In this document: positions 1 through 64,000 of the stretch, one piece after another | Numbering within the stretch: the stretch's first letter is position 1 | How the letters are laid out: the number at the start of each line of letters is the position of its first letter | IMG/VR virus record: IMGVR_UViG_2541047543_000003 | DNA from: a virus | Lineage: Duplodnaviria; Heunggongvirae; Uroviricota; Caudoviricetes | DNA length: 64,000 nucleotides | Direction: 5' to 3' (one strand) | Position numbers and translations under genes: made by a program | The notes under the pieces: model-generated | Seen by the model: the letters and a program-made list of their open reading frames with translations, nothing else | Databases searched by the model: none | Told to the model about the DNA's origin: nothing

Positions 1-258
1 AATAAAAGGCTGACAGCACTTCTTAGAAAAGTACAAGTTCTCTTGTTCAAAGATCACCTTTTGAATCTCAGGATATTCAGTAAATCGAAGTGATTGATAC
101 AAAGCTTCTGTGCCAAGGAGTTCCAAACCATTAATTGAGATCGGAAACCCTGCACACATGTTAGATAGCTCTCCCCACTTCCCTCTTGTTTTGAAGAAGG
201 CTGCTGAGGTTTCCTTATCATATGTACGAAAATGAACCGTGTTTGTTTGTTGATTCAT
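1..258 (-). CDS. NADAR (YbiA/DUF1768-like) family protein, 5' part only; runs off the window edge; not in the ORF track
   Basis: My translation from ATG 258 (RBS AAAGGAAA): MNQQTNTVHFRTYDKETSAAFFKTRGKWGELSNMCAGFPISINGLELLGTEALYQSLRFTEYPEIQKVIFEQENLYFSKKCCQPFI, open to base 1. The LSNM..GFP, TEALYQ..RF and IQ..I pattern is typical of NADAR proteins. Confidence 0.75.
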   Translation of the reverse strand, partial: MNQQTNTVHFRTYDKETSAAFFKTRGKWGELSNMCAGFPISINGLELLGTEALYQSLRFTEYPEIQKVIFEQENLYFSKKCCQPFI

Positions 259-309
259 AAAATTTCCTTTCTCAATTCTGTAAGGGGGCTAGCCCCCAAA
301 ATCAATTCC

Positions 310-1125
310 TTAACTTAGTCTCTTTATCTTGTCTGGAGCTTGAACATTTTTCCAAGCGATAACTTCTGGTTTCTTACCGCGCTTCTCCCCATCTGCCGCG
401 ATAGAATGGTTTTTAGTAATTACCTTAAACTCGAACCCATTTTCTTCTAGCAAGCTTAGAATGAAGTCTGTAGGGTTATTTGTTAGTACTGTAGGCAACC
501 CTGTGCTACCAGCCCACTTGATGCAGCGTACATGATCTTCTTTTGAGAAACCTTCTACCCAGTAGCTAGAGAACGTTTCATCGTATGGAGAGTCAACAAA
601 AAGGAATGCGTTATCAGGTAGAAGAATCTTTTCAAAGTCCGTAGAGAGGATTTCCCAATTACTCATGATATTTTTGTAGCCAAGAAGGTCTTCACGGATT
701 AGCGGTTTAGAATCGCCTTGTGGAACGTTGAAGAAGCCCTTCTTATTGTAGCGACACATACCATTGAAGCTTGTTCTAAGAATTACGTAAAACAGTATGG
801 CAAATTCCTCACTGTGCGTTTTACCATTGGTGATTAATTGATTTAAACGCTCTCGGTTTTTGTAGTAATCACCGTCGATACCGTATTTCTTCAAATCAAC
901 TACCAGACCGCTCTTAACGTGCCTGTACATATTCATTAGATGAGGGTTTATGTCGTTAACAATGGTTTTTTCAGCTTCAATCGCAAACGCGCAAGCTCCA
1001 CCACCAAAGAATGGTTCAACAAAGCTTGTTGCTTCGCTGTTGGTGTAAAACTCTTTTATAACATCTGTAAGCCAACGCTTGCCACCAGCCCACTTGATAA
1101 ACGGTTCATAAGTAATTCCACTCAT
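310..1125 (-). CDS. dam: Dam-like (D12 class) DNA adenine methyltransferase
   Basis: PFIKWAGGKRWL, FVEPFFGGGA (SAM binding), FNGMCRYNKKGFFNVP; catalytic motif reads DSPY instead of DPPY. Confidence 0.88.
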   Translation of the reverse strand: MSGITYEPFIKWAGGKRWLTDVIKEFYTNSEATSFVEPFFGGGACAFAIEAEKTIVNDINPHLMNMYRHVKSGLVVDLKKYGIDGDYYKNRERLNQLITNGKTHSEEFAILFYVILRTSFNGMCRYNKKGFFNVPQGDSKPLIREDLLGYKNIMSNWEILSTDFEKILLPDNAFLFVDSPYDETFSSYWVEGFSKEDHVRCIKWAGSTGLPTVLTNNPTDFILSLLEENGFEFKVITKNHSIAADGEKRGKKPEVIAWKNVQAPDKIKRLS

Positions 1126-1251
1126 TTTTTATCTCTTTTATTAATTAATTTTTAGTTCTTCAATTTGTTTAGTGCGAAATACAGGTAAAAATGCACATCA
1201 AAATATTTTACCACATAAAAAAGTTTGTGTAAGATGTAAATAATCAAAAAA

Positions 1252-1788
1252 ATGGTAAATAGCAAATTTATGAAAGAGTTAAGCAAAAAACTACGCGAGC
1301 TGGCTGAAAATCCAGAAACAGAAAGCATGAGTAAAGAAGAAGTAATAAACCAGATTCGAACACTATGCGGTGATGATAATAGTGACCATTTTTATCTAGC
1401 TCGATTTCATTTCGAAACCACAAGAATGGACGTGTTTGATGAGATGCTTTCAATGTCAATGATTGAAGCTATTCTTCCTGACTTACTCAAGATTGATGAC
1501 ATGGATTCCCCACTAGCTGATATTGCATCAATGACATTGATAACAATGAGTGTCAGTCATGACCCATTTGTTGATAAGTTAAAGGATGGGTTAGGGGAAT
1601 CATTTCCTCTTTGGGAAGAAAAGATGTTAACTAGGCTAAAGTTATCAATGAGAAATCTATTTTATCATTTCAAGAGCGTGGGCGAATCAGAGTCTGAAGC
1701 CAGAGCCAGTATAAAATCACACTATATTGCAGAATATACCAAATCAAGGTATCTACCTTTCGTAAGAAAAAGCCTTGAGTTTATCTAG
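1252..1788 (+). CDS. hypothetical protein
   Basis: 178-aa ORF, no recognisable motif. Confidence 0.6.
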   Translation: MVNSKFMKELSKKLRELAENPETESMSKEEVINQIRTLCGDDNSDHFYLARFHFETTRMDVFDEMLSMSMIEAILPDLLKIDDMDSPLADIASMTLITMSVSHDPFVDKLKDGLGESFPLWEEKMLTRLKLSMRNLFYHFKSVGESESEARASIKSHYIAEYTKSRYLPFVRKSLEFI

Positions 1789-1820
1789 ATCACCATAATC
1801 TAAAAATACAGGAAAATACA

Positions 1821-2216
1821 ATGGTCGAATCCATTGTAGTATCATCATTATGCTCCACCTACGAAATTCCATCGGATATCGACAAGGAGTTAATGATTGA
1901 GATAGGACTGTCGATTCAAGCCGCGTTAAGTGATGGATTTGAAGCATCTAAAACGCTTCACCAGCCCCCGATCATTCTTACCAATAATCTTATCCAAAAG
2001 TATGGCATTTCACTATGTCTTGATAACCATCTATCGAACATTGTAAGCAAAGCGCTTTGCAAAGCGTTTATGGATGGACACGCAGAAGGGAAAGGGATTA
2101 GAAAATTCGTTGATTTAGCTGAATGTAGTGATGACCAATACATAAATATGATTGGTAGAGTTATTGATACCCATGCTAAACCTGATCATCTCGCTGTATT
2201 GAATTATCTGACTTAA
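1821..2216 (+). CDS. hypothetical protein
   Basis: 131-aa ORF with AGGA RBS. Confidence 0.6.
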   Translation: MVESIVVSSLCSTYEIPSDIDKELMIEIGLSIQAALSDGFEASKTLHQPPIILTNNLIQKYGISLCLDNHLSNIVSKALCKAFMDGHAEGKGIRKFVDLAECSDDQYINMIGRVIDTHAKPDHLAVLNYLT

Positions 2217-2471
2217 ATTTTGTCATAAAATGATAATCCGACTGCTAAACATGGTCGGATTTTTGCTTTGTAATTAACCCCAAGCACAATGAAAATGACC
2301 TCGGATAGATCGCACCCGCAACATAAATTATCGCATTTATGCCAAGGTAAACATATTGGACAAATAAAGGTTCAACTTCCTGATTGGATAAATCATGCAT
2401 GGCAAATGGTATGTGCGTCAAAAGAAGTAATGCGCTCAACACTCTTACCTTCGCCCTGTTACCTATCTTTA

Positions 2472-3692
2472 TTAGAAGAAGCCTAGTTGTTGCTGAGAAC
2501 CTATTTCCTTACCTGATGCGTGATTAAGTTCCAGATCCTGTTCCTTCTCTTTCTTCTCAATAATTGTTATGTCTCTCCCCTTCAGTTCGGTAGCAATAAT
2601 GTTTGATACTGTCACCCAACATCCGTTAGATAGTCCAGACGCGATTCTAGGCATCAGAATCCTACCTGTAGGGAATGCCTTATTGATTGCTCTCAGAGAC
2701 TTTCTAACAGCCTCATAATCGCTATGTAGAATCGGTTGTCTTCCCCATCTAAACTGAGTGTATGCATTCACAACAGTGAAGTTTGCATCTCCGCGCTGAA
2801 GGTTCGCATAGGTGAAGGTTCCAAGCTTTTTCCTATCAGCTTTTTTAGTTCGTAGATCAGCCTGGTATGCCTCATTAAATTCTTGCTTAACTCTAAGAGC
2901 GAAACCGCTACCCATCGCATTTTGACAGTTACAACCATGAATAAGGATGTCGTATTCCTTGTTAAGCATAGCCTGTACAAAATCTCCCTTGTGAACTTGC
3001 CTAAATGGTTGGAACTCATTGTATTTCTTCTCAACATACTCCAGCGGATCAAATCCAAAGTGTTGAAAAATCATATGTCGCGCATTTTCGAGTTTCTGAT
3101 CAATTAACACATCAATTTGAGGGTTGCCTGTATTGAATACCTTGATATTTCTTCTGCTTGCGATACGGATAGCTTGCCCCGTACCTCCAGTCTTTGAAGA
3201 TGTTTGCGATTCATCTAAAGCTCCATCAGGAGTGTGGCACATGACAAAATTCACTGGTTTCTGGAGTGTTTCTCCAAGCACCTGACAGGTGTTTCTACAC
3301 ATCATGTTTTTAGCCCCATCCACAAGATACTGCCAATCTGGATGGTGACTTTGAGCAATACTAATGATCTGATTTGTTTTAGGCGGAACGATATATTCGT
3401 TTCCATTACCCCTACCATTAAAACCAGCCCAAGGTAAGAAACAGTTTAGTACTCTTTGGTATTCACCTTTTGGTAAACCAAAATTATCTGAAAGCCAATC
3501 ATACGCAAGCTTGGAACCAAATTCTGTCGATGTGTCTATACCATCTGCCCCGCCTGTGTTGTTCGTATAACCAAACAACGCCATGCAGAATGCAAACTGC
3601 GCATGTTTTAGTGAAGTGATATGACTAACTCGCCTACTACCTATACCTGCGAAAGACCCTAAATTTGCATAGCCTACTATGGGATCAAACAT
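2472..3692 (-). CDS. SLOG (DprA/YspA-like) domain fused to a macrodomain (ADP-ribose binding/hydrolysis)
   Basis: N-term FAGIGSR...TGGADGID...FLPWAGFNG...CHTPDG...GGTGQAIRIA (SLOG-type); C-term KGD...IHGCNCQNAMGSGFA...VVNAYTQ...MPRIASGLSNG (phage-type macrodomain). Confidence 0.8.
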   Translation of the reverse strand: MFDPIVGYANLGSFAGIGSRRVSHITSLKHAQFAFCMALFGYTNNTGGADGIDTSTEFGSKLAYDWLSDNFGLPKGEYQRVLNCFLPWAGFNGRGNGNEYIVPPKTNQIISIAQSHHPDWQYLVDGAKNMMCRNTCQVLGETLQKPVNFVMCHTPDGALDESQTSSKTGGTGQAIRIASRRNIKVFNTGNPQIDVLIDQKLENARHMIFQHFGFDPLEYVEKKYNEFQPFRQVHKGDFVQAMLNKEYDILIHGCNCQNAMGSGFALRVKQEFNEAYQADLRTKKADRKKLGTFTYANLQRGDANFTVVNAYTQFRWGRQPILHSDYEAVRKSLRAINKAFPTGRILMPRIASGLSNGCWVTVSNIIATELKGRDITIIEKKEKEQDLELNHASGKEIGSQQQLGFF

Positions 3693-3694
3693 TC

Positions 3695-4174
3695 CTAACC
3701 TCTGAGCTTATCTCTTAGCTGAGAAAGGGAGCTATCACTTAAGAATTCTGGGACAAACCAATGATCCATACTGAGATTATCAATATGCTCATCTTCAATT
3801 TTGGATGTAGAAAACTTTTTTTCGATAAAACGAGCTACATTACTAATGCTATTTCTGTTTGTGTAGAAACAGAAAGCCTTTGTTTTATTGAAGTCGTGAG
3901 ATTTATAAATAAAAAGAAGATCATCTTCATGAGTTTTTAAGTATTCATCTACAAACTCATTAATCATGTTGCCATCAATACTTTCATCACTAATTCGAAT
4001 CGCAGAATCAAAGAAGCGGATACCTTCAACTTCCATTTCTCTTTTCTTTTTTAGGATTAACAGGTCAACTTGCATAGCAAATTGAGTGTTATGCTGATTA
4101 CGATATTGAACCTTCTTAATGGTTAGCTCAACCAACTCAAGCAATAATTTTTTCTGAATTTTTGTATATTTCAT
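3695..4174 (-). CDS. hypothetical protein
   Basis: 159-aa ORF, co-oriented and abutting the SLOG-macro gene. Confidence 0.6.
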   Translation of the reverse strand: MKYTKIQKKLLLELVELTIKKVQYRNQHNTQFAMQVDLLILKKKREMEVEGIRFFDSAIRISDESIDGNMINEFVDEYLKTHEDDLLFIYKSHDFNKTKAFCFYTNRNSISNVARFIEKKFSTSKIEDEHIDNLSMDHWFVPEFLSDSSLSQLRDKLRG

Positions 4175-4247
4175 TATAACTTATTTTTTATTAATTTAAT
4201 AAATTTAATGCGGGATGCTAACACCCCGCCCCTGAATCATGACCTGA

Positions 4248-4781
4248 TTAAGACAGCTCAAATGACTCACTATTAACATAACTAATGACTGCTAACTCTT
4301 TAGATTCCATCAGCTCTTGGAAGAACTCTTTATCACTGTATGCTTCAATCAAAAGACCTTCTTCCAATGATTTAATTTCTCTATGAAGAGCGAATTCCAT
4401 CAAAGCAATGAAGATTGCAATTCCTAGCGTTGAAGCCAGAATTACTGGAACAAATAAGAGCAACAAAACCACAAAGAATGTTTCGATAGACAAGAAATCC
4501 ATAAAATCTAAGAATTTTGCTCTTATCTTTCCATAAACACCCATGCCATGAACATAGTTTGATGTGAAGTATCGATGCAAGCCAAACGGAGCACTTTGAG
4601 GTTTACTAGAATACTCAATAAAAAGCCTATGTGGGTTTTTGAATTCGAAACTTGCAAAAGACAAAGTTCTTTCCCTTTCGCCTTCTGACTCTTTAGATTT
4701 CGCAACTAGAAAGTCATAGATATCACGAAATTTATCGTGATCTTCAATTTTAAAACCTGGAAACATTTTAGCTATCTCCAA
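4248..4781 (-). CDS. hypothetical membrane protein
   Basis: Hydrophobic stretch FFVVLLLLFVPVILASTLGIAIFIALM. Confidence 0.6.
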   Translation of the reverse strand: MEIAKMFPGFKIEDHDKFRDIYDFLVAKSKESEGERERTLSFASFEFKNPHRLFIEYSSKPQSAPFGLHRYFTSNYVHGMGVYGKIRAKFLDFMDFLSIETFFVVLLLLFVPVILASTLGIAIFIALMEFALHREIKSLEEGLLIEAYSDKEFFQELMESKELAVISYVNSESFELS

Positions 4782-4784
4782 AGA

Positions 4785-5237
4785 TTAACTTAAAGGCTTT
4801 TCATCTGATTTCTCAGACTCATCAACTGCAACTGTGTCTGCAATTGAAACAATCACTACGCGATCATCAACCATTTTTTGGTAAAACTCTTCACTAGAAG
4901 CCATGTGCGCAAAAACTTCATCTTTGAAGATCTTGTAAGCAAGATGCATAACACCTGCGAATACCAGTGTCGCTAGCAAGAACATACGTAGCGGTGTGAT
5001 TAGCAGCAAAAAGTTCATAGCCCAGAAAAACGCTTTGTGCTTCTGATAAGCTGCAAGCGGCTTAATAAGCTTGTTTTTCTTATGCCGCATCAATGAATCA
5101 GGGAAGATTGTCTTTGATTCTTCAAGTGAAACGAAAACATTAACAAGCTCTTTGCTATTGATAGCTACTTGTACTGTATCGTTTAGCGACTTGAAGTTCG
5201 CGACAAACTCCGCATGGGTTGCATTTCTCATACTCAT
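4785..5237 (-). CDS. hypothetical membrane protein
   Basis: Two hydrophobic segments; similar layout to the neighbouring ORF. Confidence 0.6.
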   Translation of the reverse strand: MSMRNATHAEFVANFKSLNDTVQVAINSKELVNVFVSLEESKTIFPDSLMRHKKNKLIKPLAAYQKHKAFFWAMNFLLLITPLRMFLLATLVFAGVMHLAYKIFKDEVFAHMASSEEFYQKMVDDRVVIVSIADTVAVDESEKSDEKPLS

Positions 5238-5279
5238 AAATTTTCCTTTTCAATGTTAGTGAAGACCAGCGAAGCTCAA

Positions 5280-6203
5280 CTAACACTCTAAAATTACATT
5301 TTCATTTATTAATTGATTTGAATATTTCAAGCCTGAATCTTTACTTTCTATCTTAACCAACTCCCAAGCTTCTTCATTATTGAGAAGTTCAGTGAGAGCC
5401 AAACTATTTAGAGCGTGTCCAGATTTGAACGCTGTTATCTTGCCTACAATCTGTTTCCCCTTGACATAGAAGTCACCGACTGCATCCAAAATTTTATGAT
5501 TGACGAACTCTGCGTCACATCTTAACCCATTATCATTCAAAACCTTAAAATCATCAAGCACTATCGCATTATCAAAACTACCACCTTTGACCAAGCCTAT
5601 GCTTTGTAGGTACTCAATTTCCTTTAGAAACCCGAACGTTCTAGATCTAGCCACTTCACTTACCAAGTCAAAAGAAGAAAAGCTAAACAATGCTTGTTGC
5701 GGAGTGCTTCTGATTGCTGTGTGTTCAAAGTCTATTTGATAGTCAATAACGAAGTTATTTGATGGTTCTATCGTTATGTACTTGTCATCCATTTCAACAT
5801 GAATCTTACGCTTAACCTTGATGATTTCCTTTGGCGCATTTTGAATCTCAATGCCAGCTTCCTTGATCAGATAAACGAACGGACTCGCTGACCCATCCAT
5901 AATTGGCATCTCATCGCCACTTACGAAAACACTGATGTTATCAATTCCTGTCATTGCTAAAGCAGCCATGAAATGCTCTACAGTCTTTATTTTTGCACCA
6001 TTGTACTCAATAGCTGAACAAAGCTGTGTATCTTTCACTGATGCTAAAGAGAGAGGGATCTCTATATCCATATCAGACTCGCGCTTATAGAATCTTATTC
6101 CTTGATTTACAGGTGCAGGCATTAAAAGCACATGGGAAATCTTCCCTGTATGCAAGCCAATACCAGAAAATTCTGATTTCTGCCTAATAGTTCTTTGCTT
6201 CAT
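5280..6203 (-). CDS. lpxC: UDP-3-O-acyl-N-acetylglucosamine deacetylase
   Basis: MKQRTI..., GIGLHTG, TVEHFMAAL (Zn ligand), EMPIMDGSA, ARSRTFGF, HKILDAVGD, KSGHALN. Confidence 0.96.
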   Translation of the reverse strand: MKQRTIRQKSEFSGIGLHTGKISHVLLMPAPVNQGIRFYKRESDMDIEIPLSLASVKDTQLCSAIEYNGAKIKTVEHFMAALAMTGIDNISVFVSGDEMPIMDGSASPFVYLIKEAGIEIQNAPKEIIKVKRKIHVEMDDKYITIEPSNNFVIDYQIDFEHTAIRSTPQQALFSFSSFDLVSEVARSRTFGFLKEIEYLQSIGLVKGGSFDNAIVLDDFKVLNDNGLRCDAEFVNHKILDAVGDFYVKGKQIVGKITAFKSGHALNSLALTELLNNEEAWELVKIESKDSGLKYSNQLINENVILEC

Positions 6204-6316
6204 TTCTTTTTCTTCTTATTTTTTATTTGCAATATCAATTGATAATACCAACTGAGCGATAGTTGGTCAATTTTGGTCATACCAGTAATAAAAAAGCCGC
6301 TTAAAAGCGGCTAATA

Positions 6317-6856
6317 TCAAATGTAACTCCTGTCTATTCCCTCTCGGAATATGACATCTTTCACTAAGGGAAAGACAACTTCATCAATAGCCTTACCCTC
6401 TTTAATGAGGTTTCGCACTAAAGTACTTCTGATGTTTACGATATCCTGAACTACCGATAAAGACCACTTCTCTTTTATCTCCGCGCTGCGGTAAAAAGCA
6501 TCAAAATTGTCTTCATTATCCTTACCAATGATTAGGATAAATTCACAACCAGGATGCTTCTGTGTTAGGTGAGAAAGCAGATCTAAACTATAAACAGGCT
6601 TACCATCTTTCGCAATGTCCCTTTCACAGTATTCTCCTTTAACCTTTACGCCATAGTTATCGACCATCTCTTTACTAAATGCATCCACCAGCTTACATCT
6701 TAGGTCGAAATCGACCATCTGCTTACCGAAAGCATGGCTAAAGCTTGGAACCATCCAAATTTCATCAAACTTATCGCGAACTTGCAATATCGCATTTGCA
6801 TGACCCAGTGTTGGTGGATTGAATGCACTGCCGAAAATTCCTATCTTTATACTCAT
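6317..6856 (-). CDS. nadD: nicotinate/nicotinamide mononucleotide adenylyltransferase
   Basis: GIFGSAFNPPTLGH (HxGH-type), IIGKDN, IRSTLVR; divergent from pncB. Confidence 0.88.
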   Translation of the reverse strand: MSIKIGIFGSAFNPPTLGHANAILQVRDKFDEIWMVPSFSHAFGKQMVDFDLRCKLVDAFSKEMVDNYGVKVKGEYCERDIAKDGKPVYSLDLLSHLTQKHPGCEFILIIGKDNEDNFDAFYRSAEIKEKWSLSVVQDIVNIRSTLVRNLIKEGKAIDEVVFPLVKDVIFREGIDRSYI

Positions 6857-6971
6857 AAAAAACCCTTTTATTTCAAATGTAAAAACTTGATTGGTGTATT
6901 ACCATTCTATTTCCATATGATAACACAAAAAGCAAACCAAGCAACCTTAATTCATTTTTTGAATTAAGGTG

Positions 6972-7000
6972 TTGACAGGATGCTTTTTGAGGGTTAGTAT
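6972..7000 (+). promoter_or_regulatory. sigma70-type promoter of pncB-nadE
   Basis: TTGACA (6972-6977), 17 nt, TAGTAT (6995-7000). Confidence 0.65.
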
Positions 7001-7036
7001 TTACCTAAATTCAGATTATGCATTAAGGTAAATCAC

Positions 7037-8344
7037 ATGAACGGTCAAACAAATACTCAGTTCAAAAAAGAACAGCACAACTCCCTATTAAGCAATGTAG
7101 AAGTCAACTCTATTAATTCTGCATTCCATCGTCGTGACCGTATCATCACGAGCTTGCTTGATAACGATTTCTACAAGTTCAACATGATGTACGCGATCTT
7201 TAAGATGCATCTTGGCGCTAAAGTCAAAGCAAAGTTCAAAGTACGTAATGATGAAGATCTTGCTTCTGTTATGCCAGAGGTTAAGCGCCAGATTGAAATG
7301 CTTAGCCATTTGCGTCTGGATGAAACAGGCTTAAACAACCTACGCGAGAAAGCACCGTTCTACGATGAGACGTTCTTTGAGTACCTATCAATGTACAAAC
7401 TGAACAGCAATCACATCTCAATTACGCAAACAGGTAAAAACAACCTAGAAATCGAGTATAACGGTTCTTGGATTGGTTACATTCTTTACGAAATCTACGT
7501 AATGGCTATCGTCAGCGAATGTCGTAACCTATACCTGTACCCTAATGCAACAATGGAACAGTTCAAAAAACCACTTCACGAAAAAATTAAATGGCTTAAA
7601 AAGCAACGTGAGTTAGGTCGTATTGATGAAAACTTCCATTTCGCTGACTTTGGTACTCGTCGCCGTTTTTCTGGAAAAGTACATGAATACCTTGTCGAAA
7701 CACTAAAGCGTGAGTTACCAGAACATTTCGTTGGTACTTCAAATGTGCGCCTTGCCTCTCAGCACCATCTTACAGCGATTGGCACCCAAGCGCATGAATG
7801 GTTCCAAGCACACCAGAACCTTGGATACCAGCTTGTCAATAGCCAGAAAGCTGCCCTAGAAAATTGGGTACAGGTTTTCCGTGGTGAGCTGGGTATTGCT
7901 CTAACTGACTGCATTTCAATGAAAGCATTTGTTAAAGACTTTGACCTGTTTTTTGGCAAGCTGTTCGACGGTCTTCGTCATGACTCTGGTTGCCCATTTA
8001 AATGGGGCGAGATGGCTATTCAAGCATATGAAGATCTTGGAATCGACCCTAACACAAAAACACTCATCTTTAGTGATGGTCTAGACTTAGAGAAAGCTGT
8101 AGACATCTACAACCACTTCAAAGGTCGTATCAAAATGTCTTTCGGCATCGGCACATTCCTAACTGCTGATATGGATATCGAAGGCTTCAAAGCAATGAAT
8201 ATGGTGATGAAGCTTGTTGAAACTAACGGCAAACCAGTAGCGAAACTATCTGACAGCCCAGGAAAAACCATGTGTGAAGATGAGGAATTCATCACTTACT
8301 TGAAAAAAGTTTTTGATTACAAAGAAGAAGATCTTTTAAGTTAA
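7037..8344 (+). CDS. pncB: nicotinate phosphoribosyltransferase
   Basis: SLLDNDFYKFNM, ADFGTRRRFS, GTSNV, GTQAHEW, LRHDSG, FSDGL, FGIGT, KLSDSPGK. Confidence 0.96.
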   Translation: MNGQTNTQFKKEQHNSLLSNVEVNSINSAFHRRDRIITSLLDNDFYKFNMMYAIFKMHLGAKVKAKFKVRNDEDLASVMPEVKRQIEMLSHLRLDETGLNNLREKAPFYDETFFEYLSMYKLNSNHISITQTGKNNLEIEYNGSWIGYILYEIYVMAIVSECRNLYLYPNATMEQFKKPLHEKIKWLKKQRELGRIDENFHFADFGTRRRFSGKVHEYLVETLKRELPEHFVGTSNVRLASQHHLTAIGTQAHEWFQAHQNLGYQLVNSQKAALENWVQVFRGELGIALTDCISMKAFVKDFDLFFGKLFDGLRHDSGCPFKWGEMAIQAYEDLGIDPNTKTLIFSDGLDLEKAVDIYNHFKGRIKMSFGIGTFLTADMDIEGFKAMNMVMKLVETNGKPVAKLSDSPGKTMCEDEEFITYLKKVFDYKEEDLLS

Positions 8345-8419
8345 TTATTTGATAACTATAATCTAAAAGTGCCAAGCCCTGCTTGCAGGGCTTGATTAAT
8401 AATTAAATTGGAAAAGTTT

Positions 8420-10507
8420 ATGAAAAATACGATCCGTGTGAGCACCTGCTCTCTTAATCAGACCCCTATGGACTGGTATGGCAACATCGAAAACATCAAA
8501 GAAGCCATTCAGCAGGCAAACAAGGATGGCGCAGCAATTCTTATCACCCCTGAATTGTCAATCACAGGCTATGGTTGTGAAGATTTCTTCTACACGCCTC
8601 ATCTAAGTGAAGAAGCTTTAAAACACACCCTAGAACTCACTCAACACGTTCCTGAAACGATGGTTGTAGCGGTTGGTCTTCCTGTTCTGATCAACAACCG
8701 TGTTTATAACGGTGTTGCTATGCTTACTCACAACGGGATTAAAGGCATCTCACTGAAACGAAATCTTGCAGCAAACGGTCTTCATTATGAGCAACGCTGG
8801 TTCACTCCTTGGACAAGCAAGAAAAACGCACTAATCAACCTTCCTGGCATCGAAGAAGAAGTTGCAATTGGCAATATCGTTTATGATGTAAACGGGGTAA
8901 AGGTTGGTCTTGAAATCTGTGAAGATGGTTGGGTATCAGCTCGTACAGCACAAGGTCTTTTCGAACAGGGTGTAGACATTATAGCTAACCCAAGTGCGAG
9001 TCACTTCTCGATTGGGAAATTCCTGACGCGTAAGCGTCTGGTAGAAGAATCAAGCCGCGCATATTCAGCTTGTTACGTGTATTCAAACCTATCGGGTTGT
9101 GAATCGGGTCGTTCTATCTATGATGCTGGCGCGATGATTGCTGTAGACGGTAAACTCGTCAAGCAAGGTAAGCGATTCCACTATTCTAGCTGTGAAGTTG
9201 TAACTGCCGATATCGACCTATCTCAAAGCCGCATTGGTCAGATTAATACTAGCCAGCGTTACTACTCTGACTTTAACGCAGAGAATCAAACTATCAAGGT
9301 CAAACTTGAGCACAATTTTGACTCGAAAATCTTAGATAAGTCTTTCGACATTGAAGCTTGGGAATTGAGTGATAATCTGGCTCATGAGGAAGCCATTCGA
9401 GCAATTTCAATTGGCTTGCGTGACTGGTCAAGAAAAACAAAAACTCAAGGGTACGCTCTTTCTCTTAGTGGTGGCGCTGACTCGGCTCTTGTAGGTTCAG
9501 CAACATTCCTATCTGTGTACTTTGAGCTTGCTGAATTGATCAGCAAGAAAGGCAATGGCGACTTCTCTCTCCCTGAGCATTTTCTTCAATACATGGATGA
9601 TGAATTGGTTAGCAAACTAGAGTCACTAGATAGCTCTAATGATTCTTTGCATAAACTCAAAGTCGATATTTGCCCTTCAATTGTATCCAAGTACCTAACT
9701 TGTGCATATCAAGGTTCAAGTAATAGTGGCGATGTGACACTTAACGCAGCGAAGTCACTTGCTCGTGAAATTGGCTCAAAATTCCACAACTTTAATATTT
9801 CTAATCTTGTTGATAGCTATGAAGGCATGATTGGTACATCACTCGGTATCGAATTTGATTGGGATAAACACGACATCGCCCGTCAAAACATTCAAGCTCG
9901 CGTTCGTTCTCCGAGTATTTGGATGGTCGCGAACCTTGAAAACAAACTTTTGCTAACCACCAGCAATATGTCAGAAGGCGCGGTTGGATATGTAACAATG
10001 GATGGTGATAGTTCTGGTGTTCTAGCGCCAATTTCAGGGGTAACGAAAACTCGAATCCTCTCTATGTTGCAATGGCTGGAAGAAAAAGGCGTAACAGTAA
10101 ATGAGGATTATTCTGTATGCCTGCACTCTCTGAGCTTCATCAATAACCAAAGACCTACCGCTGAGCTTAGACCTACTGCACAACAAGACGAAGATGATTT
10201 GATGCCATTCCCTATCCTAGATCGCATCCTAATCCTTACTCTAGAAGCAGGAAAAAGCCCAACTGAAACATGGGAAGCCATCTGTGTTGAGTTCCCGAAC
10301 TTCAGTAAGGCAACTTTGTGTCAATACGTGGTACGTTACTTCCAGCTACTATTTAGAAACCAATGGAAGCGAGATCGTCAAGCTCCAGGTTTCCACATTG
10401 AGATTAACAGCCTGGATCCAAAAACGTATAAGCGATTCCCTCTTCTTTCATCAGCATATGAAAAAGAAATCTTAGAATTACAAGCAGAAGTAGATACTTT
10501 TCACTAA
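8420..10507 (+). CDS. nadE: glutamine-dependent NAD+ synthetase (nitrilase + NAD synthase domains); ATG 8420 preferred over TTG 8408
   Basis: PELSITGY, EICED (nitrilase E-K-C triad), LSLSGGADS, QNIQARVR, TTSNMSE, PTAEL, QDEDDL, QWKR. Confidence 0.95.
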   Translation: MKNTIRVSTCSLNQTPMDWYGNIENIKEAIQQANKDGAAILITPELSITGYGCEDFFYTPHLSEEALKHTLELTQHVPETMVVAVGLPVLINNRVYNGVAMLTHNGIKGISLKRNLAANGLHYEQRWFTPWTSKKNALINLPGIEEEVAIGNIVYDVNGVKVGLEICEDGWVSARTAQGLFEQGVDIIANPSASHFSIGKFLTRKRLVEESSRAYSACYVYSNLSGCESGRSIYDAGAMIAVDGKLVKQGKRFHYSSCEVVTADIDLSQSRIGQINTSQRYYSDFNAENQTIKVKLEHNFDSKILDKSFDIEAWELSDNLAHEEAIRAISIGLRDWSRKTKTQGYALSLSGGADSALVGSATFLSVYFELAELISKKGNGDFSLPEHFLQYMDDELVSKLESLDSSNDSLHKLKVDICPSIVSKYLTCAYQGSSNSGDVTLNAAKSLAREIGSKFHNFNISNLVDSYEGMIGTSLGIEFDWDKHDIARQNIQARVRSPSIWMVANLENKLLLTTSNMSEGAVGYVTMDGDSSGVLAPISGVTKTRILSMLQWLEEKGVTVNEDYSVCLHSLSFINNQRPTAELRPTAQQDEDDLMPFPILDRILILTLEAGKSPTETWEAICVEFPNFSKATLCQYVVRYFQLLFRNQWKRDRQAPGFHIEINSLDPKTYKRFPLLSSAYEKEILELQAEVDTFH

Positions 10508-10542
10508 CTAGTAAACTTCGAAAACGTCAATTCAAAGGAAAC

Positions 10543-10578
10543 AAAAACACCCGCTTGACAAGCGGGTGTTTTATTTTT
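10543..10578. terminator. intrinsic terminator after nadE
   Basis: AAAACACCCGCTT-GAC-AAGCGGGTGTTTT inverted repeat. Confidence 0.85.
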
Positions 10579-10800
10579 GTTACAAGGCGGCTAGGTCGTT
10601 TATAGACGTTGGTAAGCTGGGAGCCGTTCCAGTTCATACCCAATCAAGCTAAGGTATAGGAATCCTTTTTTTCAGTCAAGATAAATTAGAGTCGCCCAAT
10701 GTTCTATTGGGATTTTCCACAAAAAATAAAAAAAAATTTTATTAATTTAAATAATGATTTAGACTTATGAAAAATATAAATAAATGGAAAACAATTAAAA

Positions 10801-12162
10801 ATGAATATGATCGAAAAAATATCCAACTTTCTGGATAACCTTTCAAAAAAACCCGACATGTCCACTTATGAACTAAGGCAATCTCAATACAAGAAATCCC
10901 TGCCTTTGCTTGCTTTTTTTATCATCTGCATGATTGGAGTGACTATCTCAATGCCAATGGCTATCGATAGTGGTGACTCTATGGATTATTTTGGCATTGT
11001 TTCTCCGCTAATGTTCGTTACAGCTTTGTATACTTTCGGAACCATGTTTATTCCGTTTATTAATACATATGCAAGCATTGATGATGAAATTTTTTTGGAT
11101 AAGATTTTGCCATTTAAACTTCTAAAAAGCATCAAGAGAAACCACCCTTTTAATGTTAGTTACATATGGTTTCACGCTATTATGCTAGCCGCTCCAATAT
11201 ACATGATTATTGCCATGTTATATCCATCATATGGGACATACCCACTTATGGAGCCAAGCGCTTTATTCTTTGAATCTGAGAAAGTAACAAACATTTACGA
11301 AGGTCTATCTATTTTTGTAATGTTCATTTACCTATTCGGAAACACAAGAGAGCAGGATTATGTTGAATTTGAAGCAAAAGAGAAAAAGTTTGAAGAAAAG
11401 AATATAGTAATCGCAAAGCAAAAGATCACATATAAACACCTACAATTAGCAAAAGTATTCTGTATCTTATCTATTATTATGGTTGTATTAATGAGTTTTT
11501 CTAAGATAGACCAAAATTTGTTAGAAACTAACCTTCCAGTTAAGTATGTAAGCAAAACAGAAACAAAAATTATTCCATATAATCAGATCAATGCAATTTC
11601 AAGCTACGGTTCCCCTGACATAAAAATGTATAATGCTTCTTTGATGGGTGATCCTCTTGCTCAATTAATTTTATTAAGCGCATTTACAGAAGTTGAATAT
11701 AAGGAAACACCTGAACTCTCTAAAGCAGTAGCTTTCTCATTAATGAAAGGATTAAATGAATTGCGATCAAGCACAGCTAGGGTAGAACTAATGGCTGAAA
11801 AATATCCGATTCTACGAATGAGCAAAACACATTATGAACTGTTCAAAAACCAGGATATTGACTTAGAAATTAAGATTCTAGATTTAATATACAAAAATGA
11901 CTTAAAAGCACTCAAATCAGAACTGGAAAAACATCATTCGGAAATCTTTATATCTCCAAAAGATGCGGTAAAAGAAGGAAAAGACTCTATTGCTCCACTT
12001 TCTGCCATGACTATCAGCCATATGGTTAAATCAGGGAATTTCGATTATGAAGTGTCGTTCTTCAGAACAAAAAACCGAACTGACTACGAACCTAAACATG
12101 AATCTGCTAAAGAAATGGTTAAGCTAATGAAGTTTTTTGAAACTGCACATCGAGTTAAATAA
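10801..12162 (+). CDS. hypothetical multi-pass membrane protein
   Basis: About five hydrophobic segments followed by a soluble C-terminal domain. Confidence 0.7.
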   Translation: MNMIEKISNFLDNLSKKPDMSTYELRQSQYKKSLPLLAFFIICMIGVTISMPMAIDSGDSMDYFGIVSPLMFVTALYTFGTMFIPFINTYASIDDEIFLDKILPFKLLKSIKRNHPFNVSYIWFHAIMLAAPIYMIIAMLYPSYGTYPLMEPSALFFESEKVTNIYEGLSIFVMFIYLFGNTREQDYVEFEAKEKKFEEKNIVIAKQKITYKHLQLAKVFCILSIIMVVLMSFSKIDQNLLETNLPVKYVSKTETKIIPYNQINAISSYGSPDIKMYNASLMGDPLAQLILLSAFTEVEYKETPELSKAVAFSLMKGLNELRSSTARVELMAEKYPILRMSKTHYELFKNQDIDLEIKILDLIYKNDLKALKSELEKHHSEIFISPKDAVKEGKDSIAPLSAMTISHMVKSGNFDYEVSFFRTKNRTDYEPKHESAKEMVKLMKFFETAHRVK

Positions 12163-12290
12163 CAAACAGATGGATATGTCGCTCATGCTCTGTCATGGGC
12201 GATTTTTATATCAAATAAAATTAAGATTCAATTTTATTAAGCATTAAAAAGAATGTAAAAAACCCAAAGCGATAACTTTGGGTTTTATAT

Positions 12291-13577
12291 TTAACAATTA
12301 CTTGCTATTTCATCATTTTCTTCGGTTTCTGTATCATCTATCTCAACATCCACCTTTGTGTTTGGAGTCAAATCAGCAACGGAAATCTTTAACATGTCAT
12401 CAATCTCTAAATCACTAACTCTATCCAAAACCACATCATAGAATGATGTAATGCTATGTAGCTTTTGCTTTATCTCATCATCAACAAAACTCAACTTTGA
12501 TAAGTATGAAATTTGGAAAACTCTGCCAGCCAACTCTTTTGCCGTAAATGACTGACCTTTATATATTTCTGTCATTTCAAACTGTTCGTAAGAGACCAGA
12601 TAAGAGAAAATTGCTCTTAGCTTAGCATTATCTACGAATGACACACCTTCAGCTTTTGTTATGGCTGAAAAAATTGATATCACTGAATCCCTATTTTTTA
12701 CGGAAATTTTAGATGTTCCATAAACGTTATCGAGGATTGTTAAAGCCATATCGATATAGTCAGAAACAATTTCATCAATCAACTCATACCACTCAGTTTC
12801 AACGCATTCATGGATGACCATTGCCCTGATGATAAATGCTTTCTCAAGCTTTTGAGCGATTGAAGACAGCTCGCGTTTCTTAAACTGCTTGATATCACCA
12901 TCTTCGATTTCAAAAGCCTTCATTCTCTCTTTCAGGTTCAGATAAGAACGATAAAGAGAAGCAAGCATTCCAACAACCGTACAGTGACGATTGATGTTTT
13001 GATCGATAACGTCTTCCTTAATTTCCTTAATAAACAGAAGCCTTGGTTTGGCTATCAAATATGAAATCGCTTCATGATAGTCCTCTTCCCGCTTTTGTTG
13101 ATTACGAAGCCTATCAAGCTCCTTTTTCTCTTCTTCTGTAAGAACTGGCTTTGGATCTTCATTTAAAGATTTTGCGCTTTGATTTACTGTAATTTCAGAC
13201 GCAGCTTCTTTCTTTTGTTCAATTTTTTGTTCTTTCCTGTAAAGCTCTAAAGCATAATCCAGCATTTCCTGATGGAAACCCTTATCCTCATCTTTGAGAA
13301 CCGTTATTACCTTTAGATGCTCTACACCTCCGATCACGCCCATTGTTTTGCAGATGAAATACGCACCACTATCGGATACTAAGAAACGATATTTATGACG
13401 TTCAGATTTTTTAATACGCCTATACGAAAGCGTACCTGAGATAAAGCTTAAATCCTTAGCTTTACATGGTGTTAGAGTCTTTATTTCATTACTTAAAACT
13501 AAACCTGGAAATCTTTGATTAAATCTTTTGTTAGCGTGATCAGAGAAAACGAATTCATACGGAATCATCCTCTCCAC
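12291..13577 (-). CDS. hypothetical protein
   Basis: 428-aa ORF; N-terminal FSDHANKRFNQRF, charged linker, helical C-terminus. Confidence 0.7.
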   Translation of the reverse strand: MERMIPYEFVFSDHANKRFNQRFPGLVLSNEIKTLTPCKAKDLSFISGTLSYRRIKKSERHKYRFLVSDSGAYFICKTMGVIGGVEHLKVITVLKDEDKGFHQEMLDYALELYRKEQKIEQKKEAASEITVNQSAKSLNEDPKPVLTEEEKKELDRLRNQQKREEDYHEAISYLIAKPRLLFIKEIKEDVIDQNINRHCTVVGMLASLYRSYLNLKERMKAFEIEDGDIKQFKKRELSSIAQKLEKAFIIRAMVIHECVETEWYELIDEIVSDYIDMALTILDNVYGTSKISVKNRDSVISIFSAITKAEGVSFVDNAKLRAIFSYLVSYEQFEMTEIYKGQSFTAKELAGRVFQISYLSKLSFVDDEIKQKLHSITSFYDVVLDRVSDLEIDDMLKISVADLTPNTKVDVEIDDTETEENDEIASNC

Positions 13578-13717
13578 CTTTTATTAATAATTTTATATTT
13601 TATTTGGGTCAAAAAGACCCGTTTTCAAAGCTGATACTAACAAAAGAAACTTATATTGTACATAGATTAAATAAACAAAAGCCCCGTCTGTACGGGGCTT
13701 GAGCGCTATTTTGTATT

Positions 13718-15946
13718 TTATACTCTGTATTTTTTAACTCTAGAATCAGAGAGATAGGCTGTATAGATTTTATCCATAGATGTAGAGGGCTGATAGAAAT
13801 TACCTTGCATTAACTTAAAACCTCTATCTCTAAAGTTATTACTAGATTCCAGGTTCTCTACCATCTTTATAACCACATCTATAGCTTTACCAGCCATGTT
13901 ATCTTTCACTTGAGACATGATTTTTAGATCAGCCTTATTAGAAATCATCATTGCGTTAATTTTCACGCCAGTTATATTCACATTGGCAGATAGTTGACTG
14001 ACAATTAACGGGCTAGTCATATCATCTACCACTATTCCAAAACCAAGGTTGCTTAGGTTTATCAGATTCTCAAGAACTTGGATGTTTCTCTTAATTGCAA
14101 TTGACTCAGAAACCTCAAATTCTATCATCTTAGGCTTCACCAAAGACGAGGTTAAATGCTTATTCACAATAGAGATAAGCTTTTTTTCCAGCAACTGCTT
14201 TTCAGAAAGGTTAATAGAAATCTTGAGGTCACTCCTACCTAGCAACTCAAACTTACGCGCCTCTATGAAGACCTTTTTAACAATGAACTCTGTAAGTTTG
14301 CCTAAACCACCATTCATGTAGAACATATCTATCAACTGAGCAGGTGATACTTGCTCATTTGTCTTATCCCACCGCAGAAGCGACTCAAGCGACACCATGC
14401 GCTCTGATTTTATATTTATAACTGGTTGGTACACCAATGACAACTCGTCATTCTCTAGTGCCGAGGGAAGCTTTAAAGAGCATTCACTAACATCTGTTTC
14501 TATGTCGAAGAACTTCTCCTGGCACACTAAAATATCATCATCATGCTTTGTAAATGCATAAAGTAACTTATAGACAGAAATATCTACATTGTCATCCATA
14601 TTCACTGGAAGTGCAAAAATTCTAAAATGACAATATGAAGAGTGGTCAGACAGTCTGTTATGAATAGCGATGAGATCTTGCCTTGTTAGGGGTGATTCTG
14701 AACTAACGAAAGAGATAACCCTCTTAAAGTCAAGAGAGCCTACGTGATTCAAGAAGAGTCCACTTGATTCATTGATGTAAAACGAAAAAGAGTTGATGAA
14801 AGAATTTACAGTGAAATTTTCATTCCTTGTTAGAGCAATATCAAAGACATTTGTGACTTCAAGAACAAAGATGAAATGATATTTATAGCCTGAATATACG
14901 TAATCAGAAACTGATCCATTTAGCATCTTTTCTCTGAAAACCATAACGTCATTTTTTGTCTGAAACAGATCTTTATCAACTCGGAAAAGCTTCTCCGAAG
15001 ACTCTTTCTTCAAAAGCCTACCAAAAATTAGGTCTTTAGAGCTAAGATCCCCAGTTCCAATCATTCTTACTATATGGTTTAACCTATACGATTCTTTTGC
15101 ATAAACAGAAGACTTTCTCATCAAAATAAGCAAACAGCTTAGAAGAAGGATTATAGTGATCACGTAAGAAGACACATCAACCAATCTGAAAGCAGAAAAG
15201 TAACGGTTATCATATGTTGGGATAGCTACTATGATATCTACGCCCATCTCACTGTGCTGCTTGGACACATAGAATCCATCTATTTTTGTGGCTCTTTGTG
15301 CCAGATTTGCATTATAAATTAGCTTACTTACAAAGCTAGGCTCAATTACATTTCCATTTTCTTCAATAAGAAGAATTGTATTGTTTACAATATTAAAATA
15401 GTCGAAATGATGTGACTGTTTGACAGAATGAGCTTCTTCGCTAATGTTGAAACTAACCAGTATTGAATAATCAACTGAAATGTCTCCATCCATTTTTTGG
15501 AATTGATGGTACACACTTACAGAATGGTTAGGCACGTCATACTTTATTTGATAAAAGCTATTTCCTACAATCAAACTCTTGTAATTCAGCACATTCAGAA
15601 CCTTCGGAAAATCAACCGTCTTCCCAATAAAATGACATTCCCATTTTTCATTATTCTGTGAATATACGATACTGTCTATTTTATCTTTATCATACATATT
15701 TGCTTGTGTTAGCATAATGTAAGATTGCTTATAGGTCTCAATCCTGTGTATCACTCTAGATAAGTTAGTTTTAGCAATGTCACTTACGTGGTAAGACCGC
15801 TCGGTTGTAGCTTCAAGATCTTCATATTCAATTTCTAAGATCTCGACAAATAAATTAAAAAACAGTACTAATATTACAAAAGCGACAATAGCAATTGACT
15901 TGGAAAAATTCATACACACCTCTACTCTGGGCGCGAATTCTAACAT
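13718..15946 (-). CDS. membrane-anchored protein with degenerate GGDEF-like and degenerate EAL domains
   Basis: Two TM segments; YQPVI..SLESLLRW, SINLS, EVSES, DDMTS (for DDFGTG), VKIN, KMVE (for EGVE), MQG. Confidence 0.8.
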   Translation of the reverse strand: MLEFAPRVEVCMNFSKSIAIVAFVILVLFFNLFVEILEIEYEDLEATTERSYHVSDIAKTNLSRVIHRIETYKQSYIMLTQANMYDKDKIDSIVYSQNNEKWECHFIGKTVDFPKVLNVLNYKSLIVGNSFYQIKYDVPNHSVSVYHQFQKMDGDISVDYSILVSFNISEEAHSVKQSHHFDYFNIVNNTILLIEENGNVIEPSFVSKLIYNANLAQRATKIDGFYVSKQHSEMGVDIIVAIPTYDNRYFSAFRLVDVSSYVITIILLLSCLLILMRKSSVYAKESYRLNHIVRMIGTGDLSSKDLIFGRLLKKESSEKLFRVDKDLFQTKNDVMVFREKMLNGSVSDYVYSGYKYHFIFVLEVTNVFDIALTRNENFTVNSFINSFSFYINESSGLFLNHVGSLDFKRVISFVSSESPLTRQDLIAIHNRLSDHSSYCHFRIFALPVNMDDNVDISVYKLLYAFTKHDDDILVCQEKFFDIETDVSECSLKLPSALENDELSLVYQPVINIKSERMVSLESLLRWDKTNEQVSPAQLIDMFYMNGGLGKLTEFIVKKVFIEARKFELLGRSDLKISINLSEKQLLEKKLISIVNKHLTSSLVKPKMIEFEVSESIAIKRNIQVLENLINLSNLGFGIVVDDMTSPLIVSQLSANVNITGVKINAMMISNKADLKIMSQVKDNMAGKAIDVVIKMVENLESSNNFRDRGFKLMQGNFYQPSTSMDKIYTAYLSDSRVKKYRV

Positions 15947-15995
15947 AAATCAACTTGTTATAAAATTATAATAAATCCAATAAAATCAGCTAGTT

Positions 15996-16505
15996 ATGAA
16001 AAATAAAATATATCAAATGATTGACTCTGCCAGCACTACTGACCGATATGAGGTGGCAAAAAAACTAAGGGAAGAGTTTCCAGATATGAGCGTGAATATT
16101 GATAGCGCAATGGAAGTCTACATAGAAGAGGATATTTTTTCAAAAGATGAAAATGTTCGTAGCCTTGCATATATTGAGAAGTTCAAAAAAAAGAACAGCC
16201 AGAATAATCTGGCATTTATCGACGCCCTCTTTTCCCGATTTGTTGTTACGCTGACAAATACTAAATCGGGAGGTGGATGGATTGTTTTCATAAAAAAGGA
16301 TACCGTTATCAGCTCTCAGTTTGACAAAAGCTTAAACTTTACTAACAAGTTTTCGATTGAGGCTAATAAATATAAAAGATTAACCAATCCAGTGAAAAAC
16401 CTTTATGGCGATTCTGTGCTTAACAGCGAAGAAATGAGTAAAAAAATCATCTCTGCCTTAAAAAGCAAAGTTAGTAAAGAAACATCAGAACTCGCTTTTC
16501 AATAA
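15996..16505 (+). CDS. hypothetical protein
   Basis: 169-aa ORF. Confidence 0.55.
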   Translation: MKNKIYQMIDSASTTDRYEVAKKLREEFPDMSVNIDSAMEVYIEEDIFSKDENVRSLAYIEKFKKKNSQNNLAFIDALFSRFVVTLTNTKSGGGWIVFIKKDTVISSQFDKSLNFTNKFSIEANKYKRLTNPVKNLYGDSVLNSEEMSKKIISALKSKVSKETSELAFQ

Positions 16506-16883
16506 TCTGTAAAACTCTTTTGCTTTTTCTGCATCACGGCAAAGATCAGGATCTAAGAGAACAATAGCCATACATGCTTCAGAGTCTACCGTATTGTTAA
16601 TTATTCCATCTTTGCTAAACACCCATTCTTTATTAATTTGATTTAATATATCGAGCTTTATAATACTGAGTGCAGCCAAAAATTTCTTTTGCGCAACAGA
16701 CAGCTTTGATGATACTAAAACCACTAATCTTTCATCTTCAACAGAAAAATAGGCAATGTCGTTACCATGTAAGTTTGCATTAACGATTTGCATTCTTTTC
16801 GCTTTTATTAATTTTTCAAACGAGTAATTCTTGTTGCCTGTTGTTTTTTCGATATAATTTAGCGCCAAGTTTATTCTTTTCAT
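16485..16883 (-). CDS. hypothetical protein, weakly ImmA/IrrE-like without HExxH
   Basis: VVLVSSKLSVAQKKFLAALSII resembles the I.VN......RQRFTIAHELGH stretch. Confidence 0.45.
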   Translation of the reverse strand: MKRINLALNYIEKTTGNKNYSFEKLIKAKRMQIVNANLHGNDIAYFSVEDERLVVLVSSKLSVAQKKFLAALSIIKLDILNQINKEWVFSKDGIINNTVDSEACMAIVLLDPDLCRDAEKAKEFYRLLKSEF

Positions 16884-16889
16884 TATTAT

Positions 16890-17978
16890 TTATGTCACTC
16901 TTAGCAGCGTCCTAGATAACTCTTCTGTGAGTGATCCCTCCACATTTTTTTCAACCAAAGACACACCAAAGCCATACTCACTCAAAAAGTATTGGATATT
17001 ATCTAGATCTCTAGGTTGATTTTCATGATCCATACTAATCGGCTTCCCATAATCGAAAGCATAAAAGTTTTCATTTTGTACGTAAAAGCAAATCCTAATC
17101 TTGTCTGTTTTTTCACAACTTGAAACGATAACATTGTAATCGCTAGGTCTGGCGATGATTGCTTGTTTTGCAATATCGAACAAGCACTTCTCAATTCTAA
17201 CGAATGACAACGCGCCCCAAAGCGCTTCATTCGCAAGCATTGGGTTTACAACAGATACGTTGTACTTAGATGATTTGAACACGAACTGAATTAGACATCT
17301 AATATCATCTTGGATTGATTTAAATGCTTCATAAGTACTTGCTCTATTGAATGACTCACCATTATCAAAGAAGTGGTTTTCGGCATCACGCTTAAGTGAA
17401 ACTCGCATTGGTAACATAAACAACTCATGCTTATCACCACTAACAGAGATTTCGTCCTTTGCGATGATTTTGAAGTATTGCTCATACTTAACATAATCGA
17501 AAATGCCTGGCTGATAATCTTCATAGTTAAAGATCGAGCCATCCACTTTAACTTCACATGTCATACCGTTTTCCGCGAAGAACTGCTCAAGCTTACTTGA
17601 AAGATTATTGCGGATAATTGGAGGTAATACTCCATTCTCTTGATGAGACCCAAAATGAGATTTGATGATAAATGGCAACATAACCAAGTAATCTACGCAT
17701 TTATCATCATTCATCTTGTAGTATCTGGTTGATGACAGTCGTCTAATCAAGTCAATGATGTAAGAGCGCGTCAATTCGCTATACAGCGAGTGATTCTTTA
17801 ACTTATCCAATAGTTCACTTAAAGACTCTTGGTTTTTTAAAGCAAAATTAAATGCCAACTTAACAAAAGATTCTACATCTCTGTTCTCTTCAATACTTTT
17901 AACGATCTCTTCTAGAATTAAGCCAGGATTATCCATCTTTTTAGCTGCATCGTAGATGCTGTTTGTAGATTCCTTCAT
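16890..17978 (-). CDS. hypothetical protein
   Basis: 362-aa ORF. Confidence 0.7.
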   Translation of the reverse strand: MKESTNSIYDAAKKMDNPGLILEEIVKSIEENRDVESFVKLAFNFALKNQESLSELLDKLKNHSLYSELTRSYIIDLIRRLSSTRYYKMNDDKCVDYLVMLPFIIKSHFGSHQENGVLPPIIRNNLSSKLEQFFAENGMTCEVKVDGSIFNYEDYQPGIFDYVKYEQYFKIIAKDEISVSGDKHELFMLPMRVSLKRDAENHFFDNGESFNRASTYEAFKSIQDDIRCLIQFVFKSSKYNVSVVNPMLANEALWGALSFVRIEKCLFDIAKQAIIARPSDYNVIVSSCEKTDKIRICFYVQNENFYAFDYGKPISMDHENQPRDLDNIQYFLSEYGFGVSLVEKNVEGSLTEELSRTLLRVT

Positions 17979-18059
17979 TCACTTGCCGTTCATTTTATAT
18001 TGAAATTGAGGGAATGATACTCCCTTACTAAGAAAGAATCAATCCCTCAAGGTGGTTTT

Positions 18060-18806
18060 TTAAGCAGACTTTATGCTATTGATTTTGTTAGCCTTGTGCG
18101 AGTTTAGAAAGCTAGCGCTAAGGTTATTGATAAAGAAGTCAGCAAGAGTTTCAAACTCTTTTTCCTTAGAATCTTTTTTATTTACAATTCTAAAAACATT
18201 GTATCCAACTTTACTCCTATCATCGGCACCTACTCTAACCTCAACTCTAAACGAAGCTCCATTTTCAAAATTAAAATCATACTGCTTCACGCTTGCATCG
18301 GTAGCGCAACATACCTGTTCAGAAACCAAATCAAAACTACCCATGTAACCATCACTGCACTTTATGTTTGCAGACTTTGTTTCATAGAACTTTTGAGAGC
18401 ACATATAAGTGAAATACACTTCTATCAAACTCTTTAGTGACTCATACTCAAATGGATTACTGATGTAACCATTGTAAGCCTCAACCCCCACCACATGCAT
18501 GTCCTTATCGCAGATAGAACGCGCCTCGAAGTATAATTTTGGAAACATCTTAGACATCCCTAGCAGAATTTCTGTATCTATCCCTGCACTTTGGGAGCTA
18601 GTTGTTCCTGATACTATTGCTGTAGAGTCATTGAATAAACTTACACATCGCAATCCAATTGAGTAATCTGCATTTTTGATTATCGACTTAATGGAATTAA
18701 GGGAATATCCCTTACTCTTGAAGTCCTTTAAGTTGTGCTGATTACAGTACGTTACAAAATCACTCAATACCGACGAATCGCCTGTTACTTTTATTTTATA
18801 TTTCAT
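18060..18806 (-). CDS. hypothetical protein
   Basis: 248-aa ORF. Confidence 0.65.
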   Translation of the reverse strand: MKYKIKVTGDSSVLSDFVTYCNQHNLKDFKSKGYSLNSIKSIIKNADYSIGLRCVSLFNDSTAIVSGTTSSQSAGIDTEILLGMSKMFPKLYFEARSICDKDMHVVGVEAYNGYISNPFEYESLKSLIEVYFTYMCSQKFYETKSANIKCSDGYMGSFDLVSEQVCCATDASVKQYDFNFENGASFRVEVRVGADDRSKVGYNVFRIVNKKDSKEKEFETLADFFINNLSASFLNSHKANKINSIKSA

Positions 18807-18862
18807 TTTATTATTCTTTTCTTTTTATTATTTGTATTTTTATTTGTTTTTTATTTGTTTAT

Positions 18863-19450
18863 TTATTTGTTCATTTCTTCTTTCCAGTGCTTTCTGCAAA
18901 AAGAGACATACTTGTCATTTCCGCCGATATCGACCTGACTACCACTTTTTACAGGATTACCCTCCGAATCATATCTGACAACAAACGTAGCTTTTTTACC
19001 ACACTTACATATTGTTTTCACTTCCCTAATCTTATCAGCTATAGCCAGCAGCCTCTTACTACCAGGGAATAACTCACCAAATGAGTCTGTTCTTAAACCA
19101 TACGTCAACACCGCCAAACCGAGTTCGTCAGCAATATCCGACAACTGATCTACTTGTGATTCAGATAAGAACTGCGCCTCATCCACAAAAACAGCTTTTA
19201 CAGGAAGCCCACCCTCTTGTGCCTTGATAATCTCTGTCACTTTATCAAATAGATTATCATTAGGTTTCACAGCATGAGCGTCTGCCTTAAGACCAATCCT
19301 TGAGCCTATTACACCGACACCTGATCTGTTATCGATCATAGGGGTCATAAGTATCGTCCCCATACCGCGCTCATTGTAGTTATAACTTGCTTGCAAAAGT
19401 GATGTGCTTTTACCAGCATTCATACTGGAATAGTTAAAATACAGACTCAT
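18863..19450 (-). CDS. tdk: thymidine kinase
   Basis: YSSMNAGKSTSLL, IGSRIG, FVDEAQFL, YGLRTD, KTICKCG, YVSFCRKH. Confidence 0.97.
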   Translation of the reverse strand: MSLYFNYSSMNAGKSTSLLQASYNYNERGMGTILMTPMIDNRSGVGVIGSRIGLKADAHAVKPNDNLFDKVTEIIKAQEGGLPVKAVFVDEAQFLSESQVDQLSDIADELGLAVLTYGLRTDSFGELFPGSKRLLAIADKIREVKTICKCGKKATFVVRYDSEGNPVKSGSQVDIGGNDKYVSFCRKHWKEEMNK

Positions 19451-20295
19451 TTTCTTCCTACCTTTATTTTTTGCTTACTTAATCGTGGGTTAACTATTTC
19501 TTTCCTAAAAGCTCGGTACAAACTTTCAAACCCCTCCCCATGATGAATAGAGTACTTACTACCTATGTCTAATTCATGATGACAAAACTCTTGTATACCA
19601 TGTGCTGCCTGATGACAGAACATGGTGAGCATGTGAAACTGCCATATCTTTGTTGAAAACTGACCTATATCAGGATCGCTTTTAAAAGATGAATACTCTT
19701 CTCTTGTTAGATTTAGGGGTTTACCTAATGGGGAGAAAAATGACTTCATTGCTAAAATGACTTCGCATTGGACTAGACCGTCCTCTGAAAGATTGATTTC
19801 CTCATAAAAACCATACGAGTATTTTCTAGACTGATCCCAATCAAGAGTAACTTTAATGTCAAAGTTCTTTGGAAGTTGAGGTATAAGTTTTCGCGCAACC
19901 GAGATGCATTCTTTTTTTAGTGGTTCAACAAGCTTACTAGAATCTTGCTTGAGCTTTTCGAAAACTTTATTAATTGAAATTTCTTTTTTTTCTTTCTCTA
20001 TGTCCCTGCTCATTGAGTAGATCCAAGACTTAGCTCTATCTCTGCCTATCAATGGTTTACAAACGCATAGATAATCTATACGGTCTCTAAGTAACTCCAT
20101 TTGCTTTACGTCAGAAAATTTGAATGAAGTATCCTTCCCATTAATTTTTTTATTGTTTATGTGAAAAACGCTCGTCATTCTAGTTTCTATGTCTTGAGCC
20201 AGCACAAAGTCTTCAGCGGATAATGAATCCTTGTCCATGCCATGATCATGAACATAGCTAAAAACCAGCATCGGTATTTTTTTTACTATACTCAT
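19447..20295 (-). CDS. hypothetical protein with SprT-like metallopeptidase motif variant
   Basis: CHQAAH (HExxH with E>Q) followed by HHGEGF; overlaps the tdk start. Confidence 0.5.
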   Translation of the reverse strand: MSIVKKIPMLVFSYVHDHGMDKDSLSAEDFVLAQDIETRMTSVFHINNKKINGKDTSFKFSDVKQMELLRDRIDYLCVCKPLIGRDRAKSWIYSMSRDIEKEKKEISINKVFEKLKQDSSKLVEPLKKECISVARKLIPQLPKNFDIKVTLDWDQSRKYSYGFYEEINLSEDGLVQCEVILAMKSFFSPLGKPLNLTREEYSSFKSDPDIGQFSTKIWQFHMLTMFCHQAAHGIQEFCHHELDIGSKYSIHHGEGFESLYRAFRKEIVNPRLSKQKIKVGRK

Positions 20296-20390
20296 AGATT
20301 TGTCTTATCCAAATTGATTTAATGGTCTTATTTTGATAACTTTACATTCTAAATAAACTAAATAACTTTATCAATTATTATGGAGTCATA

Positions 20391-21089
20391 ATGTGTGATC
20401 AAATTCGGCTGAATTCTCAGGCTATTAAAGTGCTAAAAAGCAAAACAGTCTGCCCAGAGACTAGCTTAAACCAACAAATAATAACAACACACAATAAGTT
20501 TGCTCGCACCAATTTCAAGCTAAACTCTGACAAGGTTGTTATTATCTCAAACGAGTTTAAGAGATCTTGTAAGCTTACAAGCTTGTTTATCCATAAAATT
20601 TTAACATTGAAAGATATTGAAACTCTTGATTCCGTTATTTATTTAAATAGGTTTGTTGGCGATCATCTTATCATAGATTTCGATCAACTTAATCATTTAC
20701 TTACCCATGTGAAGTCTGGCACATCACTACCAAAGTACAAAAAGGTCTACATTATCGCAGGTAAAGAAATATGTGATAAGATAATCTATGATGTAAACAT
20801 CCTTTTAAGAAACCCTTCCGATAACCAGAACGTTTTCTTATGTCATTTGGATTCAGAATCTGAAAGCACTAAAAGTAATGAAGTTAGTGAATCATCTTCC
20901 ATGTTGGAAACTACTACATCGGCAAGCATTGACAGTCTAGAAAATGAAGATAATGAAAATGTTCTCATCATTAGCAATAATGATAAAAAAACAAAAAATG
21001 AAAAGTCAGATTTAATTACTGACTCTTCAGGTGATTATGTTGAAGGAATCCCATGTTTTTTACAGGGAAAGAAGATCTCTAACGGGTAA
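20391..21089 (+). CDS. hypothetical protein
   Basis: 232-aa ORF with S/E-rich C-terminal part. Confidence 0.6.
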   Translation: MCDQIRLNSQAIKVLKSKTVCPETSLNQQIITTHNKFARTNFKLNSDKVVIISNEFKRSCKLTSLFIHKILTLKDIETLDSVIYLNRFVGDHLIIDFDQLNHLLTHVKSGTSLPKYKKVYIIAGKEICDKIIYDVNILLRNPSDNQNVFLCHLDSESESTKSNEVSESSSMLETTTSASIDSLENEDNENVLIISNNDKKTKNEKSDLITDSSGDYVEGIPCFLQGKKISNG

Positions 21090-21097
21090 TGATTGAC

Positions 21098-21439
21098 TTA
21101 AACATTAAAACTTTCACCGCAACCACATTGGTCTTTTACATTCGGGTTAATGAACTCAAATCCTTTATTTAACCCTTTTACCTTATAGTCCAGTATTGAA
21201 CCATTTAGCAGCACTAGACTTTTTTCATTTGATACCAATGTTACACCTTTATCCAGGATAATTATGGTTTCTGGCTTATCTTCATACGTAGCTAAATCAT
21301 CTATGAATTCTAAAACATAACTGTAACCTGTACATCCAGAGGTTTTGACCCCTACAAAGAGTCCTACACCCTTTTTTCTTGCTTTGAAGGACTCTTGTAC
21401 CATTCTTGCAGCTTCATCGCTAATACCAATAGGTTGCAT
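21098..21439 (-). CDS. iscA: A-type Fe-S cluster assembly protein
   Basis: VGVKTSGCTGYSY, LDY, FEFINPNVKDQCGCGESF. Confidence 0.95.
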   Translation of the reverse strand: MQPIGISDEAARMVQESFKARKKGVGLFVGVKTSGCTGYSYVLEFIDDLATYEDKPETIIILDKGVTLVSNEKSLVLLNGSILDYKVKGLNKGFEFINPNVKDQCGCGESFNV

Positions 21440-21451
21440 CTTTACCCATTC

Positions 21452-21829
21452 CTATTTTTGTTTTGATTTGTAGTTTGCTATCGCGGCTTTAATTGCATCT
21501 TCAGCTAGAATAGAGCAGTGAACTTTTACTGGCGGTAATTCTAGCTCTTCTGCAATCTGGCTATTAGATATTTCTACAGCCTCATCAACAGTCTTGCCCT
21601 TTACCCATTCGGTGACTAATGAGCTTGACGCAATCGCGGAGCCGCAGCCATATGTTTTGAACTTCGCATCCTTTATGATTCCATTTTCAACTTGAATTTG
21701 AAGCTTCATTACGTCACCACATGCTGGAGCACCTACCATACCAGTCCCAACATCTTTAGATTCTTTATCCATTGACCCAACATTTCTTGGGTTTTCATAA
21801 TGATCGATAACTTTATTAGAATATGCCAT
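21452..21829 (-). CDS. iscU: Fe-S cluster scaffold protein
   Basis: YSNKVIDHYENPRNVGS, GAPACGDVMKLQI, FKTYGCGSAIASSS, LPPVKVHCSILAEDAI. Confidence 0.98.
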   Translation of the reverse strand: MAYSNKVIDHYENPRNVGSMDKESKDVGTGMVGAPACGDVMKLQIQVENGIIKDAKFKTYGCGSAIASSSLVTEWVKGKTVDEAVEISNSQIAEELELPPVKVHCSILAEDAIKAAIANYKSKQK

Positions 21830-22011
21830 TTTTAATACCTGAGTAATTTACTATGGTATTATGTTTTCATATTTAAAGATTAAATTCAAACAATATCTAT
21901 AAAACATGAACCCCTCATTTAAAATGGATCTAAAATCAAAAATACCCATTAATTGACAAACACTTGCGTTTGAAGTAACTTCTATGCATCGTTCTTTATA
22001 TTGGTGCTGAT

Positions 22012-22644
22012 ATGAATAGAGAATCACTTTTACACTCTATAAGTGGTGAAGTCCTAATTGCTACTGAATTGTTCATGGACAACATGTCTACTGTTCAACT
22101 CAACGGGAGTTCCAATAAGGTAAATGTTCAAGACCTAGTTGAAGATATCGTGATTCTATCTAGCTTTCAGGCGTTCACTATATCTGATGACACTCTTAAA
22201 AAGGGGTTTGTAGAATTTATAAATGATACAAACCTTAACTCTGCATATCAAAAAAGTCCCAGTGGCAATGACCCACTTCTAGGCATGAATCATGACGTTT
22301 TTAGCAATATTGTGCTGAAATACAACCACTTTAATGAGGTAAAGCCAAAGTTTCATGATGAGCTTTTCGAAAACTCATTTGATTCAGGCATAGAGTTAAA
22401 AGACGCATCTCTTATCCAAAAACACTTTTCAGGGAAAAGTGAGTTTAACAAACTTCATCCTCTCCTTCGTCGATCTATGCTCCCTACCCAATTAGTTAGG
22501 AATTTTGAAACAACAGGAAATAGTTATTTCTTATTATACATAGATTGCATTCTAAGGTACATTAATGTAAGATATATTGAATACGCTGAAGCATGTGCAA
22601 GAAAGATTGGCATAGCAACGCAAAGAAGAAAAGAAAACCATTGA
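22012..22644 (+). CDS. hypothetical protein
   Basis: 210-aa ORF; TTGACA-17-TAACTT upstream. Confidence 0.6.
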   Translation: MNRESLLHSISGEVLIATELFMDNMSTVQLNGSSNKVNVQDLVEDIVILSSFQAFTISDDTLKKGFVEFINDTNLNSAYQKSPSGNDPLLGMNHDVFSNIVLKYNHFNEVKPKFHDELFENSFDSGIELKDASLIQKHFSGKSEFNKLHPLLRRSMLPTQLVRNFETTGNSYFLLYIDCILRYINVRYIEYAEACARKIGIATQRRKENH

Positions 22645-22721
22645 TGATTGAAGCAGGCTTGCCCTGCTTCTCTATTTAAGTCATTAATTAATTAAATAAA
22701 TAAAATTAAGGAAAGAGACAG

Positions 22722-24788
22722 ATGAATTCTCCTGCTCAGATTTTAAATGATAGTGCAATTGGAACTTTTCAATCACTAATGTTACGTGATGATAAAGGTA
22801 GCTATGAACACTACTTGGCTATGGTGTCATTTGCGAACAAATGCAGCAATCAATATTATGTAAATGATGTATCAATCATTCCTGATGCAGATTACGACAT
22901 CCTGTACCGAGAGATTCAAGGTTTCGAAAATTCCAACCCTGACAAAACGGAACCTACTTCGCCAACTCAGCGTGTAGGCGACAAGCTTTCTGATAAGTTC
23001 AACTCTGTTAAGCACAAGAAGCCTATGCTGTCACTTGATAACGCCTTCGACAATGATGAGCTTAAAAAAACGATGGATGGTAAAGCAAGTGCTGGTGGCA
23101 AATACGTAGCTGAATTGAAGTTGGACGGTCTAGCACTATCTATCTTTTACAAAAACAATAAATTTGCTTACGCTTTGACAAGGGGCGATAAAGAGTTTGG
23201 TGAAGATGTAAGCCATACCGTTAGAACCATTACTGACATTCCTATGGAACTCGATTGTGATGTCATCATCCCAGAGCTTGAGGTTCGAGGTGAAGGCTTT
23301 ATGATGAAGCAGGCGTTAGAAGATTTCAATGCAAAGGCAGAAGCAAATGGTAAGAAGAGCTTATCTAACGCAAGGAACGGTGCTGCTGGCGCTATCCGCC
23401 AACTTGATCCTAAGCTAGCTAAATCAAGAAAGCTTAGTTTCATTCCTTATGGCTTAGGTTATATGGAAAGTGGTGATCTCGAAATTTCTAACAGTCATTT
23501 TGAGCGACTATCCATGCTGCATAAATTTGGCTTCCGTAAAAGCTCATACACCAAACAACTTTCATCACTTGAAGATATGTATAATTTCTATGATGAAATT
23601 GAAAAAATCCGTTCTGATATTCCTTTTGACATCGATGGCATTGTTTTCAAAGTTGATGATGTTGAAAGACAGGAAGAGCTAGGATACACAAACAGAATCC
23701 CGCGTTTTGCCATTGCGAGAAAATTCCCTGCAATGACCGCTAACACGACTTTGAAATCTTCAGATACTCAAGTTGGTCGTACAGGAATTTTGACTCCTAT
23801 GGGGCGCGTAGAGCCTGTACATTGTGGTGGCGTTACTGTGTCCAACATCACCCTTCATAATTTTGAGAAGGTAGAAAAATTCGGCTTGCGAATCGGTGAT
23901 ACTGTAACTATTTCACGCAGAGGCGATGTCATCCCACATCTTGAGGGGGTGCTTGAATCAAATGGTGGTGAACTAATTAAACCGCCAACTCACTGTCCAG
24001 TATGTAATGCACCTACTATGACCAAACCAAATATTGTTGGTATCTTTTGTAGTGCAAGATTAACCTGTCCAGCTCAGGCTATTGAAGCGATCTCTCACTT
24101 CACAGGCAAGAAGCAGATGAATATTGACGGTATTGGTGAAAAGATTGTTGAAGCGCTGTATGAAAAAGGCGCAATTAAAAACGTCCTTGATCTGTACAAA
24201 CTAGATATTGACGACATTCAATATCTACCAGGCAAAGGATTCGCAAGTGCTAAGAAAGCTATTGCGAGCATTGAGGCTTCAAAACATTGCCGTTTGGATA
24301 AGTTCATCAACAGCATTGGTATTCCTGGTGTTGGTGAATCAACGTCAAATGACTTAATGAAATACTTTGGCTCCCTAGACGCTATTATGAATGCCAGCCA
24401 TGATGAATTAATCAAAGTAAATGATGTCGGTGATGGTACGGCAAACAACATCATTGAGTTCTTTGCTAACCAAGAGAACATTGACCTTATCAATGGTCTT
24501 CTTGAAGTAGGAATTACCTTTGAAGAGATCGAATCTGCATCAAGTGAATTAGCAGGTCAAACGTGGGTTGTTACTGGCACATTGGAAAACTTTGATAAAA
24601 ACAGCATCAAAGAACTCCTTCAACAGAAAGGCGCTAAAGTAAGTAGCTCTGTAAGTAAAAAGACAAGCGCTGTTCTTTATGGTGATAAAGCTGGAAGCAA
24701 GCTTTCTAAGGCGCAAGAACTGCAAAACAACGGCGTTGATATTAAGATTTTAAACGAAGCCGACTTCATGGCTCAATACATGAGCTAA
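22722..24788 (+). CDS. ligA: NAD+-dependent DNA ligase
   Basis: ELKLDGLA (KxDG), EVRGE, DIDGIVFK, PRFAIARKF, zinc finger CPVC..C.....C, HhH repeats, BRCT domain. Confidence 0.97.
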   Translation: MNSPAQILNDSAIGTFQSLMLRDDKGSYEHYLAMVSFANKCSNQYYVNDVSIIPDADYDILYREIQGFENSNPDKTEPTSPTQRVGDKLSDKFNSVKHKKPMLSLDNAFDNDELKKTMDGKASAGGKYVAELKLDGLALSIFYKNNKFAYALTRGDKEFGEDVSHTVRTITDIPMELDCDVIIPELEVRGEGFMMKQALEDFNAKAEANGKKSLSNARNGAAGAIRQLDPKLAKSRKLSFIPYGLGYMESGDLEISNSHFERLSMLHKFGFRKSSYTKQLSSLEDMYNFYDEIEKIRSDIPFDIDGIVFKVDDVERQEELGYTNRIPRFAIARKFPAMTANTTLKSSDTQVGRTGILTPMGRVEPVHCGGVTVSNITLHNFEKVEKFGLRIGDTVTISRRGDVIPHLEGVLESNGGELIKPPTHCPVCNAPTMTKPNIVGIFCSARLTCPAQAIEAISHFTGKKQMNIDGIGEKIVEALYEKGAIKNVLDLYKLDIDDIQYLPGKGFASAKKAIASIEASKHCRLDKFINSIGIPGVGESTSNDLMKYFGSLDAIMNASHDELIKVNDVGDGTANNIIEFFANQENIDLINGLLEVGITFEEIESASSELAGQTWVVTGTLENFDKNSIKELLQQKGAKVSSSVSKKTSAVLYGDKAGSKLSKAQELQNNGVDIKILNEADFMAQYMS

Positions 24789-24809
24789 GAATCAATCCTT
24801 TTGCAAATC

Positions 24810-24836
24810 AAAGCCGCATCACTGATGCGGCTTTTT
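24810..24836 (+). terminator. intrinsic terminator after ligA
   Basis: AAAGCCGCATCA-C-TGATGCGGCTTTTT. Confidence 0.85.
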
Positions 24837-24958
24837 ATTTGAATATAAATATTGTTGAGCGATCTGTCGGATCATATAATTCACATAATATAAATAATAA
24901 TAAAAATGAAATGATATGATCTTAAATAAGCAAACTCGCCCAACAAGAAGCTATCAAT

Positions 24959-25436
24959 TTGATAACGCTGACAACTCAATTTTGTTCTCTGCAAGGAAAA
25001 GACCCCCGCATATCTAAATCATATGCTGAATATCACTTATCCTTATTAGAAGATATGAACAGATGCAAGCAAACCATTTCAGAGTCCATTACAGAGTCAT
25101 TACAAAGTGTAAATGGAAAGGTCTGGAAGATTGATATCAAATCTCTTCCACCTATAGGCTTGATTTCATATATTAGTGAGTTAGGACGTGGAATAAGCAA
25201 ATCAAACTTCTGATGAGCATGTTTATATAGTTTCCAAAAAACCCGCAGAAAAGGACGTAATATCTGATGTTATTGCTTATTCAGTAACCGAGGAAATTGT
25301 TGCTACAATTGATTCATTATCGTCAGAGAATGAGATTCAGATGAGAGCCGAAAAAGTTGGTACTAACCTAGTTCTAATGATACCAAACGGAAAAAGGCTA
25401 GATACAACACCAGAAATGGAAAATTCAATTTAATAC
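24959..25436 (+). pseudogene. possible frameshifted hypothetical gene
   Basis: ORF 24959-25213 ends at TGA; an overlapping +1 frame stays open from about 25197 to TAA 25436. Confidence 0.3.
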
Positions 25437-25468
25437 TAAAAGACTGATTAATAATCAGTCTTTTAGTT

Positions 25469-25762
25469 TTAGTTCGGCATAAAAGATAGAATTTTAGCCG
25501 TAATATCGTTAAAAACAGACTCAAAGTCTACTGGAGTGATCTCACCAGCAAATCCCTTATAGCCACTAATGATCTGAATTTGTTTAGAACTAAAAGGTGA
25601 CTGTTTAGTGCTTCTCCAAACCTCTAAAATAGGAACATTGCCAGGTCTGTCTTCACATATTACTACTGCTTGAAGCTGTGAATCCTTATAAATAAGCTTC
25701 ATCGCCCTTTTCAATTCTAGTGACCCAAAATATTGAATAATCGCCTCTTGGTTATTCATCAT
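25469..25762 (-). CDS. hypothetical protein
   Basis: 97-aa ORF. Confidence 0.55.
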   Translation of the reverse strand: MMNNQEAIIQYFGSLELKRAMKLIYKDSQLQAVVICEDRPGNVPILEVWRSTKQSPFSSKQIQIISGYKGFAGEITPVDFESVFNDITAKILSFMPN

Positions 25763-25893
25763 AACTTCTTCTTAATTAGTTTTGTTGATGCGTAGCTAGA
25801 CATTTTAAACAAGACGTAACTTCTAACCTTAGTAGCATCAATCGGGGATAACGGGGATAACTTCTGAAATTCATTTTCTAAAAAAGATGATCT

Positions 25894-26103
25894 TTAGCAA
25901 GATTCACAAGTATCAATGTACCAATATCTTTCCAGTGGATTAAGCTCACCTAAACAACTTTTGCAAGATGTTGATTCAGTTCTAACTGTTAAAGCCTCTA
26001 AATTTTCCTTATGATTAATAACACTTAACCTTTCTTTATCATCGAAAATCAAGGTCATTCTTTCGATTATAGACTCTGCCTTTTGCGATATATCAACACT
26101 CAA
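25894..26103 (-). CDS. small hypothetical protein with CxxC..CxxC
   Basis: CKSC...CESC. Confidence 0.45.
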   Translation of the reverse strand: MSVDISQKAESIIERMTLIFDDKERLSVINHKENLEALTVRTESTSCKSCLGELNPLERYWYIDTCESC

Positions 26104-26199
26104 AACTTTTACATTTGATAATTTTGTTCAATGCTATACTAGAAGCAATATAAAGGTCAATAAAAAGAAGCGCTTTAAGCGCTTCATTCTACAATTCTT

Positions 26200-26838
26200 C
26201 TACTTTGTTCTGTAGATTGGCTTTCTGTTGTAGTCAATTCTACCCTGATTTTGCTTTTCGTAATTCCACCAAAACTTACATTCTTGGTAGTCGTCCCAAT
26301 CTGACATTTCATGGACATTATCTCTACCGCTATAAGGCACTTTAGACAACTGTGTTTTGATATCTGAAATTGTCTTTTGAGTATTGTATTCTTTTTGCTT
26401 AATCAATTTAGCTCGGTTTTCTTCATGCATTTCATTCTGCATTTGATAAGTCGATTCATATTGACCAACCAGCTTTTCATAGCGCTGAATCTGCACTTTA
26501 AATTGTGCTAATGCCCTATATGTATTGTATTGGAATTCATGCGCCTTACGCATGGTCTCATCGATAAATGTTCTATTACTAGAACCGATTCTTGAAACCT
26601 TATCCAGTTCAGCAGAAAGATGACCAAGCTCAGGATAAGGACCATCATAGTCAGCTACTGAACCAAATTCTCGGCTGTAACCTACATTTTTGTAAGTATC
26701 ACAAATTGACATGTAGAGTTGCACATCAACATAACCGTAAGAGTCTTTTTGTAACGAGACATTTTGAGTTGAGTATGCCATTGCAGGAGAAGCTAATAAG
26801 GCAGTTAATATACCTGGTAGCATTAATTTCTTTATCAT
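26200..26838 (-). CDS. secreted hypothetical protein
   Basis: Signal peptide MIKKLMLPGILTALLASPAMA. Confidence 0.75.
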   Translation of the reverse strand: MIKKLMLPGILTALLASPAMAYSTQNVSLQKDSYGYVDVQLYMSICDTYKNVGYSREFGSVADYDGPYPELGHLSAELDKVSRIGSSNRTFIDETMRKAHEFQYNTYRALAQFKVQIQRYEKLVGQYESTYQMQNEMHEENRAKLIKQKEYNTQKTISDIKTQLSKVPYSGRDNVHEMSDWDDYQECKFWWNYEKQNQGRIDYNRKPIYRTK

Positions 26839-26892
26839 TTTTATACCTTTGATTATTTATTGTTCTTTTAAATGTATGTTAAACCAATTTGT

Positions 26893-26921
26893 TTGACATG
26901 GCAAAGCATATGAATTAGATT
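26893..26921 (+). promoter_or_regulatory. sigma70-type promoter of hpf
   Basis: TTGACA-17-TAGATT. Confidence 0.55.
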
Positions 26922-26952
26922 TTAGTTGTGAAATTAAATAAGGAATAAAAAT

Positions 26953-27228
26953 ATGATCCAAATTAACAGCAATAGCTTAGAAGTCACTGATGCAATCCGT
27001 GCTCATGCTGATAAAGTAATCAGCAAGATCAGTGAGCATTTCCATATGGATTCCGCAAACATTTCATATTCTGCCGAAGGAAGTCAGTTCAAAGCAGTGA
27101 TCGATTTCCGAAGCGGTAAGCTTCAAGCAACTGGCACGGCAACCGAACACGACCTGTACAAAGCTTTAACTGATTCGGCAAATAAGGTAGAGAGACAACT
27201 CAAAGATCAAAAAGAGAAATCTCTATAA
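26953..27228 (+). CDS. hpf: ribosome hibernation promoting factor / RaiA family
   Basis: LEVTDAIRAHA, DLYKAL..SANKVERQL..QKEK. Confidence 0.88.
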   Translation: MIQINSNSLEVTDAIRAHADKVISKISEHFHMDSANISYSAEGSQFKAVIDFRSGKLQATGTATEHDLYKALTDSANKVERQLKDQKEKSL

Positions 27229-27335
27229 CAAGAAATCCCAGACTACCGTCTGGGTTTTTTATAAATATAAACTTTGTTGTATAGTAATCCACCAATATGT
27301 TAATATTTAAATAGTAAATAAAAAATAATAAAGGA

Positions 27336-28409
27336 TTGCTTATGAACATTACTGATTTCAGAAAGGCTCATGACCAATTGTTCGATAGCTTGTCAAAAGA
27401 TGAACAAATAAAGCATAAGAGCATTCGAGACACAATCAATAAACATGCGGACACATATTCACAAAGTGGTACTTTTACTGCAAGTGACATTGTCACCCTT
27501 TTGAAAAATCAAAACATAAGCAATTCAGACCACATTACGTACCTGAACAACTTATCTTCCATTCTGGAGAACGAGCAGTATCCAGAAGTTTCTGAGCGTG
27601 TGAAAAAAATCACCGAACACATGAGGAAGTCAAATGAAATTCCTGATGACATGGTTGCAGGGGTTCATTTTGCTCTTAACGAGATTGAAAGATATAAAGG
27701 TAACGATTTAAAAATGCATACCGCATATCTTCAGAATGCGCTTGGTAATAACCAAGATAAGATGTTTGTAAAGGGCGCGTTTCAAGCCATTGAATTCTTT
27801 AATGGCACCTATAAAGCACCCGTAACATCAAGATCTGGCAATATGTCACTGAAACTTGGTATGCCGCAGAAGTTTGTTGATTTTTTAGGTAAGCATGAAA
27901 ATTTATTTAACTCTTTCAGTGAAAATGATAGGAATATTTTTAAGCCCTTTAAAAATCGATTGAATAATTATATTGAGAAACTATGTAGATCTGGCGGAAA
28001 TATAGAAAACATTTCTGTTTGTGATACAATTACATCCCTATTATATCAAAGCAGAAACGAGCCTGAATATTCTAGGTACTTAAAGCTTGTGGATAATATA
28101 TTGGAGAACGAGCAGTATCCAGAAGTCTCTGAGAATAAATTGCAAATAATTTCTCAGATGAGAAAGTCATCCAAAATTCCTGAAGAGGCAAGAGATGGTG
28201 TTAAGTTTGCTTTAGAAAAAATAGAGGCATACAAGGGAAATGCATTGAATAAATATATTAGCGTTATGATGATGGATTTGGATGAAATGAAATCCGAAAA
28301 ATCAAAAGACTTCATAAGCGGAGCAACACAAGCATTGAAGTTTTTCTATCAGCAATTCAAGTTACCTTCGAAGCAAAAATCAGTATCATTTGAGAACACA
28401 ATGAGTTAA
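27336..28409 (+). CDS. hypothetical protein made of two ~179-aa internal repeats
   Basis: ILENEQYPEVSE..K..I...MRKS..IP.....GV.FAL..IE.YKGN occurs twice. Confidence 0.75.
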   Translation: MLMNITDFRKAHDQLFDSLSKDEQIKHKSIRDTINKHADTYSQSGTFTASDIVTLLKNQNISNSDHITYLNNLSSILENEQYPEVSERVKKITEHMRKSNEIPDDMVAGVHFALNEIERYKGNDLKMHTAYLQNALGNNQDKMFVKGAFQAIEFFNGTYKAPVTSRSGNMSLKLGMPQKFVDFLGKHENLFNSFSENDRNIFKPFKNRLNNYIEKLCRSGGNIENISVCDTITSLLYQSRNEPEYSRYLKLVDNILENEQYPEVSENKLQIISQMRKSSKIPEEARDGVKFALEKIEAYKGNALNKYISVMMMDLDEMKSEKSKDFISGATQALKFFYQQFKLPSKQKSVSFENTMS

Positions 28410-28433
28410 AAAAGGAGGCTTAAGCCTCCTTTT
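28409..28433. terminator. bidirectional terminator
   Basis: AAAAGGAGGCT-TA-AGCCTCCTTTT between convergent genes. Confidence 0.85.
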
Positions 28434-28449
28434 AATGATTAACTATAAA

Positions 28450-28866
28450 TTATGCTGACTTAATAAGAAAGTCTTCTTTGCTAGCTCCGTTATCAATAGC
28501 TTTCTGGATTGGAGCTGGTGTACGACCTTGACCAGTCCAGGTCTTTTCATTGCCCTCATGGTCTTTGTAAACGTATTTAGGCGGAAGCTCTTTTCGCTTA
28601 CCCTTTGATACTGCATTGCCTTTAGCTCTCGCTAAAACATCTTCAGCATCAATCCCATCTTCTAGCATCATCTTAACGATAAGATCAAGTTTTTCAGCTT
28701 TTAGAGCTTCTTGCTCAGCTAATTGCTCGTCTTCTTTTTGACGCTCAACTAATAACTCAGCAGCATTTTCATGAATGCGCTCAATTTGCTCAGTACTTAA
28801 TTCACGCAACGCTGGACGCATTGAACGCAAAGACATTAGCTGCTTAATCTCAATAGTTTCAGACAT
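28450..28866 (-). CDS. hns: H-NS family nucleoid-associated protein
   Basis: SLRSMRPALRELSTEQ N-term; PPKYVY....KTWTGQGRTP DNA-binding motif. Confidence 0.95.
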   Translation of the reverse strand: MSETIEIKQLMSLRSMRPALRELSTEQIERIHENAAELLVERQKEDEQLAEQEALKAEKLDLIVKMMLEDGIDAEDVLARAKGNAVSKGKRKELPPKYVYKDHEGNEKTWTGQGRTPAPIQKAIDNGASKEDFLIKSA

Positions 28867-29285
28867 TGTTTCACCTCGGTATTGTTCGGTAGCACCCTAC
28901 TGTGAGAATACTAGACCAACACAACTTTCTATGTCAATTAAATAATTAATATTTATTAGTCATTTAAGCAAAATACTGGTACGGTTTTTTTGATTGAAAA
29001 TTGAGTTGATAGTTTTAGTATTGATACAAAAACCTTACCAATCAATCTCTTACAGTGTTTTATCCTGAGTGGCGTTCTTAATATTAATAAGAACTATGTG
29101 TTTTACTGTGTATAATCACAGATTTAAGTAAAGTCAATTTTTGTGATATCGACCTAATCCCACTGATTATTTGTTCATCAAATGGCAGCAAATCTCGCTT
29201 ATACTACTTCTGATTTCCAGTCTTTTATTGAAGTATTTTCAATTTTTCTGTAGTGTTCTAGAAACAACAATAATGAATTCAACTC

Positions 29286-29723
29286 ATGAAAATCAGAAAA
29301 AAGCATAAGAAGAGAAAGATTGTGATGAAAGACAAAGAAGTGATGGTCTATCACTGCCCTTTCAAGGGTTGCCCAATGAGTAAGGAATGGTTTGGCGATA
29401 CAAAATCTTTACTTGCTCACATGGTTGACACCCACAGTGAAGATGAAATTGAAAAGAGACTTAGATTAAAGAAGAAAGCTGTTAAAATAAGCCCTACAAG
29501 CGATTCAGATGGCTTTAACCTTCCACACTCAATAAACGTATTCGTAAACGATAGACTGCTTGAAGAAGTGTATATAGAAGACATAGGCATCTATGATACA
29601 GAAAACGAGGCTGTCCTATCAAAATGCGAAAGCCTTATAAACCTAAAAAATACTTTTGGACTAACTTTCATCAGTCAAAAGCATAATAGTGGCTCATCAA
29701 CTACGTTAAAATTTAAGAGATAA
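29286..29723 (+). CDS. hypothetical protein with C2H2-type zinc finger
   Basis: CPFKGC...F-x5-L-x2-H-x4-H. Confidence 0.6.
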   Translation: MKIRKKHKKRKIVMKDKEVMVYHCPFKGCPMSKEWFGDTKSLLAHMVDTHSEDEIEKRLRLKKKAVKISPTSDSDGFNLPHSINVFVNDRLLEEVYIEDIGIYDTENEAVLSKCESLINLKNTFGLTFISQKHNSGSSTTLKFKR

Positions 29724-29747
29724 AACCCCCGCCTACTGGGGGCTTTT

Positions 29748-30353
29748 CTAAGCAGCTTCTTTCAGCTCCCCCACGTTCTTAACGTTATTTTTCACATTTA
29801 TTTTCCAACGCCTTTTTGATACAGGGATAAGCATATTATGCTTTGTTAGCTCACGAATAACCTTTGAAGTAGACTTTTTGAACGTGTTCTCCAGCGATTT
29901 TTTACTTACATATTCAGAATTCTTACAAAAGCAGGTTTCAATGGTTTTTCCTGATTTGAAGATAAATATATCATAGAGAAGCTGATCCCAAATTTTTGAG
30001 GTGTAAGAAGTATCTAGGTAAGCAAGAGATTTGGAAACTTCATCATGGAATCGTTGATTGAGAAGTCTGTCATTTGAGAGCAAGTGGACTGTGTCCGAAG
30101 GTTTTATATCATGGTCAGCGAGATGGTTCTGTAAACTTTTGACTAGAAGGTTGTCAGCCTTATCCTTTTCTTGTCGATTGAATATTATGAATTCAACATG
30201 GTCGAAGGGGTTCCTGTTCGAAAATACCTCTTTAGGTATTGGAACCTTATTTGAACAACAGATAATTAGCTTTGTTTTTTCGTGCGGTATTTTCCAATAT
30301 GACAATACCTTACTATTACCAGTGTTTTCTATATCCCAGAAAAGCCAGTGCAT
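29748..30353 (-). CDS. NYN/PIN-like domain protein
   Basis: WDIEN, KDKADNLL, LLSNDRLL acidic motifs. Confidence 0.7.
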   Translation of the reverse strand: MHWLFWDIENTGNSKVLSYWKIPHEKTKLIICCSNKVPIPKEVFSNRNPFDHVEFIIFNRQEKDKADNLLVKSLQNHLADHDIKPSDTVHLLSNDRLLNQRFHDEVSKSLAYLDTSYTSKIWDQLLYDIFIFKSGKTIETCFCKNSEYVSKKSLENTFKKSTSKVIRELTKHNMLIPVSKRRWKINVKNNVKNVGELKEAA

Positions 30354-30374
30354 ACAGCCCCCTATGTCAGGATA

Positions 30375-30683
30375 CTAGTTTTGATTCATTGGAATCCCCA
30401 TAGCTCGTAATATTTTAGAGTTATGCCCATTTTTTTTAGCATCCTCTATTATTGCGAGCAATATATCATCCAGGCTTCTATTCTCAGCCACAAAACCATG
30501 TAACCTAAACTTATCAATTTTTTGGTTTTTATTGTTAATCAATGTATTTCTAAAGCTACTATCTCCATCTTGGCAGCTTAAGAATAAAGGAATATTATTT
30601 TGAAAACAAACGAGAGCAATCCTTTCAATCAAAGGATGTATGTCATCAACATATACTTGTTCAATATTTTTACTATCATTCAT
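30375..30683 (-). CDS. hypothetical protein
   Basis: 102-aa ORF in a minus-strand run. Confidence 0.6.
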   Translation of the reverse strand: MNDSKNIEQVYVDDIHPLIERIALVCFQNNIPLFLSCQDGDSSFRNTLINNKNQKIDKFRLHGFVAENRSLDDILLAIIEDAKKNGHNSKILRAMGIPMNQN

Positions 30684-30720
30684 TATTAAATTCCTTTATT
30701 ACATATTAACATTAATTAAA

Positions 30721-31947
30721 TTATAAAAAAACATTCTTTACATTAACATTGTATGAATTATCAAACATAGTTAAGAAATCCCTTGACGCGGGGTTGACTA
30801 GTACGAAACTACCACCGTCTTTCAAAACAAATTTTCTAAGCGTTTCTTCAGAAAGCTGCATGATTGTTGACTCCAGTAAGTCACCTGTAGAAATTGCTTT
30901 AGAAATATCGCATAAAGTCCCATACTCACCATTTGAGTAAATCATCTGCATAATATCTTCACCATTACTAATCTTGTAAAGATTCAAGCAATCTGAAGGA
31001 TCAAACGCTGGGTTTATTTTCGCGAGATCAATCAAGGTATACTTCCAATACTGTGTTAACTGCTCTTTTATATGCTCAATATTGATAGTGTTTTTAGTTT
31101 TCGATAAATCCACAGTCTGATTGGACATCATATTGGTAAATAATTTGAGCCTCATTTCATTAGAGTCCATTAATACAGCTACATCTGTTCCACTATTTAC
31201 AAATCTTGCTGCGTATGAAGCTGCAACTCTCGACTTCCACGCGCTCAATGAATCACTATTAGGTTCCTGGTATATCATTGTTGTTCCACTTAGATACCTG
31301 AATACATCATTGAAACTATTCACTTCATCTCTAACGAACATATAAAATGCACCAAGCATAACTGAGTTTGATTTAGAAACGTGTGACGGATACTCAGAAG
31401 ACAATAATGAAAAAGATGACCTTGATAGAACTTCCAGTGCATAAGCATTTTTATAAGAAACACCTAAGTTTTTAGCTTTACTCTCAACATCATCCCCTAC
31501 ATAGACAATATCGACACCCTGATATGACTTAAATCCTCCTTTACCAATTCCATCAAGAAGAGACTTTACATCTGGTGTTTCGATCATCTCGTACCCTTTA
31601 CCATTGGTATCTTTATCGACTTTGATTTTTAACGATAGATAGTAAGCCTTACTAAACAACTCGATCACACGGTCTCTAGAAGCTGAATCAAATGATATGA
31701 TATATCTATCCTTATAGTACGGATGATGTGATATGCCAGGTTCTCCTATCTTAGAAAAGATCCTGTCATCAAAAGCTGATATCAAATCATTACTTTTGAT
31801 CTCAATAGCCTTTCCATAAGCAAATCCATTTGATGCAAGTTCTCCAGCCAAAACATGACTGGAGAAGTTTAGAATAGAAAGTATTGCGAAAGCTATTAAT
31901 CTCTTAATATTCATTTCCGATTTTGTCATAAACTTTTTTAATTTCAT
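30721..31947 (-). CDS. hypothetical exported protein (true start probably ~31917)
   Basis: Signal-like MNIKRLIAFAILSILNFSSHVLA. Confidence 0.65.
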   Translation of the reverse strand: MKLKKFMTKSEMNIKRLIAFAILSILNFSSHVLAGELASNGFAYGKAIEIKSNDLISAFDDRIFSKIGEPGISHHPYYKDRYIISFDSASRDRVIELFSKAYYLSLKIKVDKDTNGKGYEMIETPDVKSLLDGIGKGGFKSYQGVDIVYVGDDVESKAKNLGVSYKNAYALEVLSRSSFSLLSSEYPSHVSKSNSVMLGAFYMFVRDEVNSFNDVFRYLSGTTMIYQEPNSDSLSAWKSRVAASYAARFVNSGTDVAVLMDSNEMRLKLFTNMMSNQTVDLSKTKNTINIEHIKEQLTQYWKYTLIDLAKINPAFDPSDCLNLYKISNGEDIMQMIYSNGEYGTLCDISKAISTGDLLESTIMQLSEETLRKFVLKDGGSFVLVNPASRDFLTMFDNSYNVNVKNVFL

Positions 31948-33868
31948 TTATTATACCTAATTCACTGAGTTTGAATAGGTATTTCGTTGCCAATTTCCTA
32001 AGTTCATTTTCACTAGTGCTGCTGTCAAGCACAAATGCATATCTATTATAAATAGACAAACGGCTTTTATCGTCATGATGCTTGTACATTACATAACACA
32101 GCTTTCCGATAACTTTGTCATCTTTAGTAATGGTAATCGGTAACTTACTACAGTTCCTTATCCAGTAGACATTGTTAGCTCTATTTATTCCATAACCATC
32201 ATAAAGATCCTTGTAGAAATCGTAGTGTTCTAAGAATGTATTTACAAGACTGAACTCAAATCCATCTATTGTAAGGGAGTCAATTAATAAGTTTCTTCTT
32301 ATGTGTGATTGGCTAAGAACTGATTTGATATCCATTTTAAATCTCTCAACTGCTCTTAATGCACTGTCTTGACTTGTAAATGAACCTTCTATATCTATGT
32401 ATGGTTTGTTTAGATACTCCCTATTATCTCTATACAATCTGTACAGCTTATCATTATCTTCAATAAAATTTATCAATGAGCTATATACATTTTGATGGTA
32501 TTTACTCTGCAATGATTCTAGCTTTGACCAAAACTCAGGATAATAAGATACTTTATTGTATTGCTTTGAGTTAAGAAGACCTTTTTCAATCTTAACGTCT
32601 TTAAGTGCGATTAGATCTTTTATTACCTCAGAATGTCTAGGTTGCCTAACCAGTGACTTTTGAGCTTGTTTTTTTGTAAAGCTTACTGGAATCAATACAT
32701 TCTTATTATTTGAGTAGTAATGATTAATAATACTGACAGCATGTTCTTTTAGAATACCTGCGTAACCAATAACATTACACTTAAGTCTCTTTTCAAGCAT
32801 CTCCCTATGAATGCCTGATGTAATGTAATCTGGTAATTCAAGTGTAGTTGTTAAGTCATATAGGCTTTGCTTGCTTTCTTCGTCGGAACTTCTTTTTGGA
32901 GAGTAATTAAATTCTTCCAAATGATATCCAGGCATCAAATGCTTAATTGAGCCATATTTTTCAAGGTAGACTTTACCCATTTTTGGGATCTTATACGCCA
33001 TGACATCTGAAGAAAAACTATTAGTTTTTAACAATGACACCAACTCTAATTCTGGCTCTAAAATATTTTCTCTAAATTTTGAGTTGTTAAGTAGAATGGA
33101 CATGTTCAACGCACTAAGCGTTCTTTCTTCGTCAAAGTTTAAGCCTAACTCATTCTGCTTTTTAATTAGACGAATAAGTGTATGACTTGGTCTAGTCGCG
33201 TTAGTTACTTCAAGCTTAAGAGAGTTCAGGAACATTAGAAAATGTGGTGTAAAGTAAATTTTCTTTGATGTTAAACACACGCCAACTTGGGTACAGTTAA
33301 TATCAAATCCTTTTAGGATGCTTGAGTAATCTCCGCTTGGTGATTGTACAATAACAGAGTTGATCAACCCCTTTCTAAACACATCACAGATGCGATATGT
33401 ATCATTGGATGTAGAGTGGTAATAAGACAAATACCCATTAACTATATCAACATTTCTAGTATGTGCTTTTTCAAGGCGTTTAAGCGCATCAGCATAATCT
33501 TCAGTATCAGTCTCCATATCACCTAACTGAGAATAATAATTTTGAATTATGTCTTTACTCTTGCTTTCAAATATAGATTTGTCTTCTGAAGTTTTGAATG
33601 CTTGCAGTGTTTTTCTATCTAAAGATAATCCGTTCACAATCTGAAATGAGTTGAACTTCTGTTGTGAGTACGAGTTGGAAAACTTTTGAACAATATGGAA
33701 TATATCAATATCATTCAGAACTATCTCTTTTGACAATCCTTTCAAATACATCAAAACTCCGCACACTGCTTGACCAGCTAAGAATCCATTTTTTGGTAAA
33801 TCGGAACTAAAGTTCTGCTGAATGAACTTAATTATTTTCTCACCATCACCATCATATATATTTATCAT
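31904..33868 (-). CDS. large protein with N-terminal Pol-beta-like nucleotidyltransferase motif
   Basis: GFLAGQAV...NDIDIFH...GFDINCTQVG. Confidence 0.6.
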   Translation of the reverse strand: MINIYDGDGEKIIKFIQQNFSSDLPKNGFLAGQAVCGVLMYLKGLSKEIVLNDIDIFHIVQKFSNSYSQQKFNSFQIVNGLSLDRKTLQAFKTSEDKSIFESKSKDIIQNYYSQLGDMETDTEDYADALKRLEKAHTRNVDIVNGYLSYYHSTSNDTYRICDVFRKGLINSVIVQSPSGDYSSILKGFDINCTQVGVCLTSKKIYFTPHFLMFLNSLKLEVTNATRPSHTLIRLIKKQNELGLNFDEERTLSALNMSILLNNSKFRENILEPELELVSLLKTNSFSSDVMAYKIPKMGKVYLEKYGSIKHLMPGYHLEEFNYSPKRSSDEESKQSLYDLTTTLELPDYITSGIHREMLEKRLKCNVIGYAGILKEHAVSIINHYYSNNKNVLIPVSFTKKQAQKSLVRQPRHSEVIKDLIALKDVKIEKGLLNSKQYNKVSYYPEFWSKLESLQSKYHQNVYSSLINFIEDNDKLYRLYRDNREYLNKPYIDIEGSFTSQDSALRAVERFKMDIKSVLSQSHIRRNLLIDSLTIDGFEFSLVNTFLEHYDFYKDLYDGYGINRANNVYWIRNCSKLPITITKDDKVIGKLCYVMYKHHDDKSRLSIYNRYAFVLDSSTSENELRKLATKYLFKLSELGIINEIKKVYDKIGNEY

Positions 33869-34287
33869 ACTGCTAATTCCTCTAATTCATATATTTCATT
33901 ATTATTATTTGATTCGAAATCATCAGAGTCTGGTATATCTTCAATTTGCTTGTATTCACTATGGGTTAGTAAACTTATATACCAGACTGCCTCATCACTC
34001 AGCTCATAAGTATCTATATAGTAATAATCCGAGTTCGGATTAAACATAGTCTCGCCAAGTCCTTGAAGCGCTTCTCCCTTGGTTTCATAATTTGGGAAGA
34101 AAAGGAAATCAGTATCACTCTCTTCACCAAGTCTACCAAGCTCATAGGGATCAATATCTGTTATGTTAGGATCGAGTGAAAATAGTAAGTTCCATGTTTT
34201 ATCATCTACTTGATAAAAAATGAAAATTGCAAATTCGTCGCTCTTAATCGTTTCGACATAATCTTCGCTGATGTGCTCTATCTGCAT
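33865..34287 (-). CDS. highly acidic hypothetical protein
   Basis: About 35 D/E versus 5 K/R in 140 aa (hand count). Confidence 0.7.
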   Translation of the reverse strand: MQIEHISEDYVETIKSDEFAIFIFYQVDDKTWNLLFSLDPNITDIDPYELGRLGEESDTDFLFFPNYETKGEALQGLGETMFNPNSDYYYIDTYELSDEAVWYISLLTHSEYKQIEDIPDSDDFESNNNNEIYELEELAV

Positions 34288-34451
34288 TTTTATTCTCTTT
34301 ATTATTGGTTCGCGGACGTTTTTTTTGTTTTTTATTGTTTATTAATGACTTTTCAAGGAATATTGAACTCAAAAACCTGCTGTTCAGTTCCATGTCATAG
34401 TTACATAGTGTATCATTAGTTTGTTTAATAAAAAATAATCAGGAGACAAAA

Positions 34452-35558
34452 ATGAAGCAACCTTTGCTTTTTATCAATGTGACAAGGCAATGCAATATTA
34501 ACTGTCCAAGATGCTATCTCACAATTGAGCAGAGAACTCGCAAGGAATGCATACCTTTCGAATACATTGACAAAGCGCTTTCAGATCCTTTCTTCCTTGG
34601 CGATGATATCGAGCCTATCATTGCATGGGAAGGCGGGGAGCTTACTTTAGTCGGTCAACATGTACTTCGTGACTACATGCAAAGAGTAAGGGAAAAGTTT
34701 CCAAAAGTTCGACAAACTATGGTTACTAATGCCTACAATACTCCAAATTGGCTTATCGACCTTTGTCGCGAATATATGGATAACCATTTCGAAGTAACGT
34801 ATTCAATGGGGCATAAATACACGCTTGATGGCTCAAGCGAGAAATATCAAGAACGTTTTCTCCGCTCTATACAGAAGGCAAGAAAAGCAGGAATGTCTGT
34901 GACTGTTAACGTCGAATTAAATAAAGAAACTTTTGAAGCTGGTGCTGGCGAACTGGTTGAAATCATGAGAAAAAGTGATGCGAAAATCTGGGAGTTCGAT
35001 GCTTCAGTGCAATTTGACAAGTTTTTAGAAAGCCCATTGTACAATCACATGATGTACCCTGTACTTCCTCTCTCAATCAATTACGATCAATTCTCTAGTT
35101 ACTTAATTGAACTTGTTGACAAGTATGGTCATGAACTTCAAGAAATGGGCATTCAATCAAGTATTTTATGGCATTCGCAGACACAGGCTAAATCTCAATT
35201 CTTCAATGTGAAGAACTCGGATATGATGTTCACCTTAAATCCAGATGGAACTGTTGTTACAGACGTTCTATGGTGTGATATGGGTGCAATGATCTTAGGA
35301 AACATAAAAGACCAAAAAATTAGCGACTTTATGGATCACCCTATTAGAAGGAAGCATAGTCGATGGGAAAATAAGCTTCGATGTAAAACTTGCGTAAGCT
35401 GTGAGTATTACCATTCATGCCAAGGTGGACCTTCTCACGTACCTGTCTACGATGGAGTGACAAACGAGTGCGCAGGCGCTAAGAAACTCTACCAGTTTAT
35501 GGAAATGTACAAAGGACCATATAATTCCGAAAATCAAATGTTTGATCCTGTAAAATAA
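34452..35558 (+). CDS. radical SAM protein with SPASM/twitch domain
   Basis: CNINCPRC (CxxxCxxC), EGGELTL, TLNPDGTV, CKTCVSCEYYHSCQGG...EC. Confidence 0.9.
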   Translation: MKQPLLFINVTRQCNINCPRCYLTIEQRTRKECIPFEYIDKALSDPFFLGDDIEPIIAWEGGELTLVGQHVLRDYMQRVREKFPKVRQTMVTNAYNTPNWLIDLCREYMDNHFEVTYSMGHKYTLDGSSEKYQERFLRSIQKARKAGMSVTVNVELNKETFEAGAGELVEIMRKSDAKIWEFDASVQFDKFLESPLYNHMMYPVLPLSINYDQFSSYLIELVDKYGHELQEMGIQSSILWHSQTQAKSQFFNVKNSDMMFTLNPDGTVVTDVLWCDMGAMILGNIKDQKISDFMDHPIRRKHSRWENKLRCKTCVSCEYYHSCQGGPSHVPVYDGVTNECAGAKKLYQFMEMYKGPYNSENQMFDPVK

Positions 35559-35559
35559 C

Positions 35560-35587
35560 AAAAACCTGAGCAATGCTCAGGTTTTTT
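35560..35587. terminator. bidirectional terminator
   Basis: AAAAACCTGAGCA-A-TGCTCAGGTTTTTT. Confidence 0.85.
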
Positions 35588-35612
35588 AATAAATCTTCCT
35601 GCGTTAAGCAGA

Positions 35613-35888
35613 TTAGTTCAAAGCTTCATTGAAGTAATTAGACTGACGGTATCTGACTCGGAATGATCGCCCTACATTGACCTTTTCACCAGTTTTAGGG
35701 TTACGACCTACTCGCTCATCGTATTCACGAACTGACATACTGCCAATACCCCTAATTTCCATTCTCTCACCATTCTTAATGCCATCTTTGATCACATTAA
35801 AGATCGTATCCACACCGTGACGGACTTTGTTTTTTGGAATCTGTGGAAGTTTATTTACTATAGCTTCAGTCAATTGTGATCTATTCAT
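35613..35888 (-). CDS. IHF/HU family DNA-binding protein (IhfB-like)
   Basis: MNRSQL, RMEIRGIGSM, GRNPKTGEKV. Confidence 0.92.
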   Translation of the reverse strand: MNRSQLTEAIVNKLPQIPKNKVRHGVDTIFNVIKDGIKNGERMEIRGIGSMSVREYDERVGRNPKTGEKVNVGRSFRVRYRQSNYFNEALN

Positions 35889-35952
35889 TTTCTTAATCCT
35901 TATTAGAATATTTATCTTTTTATATTAAAAACTTAGGTTTTATTTTTATTTT

Positions 35953-36627
35953 TTACAATGTTATTACTTGCACCCTATTCGAGTCAAGAAACTTTTCCAT
36001 ACTTTTTTTAGTTAAAATACTATCAATTAAGGATTTTTGGAAGATCTTAGCCTGCTCTTTAACCTTCTCTTCGATCTCCAGGACTTCTTCATCTTGAATG
36101 AAAACAAACTTACCCTCAATAGGATCATATTTCATAATTGTTTTACCGTCAGAAAGAGTTAACTTTTCATTTTTAGACTCAACAATAACGGCAGGATCTT
36201 CTATTGGATTATCTTCGTAAAACGCTCGCACTTCAATTGGGCTATTTCCTGTTACAAACATGTCAACTACCCACAAACGATCTGTTAGATTGAATTTCCT
36301 ATTGTCGTCTATATCAACGATGTATTTACCTAATGAATCAATTTTGAACGAAGAAAAAATACCATTTGAAATTTTCTCAGCGTTAGCTGAGTTATCAAAT
36401 ATTAATTCGTAGCAAATCGTTACTAGTTCATCTTTATCTTTTTTTGCAAGCTCGGACTCATATACTTCCCTATTAGCTTCGTCTTCGATATCCCCTGACT
36501 GTATCCAGGACTCAACTATTGCCTTAGATAACTTATCCAAACTAAAAGTGTTATACAAAGTACTATAGACTTCGCTCATCACAAACTCTTGCAGGCTTTC
36601 TATTTCATTCATTATCATTGCTTTCAC
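35953..36627 (-). CDS. hypothetical protein
   Basis: 224-aa acidic ORF. Confidence 0.65.
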   Translation of the reverse strand: MKAMIMNEIESLQEFVMSEVYSTLYNTFSLDKLSKAIVESWIQSGDIEDEANREVYESELAKKDKDELVTICYELIFDNSANAEKISNGIFSSFKIDSLGKYIVDIDDNRKFNLTDRLWVVDMFVTGNSPIEVRAFYEDNPIEDPAVIVESKNEKLTLSDGKTIMKYDPIEGKFVFIQDEEVLEIEEKVKEQAKIFQKSLIDSILTKKSMEKFLDSNRVQVITL

Positions 36628-36751
36628 TTTAATTTATTTCGTATTATTTTATGCTATTGATAGTAAAATTCAAATTACTTTAACTGTTACATTGTAACTC
36701 ATTTCACCAAGATAAAAAAAACCACCCAGTTCAAGGGTGGTTTTTGGTTAT

Positions 36752-38242
36752 CTAGTACAAGTGAATTTCCGAGATACGTCCATTCATTGATACGGCTTCA
36801 TCGAAATATGGTGAATTTGACACATCTATTGAGTGGAAGCGATTCTTGCTATCTTCCGCCAATATTTTGTCAACTAAACCAATTAGCACCGAACCCTTAT
36901 CGATCATTGACAATATGTGCTTCACCATTGCTGGGTTTTGACAAGCCGCTCCATCATGCACAACGCCTTTACTGTGTAGCAAGTGCGCTAGAACTTTAAC
37001 CACAACTGATGGTTGAAGTTGCATTGCTGGATGATCAGACTCAACATGCTCTGATCGCTTGGCTTCAAACAAAGATGATGATGCCATATCCGTTATGACT
37101 CTACAGATATCTGGTGATAGTCCCAACTCTCTTCCGAACGTGACATTAAGAATATCTGAATCTACACCAAACAAGCTTCTGATGATGCTTGCAATATGCT
37201 GATGCTGATTGACACTCATATAGTCTGTAAATCGGTTGAAATCTGAGAACTCCAAACAAGAGAACAAAGCAAGGTCACTAAAGTTATATAGTCGAGACGC
37301 TAAACGCATTTCGTCTAAATAATCATCAGATAGACCAGAGAATGAATCACAATCCGACATCATCTCAATAATGATGTACAAATAATGAACCATTTTTTCA
37401 TGTCTAGTTGTAAAGAACGCTTGCTCGTTACAATTAATAACACTAGCCTGACTCATCCATAGAAGCATTTCATTTAACTCTTCAAGGCTAAAACATCTTG
37501 ATAGACGTGAAGGTGTTAAAGTCTCCCTGACCGCTTCTAAGTTTGAGCCACTCTTGATTTGGCTAAATTTAACCGCATTACAGTAAAACGTAATAGATTT
37601 TTCACACAGAGATTGAATATCATCCTGAGAAAAATCACTATCAATGAGGATTTCTATCTCATCTTTGACCCCAGAAGTGATCGGCAAGATATCATACGTC
37701 TTGTCAGAAAACTTGAAGCCACTTTCATTGATAAGACATCTACGCTTCTTGAATGTACCAGAAACCAAGCTGCTTTCATGATTAAGTGATGAGGTGATAT
37801 CACCTTTCAGGTAGCCTCCAAAATAGCAATTAAGCTTATCTGGTGAGCACCATAAGGTATCCATACCTGGCTTACTGAAATTATTATCCCTTAAATTCAC
37901 CATATCCTCCTGAAAAACAGAAAGATCTATGATAGTTTTACAACCTTCAGGGTTTAAAATCGGATAAGCCCTACAAACAGAATAAGCGTAACAGTGGTTT
38001 GTTATTCTGTAATCCGCCGATAATGATAATTCGCCAACTAACTCCTTGACTTTTTCAAGTGAAACCAACCTTTGCATAGGAATGAGGATCTGATAGTGCT
38101 GACCGCTCTTTCCCGTGAGAAACACTGCGTGGAGAGCATTATTCGGTCTTGGGATAACACTGTATCCAACACCTGCGTAAGACTCTGTCGCAGATTTATT
38201 TATTGCTAATTTTTGCACATCAACCTCTAATGAACCTGACAT
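36752..38242 (-). CDS. hypothetical protein; C-terminal half weakly resembles a degenerate HD-GYP domain
   Basis: EMRLASRLYNFSDL resembles RLAAPLHDIGK; HQHIASII. Confidence 0.5.
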   Translation of the reverse strand: MSGSLEVDVQKLAINKSATESYAGVGYSVIPRPNNALHAVFLTGKSGQHYQILIPMQRLVSLEKVKELVGELSLSADYRITNHCYAYSVCRAYPILNPEGCKTIIDLSVFQEDMVNLRDNNFSKPGMDTLWCSPDKLNCYFGGYLKGDITSSLNHESSLVSGTFKKRRCLINESGFKFSDKTYDILPITSGVKDEIEILIDSDFSQDDIQSLCEKSITFYCNAVKFSQIKSGSNLEAVRETLTPSRLSRCFSLEELNEMLLWMSQASVINCNEQAFFTTRHEKMVHYLYIIIEMMSDCDSFSGLSDDYLDEMRLASRLYNFSDLALFSCLEFSDFNRFTDYMSVNQHQHIASIIRSLFGVDSDILNVTFGRELGLSPDICRVITDMASSSLFEAKRSEHVESDHPAMQLQPSVVVKVLAHLLHSKGVVHDGAACQNPAMVKHILSMIDKGSVLIGLVDKILAEDSKNRFHSIDVSNSPYFDEAVSMNGRISEIHLY

Positions 38243-38414
38243 GGTTTATTTTCGATTTGATAATCGAAGCTCATGTTATATTAATTAGACACTTAGGTCA
38301 AAGTTTTCTCTTACAAATAATCAGGAAATATCTGACATACATCACACAATCCTCTTGTTGCAAGCAACATGTTGCTTAATAAACTTATGCAAGTGATTGT
38401 ATTTCCATATATTC

Positions 38415-39293
38415 CTATCTGGTTTTACGCAAAATCTGACATTTGCAGGATGATACCACAGCGAGGGTTGTCCTCGAAGTCTCAATATTATTTTTCACAT
38501 TATCCCAGAAAGAGTCTGTTTCTGCTAAGGAGTCAATAGAATTGATAAGGTCGTCAATATATTGACTCAGTCTAGATAAGTCATTTGATTTATATAAGCT
38601 ATCATGATTAATCGTTTGCTTTTCCGTAATTGACACATGCCTTGCTACCCAGTCATCAAGGAACTCGTTTCCACCTTTCCTTTCAAGACCAGATAGGAAA
38701 TTATTTGATTCATGAATGTATGAGTAATAGCAGATATGCGCCAATGCAAGTTGAATATTATTGCATATACCCATCAATTCGAGCAGTAACAACCCGCTTT
38801 TAATTTTATAGTGACAGCTTTTGGCGATAACAATAGAGTTTTTAATATACTTACAAATAGATCCTTCATCTAAAAACTCATCTTCCAAAATTTTATTATT
38901 TATTTTACTAATTGTATCTCGATACATTATAGATGTTTCTGAAAGCCCTCTAAACTCTTTAATCAATCTAGCCTTATATCTGACCATCAACCTGTTGTAA
39001 AATGCGTCAGAAAGCCTCTCCTTTTCCTTTCGTAGCCCATTTACTCTTGAGTTATCAAACTCTTTTTCTATCCAATAGCTAGCAGTGTTTAGTACTTGCT
39101 CACAAAACTTAACATCGTCTAAACCTTCTAAGTACGTCGCTAAATCGCTTTTTGTGTTTTTTAATCTATAAAGCATCGTTTTCTTAATGATGATTTTGTC
39201 AGTGTCGGTAATTCCACCAACACCAAGACCGAGTATAAACCCAATCTTCATCATATTCTCATCGATTAAGCTTTCAATTCTTTTGCTATTCAC
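38415..39293 (-). CDS. hypothetical protein
   Basis: 292-aa ORF. Confidence 0.6.
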   Translation of the reverse strand: MNSKRIESLIDENMMKIGFILGLGVGGITDTDKIIIKKTMLYRLKNTKSDLATYLEGLDDVKFCEQVLNTASYWIEKEFDNSRVNGLRKEKERLSDAFYNRLMVRYKARLIKEFRGLSETSIMYRDTISKINNKILEDEFLDEGSICKYIKNSIVIAKSCHYKIKSGLLLLELMGICNNIQLALAHICYYSYIHESNNFLSGLERKGGNEFLDDWVARHVSITEKQTINHDSLYKSNDLSRLSQYIDDLINSIDSLAETDSFWDNVKNNIETSRTTLAVVSSCKCQILRKTR

Positions 39294-39392
39294 AGGAGGG
39301 TGCGCTATTTAATATTTATTACAATGGTTTAAAAAACATGATATCTTATAGGTTGCACTCTATCAACAGCAAGAAATAAAAAGAGAAAAGAA

Positions 39393-40712
39393 ATGAATGG
39401 AGCAGAATTTTTAAGTAATTTGGAACAAATAAACAGACCTATCAAATCTATTAAAAAGATTCGAAAGGCACTATTAAATCTAAAAGAAATTGATCTCATT
39501 GATACTCCAGTTATGATCTCAATAGAGAAAGATGATCTCGCATTGAAAGGTAAAGACTTCTGTGGAACAAAATACAGTTACAACATCCTTTCTGGCGTAA
39601 AACCTATACATACTCTGGGCTTTTTAAGCTACATCATAATCGGAACACCGACCCTTGCACTAACCAGCTCATTCGTAATTTCTGCTGCTTTAACATCAGG
39701 TGTTTTTTATTCATCATTCAAAATGAGAAAAAAATGGATTAGAGAGCGAATAGAACTACTTTCTGAACGAAAAGAATTCAAAAAGGAAATAAATATAATT
39801 GCTGAAGGGATAAAGTATCTTGAAAGTTTAGAGTTGACGTACAATCTCGGTTCTATTAAGCAAACAACTTTCAAAATTCTTCATACAACTGATGACATCT
39901 CTGCTGGTGAGATTATTACTCTTGTTGATGAGCTTGAAAAAGCATTTATTTTTAATGAAGAAATTGGATTTTTGAGAGAGCAAGCATTTGATGAATGCTA
40001 TGTCCCGCTTAACTACAGAAATGATGATGAAAATTTAAGTAAACTGGACTTTCTTACAATTGATCCGAACTACAAAACCGTTAAAGAAGAAGCAGAACAG
40101 GTTCAATCTGAGTTTGAACAACTAATCGACAGACCTTTCAAAGAACGAGACGTTGATGCTATTAGGTTATCTAAAACACTTGCTGAAGCCAAAAAAGAAA
40201 TACCTATGGTTAAACAACCACAATCAACCGATGGTGGCAATGATAGCATTGACAAAGCTTCAACTATCACGACCAGTGTAGCTGCTGGCATCGCAATTTC
40301 TGAAATCATTCCTGACAAAGAACAAGATACGGCTAGCCAAGATTCCGAAACTTTTAACGGTGCTTCAATTGATAATAACGAAGAGACTCAAACTGAAGTC
40401 GAAAGCGAATCAATTCTGAGTAAGACAAATACAGAGATCACCGAGAATGTTCAAGATAGCAATGAACAAGCTGAAGACAAGTCTTCAGCCATAGCTCAAA
40501 GTCATGTCTCTGATCAGAGCCTTTCTGAACTTCTATCTTCAGACGATGATGAAACTGAAGAAGACGATGATGATTTTAGCGATATTGAAGATGAACTTGA
40601 TTTTGACTTGCATACAGCCGCAAGCGCCCCTGATATTGAAATAGATGAAGATGCAGATGACGGACTATCCGAAGATGAGTTGAGTTCACTATTAAATGGA
40701 TTTGAAGACTAA
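39393..40712 (+). CDS. membrane-anchored protein with long acidic disordered tail
   Basis: Hydrophobic segment at ~75-105; D/E-rich C-terminus (DDDETEEDDDDFSDIEDE). Confidence 0.7.
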   Translation: MNGAEFLSNLEQINRPIKSIKKIRKALLNLKEIDLIDTPVMISIEKDDLALKGKDFCGTKYSYNILSGVKPIHTLGFLSYIIIGTPTLALTSSFVISAALTSGVFYSSFKMRKKWIRERIELLSERKEFKKEINIIAEGIKYLESLELTYNLGSIKQTTFKILHTTDDISAGEIITLVDELEKAFIFNEEIGFLREQAFDECYVPLNYRNDDENLSKLDFLTIDPNYKTVKEEAEQVQSEFEQLIDRPFKERDVDAIRLSKTLAEAKKEIPMVKQPQSTDGGNDSIDKASTITTSVAAGIAISEIIPDKEQDTASQDSETFNGASIDNNEETQTEVESESILSKTNTEITENVQDSNEQAEDKSSAIAQSHVSDQSLSELLSSDDDETEEDDDDFSDIEDELDFDLHTAASAPDIEIDEDADDGLSEDELSSLLNGFED

Positions 40713-40865
40713 ATTAAAAGCGGCTTTCATAAGCCGCTCTTTTATTCCTTAAATCACCATTACAAACACCTATACACTATTGCTCAAACCACTGTTTAAA
40801 TTGGGCATTTTTATTGACTTTGAACTATAATACTGATAGCTTATTCTCTGATTATTTGAGGAAGC

Positions 40866-41483
40866 TTGATGAACATCACTATTAATGCTGACAATTCTTT
40901 GCGTCTATGTCCTATAAGAACCACTGAGAAAGATATCGATGACATGAAGAATAGAGTAGCTTCCTATGTAAGAGTCGGAATAGATCCAAGACACATTATT
41001 AATGGCTATTTAAGTAAAGAAGATATAGACAGTCAACACAAGGTACTTCAATTATTGGTGTCCCTTGCTCTATATGAACAGGTAATAAGTATGAGCGACT
41101 TAAATAATGACGTATCACTATTTGTTAATCCACTAACCCTGGATATAAACAAATATAATCCCGATAAGGATTTGATAGTTAATGTTATAAAGTCATCTGG
41201 TGAAAAGCTCGATTTTTCATTTAAAACAGATGAGTTTGTAAGATTTGCTATTGATTCAATGGGGTTATCTGATGGCGATTTAGTTCCTGAAGATCTTCCT
41301 GCTAATTCAATTCTTTTCCATTCTGTATCTGTTGTAGCTAGAAACAACTCTGAAATGTTTGGAGAGCAAATATCAGATGGGAAGGTTTCGGTTCTTCTAT
41401 CTGAATGCAGACCTATGCTAATCAGTAATGGCTCTACCGTATGCAGTCTCCATTCATCAAGCAGTCCTAGATTCTCACATTAA
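40866..41483 (+). CDS. hypothetical protein
   Basis: 205-aa ORF. Confidence 0.6.
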   Translation: MMNITINADNSLRLCPIRTTEKDIDDMKNRVASYVRVGIDPRHIINGYLSKEDIDSQHKVLQLLVSLALYEQVISMSDLNNDVSLFVNPLTLDINKYNPDKDLIVNVIKSSGEKLDFSFKTDEFVRFAIDSMGLSDGDLVPEDLPANSILFHSVSVVARNNSEMFGEQISDGKVSVLLSECRPMLISNGSTVCSLHSSSSPRFSH

Positions 41484-41561
41484 ACAACGTGCAGTGCGAA
41501 TTTAGTTAATCTGGTAATTTAATTCCTACAGAAAAGAGGCAAGCTTAGCTTGCCTCTTTTT

Positions 41562-42212
41562 CTATTTGTAAAACTGCAACTCGACTCTTCGGTTACACGC
41601 TTTACCTTGACTGGTTTCGTTATCGCAAATAGGTTGGCTTTCTCCAGCTCCCTCAACCTTAATTCGGCTGTAGCCAACTCCATGAGATGAAATGTACTTA
41701 GCTACTTCATCAGCGCGTTCCTGACTTAGTTTTAGATTATGGTCTTCTTTTCCAGATGCATCTGCGTGACCAGTAACTGAAAGCTTAACATCGCCAAATT
41801 CTTTCATCACTTTAGCTACACTTCTTAGTGTTGGTTTAGCTTCATAACTTAGCTCCTTAGAGTCAACTCCGAAAGCTAAGTCGCTCTCCATAACTAGCGT
41901 TAATTTATCATCTTCCCTTGAAACCTGAACCCCAGTTCCAACAAGCTCTGCTCTCAAAGCGTCTGCTTCAGCATCAAGGTTTGTTCCTTCAATGCCTGCA
42001 ACGATAGCGCCTCCAATACAGCCAATTGCTGTTCCACCACCAGGAGCTACTGCTGTACCAGCAAGCCCACCAGCGGCACACCCCATAACTGATGATGATG
42101 ATTTGCTTGTAGGAACCTCATCGCCAGTATATGGTTCTTCACGCGTTAGCTGACACCCTGAAAGAGTCAAGAGACCTGTAGCAATTAAAGCTAGCTTCAT
42201 ACCTTTTTTCAT
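41562..42212 (-). CDS. OmpA-family lipoprotein (YiaD-like)
   Basis: Lipobox LSGC, glycine zipper, VTGHAD...NLKLSQERA..V, NRRVEL. Confidence 0.93.
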   Translation of the reverse strand: MKKGMKLALIATGLLTLSGCQLTREEPYTGDEVPTSKSSSSVMGCAAGGLAGTAVAPGGGTAIGCIGGAIVAGIEGTNLDAEADALRAELVGTGVQVSREDDKLTLVMESDLAFGVDSKELSYEAKPTLRSVAKVMKEFGDVKLSVTGHADASGKEDHNLKLSQERADEVAKYISSHGVGYSRIKVEGAGESQPICDNETSQGKACNRRVELQFYK

Positions 42213-42344
42213 TATAAACTCGATTTATTTTTATTTATTTAAATAAATATACAATGAAAAAAATGCTGATACAAGATTAATGAATAAGAATTTGAGTTTT
42301 TTTATTATTTGACATATAATCTACTTTTTTGAACGGAGAATTTT

Positions 42345-42830
42345 ATGTCTTGCTGCAAATTAGTTCAGGTTTCGCCAGCCTCATTTTCAGGGCGGTTCTT
42401 CGGCAATATTGATTACATATTTTTCGACTTTAAATCGACAATTCACACTCTCTCTTCCACTCAGTGGTTTAGACCTACGAACTTGAAACCATATAACGAT
42501 ATCATTATGAACCAGTTAGAGGTTTTATGTGATAGCTTCGTTTTGCCCGTTTTTAACGTATTAATAGTAAATTTCTCCAACTTCGACACCCTCAGCTCGA
42601 AAGAGATTGATGCACTTTATCATTCAATTCATAATCTTGCTGAAGTTGAGAATATAAGCGCAATCTTTGCTATAAACACGTATAAAGTTAACATGCAAGG
42701 ACTCAACGGGGTTTTTGATTTGTGGGGATTTGATAAAATTAACCCTAATATTAGCATTAAGGATATGAACTCTAAACCTGTTAATTTAGAGTTCGATATT
42801 TACAAGGTTAATCATTTATCATCAATTTAG
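42345..42830 (+). CDS. hypothetical protein
   Basis: 161-aa ORF with GGAG RBS. Confidence 0.55.
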   Translation: MSCCKLVQVSPASFSGRFFGNIDYIFFDFKSTIHTLSSTQWFRPTNLKPYNDIIMNQLEVLCDSFVLPVFNVLIVNFSNFDTLSSKEIDALYHSIHNLAEVENISAIFAINTYKVNMQGLNGVFDLWGFDKINPNISIKDMNSKPVNLEFDIYKVNHLSSI

Positions 42831-43187
42831 AATGATCTGAAAGTAGCCTATGCAGCTATTTTTATGTCTTTCTTTATCTTTAATGAATGAGTTTATGTAT
42901 CGTTCTGGTGGTATAGATATAAATTTCACATTGCTATCCAGAATACTGAAGTTAAGCGATGTATTCATTCCGCAATCTATAAATGACTTAATGCACAGCG
43001 ATAAAAAACTTTCTGTATTGCTGGTAGCTTCAAACGGAACGTAAAGTATTTCAAATCCCAGAAGTGTCTCGATCCCATCGCTGTGATATGCGATTATTTC
43101 ACCATCTTCTTCAGATGTCTTGATACAGAGATACCTTTTTAGATACTCTTCTATCAACGATGCTGAAATCTTTTTTTTAGAAAACAT
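42822..43187 (-). CDS. hypothetical protein
   Basis: 121-aa ORF. Confidence 0.5.
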   Translation of the reverse strand: MFSKKKISASLIEEYLKRYLCIKTSEEDGEIIAYHSDGIETLLGFEILYVPFEATSNTESFLSLCIKSFIDCGMNTSLNFSILDSNVKFISIPPERYINSFIKDKERHKNSCIGYFQIILN

Positions 43188-43248
43188 GAAAAACCCTTAG
43201 TAACGCAACTAAGGGGATGTTATATCAGAGAAAGCTACAGTGCAAAGA

Positions 43249-43695
43249 TTACCTTACTTTAAGGTTTCTCTTCTGCTCCATATCCTGAGACTTCTTCTTC
43301 AGGCTTTCGCGCTTATCGTAATTATTTTTTCCTTTAGCCAAAGCAAACTCAACCTTGACCTTTCCATTACTCCAGTAAACAGAAGTCAAAACGCATGTCA
43401 TTCCTTGCTTGTTGATATCACCAACAATTTTAGCAATCTCTTTTTTGTTCAGAAGTAACTTTTTAATTCTTAAGGGGTCTGCTTTTACGTGTGTGCTAGC
43501 CATAGAAAGCGGCTCAATTCGGAGATTGCTTACAAACATCTCCCCGCCTTTTTCAAAGACGTAGCTTTCTGTAACATTAATTTTCCCTTCACGTAAAGCT
43601 TTTACTTCCCACCCTTCTAGGCAAATACCCGCCTCAAATCGATCCTTCAAATGATATTCAAATGATGCCTTCCTGTTCTTTGCAATCGCCTTCAT
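43249..43695 (-). CDS. smpB: SsrA-binding protein
   Basis: IAKNRKASFEY, EAGICLEGWEVKALR, RIKKLLL.KKEI, LAKGK..YDKRE. Confidence 0.96.
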   Translation of the reverse strand: MKAIAKNRKASFEYHLKDRFEAGICLEGWEVKALREGKINVTESYVFEKGGEMFVSNLRIEPLSMASTHVKADPLRIKKLLLNKKEIAKIVGDINKQGMTCVLTSVYWSNGKVKVEFALAKGKNNYDKRESLKKKSQDMEQKRNLKVR

Positions 43696-43794
43696 TATTA
43701 ACCTTTATTCATAAAAATCTTTCAGTATTGATAGTAATGTCACTATGTGGTACATTCCTATTCTTTTGAGTAATTCTCAATAACAGATACTATC

Positions 43795-46056
43795 GTGAAT
43801 CGCATAATCTTATATGTAAACATAGCTTTAACTATGGTCGCTACTATAGCTATAAGCCAAGTTTTTTTAAATTCTATTTTAAATGAGGAGTCATTTGTTG
43901 ACTCTGAGCTATACTACATCTCTAATAAGATAAACACAATACCTTATGAAGAAAAACATAAAGAAATTCAAGCGATTCTTGAAAGTAGCATACTTTCTAA
44001 GAGTGGGTATTATCTTGAGTTCCGTGAAAAGGCACATCCTTTAATCAGAATCAATCCTGATAAATTACCAGCAAAATCAACCAGCAGCTTCAAAAACTTT
44101 ATCGATAAAATTTTCGGTAGAAACTTAACTAAGTCATACCGAGTTAATAACAGCTCTACCATTTATGTAAATGGGAAATTATTAGACATTACATTTTCTA
44201 AGTTTTTCTTAAGCAGCAATCAACTTCCGTTCCTGTTGATTGCGGTATGGTATGCGATTTTTTCCATATACTCTGCAATTGCTTACAGAGATGCAGTCAA
44301 TTACATACATAAAGCCAAACATTCACTTATCAATGGATTGCCGATCCTTACATCAAGAAGACATGTTTCATATAATATTTTCAATGAGATAGAGGCGTAC
44401 ATTGATGAGATTAATGATAAGCATAAATGTAATATTGATTACATAAAATTGTCATCTAAGAATGAGATTATCAACCTTCACAACCATAATGATGAAATCA
44501 ACAATCAACTGGATCATATGATCCTAGAAACATCTTCATTGGCTTCATCTCAAAAGAAACTTATTAATAATCTAATGATGATGACTGAAGAGCTAAAAGG
44601 AAGAACTACAGATAAGGATAGCACCTTAACCATTATACAGATGGAACGTATGCTTAATTCACTGATGAGTAACAACAATAACTTTATCGATGCTCATGAC
44701 ATTTTAAGAAAGAAATTTGAGCCAATTGCTCAAGATTTTTTCTATCTTAGTGATGAGTGTTGTATCAGTATTAACACGATTGCTGATCTAAACAAAATTG
44801 ATATCTTCTATGTAGAACAAACTGACATCCCTACTGAGTTATTCATTAATAGCGCCATATTCAGAGACACACTTCTAGAAATGGTGGAGCATGAGGCTGC
44901 AAGTTCGTTCACAAAATCCATCAATGTCTCTGTGAGTTATGTAGATAGCCAAGATAGTCATCTACTCATTGAAGTTAACACATGCTTCAATGGGGCTGGT
45001 CTAGTTACATACACAAGAAATCATCAACCAGGCTTCTCAAACCTACAGAAGAGCTTAAAAGCCATTGGGGGCAATCTTAAGTGCAAGTTCATCACAGATT
45101 ATAATCAGAATAATTTAACTGTTGAAATACCAGCAATCCAGACAGGCAATGAAAGCTCACTGTATAAATCAACCCTGTTAAAGCTTTCTGACAAGCAGAC
45201 AAACATTTTGGTGATCGACACCAATCCGTCTACCACCTTTATTCTTACATCTAAGCTTCGCAAGCTTTTGTTCACCTACAAGAAGGTATCATCCATTCAA
45301 CGTGCAAAAGAGCTGAATCAAGAGTTTGACGTAGTGTTTGTTATTGATGCGGAAAATAATCAAAGCCTTATCTCTCAATCAAGAGAAATCTCTAGCCTTA
45401 TCGTTGGCATCGAAAATACCTACTCACAATATAAGCTTGATGAGATCCAGCGAAGAACGGACATTGATGTCGCACTCCCATTAAACATTCCTTACGGAAG
45501 GCTGACAAACTGCCTAATGAAATGTGCAGAATATTGCTGCACAACAATCAAGAATAAGAGGGTTCTAAATGAATTCACCGCTACTGAGAGCTTATTGCAT
45601 AAGCTCTCTTCAGATAACAACAGTTTTCAGGTTACAGGTAAACCGACATTCGCCCTTAACACTAGTGTAGTAGAATCAGTTAGATCTAGAAAGAGTGTTG
45701 TTAGTGGCAAGCATGTACTTGTTTACTCAAGCGATCATGAGGATATGGGACAAATGTCTCAAGTTTTGTCCTCAATGGGAGCAACTTGTACTAGCACAAC
45801 CAGCTATAATGAACTATACTCTTTCGCAATAAGTAGTGACGTGGATTGCATTTTTATCTGCTTACACTCACCACTGAAAGAAGAGTATGATGTTATTTAT
45901 AAGCTTAAAAGAACACTGAGTGGGGAAAATCCCTCGTTTTATCTCTTAGGTGCTCAAATTCCGAGCATACAAGATGTTGAGTTTTTGAATATTTTTAGAT
46001 CTATATTGATCTATCCTATCACTCAGGATAAGGTTACAAAGGCTTTAAGCCAATAA
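43795..46056 (+). CDS. degenerate hybrid sensor kinase (BarA/VarS/GacS-like layout)
   Basis: Two TM segments, eroded HisKA/HATPase region (NGAGL), two receiver-like folds ILVIDTN and VLVYSSD...IFICLHSP lacking the phospho-Asp. Confidence 0.6.
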   Translation: MNRIILYVNIALTMVATIAISQVFLNSILNEESFVDSELYYISNKINTIPYEEKHKEIQAILESSILSKSGYYLEFREKAHPLIRINPDKLPAKSTSSFKNFIDKIFGRNLTKSYRVNNSSTIYVNGKLLDITFSKFFLSSNQLPFLLIAVWYAIFSIYSAIAYRDAVNYIHKAKHSLINGLPILTSRRHVSYNIFNEIEAYIDEINDKHKCNIDYIKLSSKNEIINLHNHNDEINNQLDHMILETSSLASSQKKLINNLMMMTEELKGRTTDKDSTLTIIQMERMLNSLMSNNNNFIDAHDILRKKFEPIAQDFFYLSDECCISINTIADLNKIDIFYVEQTDIPTELFINSAIFRDTLLEMVEHEAASSFTKSINVSVSYVDSQDSHLLIEVNTCFNGAGLVTYTRNHQPGFSNLQKSLKAIGGNLKCKFITDYNQNNLTVEIPAIQTGNESSLYKSTLLKLSDKQTNILVIDTNPSTTFILTSKLRKLLFTYKKVSSIQRAKELNQEFDVVFVIDAENNQSLISQSREISSLIVGIENTYSQYKLDEIQRRTDIDVALPLNIPYGRLTNCLMKCAEYCCTTIKNKRVLNEFTATESLLHKLSSDNNSFQVTGKPTFALNTSVVESVRSRKSVVSGKHVLVYSSDHEDMGQMSQVLSSMGATCTSTTSYNELYSFAISSDVDCIFICLHSPLKEEYDVIYKLKRTLSGENPSFYLLGAQIPSIQDVEFLNIFRSILIYPITQDKVTKALSQ

Positions 46057-46101
46057 AATTCTCAGAGGTGATATGAACCTCTACAAGATGAGAGAAAAGT
46101 C

Positions 46102-46473
46102 ATGCTAAGAGTAGTTGGAGACAATACTAGTTACGAACAACAACACTGTTGTAACTATGAAAACTCTCCTTACATGATCCTTTTGAGTAGTGAAGCCTTA
46201 GAACAAGTAAAATCGGTTCAGCTACTGCCTCTTAATGGCACTTTTGAATTCAATGCGTTAGTGCGAATCAGCAACGACTATCGCTGGCATTGGATTACAG
46301 ACCATATATCGGATATCGATTTTATTACAGAATCAATTTCACAAATGATTGACAGACATTTATCTCTATTCCCCGAGGATGAAGAAGTGTTCATCGATTG
46401 GAAAAGAGAGCTTAAAAATACAGATAGATTAGAAGCAAATGGCATATCATTAATGTACGAAGAACTACACTGA
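46102..46473 (+). CDS. hypothetical protein
   Basis: 123-aa ORF. Confidence 0.55.
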   Translation: MLRVVGDNTSYEQQHCCNYENSPYMILLSSEALEQVKSVQLLPLNGTFEFNALVRISNDYRWHWITDHISDIDFITESISQMIDRHLSLFPEDEEVFIDWKRELKNTDRLEANGISLMYEELH

Positions 46474-46579
46474 TACAAATCCAGCACTCAAGTGCTGGAT
46501 TTTTTAATATTACCTTGCTGTTAATTTTGTTTTTTGTAATACTCTCTTTGTTATTAACTAATAAAAAACAAAGACATTT

Positions 46580-47293
46580 ATGAAAAAAACTATTATTTGT
46601 ATGGCATTAGCCACAGCAGCAATGTCAGGCTCCGCCCTGGCAAATCAAGACAAATCATCCAACCCATTCATTGATTTGAATACTGATATTGTCGATATTT
46701 ATCACGACTACATCCAGGCAAGCTACAATGTAAGCGAATCTCAAAATGGATTTTCGCTAAAGGCTAGCAAAAGCTTGAATCGTTTTATGTTTGTTGATCT
46801 AGGCTTGAACTACATCGATCCAAAAGAAGAAGTGATTGCGAACAGCTATGGTAAATCAATCGAAATCGGTTTTGGACTTAACTACCCGCTCCCTATTCCT
46901 GTAGATGTTATGGTAGCTGATATTTACGTTAGAGGTTTTGGTCACTATTTGGATTCTGGCAATTACAGCTACAAAAATGTGAACATTGCTGATATCGACA
47001 GGACTTTGATTAGCAGTAACTCATACGGTGCTGTCGCAGGTCTTAAATCCAACTTTGGAAGTGATAGTTTATACCTAAATCTATATGGCGGCTTTGAGGT
47101 GAGCAGTTTTACAGATAAAGTTGACTTTAAAGATAAAGATAACAAAGTAATTAATGACATTGAAGACGAAACCCTACCAATTTACGGTGCTGAACTTGAA
47201 TTTTTGATTGGCAAGAAAACATCATTGATCTTTGGTGGTGAGCATCGTCTTGATGAAAACTCGCTAAAAACTTCTCTTAGATATAGCTTCTAA
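46580..47293 (+). CDS. outer-membrane beta-barrel protein
   Basis: Signal peptide ...SALA, alternating beta-strand pattern, C-terminal LRYSF. Confidence 0.8.
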   Translation: MKKTIICMALATAAMSGSALANQDKSSNPFIDLNTDIVDIYHDYIQASYNVSESQNGFSLKASKSLNRFMFVDLGLNYIDPKEEVIANSYGKSIEIGFGLNYPLPIPVDVMVADIYVRGFGHYLDSGNYSYKNVNIADIDRTLISSNSYGAVAGLKSNFGSDSLYLNLYGGFEVSSFTDKVDFKDKDNKVINDIEDETLPIYGAELEFLIGKKTSLIFGGEHRLDENSLKTSLRYSF

Positions 47294-47350
47294 CAAAAAA
47301 GGTGCTTTAGAGCACCTTTCTTCATTTGAGCTTACTGACAAGGAAGATTT

Positions 47351-47803
47351 TTATTGAAATCTACTGATTAGTGTTTTGATTTCGGATTCAAGCTTGAAAT
47401 TAAGTAGCGTATGCATACTTCTACATGCCCTATCTTTCATTTGATCAATACTTACCATTTCGTAAAAGTCCGCTTCAGGAACTTCGTACTTTAGCTCATC
47501 AATGAATGTACTTCTGCACTTCAACTCTTTTAGATTAACTGAATCTACCTTTAGCATGTAAAGATATAGGTCTTTGAACTTATTGTAAAAAAACCATCCG
47601 ATCTCAATAAGGTCTTCTTCCTTTACTACCAAGCCTGTTTCTTCTTCCAGCTCACGCACTGCGGTTTCTTTGGTTGTTTCACCAAGATTTTGCGTACCCT
47701 TAGGGATATCCCAATGGTCTTGACCTGTCACATGCTGCATTAATACTAAATTGTTACTATCAACAACAATAACACCGCATGACAGTTTCTTTTTTTCTAT
47801 CAT
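47351..47803 (-). CDS. Nudix hydrolase
   Basis: WDIPKG.....GET..ETAVRELEEETGL Nudix box. Confidence 0.93.
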   Translation of the reverse strand: MIEKKKLSCGVIVVDSNNLVLMQHVTGQDHWDIPKGTQNLGETTKETAVRELEEETGLVVKEEDLIEIGWFFYNKFKDLYLYMLKVDSVNLKELKCRSTFIDELKYEVPEADFYEMVSIDQMKDRACRSMHTLLNFKLESEIKTLISRFQ

Positions 47804-47956
47804 ATAGCTCTCAATCCTTTATTTATTATTCGATTTAGTTGAACCGACTCTTTATTATTCATCAAAACACCTAAAAAATAAAGAGATCTATATAAAATTG
47901 TTAACAGTATTTTCATTCAAAAATAAAAAAGGCGCGACAATCTGCCGCGCCTTTAA

Positions 47957-48406
47957 TTAGAGCATTTCTCTTGCAATCTTGCTTGCCATTGGCTTTTCAA
48001 ACTTACCTGGATACTGTTGAGAAAGCTGTTTCATCGCATCCCCAATCGTTTCAAACTGAAGTTCTGACATTACCTTTCTTAGCTCTACTTCACCCATAAC
48101 ATCAGGCAGCAGAGATTTTAAAAAGGCAATTTCCGCTCTCAGATTTTCACATTCTTTGTTTTCTAGGAGCGCAGTATTATCTGAAATTGTTTTGTTGATA
48201 CTATCAAAGATAGCTGCGTTAGAAGGCTCTGCCCCAGAAGCTCCCCCTACTAGACCGTCTTTATTGTTTGCCATACTTAGCACATATGGGATCAAGCGCT
48301 TTGCAACATTGTCTTTTTCCTTGAGCGCTCTTACTTTTTCTTTTCTTAATCTTTGATACATGTTCATTTTATTGACTCCTTTTCTATTTAAAGTATCATA
48401 AATCAA
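47957..48406 (-). CDS. GatB/YqeY domain protein
   Basis: ALKEKD...KR, AEIAFLKSLLP, IGDAMK.L...YPGKF. Confidence 0.75.
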   Translation of the reverse strand: MIYDTLNRKGVNKMNMYQRLRKEKVRALKEKDNVAKRLIPYVLSMANNKDGLVGGASGAEPSNAAIFDSINKTISDNTALLENKECENLRAEIAFLKSLLPDVMGEVELRKVMSELQFETIGDAMKQLSQQYPGKFEKPMASKIAREML

Positions 48407-48440
48407 TTACAATTAAATTCAAAATAAAAATTAAGTATTT

Positions 48441-49406
48441 ATGAATAAGCTAATAACCACATTAAAGAGCGCTTCTACCATAATCAGTTACAACCTAGAT
48501 TTTTTCAAAATGGTCGGTAACTACATAATCTCAGCATGTTTAATCTTCTATGCAGCAAGCCTATGGCCTGTGATGGACGAACTACTAACCCTGAGCGAAA
48601 ATAGTCTAAAAGAGGGAGCGATTTCCACGTCAGTCATTACAACTCTTGTTTTGTGTTCAACTTTATTTTTGAATTTTATACTTAGACTAGTTGGTATGTT
48701 CCAATATGGTTTAGCTGGCATTACAGCTATCAAAATCTCTGTTGAAATTACACTATTGCTTTTTTTAATTTCATTCGTTAGTCAAGATTCAGTTTCAGCC
48801 ACAATTGACCAACCAGAAAATCAAGCAATCGTCTTATTCCTGTTAATTGTGTTTGGTTATTTGTTCAACCCTTTGAGACTGTTCGAACGAACAAACTCAA
48901 ATATACAAATTTCAAGCTGTGCAAAATATGTAACATCATACGACGATTCCCAATCCCGCCTTATTGCTTATCATGAGTGCGGACATCTTATCGCCTATCT
49001 AGATGCTCTTGGGGATAAAGAGGACAAAGGATTAAATATTTACACATCAAAAGAAAAAGGTTGTGTTTATACTCCTAATAGCCATCTTTTGACATGTGAA
49101 CAACATGTCTACCTATGCCTTGCTGGGTATGCAGCAGAATTACTTTACATGCCATCTATCGCTAACAACTGGCAGTCTTTTAGACAATCATCTGACTATA
49201 TAAATGCCGCTAAGTTAATTTATGCAATCAAAGGCAGAGAAGAAACTCTATATGATGAGGAATTTGACGTTTATATGAAGCGGACAATTGAAATTCTAAT
49301 TAGAAATAAGCTGCTATTTGATAGGTATTTCGAAGAGGTTTTAAACAAAAAAATTCTGTTAAGCGATGAGATTTACGAACTAAAAAGGGGCTTTGCCCCT
49401 CAATAA
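48441..49406 (+). CDS. membrane protein with M41 (FtsH protease domain-like) metallopeptidase, no AAA domain
   Basis: Four TM segments then AYHECGHL and LAGYAAEL. Confidence 0.7.
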   Translation: MNKLITTLKSASTIISYNLDFFKMVGNYIISACLIFYAASLWPVMDELLTLSENSLKEGAISTSVITTLVLCSTLFLNFILRLVGMFQYGLAGITAIKISVEITLLLFLISFVSQDSVSATIDQPENQAIVLFLLIVFGYLFNPLRLFERTNSNIQISSCAKYVTSYDDSQSRLIAYHECGHLIAYLDALGDKEDKGLNIYTSKEKGCVYTPNSHLLTCEQHVYLCLAGYAAELLYMPSIANNWQSFRQSSDYINAAKLIYAIKGREETLYDEEFDVYMKRTIEILIRNKLLFDRYFEEVLNKKILLSDEIYELKRGFAPQ

Positions 49407-49425
49407 CGATTGAGGCTTTTCTTTG

Positions 49426-49501
49426 TAGTGTATCGAAGTGGAATTGAACCACTGACGCAAAGAACTTCAATCTTCCGCTCTACCAACTGAGCTATCGAGG
49501 C
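49426..49501 (-). tRNA. tRNA-Phe(GAA), degenerate
   Basis: Anticodon arm intact; acceptor stem has mismatches at 2:71 and 3:70; 3' end reads CTA. Confidence 0.7.
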
Positions 49502-49506
49502 ATAAT

Positions 49507-49582
49507 TGGAAGCGAGAGAGGGAATCGAACCCCCGACCTCCAGGATATGAACCTGGCAAGCTAACCGCTGCTCTATCTCGCA
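49507..49582 (-). tRNA. tRNA-Met(CAT), initiator-like
   Basis: U1:U72 mismatch, A11:U24, CCAGG-TTCATAT-CCTGG. Confidence 0.85.
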
Positions 49583-49585
49583 AAC

Positions 49586-49662
49586 TGGTGGAGATGGAGA
49601 GAATTGAACTCCCGACATGCAGCCTATGAAACCGCCGCTCTAACCAACTGAGCTACATCTCC
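49586..49662 (-). tRNA. tRNA(CAT), elongator Met or Ile2
   Basis: GCGGT-TTCATAG-GCTGC, CCA end. Confidence 0.85.
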
Positions 49663-49668
49663 AAAATA

Positions 49669-49744
49669 TGGAGCCTAGAGGCGGATTCGAACCCCCGACC
49701 TGCTCATTACAAGTGAGCTGCTCTCCCAACTGAGCTATCTAGGC
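49669..49744 (-). tRNA. tRNA-Thr(TGT)
   Basis: GCTCA-CTTGTAA-TGAGC. Confidence 0.95.
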
Positions 49745-49745
49745 A

Positions 49746-49822
49746 TGGTTCCCCTTGCTGGACTTGAACCAGCGACCTCACCCTTATCAGGGGTGTGCTC
49801 TAACCAACTGAGCTAAAGAGGA
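49746..49822 (-). tRNA. tRNA-Ile(GAT), chimeric with the acceptor stem of the tRNA-Lys type
   Basis: CACCC-CTGATAA-GGGTG in a TCCTCTT/AAGGGGA stem. Confidence 0.9.
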
Positions 49823-49860
49823 ATTATTTCTAAAGCACTCTCGTAAAAGCACTTGAGAAA

Positions 49861-49937
49861 TGGCGGGTGATCTAGGACTTGAACCTAGCACCTGTTGGTT
49901 AACAGCCAACCGCTCTAACCAGATGAGCTAATCACCC
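49861..49937 (-). tRNA. tRNA-Asn(GTT)
   Basis: GTTGG-CTGTTAA-CCAAC, G73. Confidence 0.95.
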
Positions 49938-49943
49938 TAAATC

Positions 49944-50019
49944 TGGAGCCTAGAGGCGGAATCGAACCCCCGACCTGCTCATTACAAGTGAGCTGCTCTC
50001 CCAACTGAGCTATCTAGGC
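49944..50019 (-). tRNA. tRNA-Thr(TGT)
   Basis: Near-identical to 49669. Confidence 0.95.
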
Positions 50020-50020
50020 A

Positions 50021-50097
50021 TGGTTCCCCTTGCTGGACTTGAACCAGCGACCACATGATTAAAAGTCACATGCTCTAACCAACTGAGCTAAAGAGGA
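50021..50097 (-). tRNA. tRNA-Lys(TTT) type A
   Basis: TGTGA-CTTTTAA-TCATG. Confidence 0.93.
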
Positions 50098-50135
50098 ATT
50101 ATTTCTGAAGCACTCTCGTAAAAGCGCTTGAGAAA

Positions 50136-50211
50136 TGGCACTGCCAACGAGGATCGAACTCGTGTTACAAGCTTGAAAGGCTTGTGTCCTAACCAACTAG
50201 ACGATAGCAGC
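50136..50211 (-). tRNA. tRNA-Glu(TTC)
   Basis: CAAGC-CTTTCAA-GCTTG, G73. Confidence 0.93.
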
Positions 50212-50215
50212 GCAA

Positions 50216-50292
50216 TGGTGTGTCGGGCAGGAATCGAACCTGCGACCTACGGGTTAAAAGCCCGTTGCTCTAACCTACTGAGCTAACGACAC
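50216..50292 (-). tRNA. tRNA-Lys(TTT) type B
   Basis: ACGGG-CTTTTAA-CCCGT. Confidence 0.95.
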
Positions 50293-50296
50293 AAAG

Positions 50297-50373
50297 TGGC
50301 GGGTGATCTAGGACTTGAACCTAGCACCTGTTGGTTAACAGCCAACTGCTCTAACCAGATGAGCTAATCACCC
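50297..50373 (-). tRNA. tRNA-Asn(GTT)
   Basis: Copy of the Asn gene. Confidence 0.95.
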
Positions 50374-50379
50374 TAAGTT

Positions 50380-50456
50380 TGGTTCCACCTGCTGGACTTG
50401 AACCAGCGACCACATGATTAAAAGTCACATGCTCTAACCAACTGAGCTAAAGAGGA
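50380..50456 (-). tRNA. tRNA-Lys(TTT), chimeric 3' acceptor strand from tRNA-Ile
   Basis: 5' TCCTCTT with 3' AGGTGGA gives a U4:U69 mismatch. Confidence 0.85.
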
Positions 50457-50494
50457 ATTATTTCTAAAGCACTCTCGTAAAAGCACTTTAGAAA

Positions 50495-50570
50495 TGGCAC
50501 TGCCAACGAGGATCGAACTCGTGTTACAAGCTTGAAAGGCTTGTGTCCTAACCAACTAGACGATAGCAGC
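50495..50570 (-). tRNA. tRNA-Glu(TTC)
   Basis: Copy of the Glu gene. Confidence 0.93.
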
Positions 50571-50574
50571 GCAA

Positions 50575-50651
50575 TGGTGTGTCGGGCAGGAATCGAACCT
50601 GCGACCTACGGGTTAAAAGCCCGTTGCTCTAGCCTACTGAGCTAACGACAC
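50575..50651 (-). tRNA. tRNA-Lys(TTT) type B
   Basis: Copy with one D-loop change. Confidence 0.93.
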
Positions 50652-50655
50652 AAAG

Positions 50656-50732
50656 TGGCGGGTGATCTAGGACTTGAACCTAGCACCTGTTGGTTAACAG
50701 CCAACTGCTCTAACCAGATGAGCTAATCACCC
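50656..50732 (-). tRNA. tRNA-Asn(GTT)
   Basis: Copy of the Asn gene. Confidence 0.95.
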
Positions 50733-50738
50733 TAAGTT

Positions 50739-50814
50739 TGGTTCCACCTGCTGGACTTGAACCAGCGACCTTACCCTTATCAGGGGTATGCTCTACCAAC
50801 TGAGCTAAGGCAGA
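50739..50814 (-). tRNA. tRNA-Ile(GAT)
   Basis: TACCC-CTGATAA-GGGTA. Confidence 0.93.
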
Positions 50815-50821
50815 ATTAAAA

Positions 50822-50897
50822 TGGCGGAGATGACGGGGATTGAACCCGCGACCTCTTGCGTGACAGGCAAGCGTCATAACCACTAGACTACATCTCC
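50822..50897 (-). tRNA. tRNA-Asp(GTC)
   Basis: CTTGC-CTGTCAC-GCAAG, G73. Confidence 0.95.
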
Positions 50898-50902
50898 AAA
50901 TG

Positions 50903-50978
50903 TGGAGCACTGTGGCAGATTTGAACTGCCGAATAATGGATTTGCAATCCACCCTCTTAACCACTTGAGTAACAGTGC
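50903..50978 (-). tRNA. tRNA-Cys(GCA)
   Basis: GTGGA-TTGCAAA-TCCAT, U73. Confidence 0.93.
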
Positions 50979-50979
50979 A

Positions 50980-51055
50980 TGGTGCATCCTACTGGTCTCG
51001 AACCAGTGACCTCTTCTTTGTAAGAGAAGCGCTCTCCCAACTGAGCTAAGGACGC
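50980..51055 (-). tRNA. tRNA-Val(TAC)
   Basis: CTTCT-CTTACAA-AGAAG. Confidence 0.95.
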
Positions 51056-51060
51056 GTAAC

Positions 51061-51136
51061 TGGTGGAGGCAAAGGGAATCGAACCCTCGACAACTGACTT
51101 GCAAAGCCAGCACTCTACCTACTGAGTTATACCCCC
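51061..51136 (-). tRNA. tRNA-Ala(TGC)
   Basis: CTGGC-TTTGCAA-GTCAG, G3:U70. Confidence 0.95.
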
Positions 51137-51140
51137 AAAA

Positions 51141-51216
51141 TGGTGCCTCGAAGTGGAGTTGAACCACTGACGCGAAGATCTTCAATCTTCCGCTCTACCA
51201 ACTGAGCTACCGAGAC
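51141..51216 (-). tRNA. tRNA-Phe(GAA)
   Basis: GAAGA-TTGAAGA-TCTTC, CCA end. Confidence 0.95.
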
Positions 51217-51220
51217 AAAT

Positions 51221-51296
51221 TGGATGCGAGAGAGGGAATCGAACCCCCGACCTCCAGGATATGAACCTGGCAAGCTAACCGCTGCTCTATCTCGCA
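51221..51296 (-). tRNA. tRNA-Met(CAT), initiator-like
   Basis: As 49507 but U1:A72 paired. Confidence 0.88.
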
Positions 51297-51299
51297 AAC

Positions 51300-51376
51300 T
51301 GGTGGAGATGGAGAGAATTGAACTCCCGACATGCAGCCTATGAAACCGCCGCTCTAACCAACTGAGCTACATCTCC
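51300..51376 (-). tRNA. tRNA(CAT), elongator Met or Ile2
   Basis: Copy of 49586. Confidence 0.85.
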
Positions 51377-51382
51377 AAAATA

Positions 51383-51458
51383 TGGAGCCTAGAGGCGGAT
51401 TCGAACCCCCGACCTGCTCATTACAAGTGAGCTGCTCTCCCAACTGAGCTATCTAGGC
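51383..51458 (-). tRNA. tRNA-Thr(TGT)
   Basis: Copy of the Thr gene. Confidence 0.95.
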
Positions 51459-51459
51459 A

Positions 51460-51536
51460 TGGTTCCCCTTGCTGGACTTGAACCAGCGACCACATGATTA
51501 AAAGTCACATGCTCTAACCAACTGAGCTAAAGAGGA
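51460..51536 (-). tRNA. tRNA-Lys(TTT) type A
   Basis: Copy of 50021. Confidence 0.93.
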
Positions 51537-51574
51537 ATTATTTCTGAAGCACTCTCGTAAAAGCACTTGAGAAA

Positions 51575-51650
51575 TGGCACTGCCAACGAGGATCGAACTC
51601 GTGTTACAAGCTTGAAAGGCTTGTGTCCTAACCAACTAGACGATAGCAGC
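51575..51650 (-). tRNA. tRNA-Glu(TTC)
   Basis: Copy of the Glu gene. Confidence 0.93.
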
Positions 51651-51654
51651 GCAA

Positions 51655-51731
51655 TGGTGTGTCGGGCAGGAATCGAACCTGCGACCTACGGGTTAAAAGC
51701 CCGTTGCTCTAACCTACTGAGCTAACGACAC
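51655..51731 (-). tRNA. tRNA-Lys(TTT) type B
   Basis: Copy of 50216. Confidence 0.95.
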
Positions 51732-51735
51732 AAAG

Positions 51736-51812
51736 TGGCGGGTGATCTAGGACTTGAACCTAGCACCTGTTGGTTAACAGCCAACTGCTCTAACCAGATG
51801 AGCTAATCACCC
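51736..51812 (-). tRNA. tRNA-Asn(GTT), first gene of the array
   Basis: GTTGG-CTGTTAA-CCAAC. Confidence 0.95.
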
Positions 51813-52008
51813 ATAATTTATAAGACAACTAAAATCTAATTGCCTTATAAATTATTTTTATCTCTAAAAATAATTCAAGGTCGCCTTGGTTGCAAATCAA
51901 ACTATTCCATTAAATTTGGGTGAAATGGTGTTGATTTAGCGACCTAACCCGAATCAAGATTACAAACATTTATATTTATATTCTCAATCCGAATTTTACA
52001 ATCCAAGT

Positions 52009-52020
52009 TGTTAAAGAACA
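52009..52020 (-). promoter_or_regulatory. boxA-like antitermination element
   Basis: TGTTCTTTAACA on the minus strand, one mismatch to rrn boxA TGCTCTTTAACA, directly after the attenuator U-tract. Confidence 0.65.
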
Positions 52021-52115
52021 AAAAAGCCCAGTGAAACTTAAGGAAGTCTCACTGGGCTAATCATAGCTTATGTGTAGTTTGAGACTTCCGCCTCAACCAC
52101 TTTTAAGTATGAGGC
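52020..52115 (-). terminator. attenuator B (proximal): mutually exclusive hairpins plus intrinsic terminator
   Basis: S1 GCCTCA 52110-52115; S2 TTGAGGC 52090-52096; S3 GGAAGTCTCA 52080-52089; antiterminator partner TGAGACTTCC 52042-52051; 13-bp terminator with U-tract 52020-52058. Confidence 0.85.
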
Positions 52116-52118
52116 AAA

Positions 52119-52244
52119 TCAAGTTGTAATTTCGATCTTATTATCCACGTTCATTTTTTTCGCACAGCAAATATCAGCCGCAATTGCGTTAAACATCGCA
52201 TCGCACTTCTCAATTTTTACTGTCGTAAATGTCGTGATAAACAT
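52119..52244 (-). CDS. leader peptide B, 41 aa: MFITTFTTVKIEKCDAMFNAIAADICCAKKMNVDNKIEITT
   Basis: RBS AGGATTTTATT-ATG; uses exactly the 11 amino acids of the downstream tRNA array; stop codon directly before attenuator B. Confidence 0.85.
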   Translation of the reverse strand: MFITTFTTVKIEKCDAMFNAIAADICCAKKMNVDNKIEITT

Positions 52245-52276
52245 AATAAAATCCTGATAAATGGTTTTTTTAATAC

Positions 52277-52369
52277 AAAAAAGTCAGCTTAGCTATCGCC
52301 TCGCTGACTCTATACAAGAAAATCTTGAAATCTTTGAGGCAACCCTCAAAGATACAAATATCCTGAAGG
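52277..52369 (-). terminator. attenuator A (distal)
   Basis: S1 CCTTCAGGATA 52359-52369; S2 TATCTTTGAGG 52344-52354; S3 TTGCCTCAAAGA 52331-52342; terminator AGTCAGC..GCTGACT plus U-tract 52277-52309 containing GAGGCGA, complementary to S3. Confidence 0.75.
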
Positions 52370-52370
52370 T

Positions 52371-52475
52371 TTAAATATTGTTTTTACAGTCAAATTTCTT
52401 GTCTGTATTCTTCTCACAGGCAAACATATTGTCTGTGTTTGTTTCAATCGTATTTTTAGCGATGATGATAAACAT
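52371..52475 (-). CDS. leader peptide A, 34 aa: MFIIIAKNTIETNTDNMFACEKNTDKKFDCKNNI
   Basis: CAGGT RBS; uses only 10 of the 11 array amino acids and none outside that set. Confidence 0.8.
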   Translation of the reverse strand: MFIIIAKNTIETNTDNMFACEKNTDKKFDCKNNI

Positions 52476-52535
52476 AACATTACCTGTGAGTTAAAAAGTA
52501 GTTTAAGTGTTAGGCTCTTGCCTTCCGATGAGTTA

Positions 52536-52565
52536 ATAATAAACCTAAATGTTTTTTCAAGTCAA
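52536..52565 (-). promoter_or_regulatory. sigma70-type promoter of the leader A / leader B / tRNA array transcript
   Basis: TTGACT-18-TATTAT on the minus strand. Confidence 0.55.
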
Positions 52566-52641
52566 CACTTAATTTTATCTTTTTTATGTTTTTTTGGTTA
52601 AAAAAAGAAAGAGGGCTTAAAAACCCTCTTTATTCAATCAC

Positions 52642-53742
52642 TTACAAAACTTTATTTTTTGCGTTTTTTTCACCAAACTTATAGTTTTTCAACTTGAAGT
52701 TGTTTTGTAGTCGCTCTTCCAACACTCCCTCGTCATTAAAAACTAACTCTTTCCCTTCATAATACCAGGTAGATGTTCCACCTATTGGTTGAGAAAGATC
52801 ATATTTAACCGATGGGTCAAACAACTTATAAGGATTAAATCTGGTAGATTTTGAATGCTCAGTGCGGTCAAATTGATAGTTGTATTCTACTCTTTCTGGC
52901 GCACCTAGAGAAAGAAACACTTCAACCTTGTTCATACCATAATTAATTTCGCTAGACTTAATGCTGGAGTGGTGAGCCTTATGGACTAAAGGAGACTTCA
53001 ACGGATCTTTGTATACAATTCTATTGATATCAAAAGGAACATTTACCCTTTCACCATCGTCAAGCCTAACCACAAAACTAAACTGTGATTCATCTAATCC
53101 ATACCCCGTATTTAACGAGTAATCAATTTTTTCAACTTTTAGGGGTTGGTTATGCGGTACTCTAATGGTATCAGAGCTGTTCGTTCCATATACTGAGGTA
53201 TTTGTTTTATCAGCTCCTCGCCCTAAGACATAAATCGCCTTACCCGCATGTTCTTCAGCGGCTTTCAAGTCTGAATTATGGATTAACTGTAGTTGTGATT
53301 GCATTTGTCTAAATGGAAAAACACCATCCCTATCATCATTATTCTTATCAAATACTGATGCAAAATTTCCGAATTCAGGAATAACCACTTCAATGGATTT
53401 ACAATTATCCAAAACACCAGAATAAACACGATAGTGTCTAAGCTTACCAGGCTCATTAGGATCTTCATCTGTTTTTTGAATAAAACTAGTTGTATCGATT
53501 TTTAAATCACGACCATAAATATCTGATTCGGTTAGAGGTGTCTTTTGATATCTTTCATACAAGTATGAATAAGAGTCTTGAGGAAGATTATTCATTCTAT
53601 TATTGAACTTGAGTTCGGCAGAGACATTCCCCGCTTCGAACTCAAGCCCACGAATAACTTTGTAATTGCATTCGCTTGCGAATGCTGTAGATGAGATGAC
53701 GCCAATAGCTAGGGCTATAGTCGTTTTCAGAAATTTATTCAT
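52642..53742 (-). CDS. secreted hypothetical protein
   Basis: Signal peptide ...STAFA; C-terminal GMNKVEVFLSLGAPERV...WYY (SmpA/BamE-like pattern). Confidence 0.7.
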   Translation of the reverse strand: MNKFLKTTIALAIGVISSTAFASECNYKVIRGLEFEAGNVSAELKFNNRMNNLPQDSYSYLYERYQKTPLTESDIYGRDLKIDTTSFIQKTDEDPNEPGKLRHYRVYSGVLDNCKSIEVVIPEFGNFASVFDKNNDDRDGVFPFRQMQSQLQLIHNSDLKAAEEHAGKAIYVLGRGADKTNTSVYGTNSSDTIRVPHNQPLKVEKIDYSLNTGYGLDESQFSFVVRLDDGERVNVPFDINRIVYKDPLKSPLVHKAHHSSIKSSEINYGMNKVEVFLSLGAPERVEYNYQFDRTEHSKSTRFNPYKLFDPSVKYDLSQPIGGTSTWYYEGKELVFNDEGVLEERLQNNFKLKNYKFGEKNAKNKVL

Positions 53743-53800
53743 TGAATTACCCGTTTATTATTAATTTGAGTAATATAATGGCATAAATAAACTTCCAATT

Positions 53801-54607
53801 CTAGGAATTAATAACCAACTCTATTCTTTTTTGCATATCTAAAGAAACGTTGATGCCGTTACACTGTAACATGTTCATCATATCTCTGATTAGCAATACC
53901 GCATCACTTTCCACCTTGTCTGAAGATGTAATAACTTCACTATCAATCTCAGTATCAGGAGAAAGGTCTGTTACGGTACAGGAGAAAGCTGTAGCAAGCT
54001 TAATTAGTAATTCATTATTTACAGGAGCTTTACCATTAATAATTTGGGAGAAACCCGCTTGCGTTTTGAGTCCAAGCTTTGACTGACAGAATTCTTGTTG
54101 AGTCATACCTGTCATATCTTGGTATTCCTGCCATCTCATTTTAATGTTTTTAGCTACCTTTTTCATTTTTTCTGAGCTTAAACCACATTCACTTGAGCGC
54201 TTTTCTTTTAAGAAGCTTTTAAACTCTGCATGATTGAAATCATACTTGATCATTTGAGGCTCAACATCCAGTCCAGAAGCAATTTTATCAATTACACTAT
54301 CACCGAGCGGAAGTGTGCCTTTTAAATAGGCTGAGAAGTTTGAAGTAGTAGTCCAACCAATGCTTTTACAAAAAGTGCTACGTGTAATATTTTCCCTTTC
54401 TGAATATTGCTCCCAAAGAAGATTTAAGCTTTCTCTGGCTTTATCCTGAATTTTTGATTCAATAAGTGACGCTGAATCAGACTTACTCAGGTACAATGCA
54501 TTTAAGATAGAGTCTACTGAACGATTTGTAGACATTTTATTCTCTTTTATTAGAAAATCTTTTACTTCACCACTTTGTATTGCTAAAGCTTTCATTAAAT
54601 TCACCAA
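53801..54607 (-). CDS. transcriptional regulator with two Cro/CI-like HTH domains
   Basis: ITRSTFCKSIGWTTTSNFSAYLKG...KIASGL and MTQQEFCQSKLGLKTQAGFSQIING...KLATAF. Confidence 0.75.
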   Translation of the reverse strand: MVNLMKALAIQSGEVKDFLIKENKMSTNRSVDSILNALYLSKSDSASLIESKIQDKARESLNLLWEQYSERENITRSTFCKSIGWTTTSNFSAYLKGTLPLGDSVIDKIASGLDVEPQMIKYDFNHAEFKSFLKEKRSSECGLSSEKMKKVAKNIKMRWQEYQDMTGMTQQEFCQSKLGLKTQAGFSQIINGKAPVNNELLIKLATAFSCTVTDLSPDTEIDSEVITSSDKVESDAVLLIRDMMNMLQCNGINVSLDMQKRIELVINS

Positions 54608-54670
54608 TCTCTTTAATTAATTAATTAATTAATAAATATTTATTCGTTATTCATTTTAAATTTTTGGGGG

Positions 54671-55135
54671 TTAGTACGGTAGATCGTCTTTGTATTCGAA
54701 CATATTCTCCCCATCTCTCAACGGGTTTTGTTGTTGATATTCTCGATAGTCAGATTGCTGAGTCTGGTATCGTTGCTGTTGCCCTGCTGTATTGCGTAGT
54801 GCTTTTGATTCATTAATGTATTTAGCACCAAGAACAACTTTCATATCAATTTGGTTGCAAGAAAATCCAAGACCTACAAATATATCTGTATTTATTAAGT
54901 AATGCTTTCCAGATAGTGTGACAATGGCACCTATCCCTATAAGCCCTTCTTTTATTACGTTTTCAAGGCTATTTCTGTTCGGAGAAAAAATATTGCACTG
55001 ATACCATTGATCTACAGACCGACCATTAATGAAGTCATTGACACAAACTGGAACTTTTATAAAGTATCCATTTTTCCCTTGTTTTATTTCTGGGTGCTTT
55101 CCAATTCTACCTAATATTACTGTATTCTGAGACAT
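54671..55135 (-). CDS. ssb: single-stranded DNA-binding protein-like
   Basis: VILGRIGKHPEIK, QWYQC, GAIVTLSGK; Q-rich linker; acidic tip YKDDLPY. Confidence 0.7.
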   Translation of the reverse strand: MSQNTVILGRIGKHPEIKQGKNGYFIKVPVCVNDFINGRSVDQWYQCNIFSPNRNSLENVIKEGLIGIGAIVTLSGKHYLINTDIFVGLGFSCNQIDMKVVLGAKYINESKALRNTAGQQQRYQTQQSDYREYQQQNPLRDGENMFEYKDDLPY

Positions 55136-55434
55136 TAATTACCTACTGCATTAACTAATTGTAATTTAATTGGCTCATGTTTCTCTTCAATCTTTTGGAT
55201 TTCACTAATCATGCTAAGAAGCTCAACAGATTCACTTCTTAAGGTTTTAGGTACACCTTTAGATTGAATAAGTAGGTTTTTAATTAAATCAGAAGATTCA
55301 ACCAACAGGTCATTAAAAAGCTGAGCCTTTTCACTATCAGTTAATAATGATAAAAAATTGCCTATTTCATTGATGCTGGCTTTACCTGAGTTAGTCTCAG
55401 AGATGCTGCTCACTAGCCTTAACTTATTGTCCAT
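55135..55434 (-). CDS. hypothetical protein
   Basis: 99-aa ORF coupled to the ssb-like gene. Confidence 0.6.
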   Translation of the reverse strand: MDNKLRLVSSISETNSGKASINEIGNFLSLLTDSEKAQLFNDLLVESSDLIKNLLIQSKGVPKTLRSESVELLSMISEIQKIEEKHEPIKLQLVNAVGN

Positions 55435-55591
55435 ATTAAATATTTACTTTGATTTTTTGATGCTTTAGAGCATTATAACGAGATAAATATTTTCTGCAAC
55501 CCCCTGATATAAAAATTATTATATGCATTCTTGTGCTCAGTATACATAAAATGATAAAATATAATCAGTTAAACAATAATAAAGGCAAAAA

Positions 55592-56287
55592 ATGATGACA
55601 AGCTCAAAAAACACAATCATAGCTAAGCTAAGCACCACGCAATCAAACGTGAGAAGTGTTCGTATCAATGTGCATCCAAAATACAATGAGACAGACTCTG
55701 GATATCCAATAACGATTTACGAAACGCTAAACAGTAGAAATCTACCACCACAGAAAGCATTTCTAAATCTTAAGGTTGGAGGAAAGGATCAATGGCTATC
55801 TATTAGCACATCAGCTCGCGCAACAAATGAGAATGGTGAGTACAAGCTAGCACCAAAGAGGAATGAACAAGGCTGTCTTGTAAATAGAAAAGGCGATGTT
55901 GTTCAAACTGAAGAAGAAGCAGCAAGATCTTTTATTTATGAAAAAGAAGATGGTCGTAGCTTTAACATAGAGCTAGGTACATTATCTATTCAAAATACAA
56001 ACTCTGAGGGTCAGCAGACCAAATGCACTCTGATTAAAGCTAAACTTTACAGCGATAAAGAAGCTATTGCTATCCGACAAATGATGAAGGAAGCTAAAAA
56101 TGCTCCTGAAGAGTACAGGCAGGCGCAATATGATAAGATTTCCGATTACAAGCGTAATCATGGTGACTGGAAAACCTTATTTATTTCAGAAGGTCATGAT
56201 TTCCTGAGAGGTTTAGGGTTTGAAGTAAGAGAAAACGTTCCTAAAAACCAACCTGGTAATGACTATAAAGATGACATTCCCTTCTAA
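55592..56287 (+). CDS. hypothetical protein with SSB-type C-terminal tip
   Basis: Ends NDYKDDIPF. Confidence 0.75.
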   Translation: MMTSSKNTIIAKLSTTQSNVRSVRINVHPKYNETDSGYPITIYETLNSRNLPPQKAFLNLKVGGKDQWLSISTSARATNENGEYKLAPKRNEQGCLVNRKGDVVQTEEEAARSFIYEKEDGRSFNIELGTLSIQNTNSEGQQTKCTLIKAKLYSDKEAIAIRQMMKEAKNAPEEYRQAQYDKISDYKRNHGDWKTLFISEGHDFLRGLGFEVRENVPKNQPGNDYKDDIPF

Positions 56288-56330
56288 TGATTATTATAGC
56301 GAATAAAAAAAGACTGCATTGCAGTCTTTT

Positions 56331-57074
56331 TTACATCGCCAGTGATGAAATTCGATTGTCTTTTTTCTTTTTTGTTTTTAACTCGTAGACATTTCTTTTA
56401 TCTATTGTTACCACATTACCGACATTAGCATCTATTTTAGCAAGATCTTCTGTTGTACAAAACATCCAGTCCATATGGTCTTCTTCAATTTGCATGAGTC
56501 CTTTAGAAGAGTACCATTTAAGAAGCTTTTCTCTGCTTTTTTCAGGATTCATTCCTAATGTTCGATACTGGTACGAAGAGCTTAGGTGAGAGCATAGCTG
56601 TAATGGACAAGCTTGAAGCACCATTAAACCAAAGCTTTCCCCGTAGTGCTCAGGGAAAAATTTCAGCAAATATTCACCAAAACCTTTACCCAAAAACCTT
56701 GGCTTAACTTTTAATTCCTTAATAAATATTACATTTCTTTTTATTTCTTTATTTGAATTCTCTAAATGAGATTTAACAGAATCATGAAATTCCAGATCTA
56801 ACTCGTTTGTTCTGTAATCGTAAGTATTATACTTAGAAAGCCATGAGAATGCAGTGGAGAACTCACTATCTGCTGAAGCTGACCTAGACATCACTGATAG
56901 AGAATTCCCTTCTACTAGTAATTTTTCCAGTTCAAAGCACAAAAATTCCACTTCGCAAACCACTTCACCTGTTCCATTTTGCATAAGCTGCGCAACATTA
57001 TTGGTGAGATACCCGTAACTATTTCGAACCTCTGACAAAACAGTAAGCTCTATTTTATTCAAAATGCTTTTCAT
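56331..57074 (-). CDS. GNAT-like protein
   Basis: IKELKVKPRFLGKGFGEYLL (motif A), LLKWYSSKGL. Confidence 0.65.
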   Translation of the reverse strand: MKSILNKIELTVLSEVRNSYGYLTNNVAQLMQNGTGEVVCEVEFLCFELEKLLVEGNSLSVMSRSASADSEFSTAFSWLSKYNTYDYRTNELDLEFHDSVKSHLENSNKEIKRNVIFIKELKVKPRFLGKGFGEYLLKFFPEHYGESFGLMVLQACPLQLCSHLSSSYQYRTLGMNPEKSREKLLKWYSSKGLMQIEEDHMDWMFCTTEDLAKIDANVGNVVTIDKRNVYELKTKKKKDNRISSLAM

Positions 57075-57102
57075 GAATTTATTTATTAATGATTTAAAGT
57101 TT

Positions 57103-57606
57103 TTACTTTTTCAAATAGTCAGAAAATGTTAGTTTTTCAGTTTTTCCTGACGTTGACCAATTTAGAACCCACTTTTCTGAATCTATAATAGGAAAGAAGG
57201 TATCAGCATTCTCAACAACCTCATCAACAACAGTAATCAACAATCGATCTGCTATTGAAATCGATTCTTTATATATCATACCTCCGCCAATAACAAGTAA
57301 TTCTTGGAAATTATTATCGCTATAAACCTTTGTTATTGCTTCTTGAATTGAACTTACGCCGCAAACTGTTGTAAACCCTTTATCTGAAAAAAAACTCTTA
57401 TCCTTTTCACTACAAAGAACAAAGTTGTCTCTATTTTTAAGAGGTGCTGAATTGGGCAAAGAACGAGCAGTCCTTGCCCCCATGATGACGGGCTTGTGTA
57501 GGGTATGGGTCTTGAAAAACTCCATATCTTCTCTGAATGAGAACAGTAAATCATTCCCTTTTCCAATTGCTAAATTTTTAGACACACAAGCGATTAGCGT
57601 TATCAT
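57103..57606 (-). CDS. folA: dihydrofolate reductase
   Basis: LIACVSKNLAIG, EDMEFFK, PVIMGARTARSLP, PLKNRDN, VIGGGMIY, DTFFP. Confidence 0.93.
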   Translation of the reverse strand: MITLIACVSKNLAIGKGNDLLFSFREDMEFFKTHTLHKPVIMGARTARSLPNSAPLKNRDNFVLCSEKDKSFFSDKGFTTVCGVSSIQEAITKVYSDNNFQELLVIGGGMIYKESISIADRLLITVVDEVVENADTFFPIIDSEKWVLNWSTSGKTEKLTFSDYLKK

Positions 57607-58028
57607 TCAATAACCACTCCCTGGTAGTTACTAATTGCATACAGTTGTGTGCCAAGATTATTTTTCTTAATCTCTTTTTTTAGTGATTCTGTTATTTCAG
57701 CACTATAAGCAAATTTACCATTGTAATAAACGTAAGCCCTACCTTGGAACTCATAGGTTAAAATTAACCCCTTAACAGTACCTAACTCCCCAACACCATC
57801 ATGATAATTTAGCATACCAGATGAATCACTATACATTTTTTCATATACTGATATGTTTTCGTAGTCGCCATTTGTTCTAACTTCAAAGTCTGAAATGGAT
57901 AATGCTGCACTTGATAAAAACACTCGGTTTGACAGTCCCGTTAACTCTTTATATTTTGGGTCTGCAAATGAGCTAGTTGAAGCTGTCATAAGCACAATAC
58001 CAGCTATCATCATGTGTTTAAGTTTCAT
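57603..58028 (-). CDS. secreted hypothetical protein
   Basis: Signal peptide ...TSSFA. Confidence 0.65.
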   Translation of the reverse strand: MKLKHMMIAGIVLMTASTSSFADPKYKELTGLSNRVFLSSAALSISDFEVRTNGDYENISVYEKMYSDSSGMLNYHDGVGELGTVKGLILTYEFQGRAYVYYNGKFAYSAEITESLKKEIKKNNLGTQLYAISNYQGVVIE

Positions 58029-58233
58029 TATTATTATTCTCCAATAGTTGTTTTCTTAGTTGTTCTACCTGGTTTATTCTTTCTCTTAACGTTTTATCAA
58101 TGTCTAATGTCTCAGATAATAATGGAGCTACTATATCCACATCTGGATTAGTCATGTTTTTTTCAAATTCTTTATGAATTTCATCTAATCGATTCGATAG
58201 CTTTGAGTAATTTGTTTGTTCTAAACCTGACAT
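58018..58233 (-). CDS. xseB: exonuclease VII small subunit-like
   Basis: Directly downstream of xseA; NYSKLSNRLDEI...PLLSE...LRERINQVE. Confidence 0.6.
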   Translation of the reverse strand: MSGLEQTNYSKLSNRLDEIHKEFEKNMTNPDVDIVAPLLSETLDIDKTLRERINQVEQLRKQLLENNNNET

Positions 58234-58283
58234 TTACTTATTCCTTACATTAGTAAAACAGAATATTACATTCCGTTCAATAT

Positions 58284-59795
58284 TTAATCTTGCTTGCTTA
58301 ATTCGATTCTAGGAAACTCTCGAACTTTTTCAATTTGGTTAATATCAACTCGCACGATACCATCAGACAAGCTCAGTTTAGCTTCGCCTTCTTTTAGATC
58401 ATTCACGCTAGTAACAAGTGTTTCATCCTGGTTAACTAATGAGTATCCCTTATTTAAGATAGCAATAGGGTTGTTCATCATAATCATGATTAGCTTTTCT
58501 TTACGAATATTATCCGCTGAAACAAGAGTGTCTTTTGATATCGAAGATATAGATGTGATTTTTTGGTCAAGAGCGTTTCTTGCTCTCTCAATCACGACTG
58601 CACTGTTATCAATAATTCTTGACACCTTACTGTCCAATGCGCTTTTAGCAAGCAATACGCTTTTTTCGGACAAGCTTATGATCCGTTCGAAATTTCGAGC
58701 ATCCTTCTCTGATGATGAAATGATTACATCTCTAATCATATTTACGACCATCGAAGGTGTTGCACATCTGGTATGTGCAATTTCATCTATAATTGTATTG
58801 TCTCTTTCATGCCCGATACCGCAGAATATCGGCGCATTAAGACATAGCAGCGATTTAGCTATTTCATACTCATTTAAGGCATATAAACCTGCTTTATCAC
58901 CACCACCACGAATCACACATACCGCATCGAATGGATTTCTTTCATGATCAGCATTTATCTTACTCACTGCTGAAGTGATCGTGTTTATGGAGTTATTCCC
59001 CTGGAAAGTTGCAGAATAATAACTGAATTTACATAGACCTAAACTATCCAAAAGTGATGATTGCGTCTGAAAGTCACCCAAGCCAGCAGCCATATCTGGA
59101 GATAGAACTGCAACTCTGAAAAAGTTATTTGGTGCCTTCATTCTCTTGTTGTTAAGAAATATTCCCTCAGATCTTAATCTATCTCTAATTGCATTTAGCT
59201 TTGCTTCCATCTCACCTATAGTAAATGATGGGTTGATATCAATGATGTTCAGACTTAAGCCGTACTTCTCGCTGAACTCAGGTTTTACACAGATAAGAAC
59301 CTTCATGTTATGAGCCAGCTTCATGCCTGTTGAACACTCAAATTTGCTTATAATGTCTTTTCTCTTGCTCCAAATCATACCTCTAGCTTTCGCCAATTCA
59401 GAGCCATTCGAATCATAATCAGAAAGCTCTAGGTACACATGTGAGTTACCAGTAATATTTGAAATTTCAGCAGTAAGCCATGAGCCTTCAGTGAAGGTTT
59501 CTTCCATGAGGTTTTTAATTACACCCAAATATACTGACAAGCTCGATGGCTTATTGCTCTGCTTGTTCAGCATATGCTGAAACTTGGGTGTCCACCATTT
59601 CTTGAAAGCGGTAACATCAATGCCTTTTGGTACGTACCAACAAACAAACGCACCATTACTTGAGTAAGGTAAAGCACCTAGTCTTTTTGCTTCTTCACGC
59701 TCCCCAAATGGGACTTCGAGCCGTAATTTTCTGTCTAGAATCATTGAAATCTCCATTTTTGGTAAATTATACATGAAATCTATCCTGTAAACCAC
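58284..59795 (-). CDS. xseA: exonuclease VII large subunit with N-terminal DUF5710-like extension (start may be ~59756)
   Basis: LEVPFGEREEAKRLGA...WYVP; WLTAEISN..G.SHVYLEL, FDAVCVIRGGG, GIGHERD.TIID.IA....TPS, ILNKGYS. Confidence 0.92.
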   Translation of the reverse strand: MVYRIDFMYNLPKMEISMILDRKLRLEVPFGEREEAKRLGALPYSSNGAFVCWYVPKGIDVTAFKKWWTPKFQHMLNKQSNKPSSLSVYLGVIKNLMEETFTEGSWLTAEISNITGNSHVYLELSDYDSNGSELAKARGMIWSKRKDIISKFECSTGMKLAHNMKVLICVKPEFSEKYGLSLNIIDINPSFTIGEMEAKLNAIRDRLRSEGIFLNNKRMKAPNNFFRVAVLSPDMAAGLGDFQTQSSLLDSLGLCKFSYYSATFQGNNSINTITSAVSKINADHERNPFDAVCVIRGGGDKAGLYALNEYEIAKSLLCLNAPIFCGIGHERDNTIIDEIAHTRCATPSMVVNMIRDVIISSSEKDARNFERIISLSEKSVLLAKSALDSKVSRIIDNSAVVIERARNALDQKITSISSISKDTLVSADNIRKEKLIMIMMNNPIAILNKGYSLVNQDETLVTSVNDLKEGEAKLSLSDGIVRVDINQIEKVREFPRIELSKQD

Positions 59796-59909
59796 TGATG
59801 ATTATAATCAATTGATAAATTATCAATTTTTATCTTTCATACTATATGCTTTTGATGTAGCATTGGTCATTCTTTTAATAAGCTAATAAATATCAAGAGT
59901 AAATAGAAA

Positions 59910-60722
59910 ATGAGCGATAAGTTAAATAAAAAAATCCAAAAACTAAACCTGAAGAAAGATCCAGTAATAATCGACCTGGTTAAGAAAACCGCAATCTCGT
60001 TAGAGAAGAAAGGTATTAATCTGGACAAGGACGCTGCCCGAGTTGCTTTGTGCATGGACTTCTCAGGCAGTATGTATTGGCTAATTAAGAACGGTACTGT
60101 CAGTGAGTTAACACAACGTTCATTGGCTCAAGGGATCGTTATGGATGATGATGGTGATATTGAAGTCTTTGGTTTTGGTTCTGATGCAAAGTACATTGAA
60201 TCCATCAACTCCGACAACTATGTGGAGTACTGTGAGGGTGTTCAGCGAGACATGCCAGATTTCGGTTCAACCTATTACCATAAAGCAATTAATCTAATTG
60301 TAAGTCATTATGACCGCATTGGTTATGATAAACCTGTCTATGTCATTTTCGTAACTGATGGTGATACCTTCAGCAAAACTGCAACTGAGGAAGCACTAAA
60401 GTCCGCTTCAGGCAAGCCAATCTTCTGGCAGTTCATTGGTATTGGTCAAGATGACTACGATCCTAATCAGGTAGATGCCAAAGTTGTGAAGAAACCTGGA
60501 GTAATCGGTCGTTTCCTTGGCGCTAAAGAAAAAGAAGTTCCTAACACTAAGTTTGAGTTCTTAGTTAAACTTGATGAAATGGAAGGTCGCGTGGTAGATA
60601 ATGCTGGATTCTTTGCTGTAAAAGATCCTAAAAGCATGAGTGCTGAGCGCATGTATGATTTGATGCACAATGAATACCCAGAGTGGCTTAAAGAAGTACG
60701 AGCTAAAGGCATTCTTCGCTAA
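59910..60722 (+). CDS. vWA-domain protein (TerF/TerY-associated type)
   Basis: LCMDFSGSM (MIDAS), FVTDGD, PIFWQFIGIG, DNAGFF. Confidence 0.88.
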   Translation: MSDKLNKKIQKLNLKKDPVIIDLVKKTAISLEKKGINLDKDAARVALCMDFSGSMYWLIKNGTVSELTQRSLAQGIVMDDDGDIEVFGFGSDAKYIESINSDNYVEYCEGVQRDMPDFGSTYYHKAINLIVSHYDRIGYDKPVYVIFVTDGDTFSKTATEEALKSASGKPIFWQFIGIGQDDYDPNQVDAKVVKKPGVIGRFLGAKEKEVPNTKFEFLVKLDEMEGRVVDNAGFFAVKDPKSMSAERMYDLMHNEYPEWLKEVRAKGILR

Positions 60723-60787
60723 TTTGTAGATTTAAGCGAACAAAAAGACATGGGGAAGCCCATGTCTTTTTTTATTTCAGTTAATAA

Positions 60788-61312
60788 TTACATTTCAATA
60801 TTGTAAAGCAAAGCCATCTCACCCAGACCCACAACCAACATTTTGTTTTCAAAAATCCTGATAGGGAAAACCTGACCCTCCTTTGTCTGAATGGTATAAC
60901 TGGCGCTATTAGGTAATTCAATTTGCTCTTGGGTGATTTCAGTTATGTTAAAAACCTTGGTTTCTAGTTGAATCTTCTCATTTGATAATTGAATTGCAGG
61001 AGGTAAGCCAAGCTGTGTTTTACCTATTACCATACTATGCGGCTTGAATGAGACTCCAGATTCAGAACTATTAAATGGATTCACAACTACTTGTTGAGCA
61101 ACTACTTGTTGAGATTTTGCGCTAATTGCTATATCTTCATCATTTCTAAATCCATTAAAAAATGCAATTGCTACAAATATATAAAGCACAATAAATGGCA
61201 AACTTGTTATTTGCTCAATAAATACTAACTTTGGGCTTAGTTTCCGTTCCTCTGGTGATGCGCAATCTTCAAAATGACAAAATTTTATTTTATTTTTCAT
61301 AGGTACACTCAT
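60788..61312 (-). CDS. hypothetical membrane-anchored protein
   Basis: Single TM segment. Confidence 0.6.
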   Translation of the reverse strand: MSVPMKNKIKFCHFEDCASPEERKLSPKLVFIEQITSLPFIVLYIFVAIAFFNGFRNDEDIAISAKSQQVVAQQVVVNPFNSSESGVSFKPHSMVIGKTQLGLPPAIQLSNEKIQLETKVFNITEITQEQIELPNSASYTIQTKEGQVFPIRIFENKMLVVGLGEMALLYNIEM

Positions 61313-61805
61313 GTTTAGAATTTGTATGTTATTTTTATTAATTTCTTCTGTTAGCTTCCCTGTCTATCCGCACACTCAAACCAAAGACAAAATTCTAGTA
61401 ATTAAGTCAGAAAGAGTATTACTACTACTGAAAAACAATAAAATTGCTAAAGAGTACAAGATCGCTCTGGGAAAGAATCCTGTCGGAGACAAAGTAAAAC
61501 AAGGAGATAATAAAACACCAGAGGGTAAATATCAAATTGTCAGTAAGAACAGTCAGAGTAAATTTTATCTTAATTTGGCAATAAACTACCCATCTAAGTT
61601 GGATATTAAAGAAGCAAAAAGTCTAGGCGTTAATCCAGGCGGTAATATTGTTATTCATGGCTTACCCAACAAAGCTCCTAGCTTTATTCACGATGAATTA
61701 ATGAGCGAAGACTGGACAAATGGTTGCATAGCTTTACATAACAGAGATATTAAGGATTTGTTTGATTCAGTTCCTGTCGGAACAAGTATCGATATTCTTC
61801 CTTGA
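61311..61805 (+). CDS. L,D-transpeptidase (YkuD) family protein
   Basis: GDKVKQGDNKTPEG, IVIHG, WTNGCIAL. Confidence 0.9.
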   Translation: MFRICMLFLLISSVSFPVYPHTQTKDKILVIKSERVLLLLKNNKIAKEYKIALGKNPVGDKVKQGDNKTPEGKYQIVSKNSQSKFYLNLAINYPSKLDIKEAKSLGVNPGGNIVIHGLPNKAPSFIHDELMSEDWTNGCIALHNRDIKDLFDSVPVGTSIDILP

Positions 61806-61892
61806 CTCTTAGTCTTTGTTTTTTAAAGGTCTTTTAAATTGAATGAACATGCATTAGACATAATCTATTAATGTGGTAAAATTTGCGCCGTT

Positions 61893-62618
61893 TTGACATA
61901 CGACTACGGGTTCCATATGCGCACTTTTGAAGAGATCGGAAATATAGCGATAAATGCATTGCTATCTTATCATTGCTCCCCTGAAAGAATGAAAGTTTCA
62001 AAAGAAGCTACAGTTAGACTGTATCTTAAGAAAGCGCTATCTCGAAAAAAGTACAGCAAAAATTCATGTTATTACCTAAAGTCACTCCTACAAAAAGCTA
62101 CATCATCCTACTCAATGTATAATGTTTTAAGTGGAATTGCTGAAAACTACACTAAAGTCATATCTCATGATAAGAAATTTGATGACATTTGCTTTTACGA
62201 TAGATTTCAATCTTTATTTAAGAAGATGCGTGATCTTGGTTATGAGCTGCATATAGACATTGAAGGTGATTCACTGTTTCTAAACGAAAACAGTAAAGCT
62301 ATGGTGATTTTCAAAAATGACTATATCAATTTAGAACCGTCTGGTGATCTTACTGGAGTTCTTTATGTCACTGTAGTTAATAAATGTATGTATGATTTTA
62401 TTGAATCAGCATTTAACTCAGGTCTATACCCAAAACTCTTCAAAGAGAGTAGTAACGTTAGTAAATTTGAGATTCATCCTAACAACAACCCACCAGCACC
62501 AATTTCATTTATTTCTACAAAGGAAGATTATCTTCATAAACGCCGAGTTATGGCTAATGAGAAATCATTATTTGCTGGCAAGGTAAACCCGTTCCAGTTA
62601 AAAATGAAGAAATCCTAA
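61893..62618 (+). CDS. hypothetical protein
   Basis: 241-aa ORF. Confidence 0.6.
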   Translation: MTYDYGFHMRTFEEIGNIAINALLSYHCSPERMKVSKEATVRLYLKKALSRKKYSKNSCYYLKSLLQKATSSYSMYNVLSGIAENYTKVISHDKKFDDICFYDRFQSLFKKMRDLGYELHIDIEGDSLFLNENSKAMVIFKNDYINLEPSGDLTGVLYVTVVNKCMYDFIESAFNSGLYPKLFKESSNVSKFEIHPNNNPPAPISFISTKEDYLHKRRVMANEKSLFAGKVNPFQLKMKKS

Positions 62619-62626
62619 ATTTTCTG

Positions 62627-62656
62627 TTGACTTTCCTAGACCAAGAATTATAAGCT
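62627..62656 (+). promoter_or_regulatory. sigma70-type promoter of leader C
   Basis: TTGACT (62627) with TATAAG/TAAGCT at 16/18 nt. Confidence 0.55.
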
Positions 62657-62690
62657 TTAATTGTAAACATACATTTTTAAGGATTTTATT

Positions 62691-62759
62691 GTGAAAGCTA
62701 AAACATTTATTACCTCTAAAGTAGGTATCCAGCAACCGTGGCAACAAGCTTATGTGTAA
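62691..62759 (+). CDS. leader peptide C, 22 aa: MKAKTFITSKVGIQQPWQQAYV
   Basis: RBS AGGATTTTATT-GTG (identical to leader B); CAG CAA CCG TGG CAA CAA block matches the downstream Pro/Gln/Trp tRNAs. Confidence 0.85.
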   Translation: MKAKTFITSKVGIQQPWQQAYV

Positions 62760-62845
62760 GTTTTAGCTTTCGCATGGCTAAAACTTAGGTTTTAGCCACA
62801 GGAAAGACACCTAACCCCTGATGGCTCTCCATCAGGGGTTTTTTT
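62760..62845 (+). terminator. attenuator C
   Basis: S1 GTTTTAGC 62760-62767; S2 GGCTAAAAC 62776-62784; S3 GTTTTAGCC 62789-62797; antiterminator AGCCA-CAGG 62794-62802 with CCTG-A-TGGCT 62817-62826; terminator ACCCCTGATGG/CCATCAGGGGT plus U7. Confidence 0.85.
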
Positions 62846-62963
62846 ATGCTTAAAAAATTCAGGTGGAATGAAGTCAACTTATCTCTGCATATCTATGCTG
62901 GAGGGGGTTCTTATGGTTTTGGTGTAAGTGCATGATTTTATTGAAATTTTTTTAATTTTCTTG

Positions 62964-62992
62964 TTGACAGATAAAATGTTCAGGTTTAATAT
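62964..62992 (+). promoter_or_regulatory. near-consensus sigma70 promoter directly upstream of the Pro/Gln/Trp array
   Basis: TTGACA-17-TAATAT. Confidence 0.65.
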
Positions 62993-63016
62993 GTAGTCAT
63001 ACAGTAAAGAAACACA

Positions 63017-63093
63017 CGGTGAATAGCGCAGCCTGGTAGCGCATCTGCTTTGGGAGCAGAGGGTCGAGAGTTCGAATCTCTCTTCACCGACCA
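63017..63093 (+). tRNA. tRNA-Pro(TGG)
   Basis: TCTGC-TTTGGGA-GCAGA. Confidence 0.96.
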
Positions 63094-63104
63094 AATTACA
63101 TTGT

Positions 63105-63181
63105 TGGGGTGTAGCCAAGTTGGTTTAAGGCAATAGACTTTGATTCTATGATCGGGGGTTCGAGTCCCTCCACCTCAGCCA
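63105..63181 (+). tRNA. tRNA-Gln(TTG)
   Basis: ATAGA-CTTTGAT-TCTAT, U1:A72, G73. Confidence 0.95.
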
Positions 63182-63193
63182 GAACAACAAAGT

Positions 63194-63268
63194 GTAGAGG
63201 TAGCTCAGTTGGTAGAGCCTCGGATTCCAAACCCGATGACGGGGGTTCGATTCCCTCCCTCTATGCCA
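63194..63268 (+). tRNA. tRNA-Trp(CCA)
   Basis: TCGGA-TTCCAAA-CCCGA (31:39 mismatch), G73. Confidence 0.9.
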
Positions 63269-63272
63269 CACT

Positions 63273-63349
63273 CGGTGAATAGCGCAGCCTGGTAGCGCAT
63301 CTGCTTTGGGAGCAGAGGGTCGAGAGTTCGAATCTCTCTTCACCGACCA
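63273..63349 (+). tRNA. tRNA-Pro(TGG)
   Basis: Second unit of the 256-bp repeat. Confidence 0.96.
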
Positions 63350-63360
63350 AATTACATTGT

Positions 63361-63437
63361 TGGGGTGTAGCCAAGTTGGTTTAAGGCAATAGACTTTGAT
63401 TCTATGATCGGGGGTTCGAGTCCCTCCACCTCAGCCA
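63361..63437 (+). tRNA. tRNA-Gln(TTG)
   Basis: Second unit. Confidence 0.95.
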
Positions 63438-63449
63438 GAACAACAAAGT

Positions 63450-63524
63450 GTAGAGGTAGCTCAGTTGGTAGAGCCTCGGATTCCAAACCCGATGACGGGG
63501 GTTCGATTCCCTCCCTCTATGCCA
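63450..63524 (+). tRNA. tRNA-Trp(CCA)
   Basis: Second unit. Confidence 0.9.
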
Positions 63525-63528
63525 CACT

Positions 63529-63605
63529 CGGTGAATAGCGCAGCCTGGTAGCGCATCTGCTTTGGGAGCAGAGGGTCGAGAGTTCGAATCTCTCTTCACC
63601 GACCA
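63529..63605 (+). tRNA. tRNA-Pro(TGG)
   Basis: Third unit. Confidence 0.96.
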
Positions 63606-63616
63606 AATTACATTGT

Positions 63617-63693
63617 TGGGGTGTAGCCAAGTTGGTTTAAGGCAATAGACTTTGATTCTATGATCGGGGGTTCAAGTCCCTCCACCCCAGCCA
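63617..63693 (+). tRNA. tRNA-Gln(TTG)
   Basis: Third unit, two substitutions relative to the other copies. Confidence 0.95.
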
Positions 63694-64000
63694 TATTCCT
63701 TTCTGATTCTAAGAGGTTTTTATGTCATATAATAATTATTGTCTAATCATGAAATGCTTAGATATTATTGAGAAAGAATTAAAGAATATTGCTGCAAATG
63801 TTGGTCATCCATCATTCAATGAATTCATGAGAGGAAAGTGCGATGAATGAAGATAAAATGATTCATACCTTGAAAGAATGTTGTTTTTAATCAGAACTCT
63901 GAACACATTACTAAAAAGAAAACTTGGATAATGGTTATTCCCCAGATCTTCGTATCTGGGGTTATTTGCTTAGCTATTGCAATAGAAATATATCCTCAAT

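Follow-up and report, generated by a model that had tools for sequence, protein, structure and literature searches.

Multivalent leader-peptide attenuators control enterobacterial amino-acid operons (trpL, hisL, thrL, leuL and pheL), and the leaders of ilvGMEDA and ilvBN sense several amino acids. The control of bacterial tRNA genes is generally thought to act at the promoter, via growth rate, the stringent response or Fis. Attenuation also reaches genes for aminoacyl-tRNA synthetases, as in the pheST operon with its pheM leader and in other cases of leader or T-box control, and leader peptides of the ermC/cat type sense a slowed ribosome (PMC2965389). One accessory tRNA array that has been studied, the trn operon of Anabaena PCC 7120, comprises 26 megaplasmid tRNA genes, is silent unless translation is stressed and is controlled by a repressor protein, TrcR (PMC10272220). 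The original prediction knew of no described leader-peptide attenuator of a tRNA array, and our literature search likewise found no publication describing leader-peptide attenuation of tRNA genes.

Here, we describe short ORFs preceding accessory tRNA arrays of a Vibrio replicon, which are probably ribosome-mediated (leader-peptide) transcription attenuators controlling these arrays. The principle is a known one, here predicted to act on tRNA genes. As in the enterobacterial attenuators, a promoter-proximal short ORF rich in regulatory codons is followed by an intrinsic terminator, the position of the ribosome would select between helices, and, as in thrL and ilvL, one leader would read several amino acids. 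In contrast to them, the genes under control would be for tRNAs and not for enzymes of biosynthesis, a leader would read as many as 11 amino acids with nearly every codon a sensor, and the predicted switch is a five-segment relay whose first segment (S1) lies past the stop codon. Nor does any Rfam leader family match, by sequence or by model (none at E up to 1 in 45000-64000, and none at the gathering score in the Leu/Ser/Tyr/His locus described below). Like pheST and the T-boxes, the system would attenuate the translation apparatus itself and be read through the supply of charged tRNA. However, those systems control the charging enzyme of one amino acid, whereas here the tRNA genes themselves would be controlled, in sets spanning 3 to 11 amino acids, and the T-box model of Rfam gave no match at E up to 1. 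The Anabaena operon is similarly a megaplasmid accessory array turned on when translation is impaired, but by way of a ribbon-helix-helix repressor, in place of the cis-acting leader ORF and terminator with array-specific amino acids predicted here. The ermC/cat leaders share the remodelling of downstream RNA by a ribosome stalled on a leader ORF; they answer antibiotics, mostly at the level of translation and without amino-acid specificity.

We analyzed a stretch of 64,000 nucleotides (the window, Table 1), to which an 882,852-bp Vibrio parahaemolyticus plasmid is related (97.8% identity). The host replicon of the arrays is a Vibrio plasmid or chromid of ~0.9 Mb. ARAGORN calls, confirmed by Rfam, bore out the claim of a 28-tRNA array for exactly 11 amino acids: Lys (seven genes), Asn (five), Thr (four), Met (four with the CAT anticodon), Glu (three), Ile and Phe (two each), and Asp, Cys, Val and Ala (one each). 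A protein with HTH_3/HTH_26 domains is encoded at 53801-54607, two genes upstream of this array. Downstream of the leaders there are only tRNA genes, and no regulated genes for amino-acid biosynthesis, transport or synthetases.

Table 1. Leaders, predicted switches, promoters and tRNA arrays in the window (PQW, Pro/Gln/Trp; SD, Shine-Dalgarno).
Feature	Coordinates	Strand	Basis and details
Terminator ending array 1	49385..49401	-	scan
Array 1, 28 tRNA genes	49428..51812	-	ARAGORN; Rfam agrees
Spacer from terminator B to first tRNA, 207 nt	51813..52019	-	
Terminator B, 15-pair stem and T tract	52020..52058	-	scan (hairpin 52058-52025 and T tract), folds
Predicted switch segments of B	52079..52115	-	stepwise folds; S1 GCCTCA 52110-52115, S2 TTGAGGC 52090-52096, S3 GGAAGTCTCAA 52079-52089
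Leader ORF B, 41 codons	52119..52244	-	AGGA 8 nt upstream of ATG
Terminator A, hairpin and T tract	52277..52311	-	folds; own SD/ORF/terminator scanner
Predicted switch segments of A	52330..52371	-	stepwise folds; S1 52359-52371 (abuts stop codon), S2 52341-52354, S3 52330-52340
Leader ORF A, 34 codons	52371..52475	-	AGG 7 nt upstream of ATG
Leader-transcript promoter, TTGACT, 18 nt, TATTAT	52536..52565	-	consensus scan, 10/12 matches
PQW promoter-like site, TTGACT, 16 nt, TATAAG	62627..62654	+	by eye; under the scan's rule
PQW leader ORF, GTG start, 22 codons	62691..62759	+	AAGGA 8 nt upstream
PQW predicted switch and terminator	62760..62845	+	S1 62760-62770, S2 62776-62784, S3 62789-62802, terminator 62813-62845
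Second, strong PQW promoter, TTGACA, 17 nt, TAATAT, A/T-rich tract before	62964..62992	+	conserved
PQW array, 8 tRNA genes (Pro x3, Gln x3, Trp x2)	63017..63693	+	ARAGORN

Two small ORFs, A and B, lie between the leader-transcript promoter and array 1, and their translations agree with those first given; B is annotated by PGAP as a hypothetical protein in a related plasmid. The promoter that had been proposed ahead of them was recovered by the consensus scan, and its hexamers are kept in the relatives except for a T to C change in the last base of the -35. Our recount of the residues was exact: ORF B uses all 11 amino acids of the array, ORF A uses ten (Val is absent), and neither uses any other. 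The restricted composition of A and B and their association with the array are real. The window contains 688 ATG-started ORFs of 12-80 aa, of which A and B alone are composed solely of the array's amino acids. Among 18,533 small ORFs in the 882,852-bp relative, the same two were the only ones of at least 20 aa with this purity, both just upstream of the array. The set accounts for a share of 0.52 of the residues of small ORFs and 0.60 of those of long ones. From this measured background, the chance of such purity is by arithmetic ~1e-9 for B, within the range first claimed (~1e-9 to 4e-11), and ~5e-8 for A. The match extends to codons, since 69 of the 73 codons of A and B are strictly decodable by the anticodons of array 1, for a background of 0.50.

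U-tailed terminators had been predicted after both leaders, and we located that of B by scan and that of A in folds. In A, the pairings S1:S2 and S2:S3 are mutually exclusive. In B, the 10-bp complement GGAAGTCTCA/TGAGACTTCC and the hairpin TTGAGGC-GGAA-GTCTCAA of the original prediction are present, at 52079-52096 and 52042-52051; the latter interval is the 5' arm of terminator B and the 10-bp partner of S3, and their pairing is the putative antiterminator. In stepwise minimum-energy folds of A, B and the PQW leader described below, a free S1 gave S1:S2 together with the antiterminator before the 3' arm of the terminator emerged, and masking of S1 gave S2:S3 and the terminator. The proposed relay was thus reproduced by the stepwise folds of these three leaders, but it fared less well in an equilibrium test against shuffled sequences, where the switch score was only weakly above background: it was reached by 17 (A), 23 (B) and 12 (PQW) of 200 shuffles. 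When we placed the ribosome at successive positions, the pairing of the terminator 5' arm with upstream sequence fell, in A and PQW, only once the ribosome stood on the final 3-4 codons. It was 0.5-0.7 (A) and 0.55-0.59 (PQW) with the ribosome upstream, and 0.16-0.28 (A) and 0.25-0.37 (PQW) with the ribosome at the last codons or the stop.

The original prediction proposed a search of related replicons for small ORFs matched to downstream arrays. In this replicon family, the leaders of two further arrays match. The first array, in the window itself, encodes tRNAs for Pro, Gln and Trp, a set with a background residue share of 0.065. Its leader carries the run QQPWQQ where sensing would take place, at codons -9 to -4 before the stop, and its first 13 codons show no match to the array. 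The promoter-like site of this leader is invariant in three plasmids, in which the switch and terminator are 100% conserved and the spacer downstream varies. A second, strong promoter, also conserved, sits between the attenuator and the array, so the gate cannot be the sole control of the PQW array. The other array, on a related plasmid, comprises 18 tRNAs for Leu, Ser, Tyr and His (LSYH; background residue share 0.247) and is preceded by two tandem leaders of L, S, Y and H, MLHSYLHLSYLSLYN and MSYLSHLHYSLSYSLLST, each followed by an intrinsic terminator. The first has the Shine-Dalgarno sequence GAGGA and the second a weak site. Their codons are strictly decodable by the array in 13 of 14 and 16 of 17 cases, and are drawn from several isoacceptor families for both Leu and Ser. 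The switches predicted for LSYH are ambiguous, as their modelled equilibrium scores are not above shuffles (reached by 81/200 and 92/200). Each of the leaders (A, B, PQW and LSYH) has a sigma-70-like promoter upstream, and three interlocking segments and an intrinsic terminator downstream. The three leader-matched arrays together cover 18 amino acids. PQW and LSYH, being unrelated arrays of the same replicon family, are independent replicates that support the attenuator reading. We also sought a matched leader for an Arg/Gly-containing cluster and for a single tRNA-Gly, and found none.

Our scanner found cassettes of a Shine-Dalgarno sequence, a small ORF and a terminator in the window only at its two arrays. 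Among relatives that are 93-100% identical, leaders and switches are invariant or nearly so and the flanks vary; the switch segments of B are invariant in four lineages. Seven of the eight amino-acid changes of A and B in relatives stay within the set, although the substitution test on set retention is weak (P ~0.08-0.12). Aside from the N-terminal part of the PQW leader, residues outside the sets are confined to the leader ends, within one to three codons of the stop (N, T and AYV, plus an N to S change in relatives). A ribosome stalled there would cover S1 in any case. The claim that the leaders use exactly the amino acids of the array holds in the window but fails in Vibrio sp. V15, where an array of 17 tRNAs lacks tRNA-Val and leader B keeps three Val codons. 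Weak support comes from the RNA libraries of three studies, in which the leader region is covered by contigs, though contigs cannot show ends or strand.

Under ribosome-mediated attenuation, a sigma-70 promoter would make a short transcript carrying a leader ORF spelled in the amino acids, and mostly also the codons, decoded by the downstream tRNAs. The leader is presumably translated. As S1 follows the stop codon, a ribosome reaching the stop in time would bring about termination by masking S1: S2:S3 would form, the predicted terminator would fold and transcription would end. Slow decoding at any leader codon would leave S1 free to pair with S2, S3 would then pair with the 5' arm of the terminator, and the polymerase would continue into the tRNA genes. 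A stall would thus give read-through, and since the leader codons match the array, each array would be made when its own tRNA species limit decoding. This multi-tRNA ribosome sensor, as first proposed, is supported by the composition matches of PQW and LSYH, the terminators and the stepwise folds. Two gates in series, also proposed, would operate at array 1 and at the LSYH array but not at PQW, where a single gate is followed by a promoter of the array's own.

One might alternatively regard the units of small ORF and terminator as free-standing small genes or RNAs, with arrays using their own promoters and the composition match serving a link other than read-through, for instance attenuation in trans by an RNA or peptide, as with rnTrpL/peTrpL. 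The strong promoter between the PQW terminator and its array fits this, as does a promoter-like site in the array-1 spacer (51878-51851); yet the latter is the sole such site there, is weak, and has a -35 hexamer that is not conserved in relatives. None of the RNA contigs runs from leader B into the first tRNA, but contigs cannot show absence. We consider free-standing units unlikely, because the LSYH array begins ~45 nt past its second terminator, leaving no room for a promoter, the interlocking S1/S2/S3 would have no role in such a gene, and each of three arrays is immediately preceded, on its own strand, by a leader that matches it.

The logic could also be the opposite, with a leader stall causing termination, so that arrays would be off in amino-acid starvation and made only under fast translation. 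Extra tRNA is of no use without amino acids, and the equilibrium folds of the B and LSYH leaders scarcely distinguish ribosome positions. Against this, 5'-arm pairing in A and PQW is higher when the ribosome is placed upstream than when it has reached the last codons or the stop, and in the minimum-energy trajectories of the A, B and PQW leaders the antiterminator arises only with S1 free. Moreover, with 75-95 nt between the stop codons and the terminators, a ribosome at the stop cannot mask the terminators directly. Termination upon stalling is hence quite improbable. Chance, by which AT-rich intergenic DNA gives small ORFs in which F, I, N, K and similar residues abound, is rejected as the origin of the composition of A and B by the purity counts (2/688 and 2/18,533), even with a set making up 52-60% of residues in an AT-rich replicon, and is extremely improbable given that the leaders include codons for Cys, Ala and Asp, which are not AT-rich, and that the sets matched by the LSYH and PQW leaders have far smaller background shares.

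We lean slightly towards a broader view, in which large mobile replicons keep their accessory tRNA arrays under autonomous feedback from decoding speed and exactly the limiting tRNA species are replaced. The physiological trigger may be tRNA cleavage by anticodon nucleases of hosts or competitors, or AT-rich genes of the element outrunning the host tRNA pool. A cis-acting sensor that registers how fast up to 11 amino acids are decoded and responds with the matching tRNAs would place tRNA supply under direct feedback. Such a sensor would help to explain how megaplasmids and giant phages manage large tRNA sets with foreign codon usage or under tRNA-cleaving defences. It would also make it easy to recognize, from sequence only, regulated tRNA arrays and the amino acids that control them, and the leaders would be compact natural multi-codon speed reporters, usable as tools.

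ARAGORN recovered the same 28 tRNA genes in array 1 as the original prediction, coding for Phe, Met(CAT), Ile, Thr, Asn, Lys, Glu, Asp, Cys, Val, and Ala. The tRNAs with a CAT anticodon are of two types, for which elongator Met, initiator, and Ile2 are the candidate identities. The translations of the two ORFs preceding the array (leaders A and B) also matched those first reported, and so did their restriction to the 11 amino acids of the array: among the 688 ATG ORFs of 12-80 amino acids in the window, they are the only two composed entirely of this set, whose per-residue background is 0.52-0.60. On a related 882,852-bp plasmid of Vibrio parahaemolyticus (the relative plasmid), which we reassembled from 45 stretches, just two of 18,533 small ORFs are set-pure at a length of at least 20 amino acids, and these are leaders A and B. 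Among the 73 codons of the two leaders, 69 are strictly decodable by anticodons of the array, against a background of 0.50. ATA accounts for none of the 11 Ile codons, and 9 of the 10 Thr codons have A or G in the third position, as expected for the anticodon UGU. No correlation was seen between how often a residue occurs in the leaders and the copy number of its tRNA genes (rho 0.39, P 0.23).

The argument rests mainly on two further leader-array pairs, which are independent replicates. In the window, an array of eight tRNA genes for Pro, Gln, and Trp (identified by ARAGORN) lies downstream of a leader ORF, PQW, which has a GTG start with AAGGA 8 nt before it and a QQPWQQ run at codons -9 to -4. 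This leader is followed by interlocking repeats and a 12-pair terminator. The relative plasmid has around 85 tRNA genes in five clusters. Its Leu/Ser/Tyr/His array of 18 tRNAs is preceded by tandem leaders, LSYH-1 and LSYH-2 (MLHSYLHLSYLSLYN and MSYLSHLHYSLSYSLLST). A terminator lies after each, and several isoacceptor families of the array are represented among their Leu and Ser codons. For reference, L, S, Y, and H together make up 0.247 of the residues in the long ORFs of the window, and P, Q, and W 0.065. The three arrays with matched leaders jointly cover 18 amino acids. The transcripts of leader A and LSYH-1 open with a similar motif just past the -10 hexamer (TCATCGGAAGGCA and TCATCGAAGCA), which hints at a common origin of these cassettes or at a shared 5' element.

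After each leader stop codon come, in order, the mutually pairing segments S1 (directly after the stop), S2, and S3, and then the terminator. We folded growing transcripts stepwise under two conditions, with the ribosome either far upstream or on the stop codon (12 nt beyond it masked). For A, B, and PQW, a ribosome far upstream allowed S1:S2 to form, and S3 paired with the 5' arm of the terminator once this arm was made; a ribosome on the stop codon led to S2:S3 and then the terminator. Both helices proposed for B were thus reproduced, i.e., the 10-bp antiterminator, which appears as pairing between S3 and the terminator 5' arm when S1 is free, and the S2:S3 helix that lets the terminator fold when S1 is occluded. 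The proposed contrast between folds with and without S1 masked was clear in the stepwise folds but not at equilibrium, where the switch score was only weakly above that of shuffled sequences (reached by 17, 23, and 12 of 200 dinucleotide shuffles for A, B, and PQW). Since the terminators win in full-length equilibrium folds, the switch must be kinetic. For the LSYH leaders, the equilibrium score was no higher than that of dinucleotide shuffles; the same three overlapping helices can be found by eye, and the folding is more complex. When stalls were placed along the leaders, pairing between the terminator 5' arm and upstream sequence was high throughout, apart from the final three or four codons of A and of PQW; in PQW the fall starts immediately after QQPWQQ. 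This fits the position of the out-of-set residues, which, apart from the non-matching N-terminal part of PQW, are confined to the final one to three codons: they are N, T, AYV, and the Ser that replaces Asn in leader A of the relatives.

In the window, the two arrays are the only places with a unit comprising a Shine-Dalgarno site, a small ORF, and a terminator; 13 other intergenic regions have none. A cassette scanner applied to the whole plasmid returned 27 generic matches and missed both LSYH leaders (LSYH-1 was undetected, and the Shine-Dalgarno site of LSYH-2 is weak). Hence, it is not a sensitive census. The promoter, leader, and switch of PQW are identical in three plasmids, while the spacer past the terminator is variable, and LSYH-2 is conserved in the same way, again with a variable spacer past its terminator. 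In the A/B region of four lineages, seven of eight amino-acid changes remain within the set, the exception being codon -3 of A; as the share expected under random single-base change is 0.57-0.61, this is a weak test (P ~0.08-0.12). The pattern is consistent with a leader peptide whose sequence may change freely as long as its composition is kept. Vibrio sp. V15 has lost tRNA-Val from its array and keeps three Val codons in leader B. Arrays change faster than leaders (V15 has 17 genes, array 1 of the window 28, and the V. parahaemolyticus relative 37), so the match between them is not always exact. One tRNA-Ala of V15 has the anticodon AGC in place of TGC, by one base change.

No matched leader was found for the Arg and Gly tRNAs of the relative plasmid, whose cluster is looser and has its own promoters, nor for the single tRNA-Gly. 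The looser cluster contains tRNAs for Arg, Met, Ser, Gly, Leu, Asn, and Lys, and its G+C-rich structured gaps of 400-560 nt matched no Rfam family at gathering score. Upstream of it, an ORF of 60 aa has AGA CGT AGG as its last codons, one of each Arg codon type that the Arg tRNAs of the cluster read, but it is not followed by a terminator. The Pro/Gln/Trp array is directly preceded by a strong promoter, located downstream of the PQW attenuator. It has an A/T-rich tract upstream and is fully conserved in three plasmids, and the PQW gate would thus add to a basal level. The 207-nt spacer of array 1 has a single promoter-like site, weak and unconserved, and the Leu/Ser/Tyr/His array leaves no room for a promoter after the terminator.

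RNA-library contigs from three studies span leader B and part of A, resolving neither ends nor strand. One of them, of 4.2 kb, links the upstream gene to the 5' arm of terminator B and includes terminator A. Positions 51835-51966 are uncovered, and no contig bridges terminator B by 31 letters, in data from which ends cannot be read. The coverage of the leaders suggests, but only weakly, that this region is transcribed, as RNA libraries may include DNA.

Within array 1, one tRNA-Ile(GAU) and two neighboring tRNA-Lys(UUU) are identical in the acceptor, D, and T arms and differ only in the 17-nt anticodon arm; the tRNA-Ile looks like the product of an anticodon-arm swap. One tRNA-Lys has the 3' acceptor strand of a tRNA-Ile and, by eye, an acceptor-stem mismatch; repeat units have probably recombined at this copy. 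An identical 38-nt spacer, with an AU-rich hairpin and no T tract, is present in four copies, three of them after tRNA-Glu, and may be a processing site.

Coordinates of the features (in the window unless L001, L004, L005, or L010, which are stretches of related replicons, is named)
Feature	Position	Strand
Array 1	49428-51812	minus
Leader A	52371-52475	minus
Leader B	52119-52244	minus
Leader B, PGAP annotation	L001 4379-4504	
Leader region used in DNA search	51813-52620	
Gene adjoining leader	52642-53742	
PQW leader ORF	62691-62759	
PQW terminator	62813-62840	
Promoter before Pro/Gln/Trp array	62964-62992	plus
Pro/Gln/Trp array	63017-63693	plus
Shared 5' motif, leader A	52515-52530	minus
Shared 5' motif, LSYH-1	L005 ~2875-2890	minus
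tRNA-Ile(GAU), arm swap	49746-49822	minus
tRNA-Lys(UUU) neighbors	50021-50097, 51460-51536	
tRNA-Lys, junction	50380-50456	minus
tRNA-Ile sharing its acceptor strand	50739-50814	
38-nt spacer copies	49823-49860, 50098-50135, 50457-50494, 51537-51574	minus
NAD synthase (glutamine-dependent type)	8408-10507	
NAD-dependent DNA ligase	22722-24788	
SSB	54671-55135	
Exonuclease VII large subunit	58284-59795	
Looser tRNA cluster, relative plasmid	L004, 37000-43500	
V15 tRNA-Ala(AGC)	L010 6620-6695	

A DNA search with the leader region gave 97.8% identity to two ~882-kb V. parahaemolyticus plasmids and ~93% to the 925-kb V. vulnificus FORC_036 plasmid and a 939-kb V. parahaemolyticus plasmid, with no match among phage records and only four plasmids in PLSDB. 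One paper terms the FORC_36 replicon a chromid (PMC6381281). A PLSDB search with a four-tRNA block returned nothing beyond generic tRNA similarity. Leader B proteins form just three near-identical clusters, all from Vibrio; in the PGAP annotation, leader B is a hypothetical protein (WP_021485665.1), and leader A and the other leaders are missing. The gene adjoining the leader has no relative in genome, viral, and metagenome contig collections. Apart from the array, the window is AT-rich (GC 33-42%). It encodes NAD synthase, NAD-dependent DNA ligase, exonuclease VII large subunit (with DUF5710 at its N-terminus), SSB, and an EAL protein, and its replication, repair, and NAD genes are a chromosome-like set on a plasmid.

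Among accessory tRNA arrays whose regulation has been studied, we found only the Anabaena trn operon, which is controlled by a repressor protein (PMC10272220). In agreement with the original prediction, our literature search, whose coverage excludes subscription journals, turned up no description of tRNA genes under leader-peptide control, which is also absent from a genome-wide attenuator survey and from a recent paper on tRNA-rich megaplasmids of Enterobacteriaceae. There was no match to Rfam leader families or the T-box. The nearest known cases of leader-peptide attenuation are the multivalent thr and ilv leaders and the pheST leader. The leaders of the tRNA arrays share the parts and, as predicted, the logic of leader-peptide attenuation, but here the regulated genes would be tRNAs, more amino acids would be read, and S1 lies after the stop codon. 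We consider the observation confirmed, and the reading of these leaders as leader-peptide attenuators well supported and likely correct.

Follow-up and report, generated by a model that had tools for sequence, protein, structure and literature searches.

Short leader ORFs matching the tRNA arrays behind them on a Vibrio megaplasmid: probable attenuators of tRNA gene transcription

tRNA arrays and leader ORFs in the window

The stretch of DNA analysed (64,000 nucleotides; the window) carries two tRNA arrays, each preceded by one or two short leader ORFs, designated A and B for array 1 and C for array 2. The features of array 1 and its upstream region are the following.

49428..51812, minus strand: tRNA array 1, 28 tRNA genes (Phe, Met, Thr, Ile, Asn, Lys, Glu, Asp, Cys, Val, Ala)
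51813..52019, minus strand: 207-nt spacer from terminator B to the first tRNA; its sole promoter-like match is weak (9/12 at 51878-51851)
52020..52118, minus strand: switch B, with hairpin X 52115-52107/52098-52090, hairpin Y 52100-52090/52085-52074, antiterminator AT 52089-52080/52051-52042 (10 bp) and terminator T 52058-52044/52039-52025 plus U-run
52119..52244, minus strand: leader B ORF, 41 codons, peptide starting MFITTFTT
52245..52255, minus strand: Shine-Dalgarno sequence and spacer of leader B, AGGATTTTATT, identical to that of leader C
52272..52371, minus strand: switch A, with X 52371-52359/52354-52341, Y 52353-52344/52339-52330, AT 52340-52336/52302-52298 and 52332-52328/52310-52306, and T 52311-52298/52293-52280 plus U-run
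52371..52475, minus strand: leader A ORF, 34 codons, peptide starting MFIIIAKNT
52536..52565, minus strand: promoter-like site of the leader A/B-array 1 unit (TTGACT, 18 nt, TATTAT; 10/12 matches)
52608..52631, minus strand: intrinsic terminator of an upstream gene of 366 aa, a 10-bp stem followed by a T-run

The terminator at 52608..52631 insulates the leader A/B unit from the 366-aa gene. After the start codon, every codon of leader A (33/33) and leader B (40/40) specifies one of the 11 amino acids served by array 1. Among the 1288 small ORFs of the window, B ranks first (p = 1.6e-9) and A second (p = 5.4e-8) in enrichment for this set, with the next ORF at 1e-3. In RefSeq relatives leader B is annotated as a hypothetical protein, WP_021485665.1.

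Array 2 and its leader have the following features.

62627..62654, plus strand: candidate promoter of leader C, read from the sequence (TTGACT, 16 nt, TATAAG), abutting the stop codon of the upstream gene
62691..62759, plus strand: leader C ORF, 22 codons, start GTG, with QQPWQQ at 62730-62747
62757..62847, plus strand: switch C, with X 62757-62768/62776-62787, Y 62775-62784/62789-62798, AT 62794-62802/62817-62826 and T 62813-62824/62829-62840 plus U-run
62964..62992, plus strand: second promoter-like site, between terminator C and array 2 (TTGACA, 17 nt, TAATAT; 10/12 matches)
63017..63693, plus strand: tRNA array 2, composed of Pro-Gln-Trp units; the window contains 8 genes, the relative NZ_CP062152 11

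The candidate promoter of leader C is absent from the promoter scan list because its last base is G. QQPWQQ, the longest Pro/Gln/Trp run in any of the window's six frames, is found 270 nt upstream of the Pro-Gln-Trp array; the out-of-set codons of leader C are the first 13, before this run, and the last three (AYV). The first 14 nt of this leader (segment S1, 62691-62704) are complementary to the post-stop segment 62760-62773, a feature present in leader C only. With a ribosome stalled downstream of it, S1 could base-pair with this post-stop segment and favour termination, unless a second ribosome covers S1. The promoter-like site at 62964..62992 is conserved among relatives, the region 62860-62955 being variable, and it could give unattenuated basal expression of array 2, bypassing attenuator C. 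The translations of all three leaders, including MKAKTFIT...QQPWQQAYV for C, agree with those of the initial annotation.

Replicon context and tRNA clusters outside the window

The window is 94–98% identical to four Vibrio parahaemolyticus/vulnificus plasmids of 0.88–0.94 Mb. Whole-replicon tests were performed on the relative NZ_CP062152 (882 kb, 97.7% identical to the window) and on three more relatives. The replicon type in the favoured explanation is a Vibrio megaplasmid of about 0.9 Mb and 37% GC. Listing of the tRNA genes bears out that arrays 1 and 2 together serve 11 + 3 = 14 amino acids with zero overlap. The further clusters expected outside the window were also found: NZ_CP062152, read as a whole, carries 75 tRNAs representing all 20 amino acids. 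On this relative, leaders A and B take the two highest places among 20,732 small ORFs for the array 1 set, with A in rank 2.

A third tight array on NZ_CP062152 consists of 18 tRNAs for Leu, Ser, Tyr and His, and is preceded by two tandem leaders, D1 (MLHSYLHLSYLSLYN) and D2 (MSYLSHLHYSLSYSLLST), each with its own switch and terminator. In-set codons make up 13/14 of the post-start codons of D1 and 16/17 of those of D2. The two leaders take the first and fourth ranks for composition among the 20,732 small ORFs of the whole relative, the fourth with an ATG two codons earlier taken as the start, and D2 is rank 1 for the Leu/Ser/Tyr/His set (1e-9). The 16-residue run of these amino acids in D2 is the longest in the six frames of the 882 kb, and that of D1 (13 residues) the joint second-longest. 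The replicon has three modules of leader and array, which together serve 18 amino acids with no overlap: the 11 of array 1 (two leaders in series, A and B), Pro/Gln/Trp (C) and Leu/Ser/Tyr/His (two leaders in series, D1 and D2).

The six amino acids missing from the window (Leu, Ser, Arg, Gly, His, Tyr) had been grouped as a third array and predicted to lie outside the window behind leaders of their own. This was correct for Leu, Ser, Tyr and His, but the Arg and Gly tRNAs of NZ_CP062152 are found elsewhere, in a loose 4.5-kb cluster and as one lone Gly gene, both leaderless. The loose cluster contains additional copies of Met, Ser, Leu, Asn and Lys tRNAs. Small ORFs enriched in the downstream amino acids were looked for in this cluster and none was found (best p 0.01–0.1). 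By reading, the Arg and Met genes that open the cluster each have promoter-like hexamers of their own in front, and its tRNA-Arg(tct) genes are followed by hairpins. The Arg and Gly tRNAs appear to be separate, unsensed promoter-tRNA-terminator units. The proposal that the whole tRNA set is partitioned into separately sensed modules was to fail if tRNA clusters without matching leaders occurred; the Arg/Gly cluster is such a case, and since this fourth cluster is leaderless the set is incompletely sensed.

Switch architecture

The five leader ORFs (15–41 codons) have AGGA or AGGT 7 nt upstream of the start (A, B, C), GAGGA (D1) or a weak ribosome-binding site (D2), and all are followed, in this order, by hairpin X, hairpin Y, antiterminator AT, terminator T and a U-run. 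The same architecture had been attributed to the leaders in the initial annotation, as four segments; the common order stands, with five segments. In all five leaders the 5' arm of X begins at a distance of −3 to +3 nt from where the stop codon ends, and the energy of X lies between −12.3 and −13.4 kcal/mol in 5/5. A complete X-Y-AT-T chain, in which the helices exclude one another, was identified in 5/5 leaders, versus 5–10% of the shuffled spacers of each; the product of the five shuffle rates is about 1e-6. Intrinsic terminators were listed by the scan for B, C, D1 and D2. Terminator A (from folds, an 8-bp stem, a structured 14-nt loop and a U-run; T hairpin −16.9 kcal/mol) is missing from it because the 14-nt loop is above the limit of the scan. 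The out-of-set residues of A, D1 and D2 are confined to the last three codons (N15 in D1, T18 in D2, S32 in a variant of A), where a stalled ribosome would already cover X.

In equilibrium folds of B, C and D2, X flips to Y when at least 6 to 9 nt from the stop codon are masked (at least 9 nt in B). For A and D1 the equilibrium favours Y over X even with no ribosome mask, so that switching would have to rely on folding order. Real and shuffled spacers were not distinguished by a crude simulation of co-transcriptional folding. The genes downstream of the leaders are tRNA genes only, with no amino-acid biosynthesis operon among them.

Conservation and RNA signal

Across five plasmids, four of the five amino-acid changes in leaders A and B remain in-set (D>A, I>T, D>N, K>E), and the fifth lies 3 codons before the stop. 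Leader C and its promoter are invariant (100%, five plasmids), and the next ~100 nt have 13 variable columns. The relatives are 94–100% identical in these regions and therefore offer no compensatory-change test of the helices: no compensatory changes occur among them, the few changes being in loops or weakening outer pairs.

RNA-seq data of four runs from two studies, all of one related strain, were inspected as contigs. Leaders A and B alone form a separate RNA contig with a k-mer depth of 720–1366, versus 38–73 for the neighbouring contig of the adjacent genes, in contigs that do not define RNA levels. With the same reservation for RNA ends, contigs over A/B begin at 52483-52520, those of two runs extend past terminator B toward array 1 (to 51845 and 51939), and in each of the two studies a contig ends at the base of terminator C (62809 and 62810). 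These data lend weak support to expression of the leaders.

Sequence relatedness of the leaders

The identical 11-nt pre-start sequence reported for leaders B and C was located as two exact copies of AGGATTTTATT, at 52255-52245(−) and 62680-62690(+), abutting the ATG of B and the GTG of C. A search with AGGATTTTATT[AG]TG, which had been suggested as a way to find more leaders, retrieves only B and C on 882 kb: the 11-mer has 4 copies on this relative, and RTG follows only in those of B and C. At one mismatch the 11-mer is at chance level (5 found versus 4.6 expected), and the one-mismatch matches of the pattern lie at the starts of ordinary genes or of a 2-codon ORF.

The claim that the leaders form one family can be taken to mean that all of them, including those of the third array, are paralogues descended by duplication from one ancestral leader. 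We give this only a small chance of being correct. Leaders B and C are identical at 25/31 nt around the Shine-Dalgarno sequence (z = 5.1), including the 11-mer, and have the same codons 5-6 (ACA TTT); the first 12 nt, TTATGTTTATCA, are the same in A and B, and the energies of helix X are nearly equal in all five. B and C are, however, the sole clearly similar pair. B versus D1 gives a marginal 15-nt match (p = 0.037, uncorrected over ten pairs), and all remaining pairs have p of 0.06 or more. A match between A and B was discounted, as it comes only from overlap of the two extracted regions. The early F-I motif is indeed present in the translations of A, B and C, but it is not a family trait: it is absent from D1 and D2, and in A and B it is made of in-set residues. 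In addition, the helices are built from unrelated sequences, the 11-mer pattern retrieves no further leader on the 882 kb, and a non-homologous leader that may do the same job occurs on a Pseudomonas plasmid (see below). The modules have a design in common rather than a sequence, with a ribosome-binding region common to B and C only.

Proposed mechanism and alternatives

We propose that the leaders are ribosome-mediated transcription attenuators placed before accessory tRNA arrays, each array being transcribed when its own codons are decoded slowly, and consider this reading likely. From the observed anatomy, composition statistics, conservation pattern and RNA signal over the leaders we infer that the leaders are translated, that they switch, and that tRNA supply is the physiological signal. 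Each leader would be a short translated ORF built almost wholly from the amino acids of the downstream tRNAs. A ribosome keeping pace with RNA polymerase up to the stop codon would cover the 5' arm of X; Y would then form, terminator T would fold and transcription would end. When cognate charged tRNA is scarce the ribosome would be slowed earlier, allowing X to form and block Y, leaving the 3' arm of Y free to form AT with the 5' arm of T, and polymerase would read into the tRNA genes. Full-text literature searches found no paper describing such attenuators for tRNA genes.

The sensor is unable to separate a shortage of tRNA from a shortage of amino acid: leader-peptide attenuators such as those of trp and his read the level of charged tRNA, in which the two causes are inseparable. 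The same attenuators might accordingly respond mainly to amino-acid starvation (uncharged tRNA), with tRNA output as a by-product or as part of a stress programme instead of a feedback on tRNA supply. The copy number of plasmid tRNAs does not track amino-acid usage of the plasmid (rho = 0.10), in line with such a role. We nevertheless regard a starvation response as rather unlikely, since extra tRNA gives no relief from amino-acid starvation and the exact match between leader alphabet and tRNAs is explained much better by a closed feedback loop acting on those tRNAs.

It is very unlikely that the leaders are chance or untranslated small ORFs followed by hairpins that have nothing to do with the arrays, being ordinary terminators or small-RNA genes: AT-rich DNA is rich in small ORFs (1288 in the window) and the crude folding simulation failed to separate real from shuffled spacers, but five independent leaders each lie directly upstream of the matching array, with composition ranks of 1 and 2 of 20,732 for the array 1 set and 1 for the Leu/Ser/Tyr/His set, in-set substitutions and a complete helix chain in 5/5. 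Equally improbable is that the products are trans-acting small peptides, e.g. toxins or regulators, whose composition reflects that function; leader B is a conserved hypothetical protein in RefSeq, and a trans-acting leader peptide is on record in peTrpL (PMC7298713), yet the peptides have no sequence in common, each matching just the alphabet of its own array, and amino-acid changes are tolerated while in-set.

Comparison with known systems

Multivalent attenuators are known from enterobacteria, as in the leaders of ilvGMEDA (Ile/Leu/Val) and thr (Thr/Ile), besides trpL, hisL, pheL and leuL. The Vibrio leaders resemble these amino-acid operon attenuators in having a short ORF, predicted to be translated, that is rich in regulatory codons for several amino acids, and alternative hairpins with an intrinsic terminator, the choice between which would depend on ribosome position. 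Unlike them, they precede and would control tRNA genes instead of biosynthetic enzymes, would sense up to 11 amino acids with nearly the entire ORF being regulatory, and contain one additional relay hairpin (X-Y-AT-T). Four of the five also differ in having no segment 1, and because of this untranslated RNA should read through in these four. T-box riboswitches work by direct binding of uncharged tRNA, with no translation involved, and regulate aminoacyl-tRNA synthetase and amino-acid genes. The likeness lies in sensing the state of a specific tRNA through a terminator/antiterminator switch, but the mechanism proposed for the Vibrio leaders goes through translation and controls tRNA genes. An Rfam search found no T-box match in the leaders and, with E allowed up to 10, no leader family either; the top hit of leader C was PyrR, at 33 bits, below the gathering score of 54.

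Accessory tRNA arrays on large plasmids have been described in other bacteria. The trn operon of Anabaena sp. PCC 7120 is a long, horizontally acquired and normally silent megaplasmid tRNA array that is induced by translational stress (PMC8421152; PMC10272220); the words "leader" and "attenuat" are absent from PMC8421152. The pMEGA megaplasmids of Enterobacteriaceae (about 1 Mb, up to 208 tRNAs) carry full sets in tight blocks, which have been proposed to counter tRNA-directed defences (bioRxiv 10.1101/2025.09.30.679422). The Vibrio replicon is similar in being a ~1-Mb plasmid with a complete tRNA set and tight blocks; the preprint does not describe regulation of the blocks, and both words are absent from it as well. 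Finally, a 0.9-Mb Pseudomonas plasmid with a 42%-identical xseA carries a Glu/Asp/Arg tRNA array, upstream of which, by eye, lies a leader with REEREDR followed by a GC-rich inverted repeat and a T-run. Going by its sequence, this leader may point to a more general occurrence of the design.

Leaders and tRNA arrays in the window

Two tRNA arrays were identified in the window, each behind its own leader region with small ORFs: leaders A and B precede array 1, and leader C precedes array 2.

Features of the two tRNA arrays and their leader regions (window coordinates)
52631-52608, minus: terminator of the gene preceding leader A
52565-52536, minus: promoter-like site upstream of leader A
52475-52371, minus: leader A, MFIIIAKNTIETNTDNMFACEKNTDKKFDCKNNI, followed by hairpins and a U-run
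52244-52119, minus: leader B, MFITTFTTVKIEKCDAMFNAIAADICCAKKMNVDNKIEITT, followed by hairpins
52058-52025, minus: strong terminator after leader B
51813-52019: spacer of 207 nt separating terminator B from the first tRNA of array 1
49428-51812, minus: array 1, 28 tRNA genes for Phe, Met, Thr, Ile, Asn, Lys, Glu, Asp, Cys, Val and Ala (ARAGORN)
62627-62654, plus: candidate promoter of leader C
62691-62759, plus: leader C, GTG start, MKAKTFITSKVGIQQPWQQAYV
62813-62840, plus: terminator after leader C
62964-62992, plus: second promoter-like site, between terminator C and array 2, near-consensus (TTGACA, 17 nt, TAATAT), directly before the first tRNA
63017-63693, plus: array 2, 8 tRNA genes in Pro-Gln-Trp units (ARAGORN)

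Together the arrays serve 14 amino acids with zero overlap according to ARAGORN, as the initial annotation had claimed. The second promoter-like site of array 2 is conserved in all five plasmids compared, in contrast to the variable stretch of about 100 nt preceding it. Its position between terminator C and array 2 suggests that this array may also have basal, unattenuated expression.

Leader composition matches array content

The 11 amino acids of array 1 have a background frequency of 0.60 in the long ORFs of the window. All post-start codons of leader B (40/40; p = 1.6e-9) and of leader A (33/33; p = 5.4e-8) belong to this set, and the two leaders rank first and second by set enrichment among the 1288 small ORFs of the window, with the third at 1e-3. 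In leader C, the sequence QQPWQQ is the longest run of Pro, Gln and Trp in the six frames of the window; the first 13 and last three codons of this leader lie outside its set, and two Ile codons and one Ser codon occur in it apart from QQPWQQ. A small ORF rich in Leu, Ser, Tyr and His (32397-32495) was dismissed as a chance occurrence, antisense within an ORF of 654 residues. Leader B is listed in RefSeq as a hypothetical protein of 41 residues, WP_021485665.1, on two plasmids (6119-6244 of stretch L001), and leaders A and C carry no annotation in the four Vibrio records viewed.

A third array with matching leaders on a related plasmid

Two 882-kb plasmids of V. parahaemolyticus share 97.7% identity with the window region; identity is 94% with a 925-kb plasmid of V. 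vulnificus and a 939-kb plasmid of V. parahaemolyticus. The rest of the replicon was read from a 97.7%-identical relative, the 882-kb Vibrio plasmid NZ_CP062152, using the whole sequence and ARAGORN, which called 75 tRNAs for all 20 amino acids.

tRNA genes of NZ_CP062152
318230-320577: array 1, 27 genes, same 11 amino acids as in the window
Array 2: 11 genes, Pro, Gln and Trp
406849-408794 (406.8-408.8 kb; 1850-3795 of stretch L002): array 3, 18 genes, Leu, Ser, Tyr and His
472-477 kb: loose cluster of 4.5 kb, Arg, Met, Ser, Gly, Leu, Asn and Lys
495 kb: lone Gly gene

Upstream of array 3 there is a promoter-like site followed by two tandem leaders, D1 and D2 (MLHSYLHLSYLSLYN and MSYLSHLHYSLSYSLLST), and this region is 96–100% identical in the other three plasmids. 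D2 ranks first for Leu/Ser/Tyr/His enrichment among the 20,732 small ORFs of the whole plasmid. Among in-set runs in its six frames, those of the two leaders rank first (16 residues) and joint second (13 residues), and out-of-set residues are confined to the very end of each ORF. Of the five Leu isoacceptor codon classes, four occur in D1 and D2 taken together, as do codons read by each of the three Ser anticodons in the array. The make-up of an array beyond the window thus followed the leader composition as predicted, which shows that the rule has predictive power.

The initial annotation had expected one further array, for Leu, Ser, Arg, Gly, His and Tyr, behind content-matched leaders. This core prediction was borne out by array 3, but the grouping of the six amino acids was wrong, as Arg and Gly lie outside it, and so was the expectation of full coverage, as these two are served by a loose cluster that has no matching leader. 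Neither in the whole plasmid nor in any gap of the cluster could a small ORF with Arg/Gly enrichment beyond chance be identified, which places Arg and Gly outside the sensed system and marks a limit of the composition rule. As read from the sequence, the first Arg and Met genes of the cluster each have their own promoter-like hexamers upstream, and the tRNA-Arg(tct) genes have hairpins downstream. Some amino acids already served by arrays 1 and 3 have further genes in the cluster. Its single tRNA genes are separated by spacers of 400–560 nt (3679-4124, 4523-4931 and 5266-5829 of stretch L003), in which no Rfam match and no convincing ORF was found.

Array 3 combines His with Leu, Ser and Tyr, the three tRNA types that have a long variable arm in bacteria. 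Their collection in one module suggests that grouping may follow tRNA class or shared vulnerability rather than amino-acid chemistry. A tRNA-like element between tRNA-Leu(taa) and tRNA-Ser(gct) (L002 2167-2253) stays under the cut-off for tRNAs, at 26.8 bits, and reaches 34.5 bits with the tRNA-Sec model; a decayed gene for a long-arm tRNA is the probable identity.

Gene number and order of array 1 vary between plasmids that are 98% identical: the window has 28 genes, with repeated Lys-Glu-Lys-Asn units, and NZ_CP062152 has 27, one of which was called as tRNA-Ala(agc). The arrays rearrange quickly and the leaders stay fixed. The copy number of the tRNA genes does not track the amino-acid usage of the plasmid (rho = 0.10).

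Architecture of the predicted RNA switches

By folding, every leader is followed by the same relay of hairpin X, hairpin Y, an antiterminator (AT) and a terminator (T) with a U-run; D1 and D2 each have their own switch and terminator. In all leaders the 5' arm of X starts within 3 nt of the stop-codon end, on either side of it (-3 to +3). Y has one arm in common with X. Both arms of AT are shared, one with Y and one with T, in the latter case with its 5' arm. The helix energies are strikingly uniform, at -12.3 to -13.4 (X), -8.3 to -15.2 (Y), -11.4 to -21.9 (AT) and -16.8 to -24.2 kcal/mol (T). The chain was counted as complete when the 5' arm of T is paired in AT, the AT partner is paired in Y, and the Y partner is paired in X with nucleotides under a ribosome at the stop codon. 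Such a full chain was found in five of five leaders, versus 5–10% of shuffled spacers for each; multiplied together, the five rates give about 1e-6.

In B, C and D2, the equilibrium flips from X to Y once at least 6–9 nt from the stop codon are masked, with the 3' arm of Y just made. In A and D1, the upstream leader of each tandem pair, Y beats X even without a mask, and switching would therefore hinge on folding order. Leader C alone can pair its first 14 nt, start codon included (segment S1), with a post-stop segment, by which an untranslated leader C would terminate; untranslated A, B, D1 and D2 should give read-through.

Two folding approaches were set aside. Greedy co-transcriptional folding without refolding gave a clean switch in A and B only, and was not discriminating, as 10–20% of shuffled spacers were also switch-like. 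When truncated RNA was folded by MFE under a moving ribosome mask, the antiterminator persisted at every ribosome position, because folding order is ignored in this procedure.

Sequence relationships among the leaders

The initial annotation had assigned the leaders to one family, on the basis of a shared 11-mer, an early F-I motif and a common architecture. The 11-mer AGGATTTTATT is indeed found exactly in front of leaders B and C in the window. With one mismatch allowed it does not exceed chance frequency there. The whole related plasmid has four copies, of which only those at B and C are followed by a start codon, and one-mismatch matches are ordinary gene starts or an ORF of 2 codons. In pairwise local alignments with shuffles, clear similarity is limited to B and C, in a stretch of 31 nt at the ribosome-binding site (25/31 identical, z = 5.1); B and D1 share a marginal match of 15 nt (p = 0.037, uncorrected over ten pairs), and the remaining pairs of A, B, C, D1 and D2 show no significant similarity; an apparent likeness of A and B was an artefact of overlap between the two extracted regions. 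The F-I motif (MFII in A, MFIT in B, TFIT in C) consists of in-set residues in A and B, and is absent from the leaders found later, at array 3. Since only B and C are clearly alike and the motif is missing from the later leaders, a single family has no support at the sequence level. The remaining observations of the initial annotation were largely right.

Conservation and expression

Across five plasmids, leaders A and B have accumulated four synonymous and five amino-acid changes. Four of the latter (D>A, I>T, D>N and K>E) stay within the 11-letter alphabet; the fifth, N>S, affects a position three codons ahead of the stop, and a ribosome stalled at that point would already cover X. No variation is seen in leader C, its promoter and its switch among the five plasmids, and the next stretch of about 100 nt has 13 variable columns. 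No compensatory changes in the helices were found at the divergence of these plasmids. The 241-residue ORF upstream of leader C forms a single protein cluster with no distant homologues, and for this reason no diverged leaders were obtained for covariation analysis.

Expression data were available as contigs from four RNA-seq runs of a related strain, from two studies. A separate contig over the leader A/B region alone (52009-52064 to 52483-52520) has a k-mer depth of 720–1366, and the neighbouring contig with adjacent genes (52712-55514) one of 38–73. In two runs the former extends beyond terminator B, as far as 51845 in one and 51939 in the other. At the foot of terminator C, each of the two studies has a contig that ends at 62809/62810 with no loose end; the lack of coverage of 62811-63011 in the runs aligned was not counted as evidence. 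As contigs cannot define RNA ends or levels, this pattern provides only weak hints. The spacer at 51813-52019, covered by the read-through contigs in two runs, contains an inverted repeat, GGTCGC ... GCGACC.

Proposed mechanism and comparison with known systems

Classical attenuation tunes amino-acid synthesis. Ribosome-mediated attenuation is also the most likely mechanism for the leaders described here, which we propose to act on tRNA supply. Any slow-down on array-cognate codons would leave hairpin X free, and polymerase would enter the array; tandem leaders would multiply the effect. tRNA supply itself thereby appears to come under feedback control, and a single leader can report on as many as 11 amino acids simultaneously. 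We tentatively consider the megaplasmid as a possible self-tuning translation-supply system, a reading to which we give somewhat less than even weight. Three independently sensed tRNA modules would each be transcribed only upon slow decoding of their own codons, and the AT-rich plasmid could so keep translating in hosts with a mismatched or anticodon-nuclease-cut tRNA pool, without the cost of constant tRNA overproduction. If true, such feedback on tRNA supply would explain the low-cost carriage of dozens of tRNA genes by giant plasmids, give a direct, testable read-out of the tRNAs that a mobile element expects to run short, and provide compact natural parts to sense decoding speed.

The leaders match no amino-acid leader family or T-box in Rfam, megablast against phage records gave no match, and full-text searches of the literature returned nothing on tRNA genes controlled by leader peptides. 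The accessory tRNA operon of Anabaena is controlled at its promoter via direct repeats, putative sites for a regulator (PMC8421152), and its repressor is named as TrcR (PMC10272220); this promoter-level control differs from the leader-based switches proposed for the Vibrio plasmid arrays. The pMEGA preprint reports arrays of up to 208 tRNAs and describes no leaders.

The closest protein relatives of the plasmid xseA outside Vibrio are encoded on Pseudomonas plasmids of 0.9–1.2 Mb; a search of genome contigs with the xseA-like protein gave no relative. On one of these Pseudomonas plasmids, the 0.9-Mb CP136011 of Pseudomonas sp. (xseA 42% identical), a Glu/Asp/Arg array (within 342300-345000) lies behind a leader with REEREDR, followed, as judged by eye, by a GC-rich inverted repeat and a T-run. 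A Tyr/Phe/Trp/Asn/Cys/His block (within 854300-859400) lies behind a leader with 13 of 28 post-start codons in its set by hand count. These content-matched leaders indicate that the design recurs with another partition, in which Arg is among the sensed amino acids, whereas it is not sensed on the Vibrio plasmid.

The Vibrio plasmid has a GC content of 37% and was typed as non-mobilizable. The region between its arrays 1 and 2 (53800-62620) carries DNA-metabolism genes, for an xseA-like nuclease, dihydrofolate reductase and single-strand-binding protein, and genes for uracil-DNA glycosylase, IHF alpha and NrdG follow beyond array 2 (L001).

Follow-up and report, generated by a model that had tools for sequence, protein, structure and literature searches.

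The question raised by this locus is how a large mobile element sets the supply of the tRNAs that it encodes. The usual view is that bacterial tRNA genes are regulated through their promoters (growth rate, ppGpp/DksA, Fis), and leader-peptide attenuators have been described for amino-acid biosynthesis and for a few synthetase operons. The DNA belongs to a 0.9-Mb Vibrio plasmid (36.5% G+C), of which the window, the whole 64-kb stretch that was analysed, carries on its plus strand a leader, a putative attenuator and a tRNA array. The array (63017-63693) has the order Pro(UGG)-Gln(UUG)-Trp(CCA) twice, then Pro-Gln, and consists of tRNA-Pro(UGG), tRNA-Gln(UUG) and tRNA-Trp(CCA) genes alone, as a preliminary description of the sequence had stated. 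Its copy number differs among plasmids, from Pro-Gln up to three full units plus Pro-Gln. A collection search found no other full-length match to the Pro-Gln-Trp tRNA unit.

Two promoter-like sites precede the array. P1 (62627-62654; TTGACT, 16-nt spacer, TATAAG) was read directly from the sequence. Its -10 hexamer ends in G without the conserved last T, and for this reason the site is missing from the output of the promoter consensus scan; neither hexamer varies among 12 plasmid copies. P2 (62964-62992; TTGACA, 17-nt spacer, TAATAT) lies downstream of the attenuator, where it had been placed before, 25 nt ahead of the first tRNA. Both P2 hexamers are invariant among the same copies while adjoining bases vary, and promoters of a similar kind precede solitary tRNA genes at other places on the plasmid. 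P2 could supply most array transcripts, and conservation of its hexamers implies that no more than a part of array transcription can be under the attenuator's control.

The leader ORF (62691-62759) starts at a GTG codon, 7 nt after the Shine-Dalgarno motif AAGGA (62679-62683), and runs for 22 codons to a TAA stop, encoding the peptide MKAKTFITSKVGIQQPWQQAYV. The 11 nt preceding the GTG, AGGATTTTATT, are identical to the 11 nt preceding the start of leader B of the large array discussed below. Translation bears out the earlier observation that Q, P and W occur nowhere in this ORF except in codons 14-19, the block CAG CAA CCG TGG CAA CAA (QQPWQQ; 62730-62747), three codons before the stop; control codons are likewise clustered distally in trp-type leaders. 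Anticodons UUG, UGG and CCA are able to read all six codons of the block, CAG and CCG via U34 wobble. QQPWQQ is the only run of at least six P, Q or W residues in the six-frame translation of the window: among 1420 six-frame ORFs of at least 12 aa the leader ORF holds the longest such run (6) and the next has 4, on a background fraction of P+Q+W of 0.065. The ORF thus has the trp-type arrangement of a short reading frame with a ribosome-binding site directly 5' of a terminator, whose stem begins 53 nt after the stop codon.

The RNA that follows the start codon can fold in mutually exclusive ways. Segment S0 (62691-62704) includes the start codon and is complementary over 14 bp to S1 (62760-62773), which begins right after the stop codon and pairs alternatively with S2 (62775-62784). 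S2 has in turn S1 or S3 as its partner, S3 (62789-62798) being part of a segment at 62789-62802 that also contains the 5' strand of the antiterminator, AGCCACAGG (62794-62802). The 3' strand of the latter, CCTGATGGCT (62817-62826), lies inside the 5' arm and loop of an intrinsic terminator at 62813-62845, formed of a stem-loop (62813-62840; 12-bp stem, 4-nt loop) and seven T at 62839-62845. Since 62794-62798 is common to both, S2:S3 and the antiterminator exclude each other, so that an intrinsic terminator between leader and regulated genes is opposed by an antiterminator that is itself excluded by another helix, as in trp-type attenuators. Most pairings proposed beforehand hold: S1:S2 has the 8 bp announced (hairpin, -8.7 kcal/mol), and AGCCACAGG pairs with CCTGATGGCT over 9 bp with one bulge (hairpin, -10.9 kcal/mol). 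S2:S3 and the terminator with its seven U are found as described, although by our count they have 10 bp rather than 9 (S2:S3, -13.1 kcal/mol) and 12 bp rather than 11 (terminator hairpin, -20.5 kcal/mol). In folding predictions S0:S1 (14 bp; hairpin, -24.1 kcal/mol) forms in ribosome-free RNA and buries the start codon. The window contains seven copies of GTTTTAGC, of which four sit within 62697-62796 in alternating orientation. Taken alone, the antiterminator duplex of this leader is not exceptional (121 of 1000 shuffles as good, p = 0.12).

The effect of ribosome position was modelled by constrained folding of RNA cut before the 3' arm of the terminator, with assumed ribosome footprint edges from P+11 to P+17. 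With the A site on any codon of the block the antiterminator has a probability of 0.83-0.98 for edges P+11 to P+15; at the last Gln codon the value is 0.89 at edge P+16 and 0.54 at P+17. Within 0-2 codons past the block it is at most 0.03. The switch is clean in the model where the RNA 5' of the ribosome is covered. With just one stalled ribosome and S0 exposed behind it, the model forms S0:S1 and predicts termination; for read-through, a second ribosome would have to follow on S0, or the helix would have to be excluded kinetically. The switch logic had been called complete: a switch at the end of the block is reproduced by the model, but the completeness does not stand, the 14-bp S0:S1 helix having been missed. 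Equilibrium folding of the whole leader was discarded as a switch test, being uninformative: the full RNA always folds the terminator, and a switch must therefore be kinetic.

Stalling at almost any earlier codon likewise yields the antiterminator in the model if the upstream RNA is covered. The attenuator could then be real and yet a general sensor of translation, one that reacts whenever amino acids run short or ribosomes are slowed or lost, with no specificity for the supply of the three tRNAs, and might chiefly limit transcription entering the array. It is established for trp-type attenuators that hungry codons cannot tell lack of an amino acid from lack of its tRNA, and because of the S0:S1 helix, ribosome loading also affects the outcome. 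We consider such a general role unlikely: more tRNA would bring no relief of amino-acid starvation, and the strict match of leader to array at three arrays would otherwise be hard to explain. Moreover, ACCGUGGCA, which carries the Pro-Trp codons, can pair with the antiterminator strand (-11.4 kcal/mol); such pairing would abolish read-through when the ribosome stalls early, and would make the response specific to the position of the block.

We favour the hypothesis of a trp-type, ribosome-mediated attenuator that decides how much transcription from P1 and from the upstream operon passes on into the Pro/Gln/Trp array, which we regard as likely on the strength of sequence and modelling. During smooth translation the ribosome would reach the stop codon and cover S1; S2:S3 would form, holding the AGCCA sequence, the terminator would fold and transcription would end near 62845. 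A ribosome waiting on the block for Gln-, Pro- or Trp-tRNA would leave S1 free to pair with S2, and S3 with its extension could then pair with the 5' arm and loop of the terminator. The antiterminated RNA polymerase would continue through the spacer into the tRNA genes. RNA that is not translated would form S0:S1 together with S2:S3, leading to termination with the start codon hidden. Slow decoding of the array's own codons would in this manner add transcription to a basal level from P2, a feedback on tRNA supply and not on amino-acid synthesis. The plasmid thus probably makes more Pro, Gln and Trp tRNAs when ribosomes read those codons slowly, and the leader-peptide attenuator matched to its downstream tRNA set that the preliminary description proposed is supported by the sequence features and the folding model.

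Evidence at the RNA level comes from contigs assembled from unperturbed cultures, eight RNA-seq runs containing the locus. In four runs from two studies the contigs have their ends at 62810-62818, a weak hint of termination at the terminator. Contig depth is 170 before the terminator versus 5.3 in the spacer, depth figures and uncovered parts not being firm in such assemblies. A nearby 7-kb stretch is silent, indicating that the signal is RNA and not DNA. Contigs run unbroken from 60759/60873 to 62811 and join the leader to the upstream genes. This continuity agrees with a simpler reading, in which 62813-62845 is the plain terminator of an upstream operon (an L,D-transpeptidase gene and a gene for a 233-aa protein), the array is transcribed from P2 only and the QQPWQQ ORF is a coincidence or a relic. 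The position of P2, with its conserved hexamers, directly before the first tRNA fits this reading too, as does the spacer between attenuator and P2 (62863-62955), with its poor conservation and very thin RNA coverage. The single contig found in the spacer, of low depth (62869-63036, depth 5.3), nevertheless crosses P2 into tRNA-Pro, so some transcripts come from upstream. The P/Q/W run, unique in the window and set in an ORF that has a Shine-Dalgarno motif and stops at S1, also argues against such a reading, as do the matched leaders of two other arrays, in one of which no promoter follows the attenuator.

The pattern of conservation speaks against a plain terminator as well, the ORF and all helices being nearly invariant while the flanks vary. 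Across the 203 nt of leader and attenuator, 2 columns vary among the 12 plasmid copies, which come from several Vibrio species, compared with 24 in the 93-nt spacer (Fisher p = 1.6e-11). The leader peptide is invariant except for V22M in the V. cholerae plasmid. The codon block, whose absence from homologues had been set beforehand as a reason to abandon the attenuator, is kept in all 12 copies. On balance we deem the plain operon terminator quite improbable. All homologues are close relatives, at least 97% identical, which precludes a covariation test. When plasmid and phage collections were searched for divergent homologues, four near-identical Vibrio megaplasmids were the only entries with the three leader regions. 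For the neighbouring 233-aa protein, no relative turned up among the species genomes, and in the protein collection it makes up just one 90% cluster. Two candidates from further afield were rejected: a degenerate leader-peptide pattern gave 9 metagenome matches, none of them near a tRNA, which are considered chance matches, and the cultured, tRNA-rich Xanthomonas phage XacN1 lacks a matched leader at its Pro/Thr/Trp/Gln cluster.

The attenuator proposed here also has counterparts at the two other large arrays of the plasmid. A 28-tRNA array for 11 amino acids has just upstream of it, on the minus strand, leader A (34 aa; 52371-52475) and leader B (41 aa; 52119-52244), the latter followed by a terminator at 52058-52025. 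Both leaders are spelled only in the amino acids of the array; in the window they are the two longest runs of this 11-residue set, with 34 and 41 residues, the next having 22. The claim of a second case with a different tRNA set is thus real. Among variants of leader B, six of six amino-acid changes stay within the 11-residue set (p = 0.03). The Leu/Ser/Tyr/His array, located on a sister plasmid, has two tandem leaders, L1 and L2, spelled in L, S, Y and H (MKMLHSYLHLSYLSLYN and MSYLSHLHYSLSYSLLST) and each followed by a terminator; no promoter-like site occurs between these attenuators and the first tRNA. The three arrays serve 11, 3 and 4 amino acids without overlap, and each has its own matched leader or leaders. 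A mini-ORF spelled in the amino acids of its own array and followed by a terminator thus occurs five times (the QQPWQQ leader, A, B, L1 and L2). In all five leaders an upstream segment is complementary to the 5' arm of the terminator (shuffle p 0.018, 0.029, 0.121, 0.135 and 0.028). The helices of A, B, L1 and L2 are resolved only to antiterminator candidates, and a crude generic equilibrium profile gave no clean switch for these four. The scattered single tRNA genes of the plasmid have no matched leaders.

The fold of 62680-62850 is far more stable than expected from its composition (z = -6.67 versus 200 shuffles), which counts in favour of the attenuator as well. This high degree of structure, the apparent abundance of the RNA relative to its neighbours in the contigs and the burial of the start codon in the mature fold would suit a stable small RNA of about 185 nt, reaching from P1 to the terminator and having a function of its own, with the ORF incidental. 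We give this view very little credence. The codon match recurs in five leaders of unrelated sequence, and the stop codon adjoins S1 here and precedes segment 1 by 3 nt in leader B, as an attenuator requires. No Rfam family matches a small RNA at this place: a scan of 48000-64000 at E <= 1 returned tRNAs and chance-level matches only. The same scan gave no match to the Trp, His, Leu or Thr leader families and none to T-boxes; a PyrR match was dismissed as being at chance level (33 bits versus a gathering score of 54).

The attenuator that we favour resembles the E. coli trpL leader in its short Shine-Dalgarno-led ORF with control codons clustered near the end, in the stop codon beside the first switching segment, in the mutually exclusive antiterminator and terminator helices, in default termination when translation fails and in having Trp codons as part of the signal. 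It differs in mixing three amino acids in one block, in a 5'-most segment, S0, that covers the start codon and not the control codons, in a second promoter after the attenuator and in the lack of any sequence or Rfam similarity. The regulated genes differ too: trp-type attenuators precede genes that make or charge the sensed amino acid, whereas tRNA genes alone, and no biosynthetic operon, stand downstream here. Several amino acids are sampled also by the thrL (Thr/Ile) and ilvGMEDA (Ile/Leu/Val) leaders, a principle that leaders A and B and the L/S/Y/H leaders of the plasmid extend; the amino-acid set is however fixed on the plasmid by the downstream tRNA genes and not by a shared pathway. 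The pheM leader of pheST is a leader-peptide attenuator of a translation component and responds to tRNA-Phe charging, but it is chromosomal, serves a synthetase operon and senses a single amino acid. In T-box riboswitches, terminator read-through is likewise set by the state of a specific tRNA. They differ in binding uncharged tRNA directly, with no ribosome involved, and their targets are amino-acid and synthetase genes, chiefly of Gram-positive bacteria. A literature search found no account of leader-peptide control of tRNA genes, nor of the arrays of this plasmid. Attenuator-like sequences may perhaps exist near E. coli tRNA-Phe genes, which the search did not confirm.

If the attenuator functions as proposed, a leader that tests the codons read by the downstream tRNAs would let decoding speed feed back directly on tRNA supply, and would explain how large mobile elements manage private tRNA sets. 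More tentatively, and with more doubt than conviction, the three arrays may together form a demand-driven back-up tRNA system: three regulons covering 18 amino acids, each gauging the decoding speed of its own codon set and switched on when the host pool fails, for example through anticodon nucleases of phages or toxins, or because a replicon of 36.5% G+C resides in a host of higher G+C. The plasmid occurs in cultured strains of V. parahaemolyticus, V. vulnificus and V. cholerae, for which public RNA-seq exists, and the idea is therefore testable by ordinary reporter and mapping experiments. Such a back-up system, if true, would amount to a natural feedback loop through which the speed of decoding governs tRNA gene transcription, in genetically testable hosts.

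The element that the preliminary description had placed before a Pro/Gln/Trp tRNA array, a leader peptide with the codon block QQPWQQ, is confirmed at its position. The leader ORF (62691-62759, + strand; block at 62730-62747) starts with GTG, 7 nt after an AAGGA motif, and encodes MKAKTFITSKVGIQQPWQQAYV. It is followed on the same strand by a terminator with a 12-bp stem and seven U (62813-62845), a 93-nt spacer, a promoter-like site P2 (TTGACA-17-TAATAT) at 62964, and an array at 63017-63693 that holds only tRNA-Pro(UGG), tRNA-Gln(UUG), and tRNA-Trp(CCA) genes. Of the 1420 six-frame ORFs that reach 12 residues, the leader ORF has the longest P/Q/W run, of six residues, and the next has four; no frame of the window contains a second run of six, the background fraction of P+Q+W being 0.065. 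RNA 62680-62850 folds far better than its shuffled versions (z = -6.67). GTTTTAGC is found seven times in 64 kb, four of them in alternating orientation within 100 nt at this leader. The only Rfam family matched at the leader and array is tRNA, with no hit to a known leader family.

The window, with a G+C content of 36.5%, belongs to a family of plasmids of about 0.9 Mb. Four complete plasmids, from V. vulnificus and V. parahaemolyticus, carry its leader region at 97-98% identity, and the adjoining gene is present also in assemblies filed under V. cholerae, V. antiquarius, and other Vibrio. Array copy number varies among the plasmid sequences compared (L014, L017, L018, and L020, past position 3600), from Pro-Gln to three Pro-Gln-Trp units plus Pro-Gln, always with Pro first and Gln last; two plasmids have an additional 100-157 nt separating the first Pro gene from the first Gln gene. 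On the same strand, 3' of the array, a 42-codon ORF (63722-63850), annotated as a gene in a V. cholerae plasmid, precedes a terminator-like hairpin (63940-63961) and could be co-transcribed with the tRNAs.

Segments S1 (62760-62773), S2 (62775-62784), and S3 (62789-62798) can form helices S1:S2 (-8.7 kcal/mol) and S2:S3 (-13.1 kcal/mol), while 62794-62802 pairs with 62817-62826 in an antiterminator (-10.9 kcal/mol) that competes with the terminator (-20.5 kcal/mol). The terminator is always formed in equilibrium folds of the full leader RNA; the choice must then be made kinetically, as it is by known attenuators. Ribosome positions were modelled on RNA ending at 62828, before the terminator 3' arm is made, with everything up to the ribosome leading edge masked. 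If the footprint edge is taken to lie anywhere from P+11 to P+15, the antiterminator then has a probability of 0.83-0.98 whichever of the six block codons is in the A site; at P+16 and P+17 the value for the last Gln codon declines to 0.89 and 0.54, respectively. Antiterminator probability falls to at most 0.03 within 0-2 codons past the block, which identifies the block as the last stall positions that leave S1 free. The antiterminator occupies the loop-proximal part of the terminator 5' arm and two loop bases. Only four bases of the stem foot stay free, and they pair with the portion of the 3' arm that is synthesized last; displacement of the antiterminator would thus probably come too late to halt the polymerase. 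The Pro-Trp codons (ACCGUGGCA) are able to pair with the antiterminator strand (-11.4 kcal/mol), which would abolish read-through when a ribosome stalls early in the ORF and would make the block position-specific.

In the model, the switch proposed previously responds to ribosome position when the upstream RNA is masked, but the proposal overlooked a 14-bp helix between S1 and S0 (62691-62704), the start codon and those that follow (-24.1 kcal/mol). With a mask on the stalled ribosome alone, the model predicts pairing of S0:S1 and S2:S3 and hence termination. Read-through would therefore need S0 to be kinetically excluded or occupied, for example by a ribosome that is initiating or following behind.

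The locus is present in eight RNA-seq runs from two studies, four of which were examined as assembled contigs. Contigs over the upstream gene and leader end at 62810-62818 in all four. The spacer has a single contig (62869-63036), of depth 5.3 versus 170 for the leader contig, that spans P2 and enters tRNA-Pro. These ends and depths hint faintly at efficient termination with a few per cent read-through in culture. The deepest contig of the stretch (676-871) covers leaders A (52371-52475, - strand) and B (52119-52244, - strand) of another array. Both leader regions are deeply covered and the gene-bearing 7 kb between the loci (52858-59805) has no RNA contig in the four runs, arguing against DNA carry-over. 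One contig links the leader to upstream genes in two runs, and transcription may thus also enter from the upstream operon.

Twelve copies of the locus, all close relatives, were compared. Variable columns number 10 in the 100 nt of the upstream gene end and promoter-like site P1 (62627-62654), 2 in the 203 nt of leader plus attenuator (V22M and one T of the U tract), 24 in the 93-nt spacer (Fisher p = 1.6e-11 against leader plus attenuator), and 5, none within the hexamers, in the 61 nt from P2 to the first tRNA. The QQPWQQ block, whose conservation in homologues had been raised as a point to settle, is identical in 12/12 copies; given their close relationship this is conservation, not covariation.

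A second, independent case with a different tRNA set, as previously claimed, is borne out by leader B. The minus-strand array of 28 tRNAs (Phe, Met, Thr, Ile, Asn, Lys, Glu, Asp, Cys, Val, Ala) has two ORFs upstream, leaders B (41 aa) and A (34 aa), composed solely of these 11 residues. The longest run of this kind elsewhere in the window is 22. Leader B is more variable than the Pro/Gln/Trp leader, and none of its six distinct changes (I>T, D>N, K>E, A>V, A>T, C>F) introduces a residue from outside the set (p = 0.03); leader A has one change within it and one outside (N>S, near the stop). In leader A of sister plasmid NZ_CP015514.1 (L010:240-345), a single Ser codon, AGC, three codons before the stop, is one exception to the array-residues-only rule. 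Leader B has a 15-bp terminator downstream and a candidate antiterminator, GGAAGUCUCA with UGAGACUUCC (10 bp, perfect). TGTTCTTTAACAA (52020-52008, - strand) overlaps the U tract of this terminator and matches the rrn boxA consensus at 12/13 positions; the Pro/Gln/Trp leader terminator is followed by no such motif.

NZ_CP015514.1 has 84 tRNA matches, and one of its arrays holds exclusively Leu, Ser, Tyr, and His tRNAs. Directly before it (L004:471-992, plasmid positions 734170-734691) are a promoter-like site and tandem mini-ORFs, MKMLHSYLHLSYLSLYN and MSYLSHLHYSLSYSLLST, each followed by a terminator. Their composition is almost entirely Leu/Ser/Tyr/His, with codons covering most isoacceptors of the array. 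The 44 nt from the second terminator to the first tRNA contain no promoter-like site. In each of the five leaders an upstream segment is complementary to the terminator 5' arm (shuffle p = 0.018, 0.029, 0.121, 0.135, and 0.028). The scattered tRNA genes for Arg, Met, Gly, Ser, Asn, and Lys, an internal control, lack a matched leader and come with promoters of their own. At L005:501-683, an ORF that precedes tRNA-Arg(ACG) and tRNA-Arg(UCU) genes with separate promoters has three different Arg codons (AGA CGT AGG) immediately ahead of its stop; no clear terminator accompanies it, and the resemblance may be coincidental. Folded without a ribosome, the Pro/Gln/Trp leader (62680-62773), leader B (52253-52120, - strand), and the first Leu/Ser/Tyr/His leader (L004:555-680) each sequester the RBS or start codon through long-range pairing with a segment further downstream. 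Helices of this kind may be a shared means of terminating by default and of silencing released leader RNA.

The evidence supports a leader-peptide attenuator at the Pro/Gln/Trp leader, with P2 and the S0:S1 helix as caveats. The element would work as the trp, thr, and ilv leaders do, with tRNA genes as its targets, and has no sequence relation to Rfam leader families. We found no account in the literature of leader-peptide attenuator control of tRNA genes. The unrelated, cultured, tRNA-rich jumbo phage XacN1 of Xanthomonas has clustered Pro, Pro, Thr, Trp, Gln, and Gln tRNA genes (L031:12362-13380), with no matched leader ORF upstream of the cluster. The special value of the Pro/Gln/Trp attenuator is that it is present in culturable hosts.
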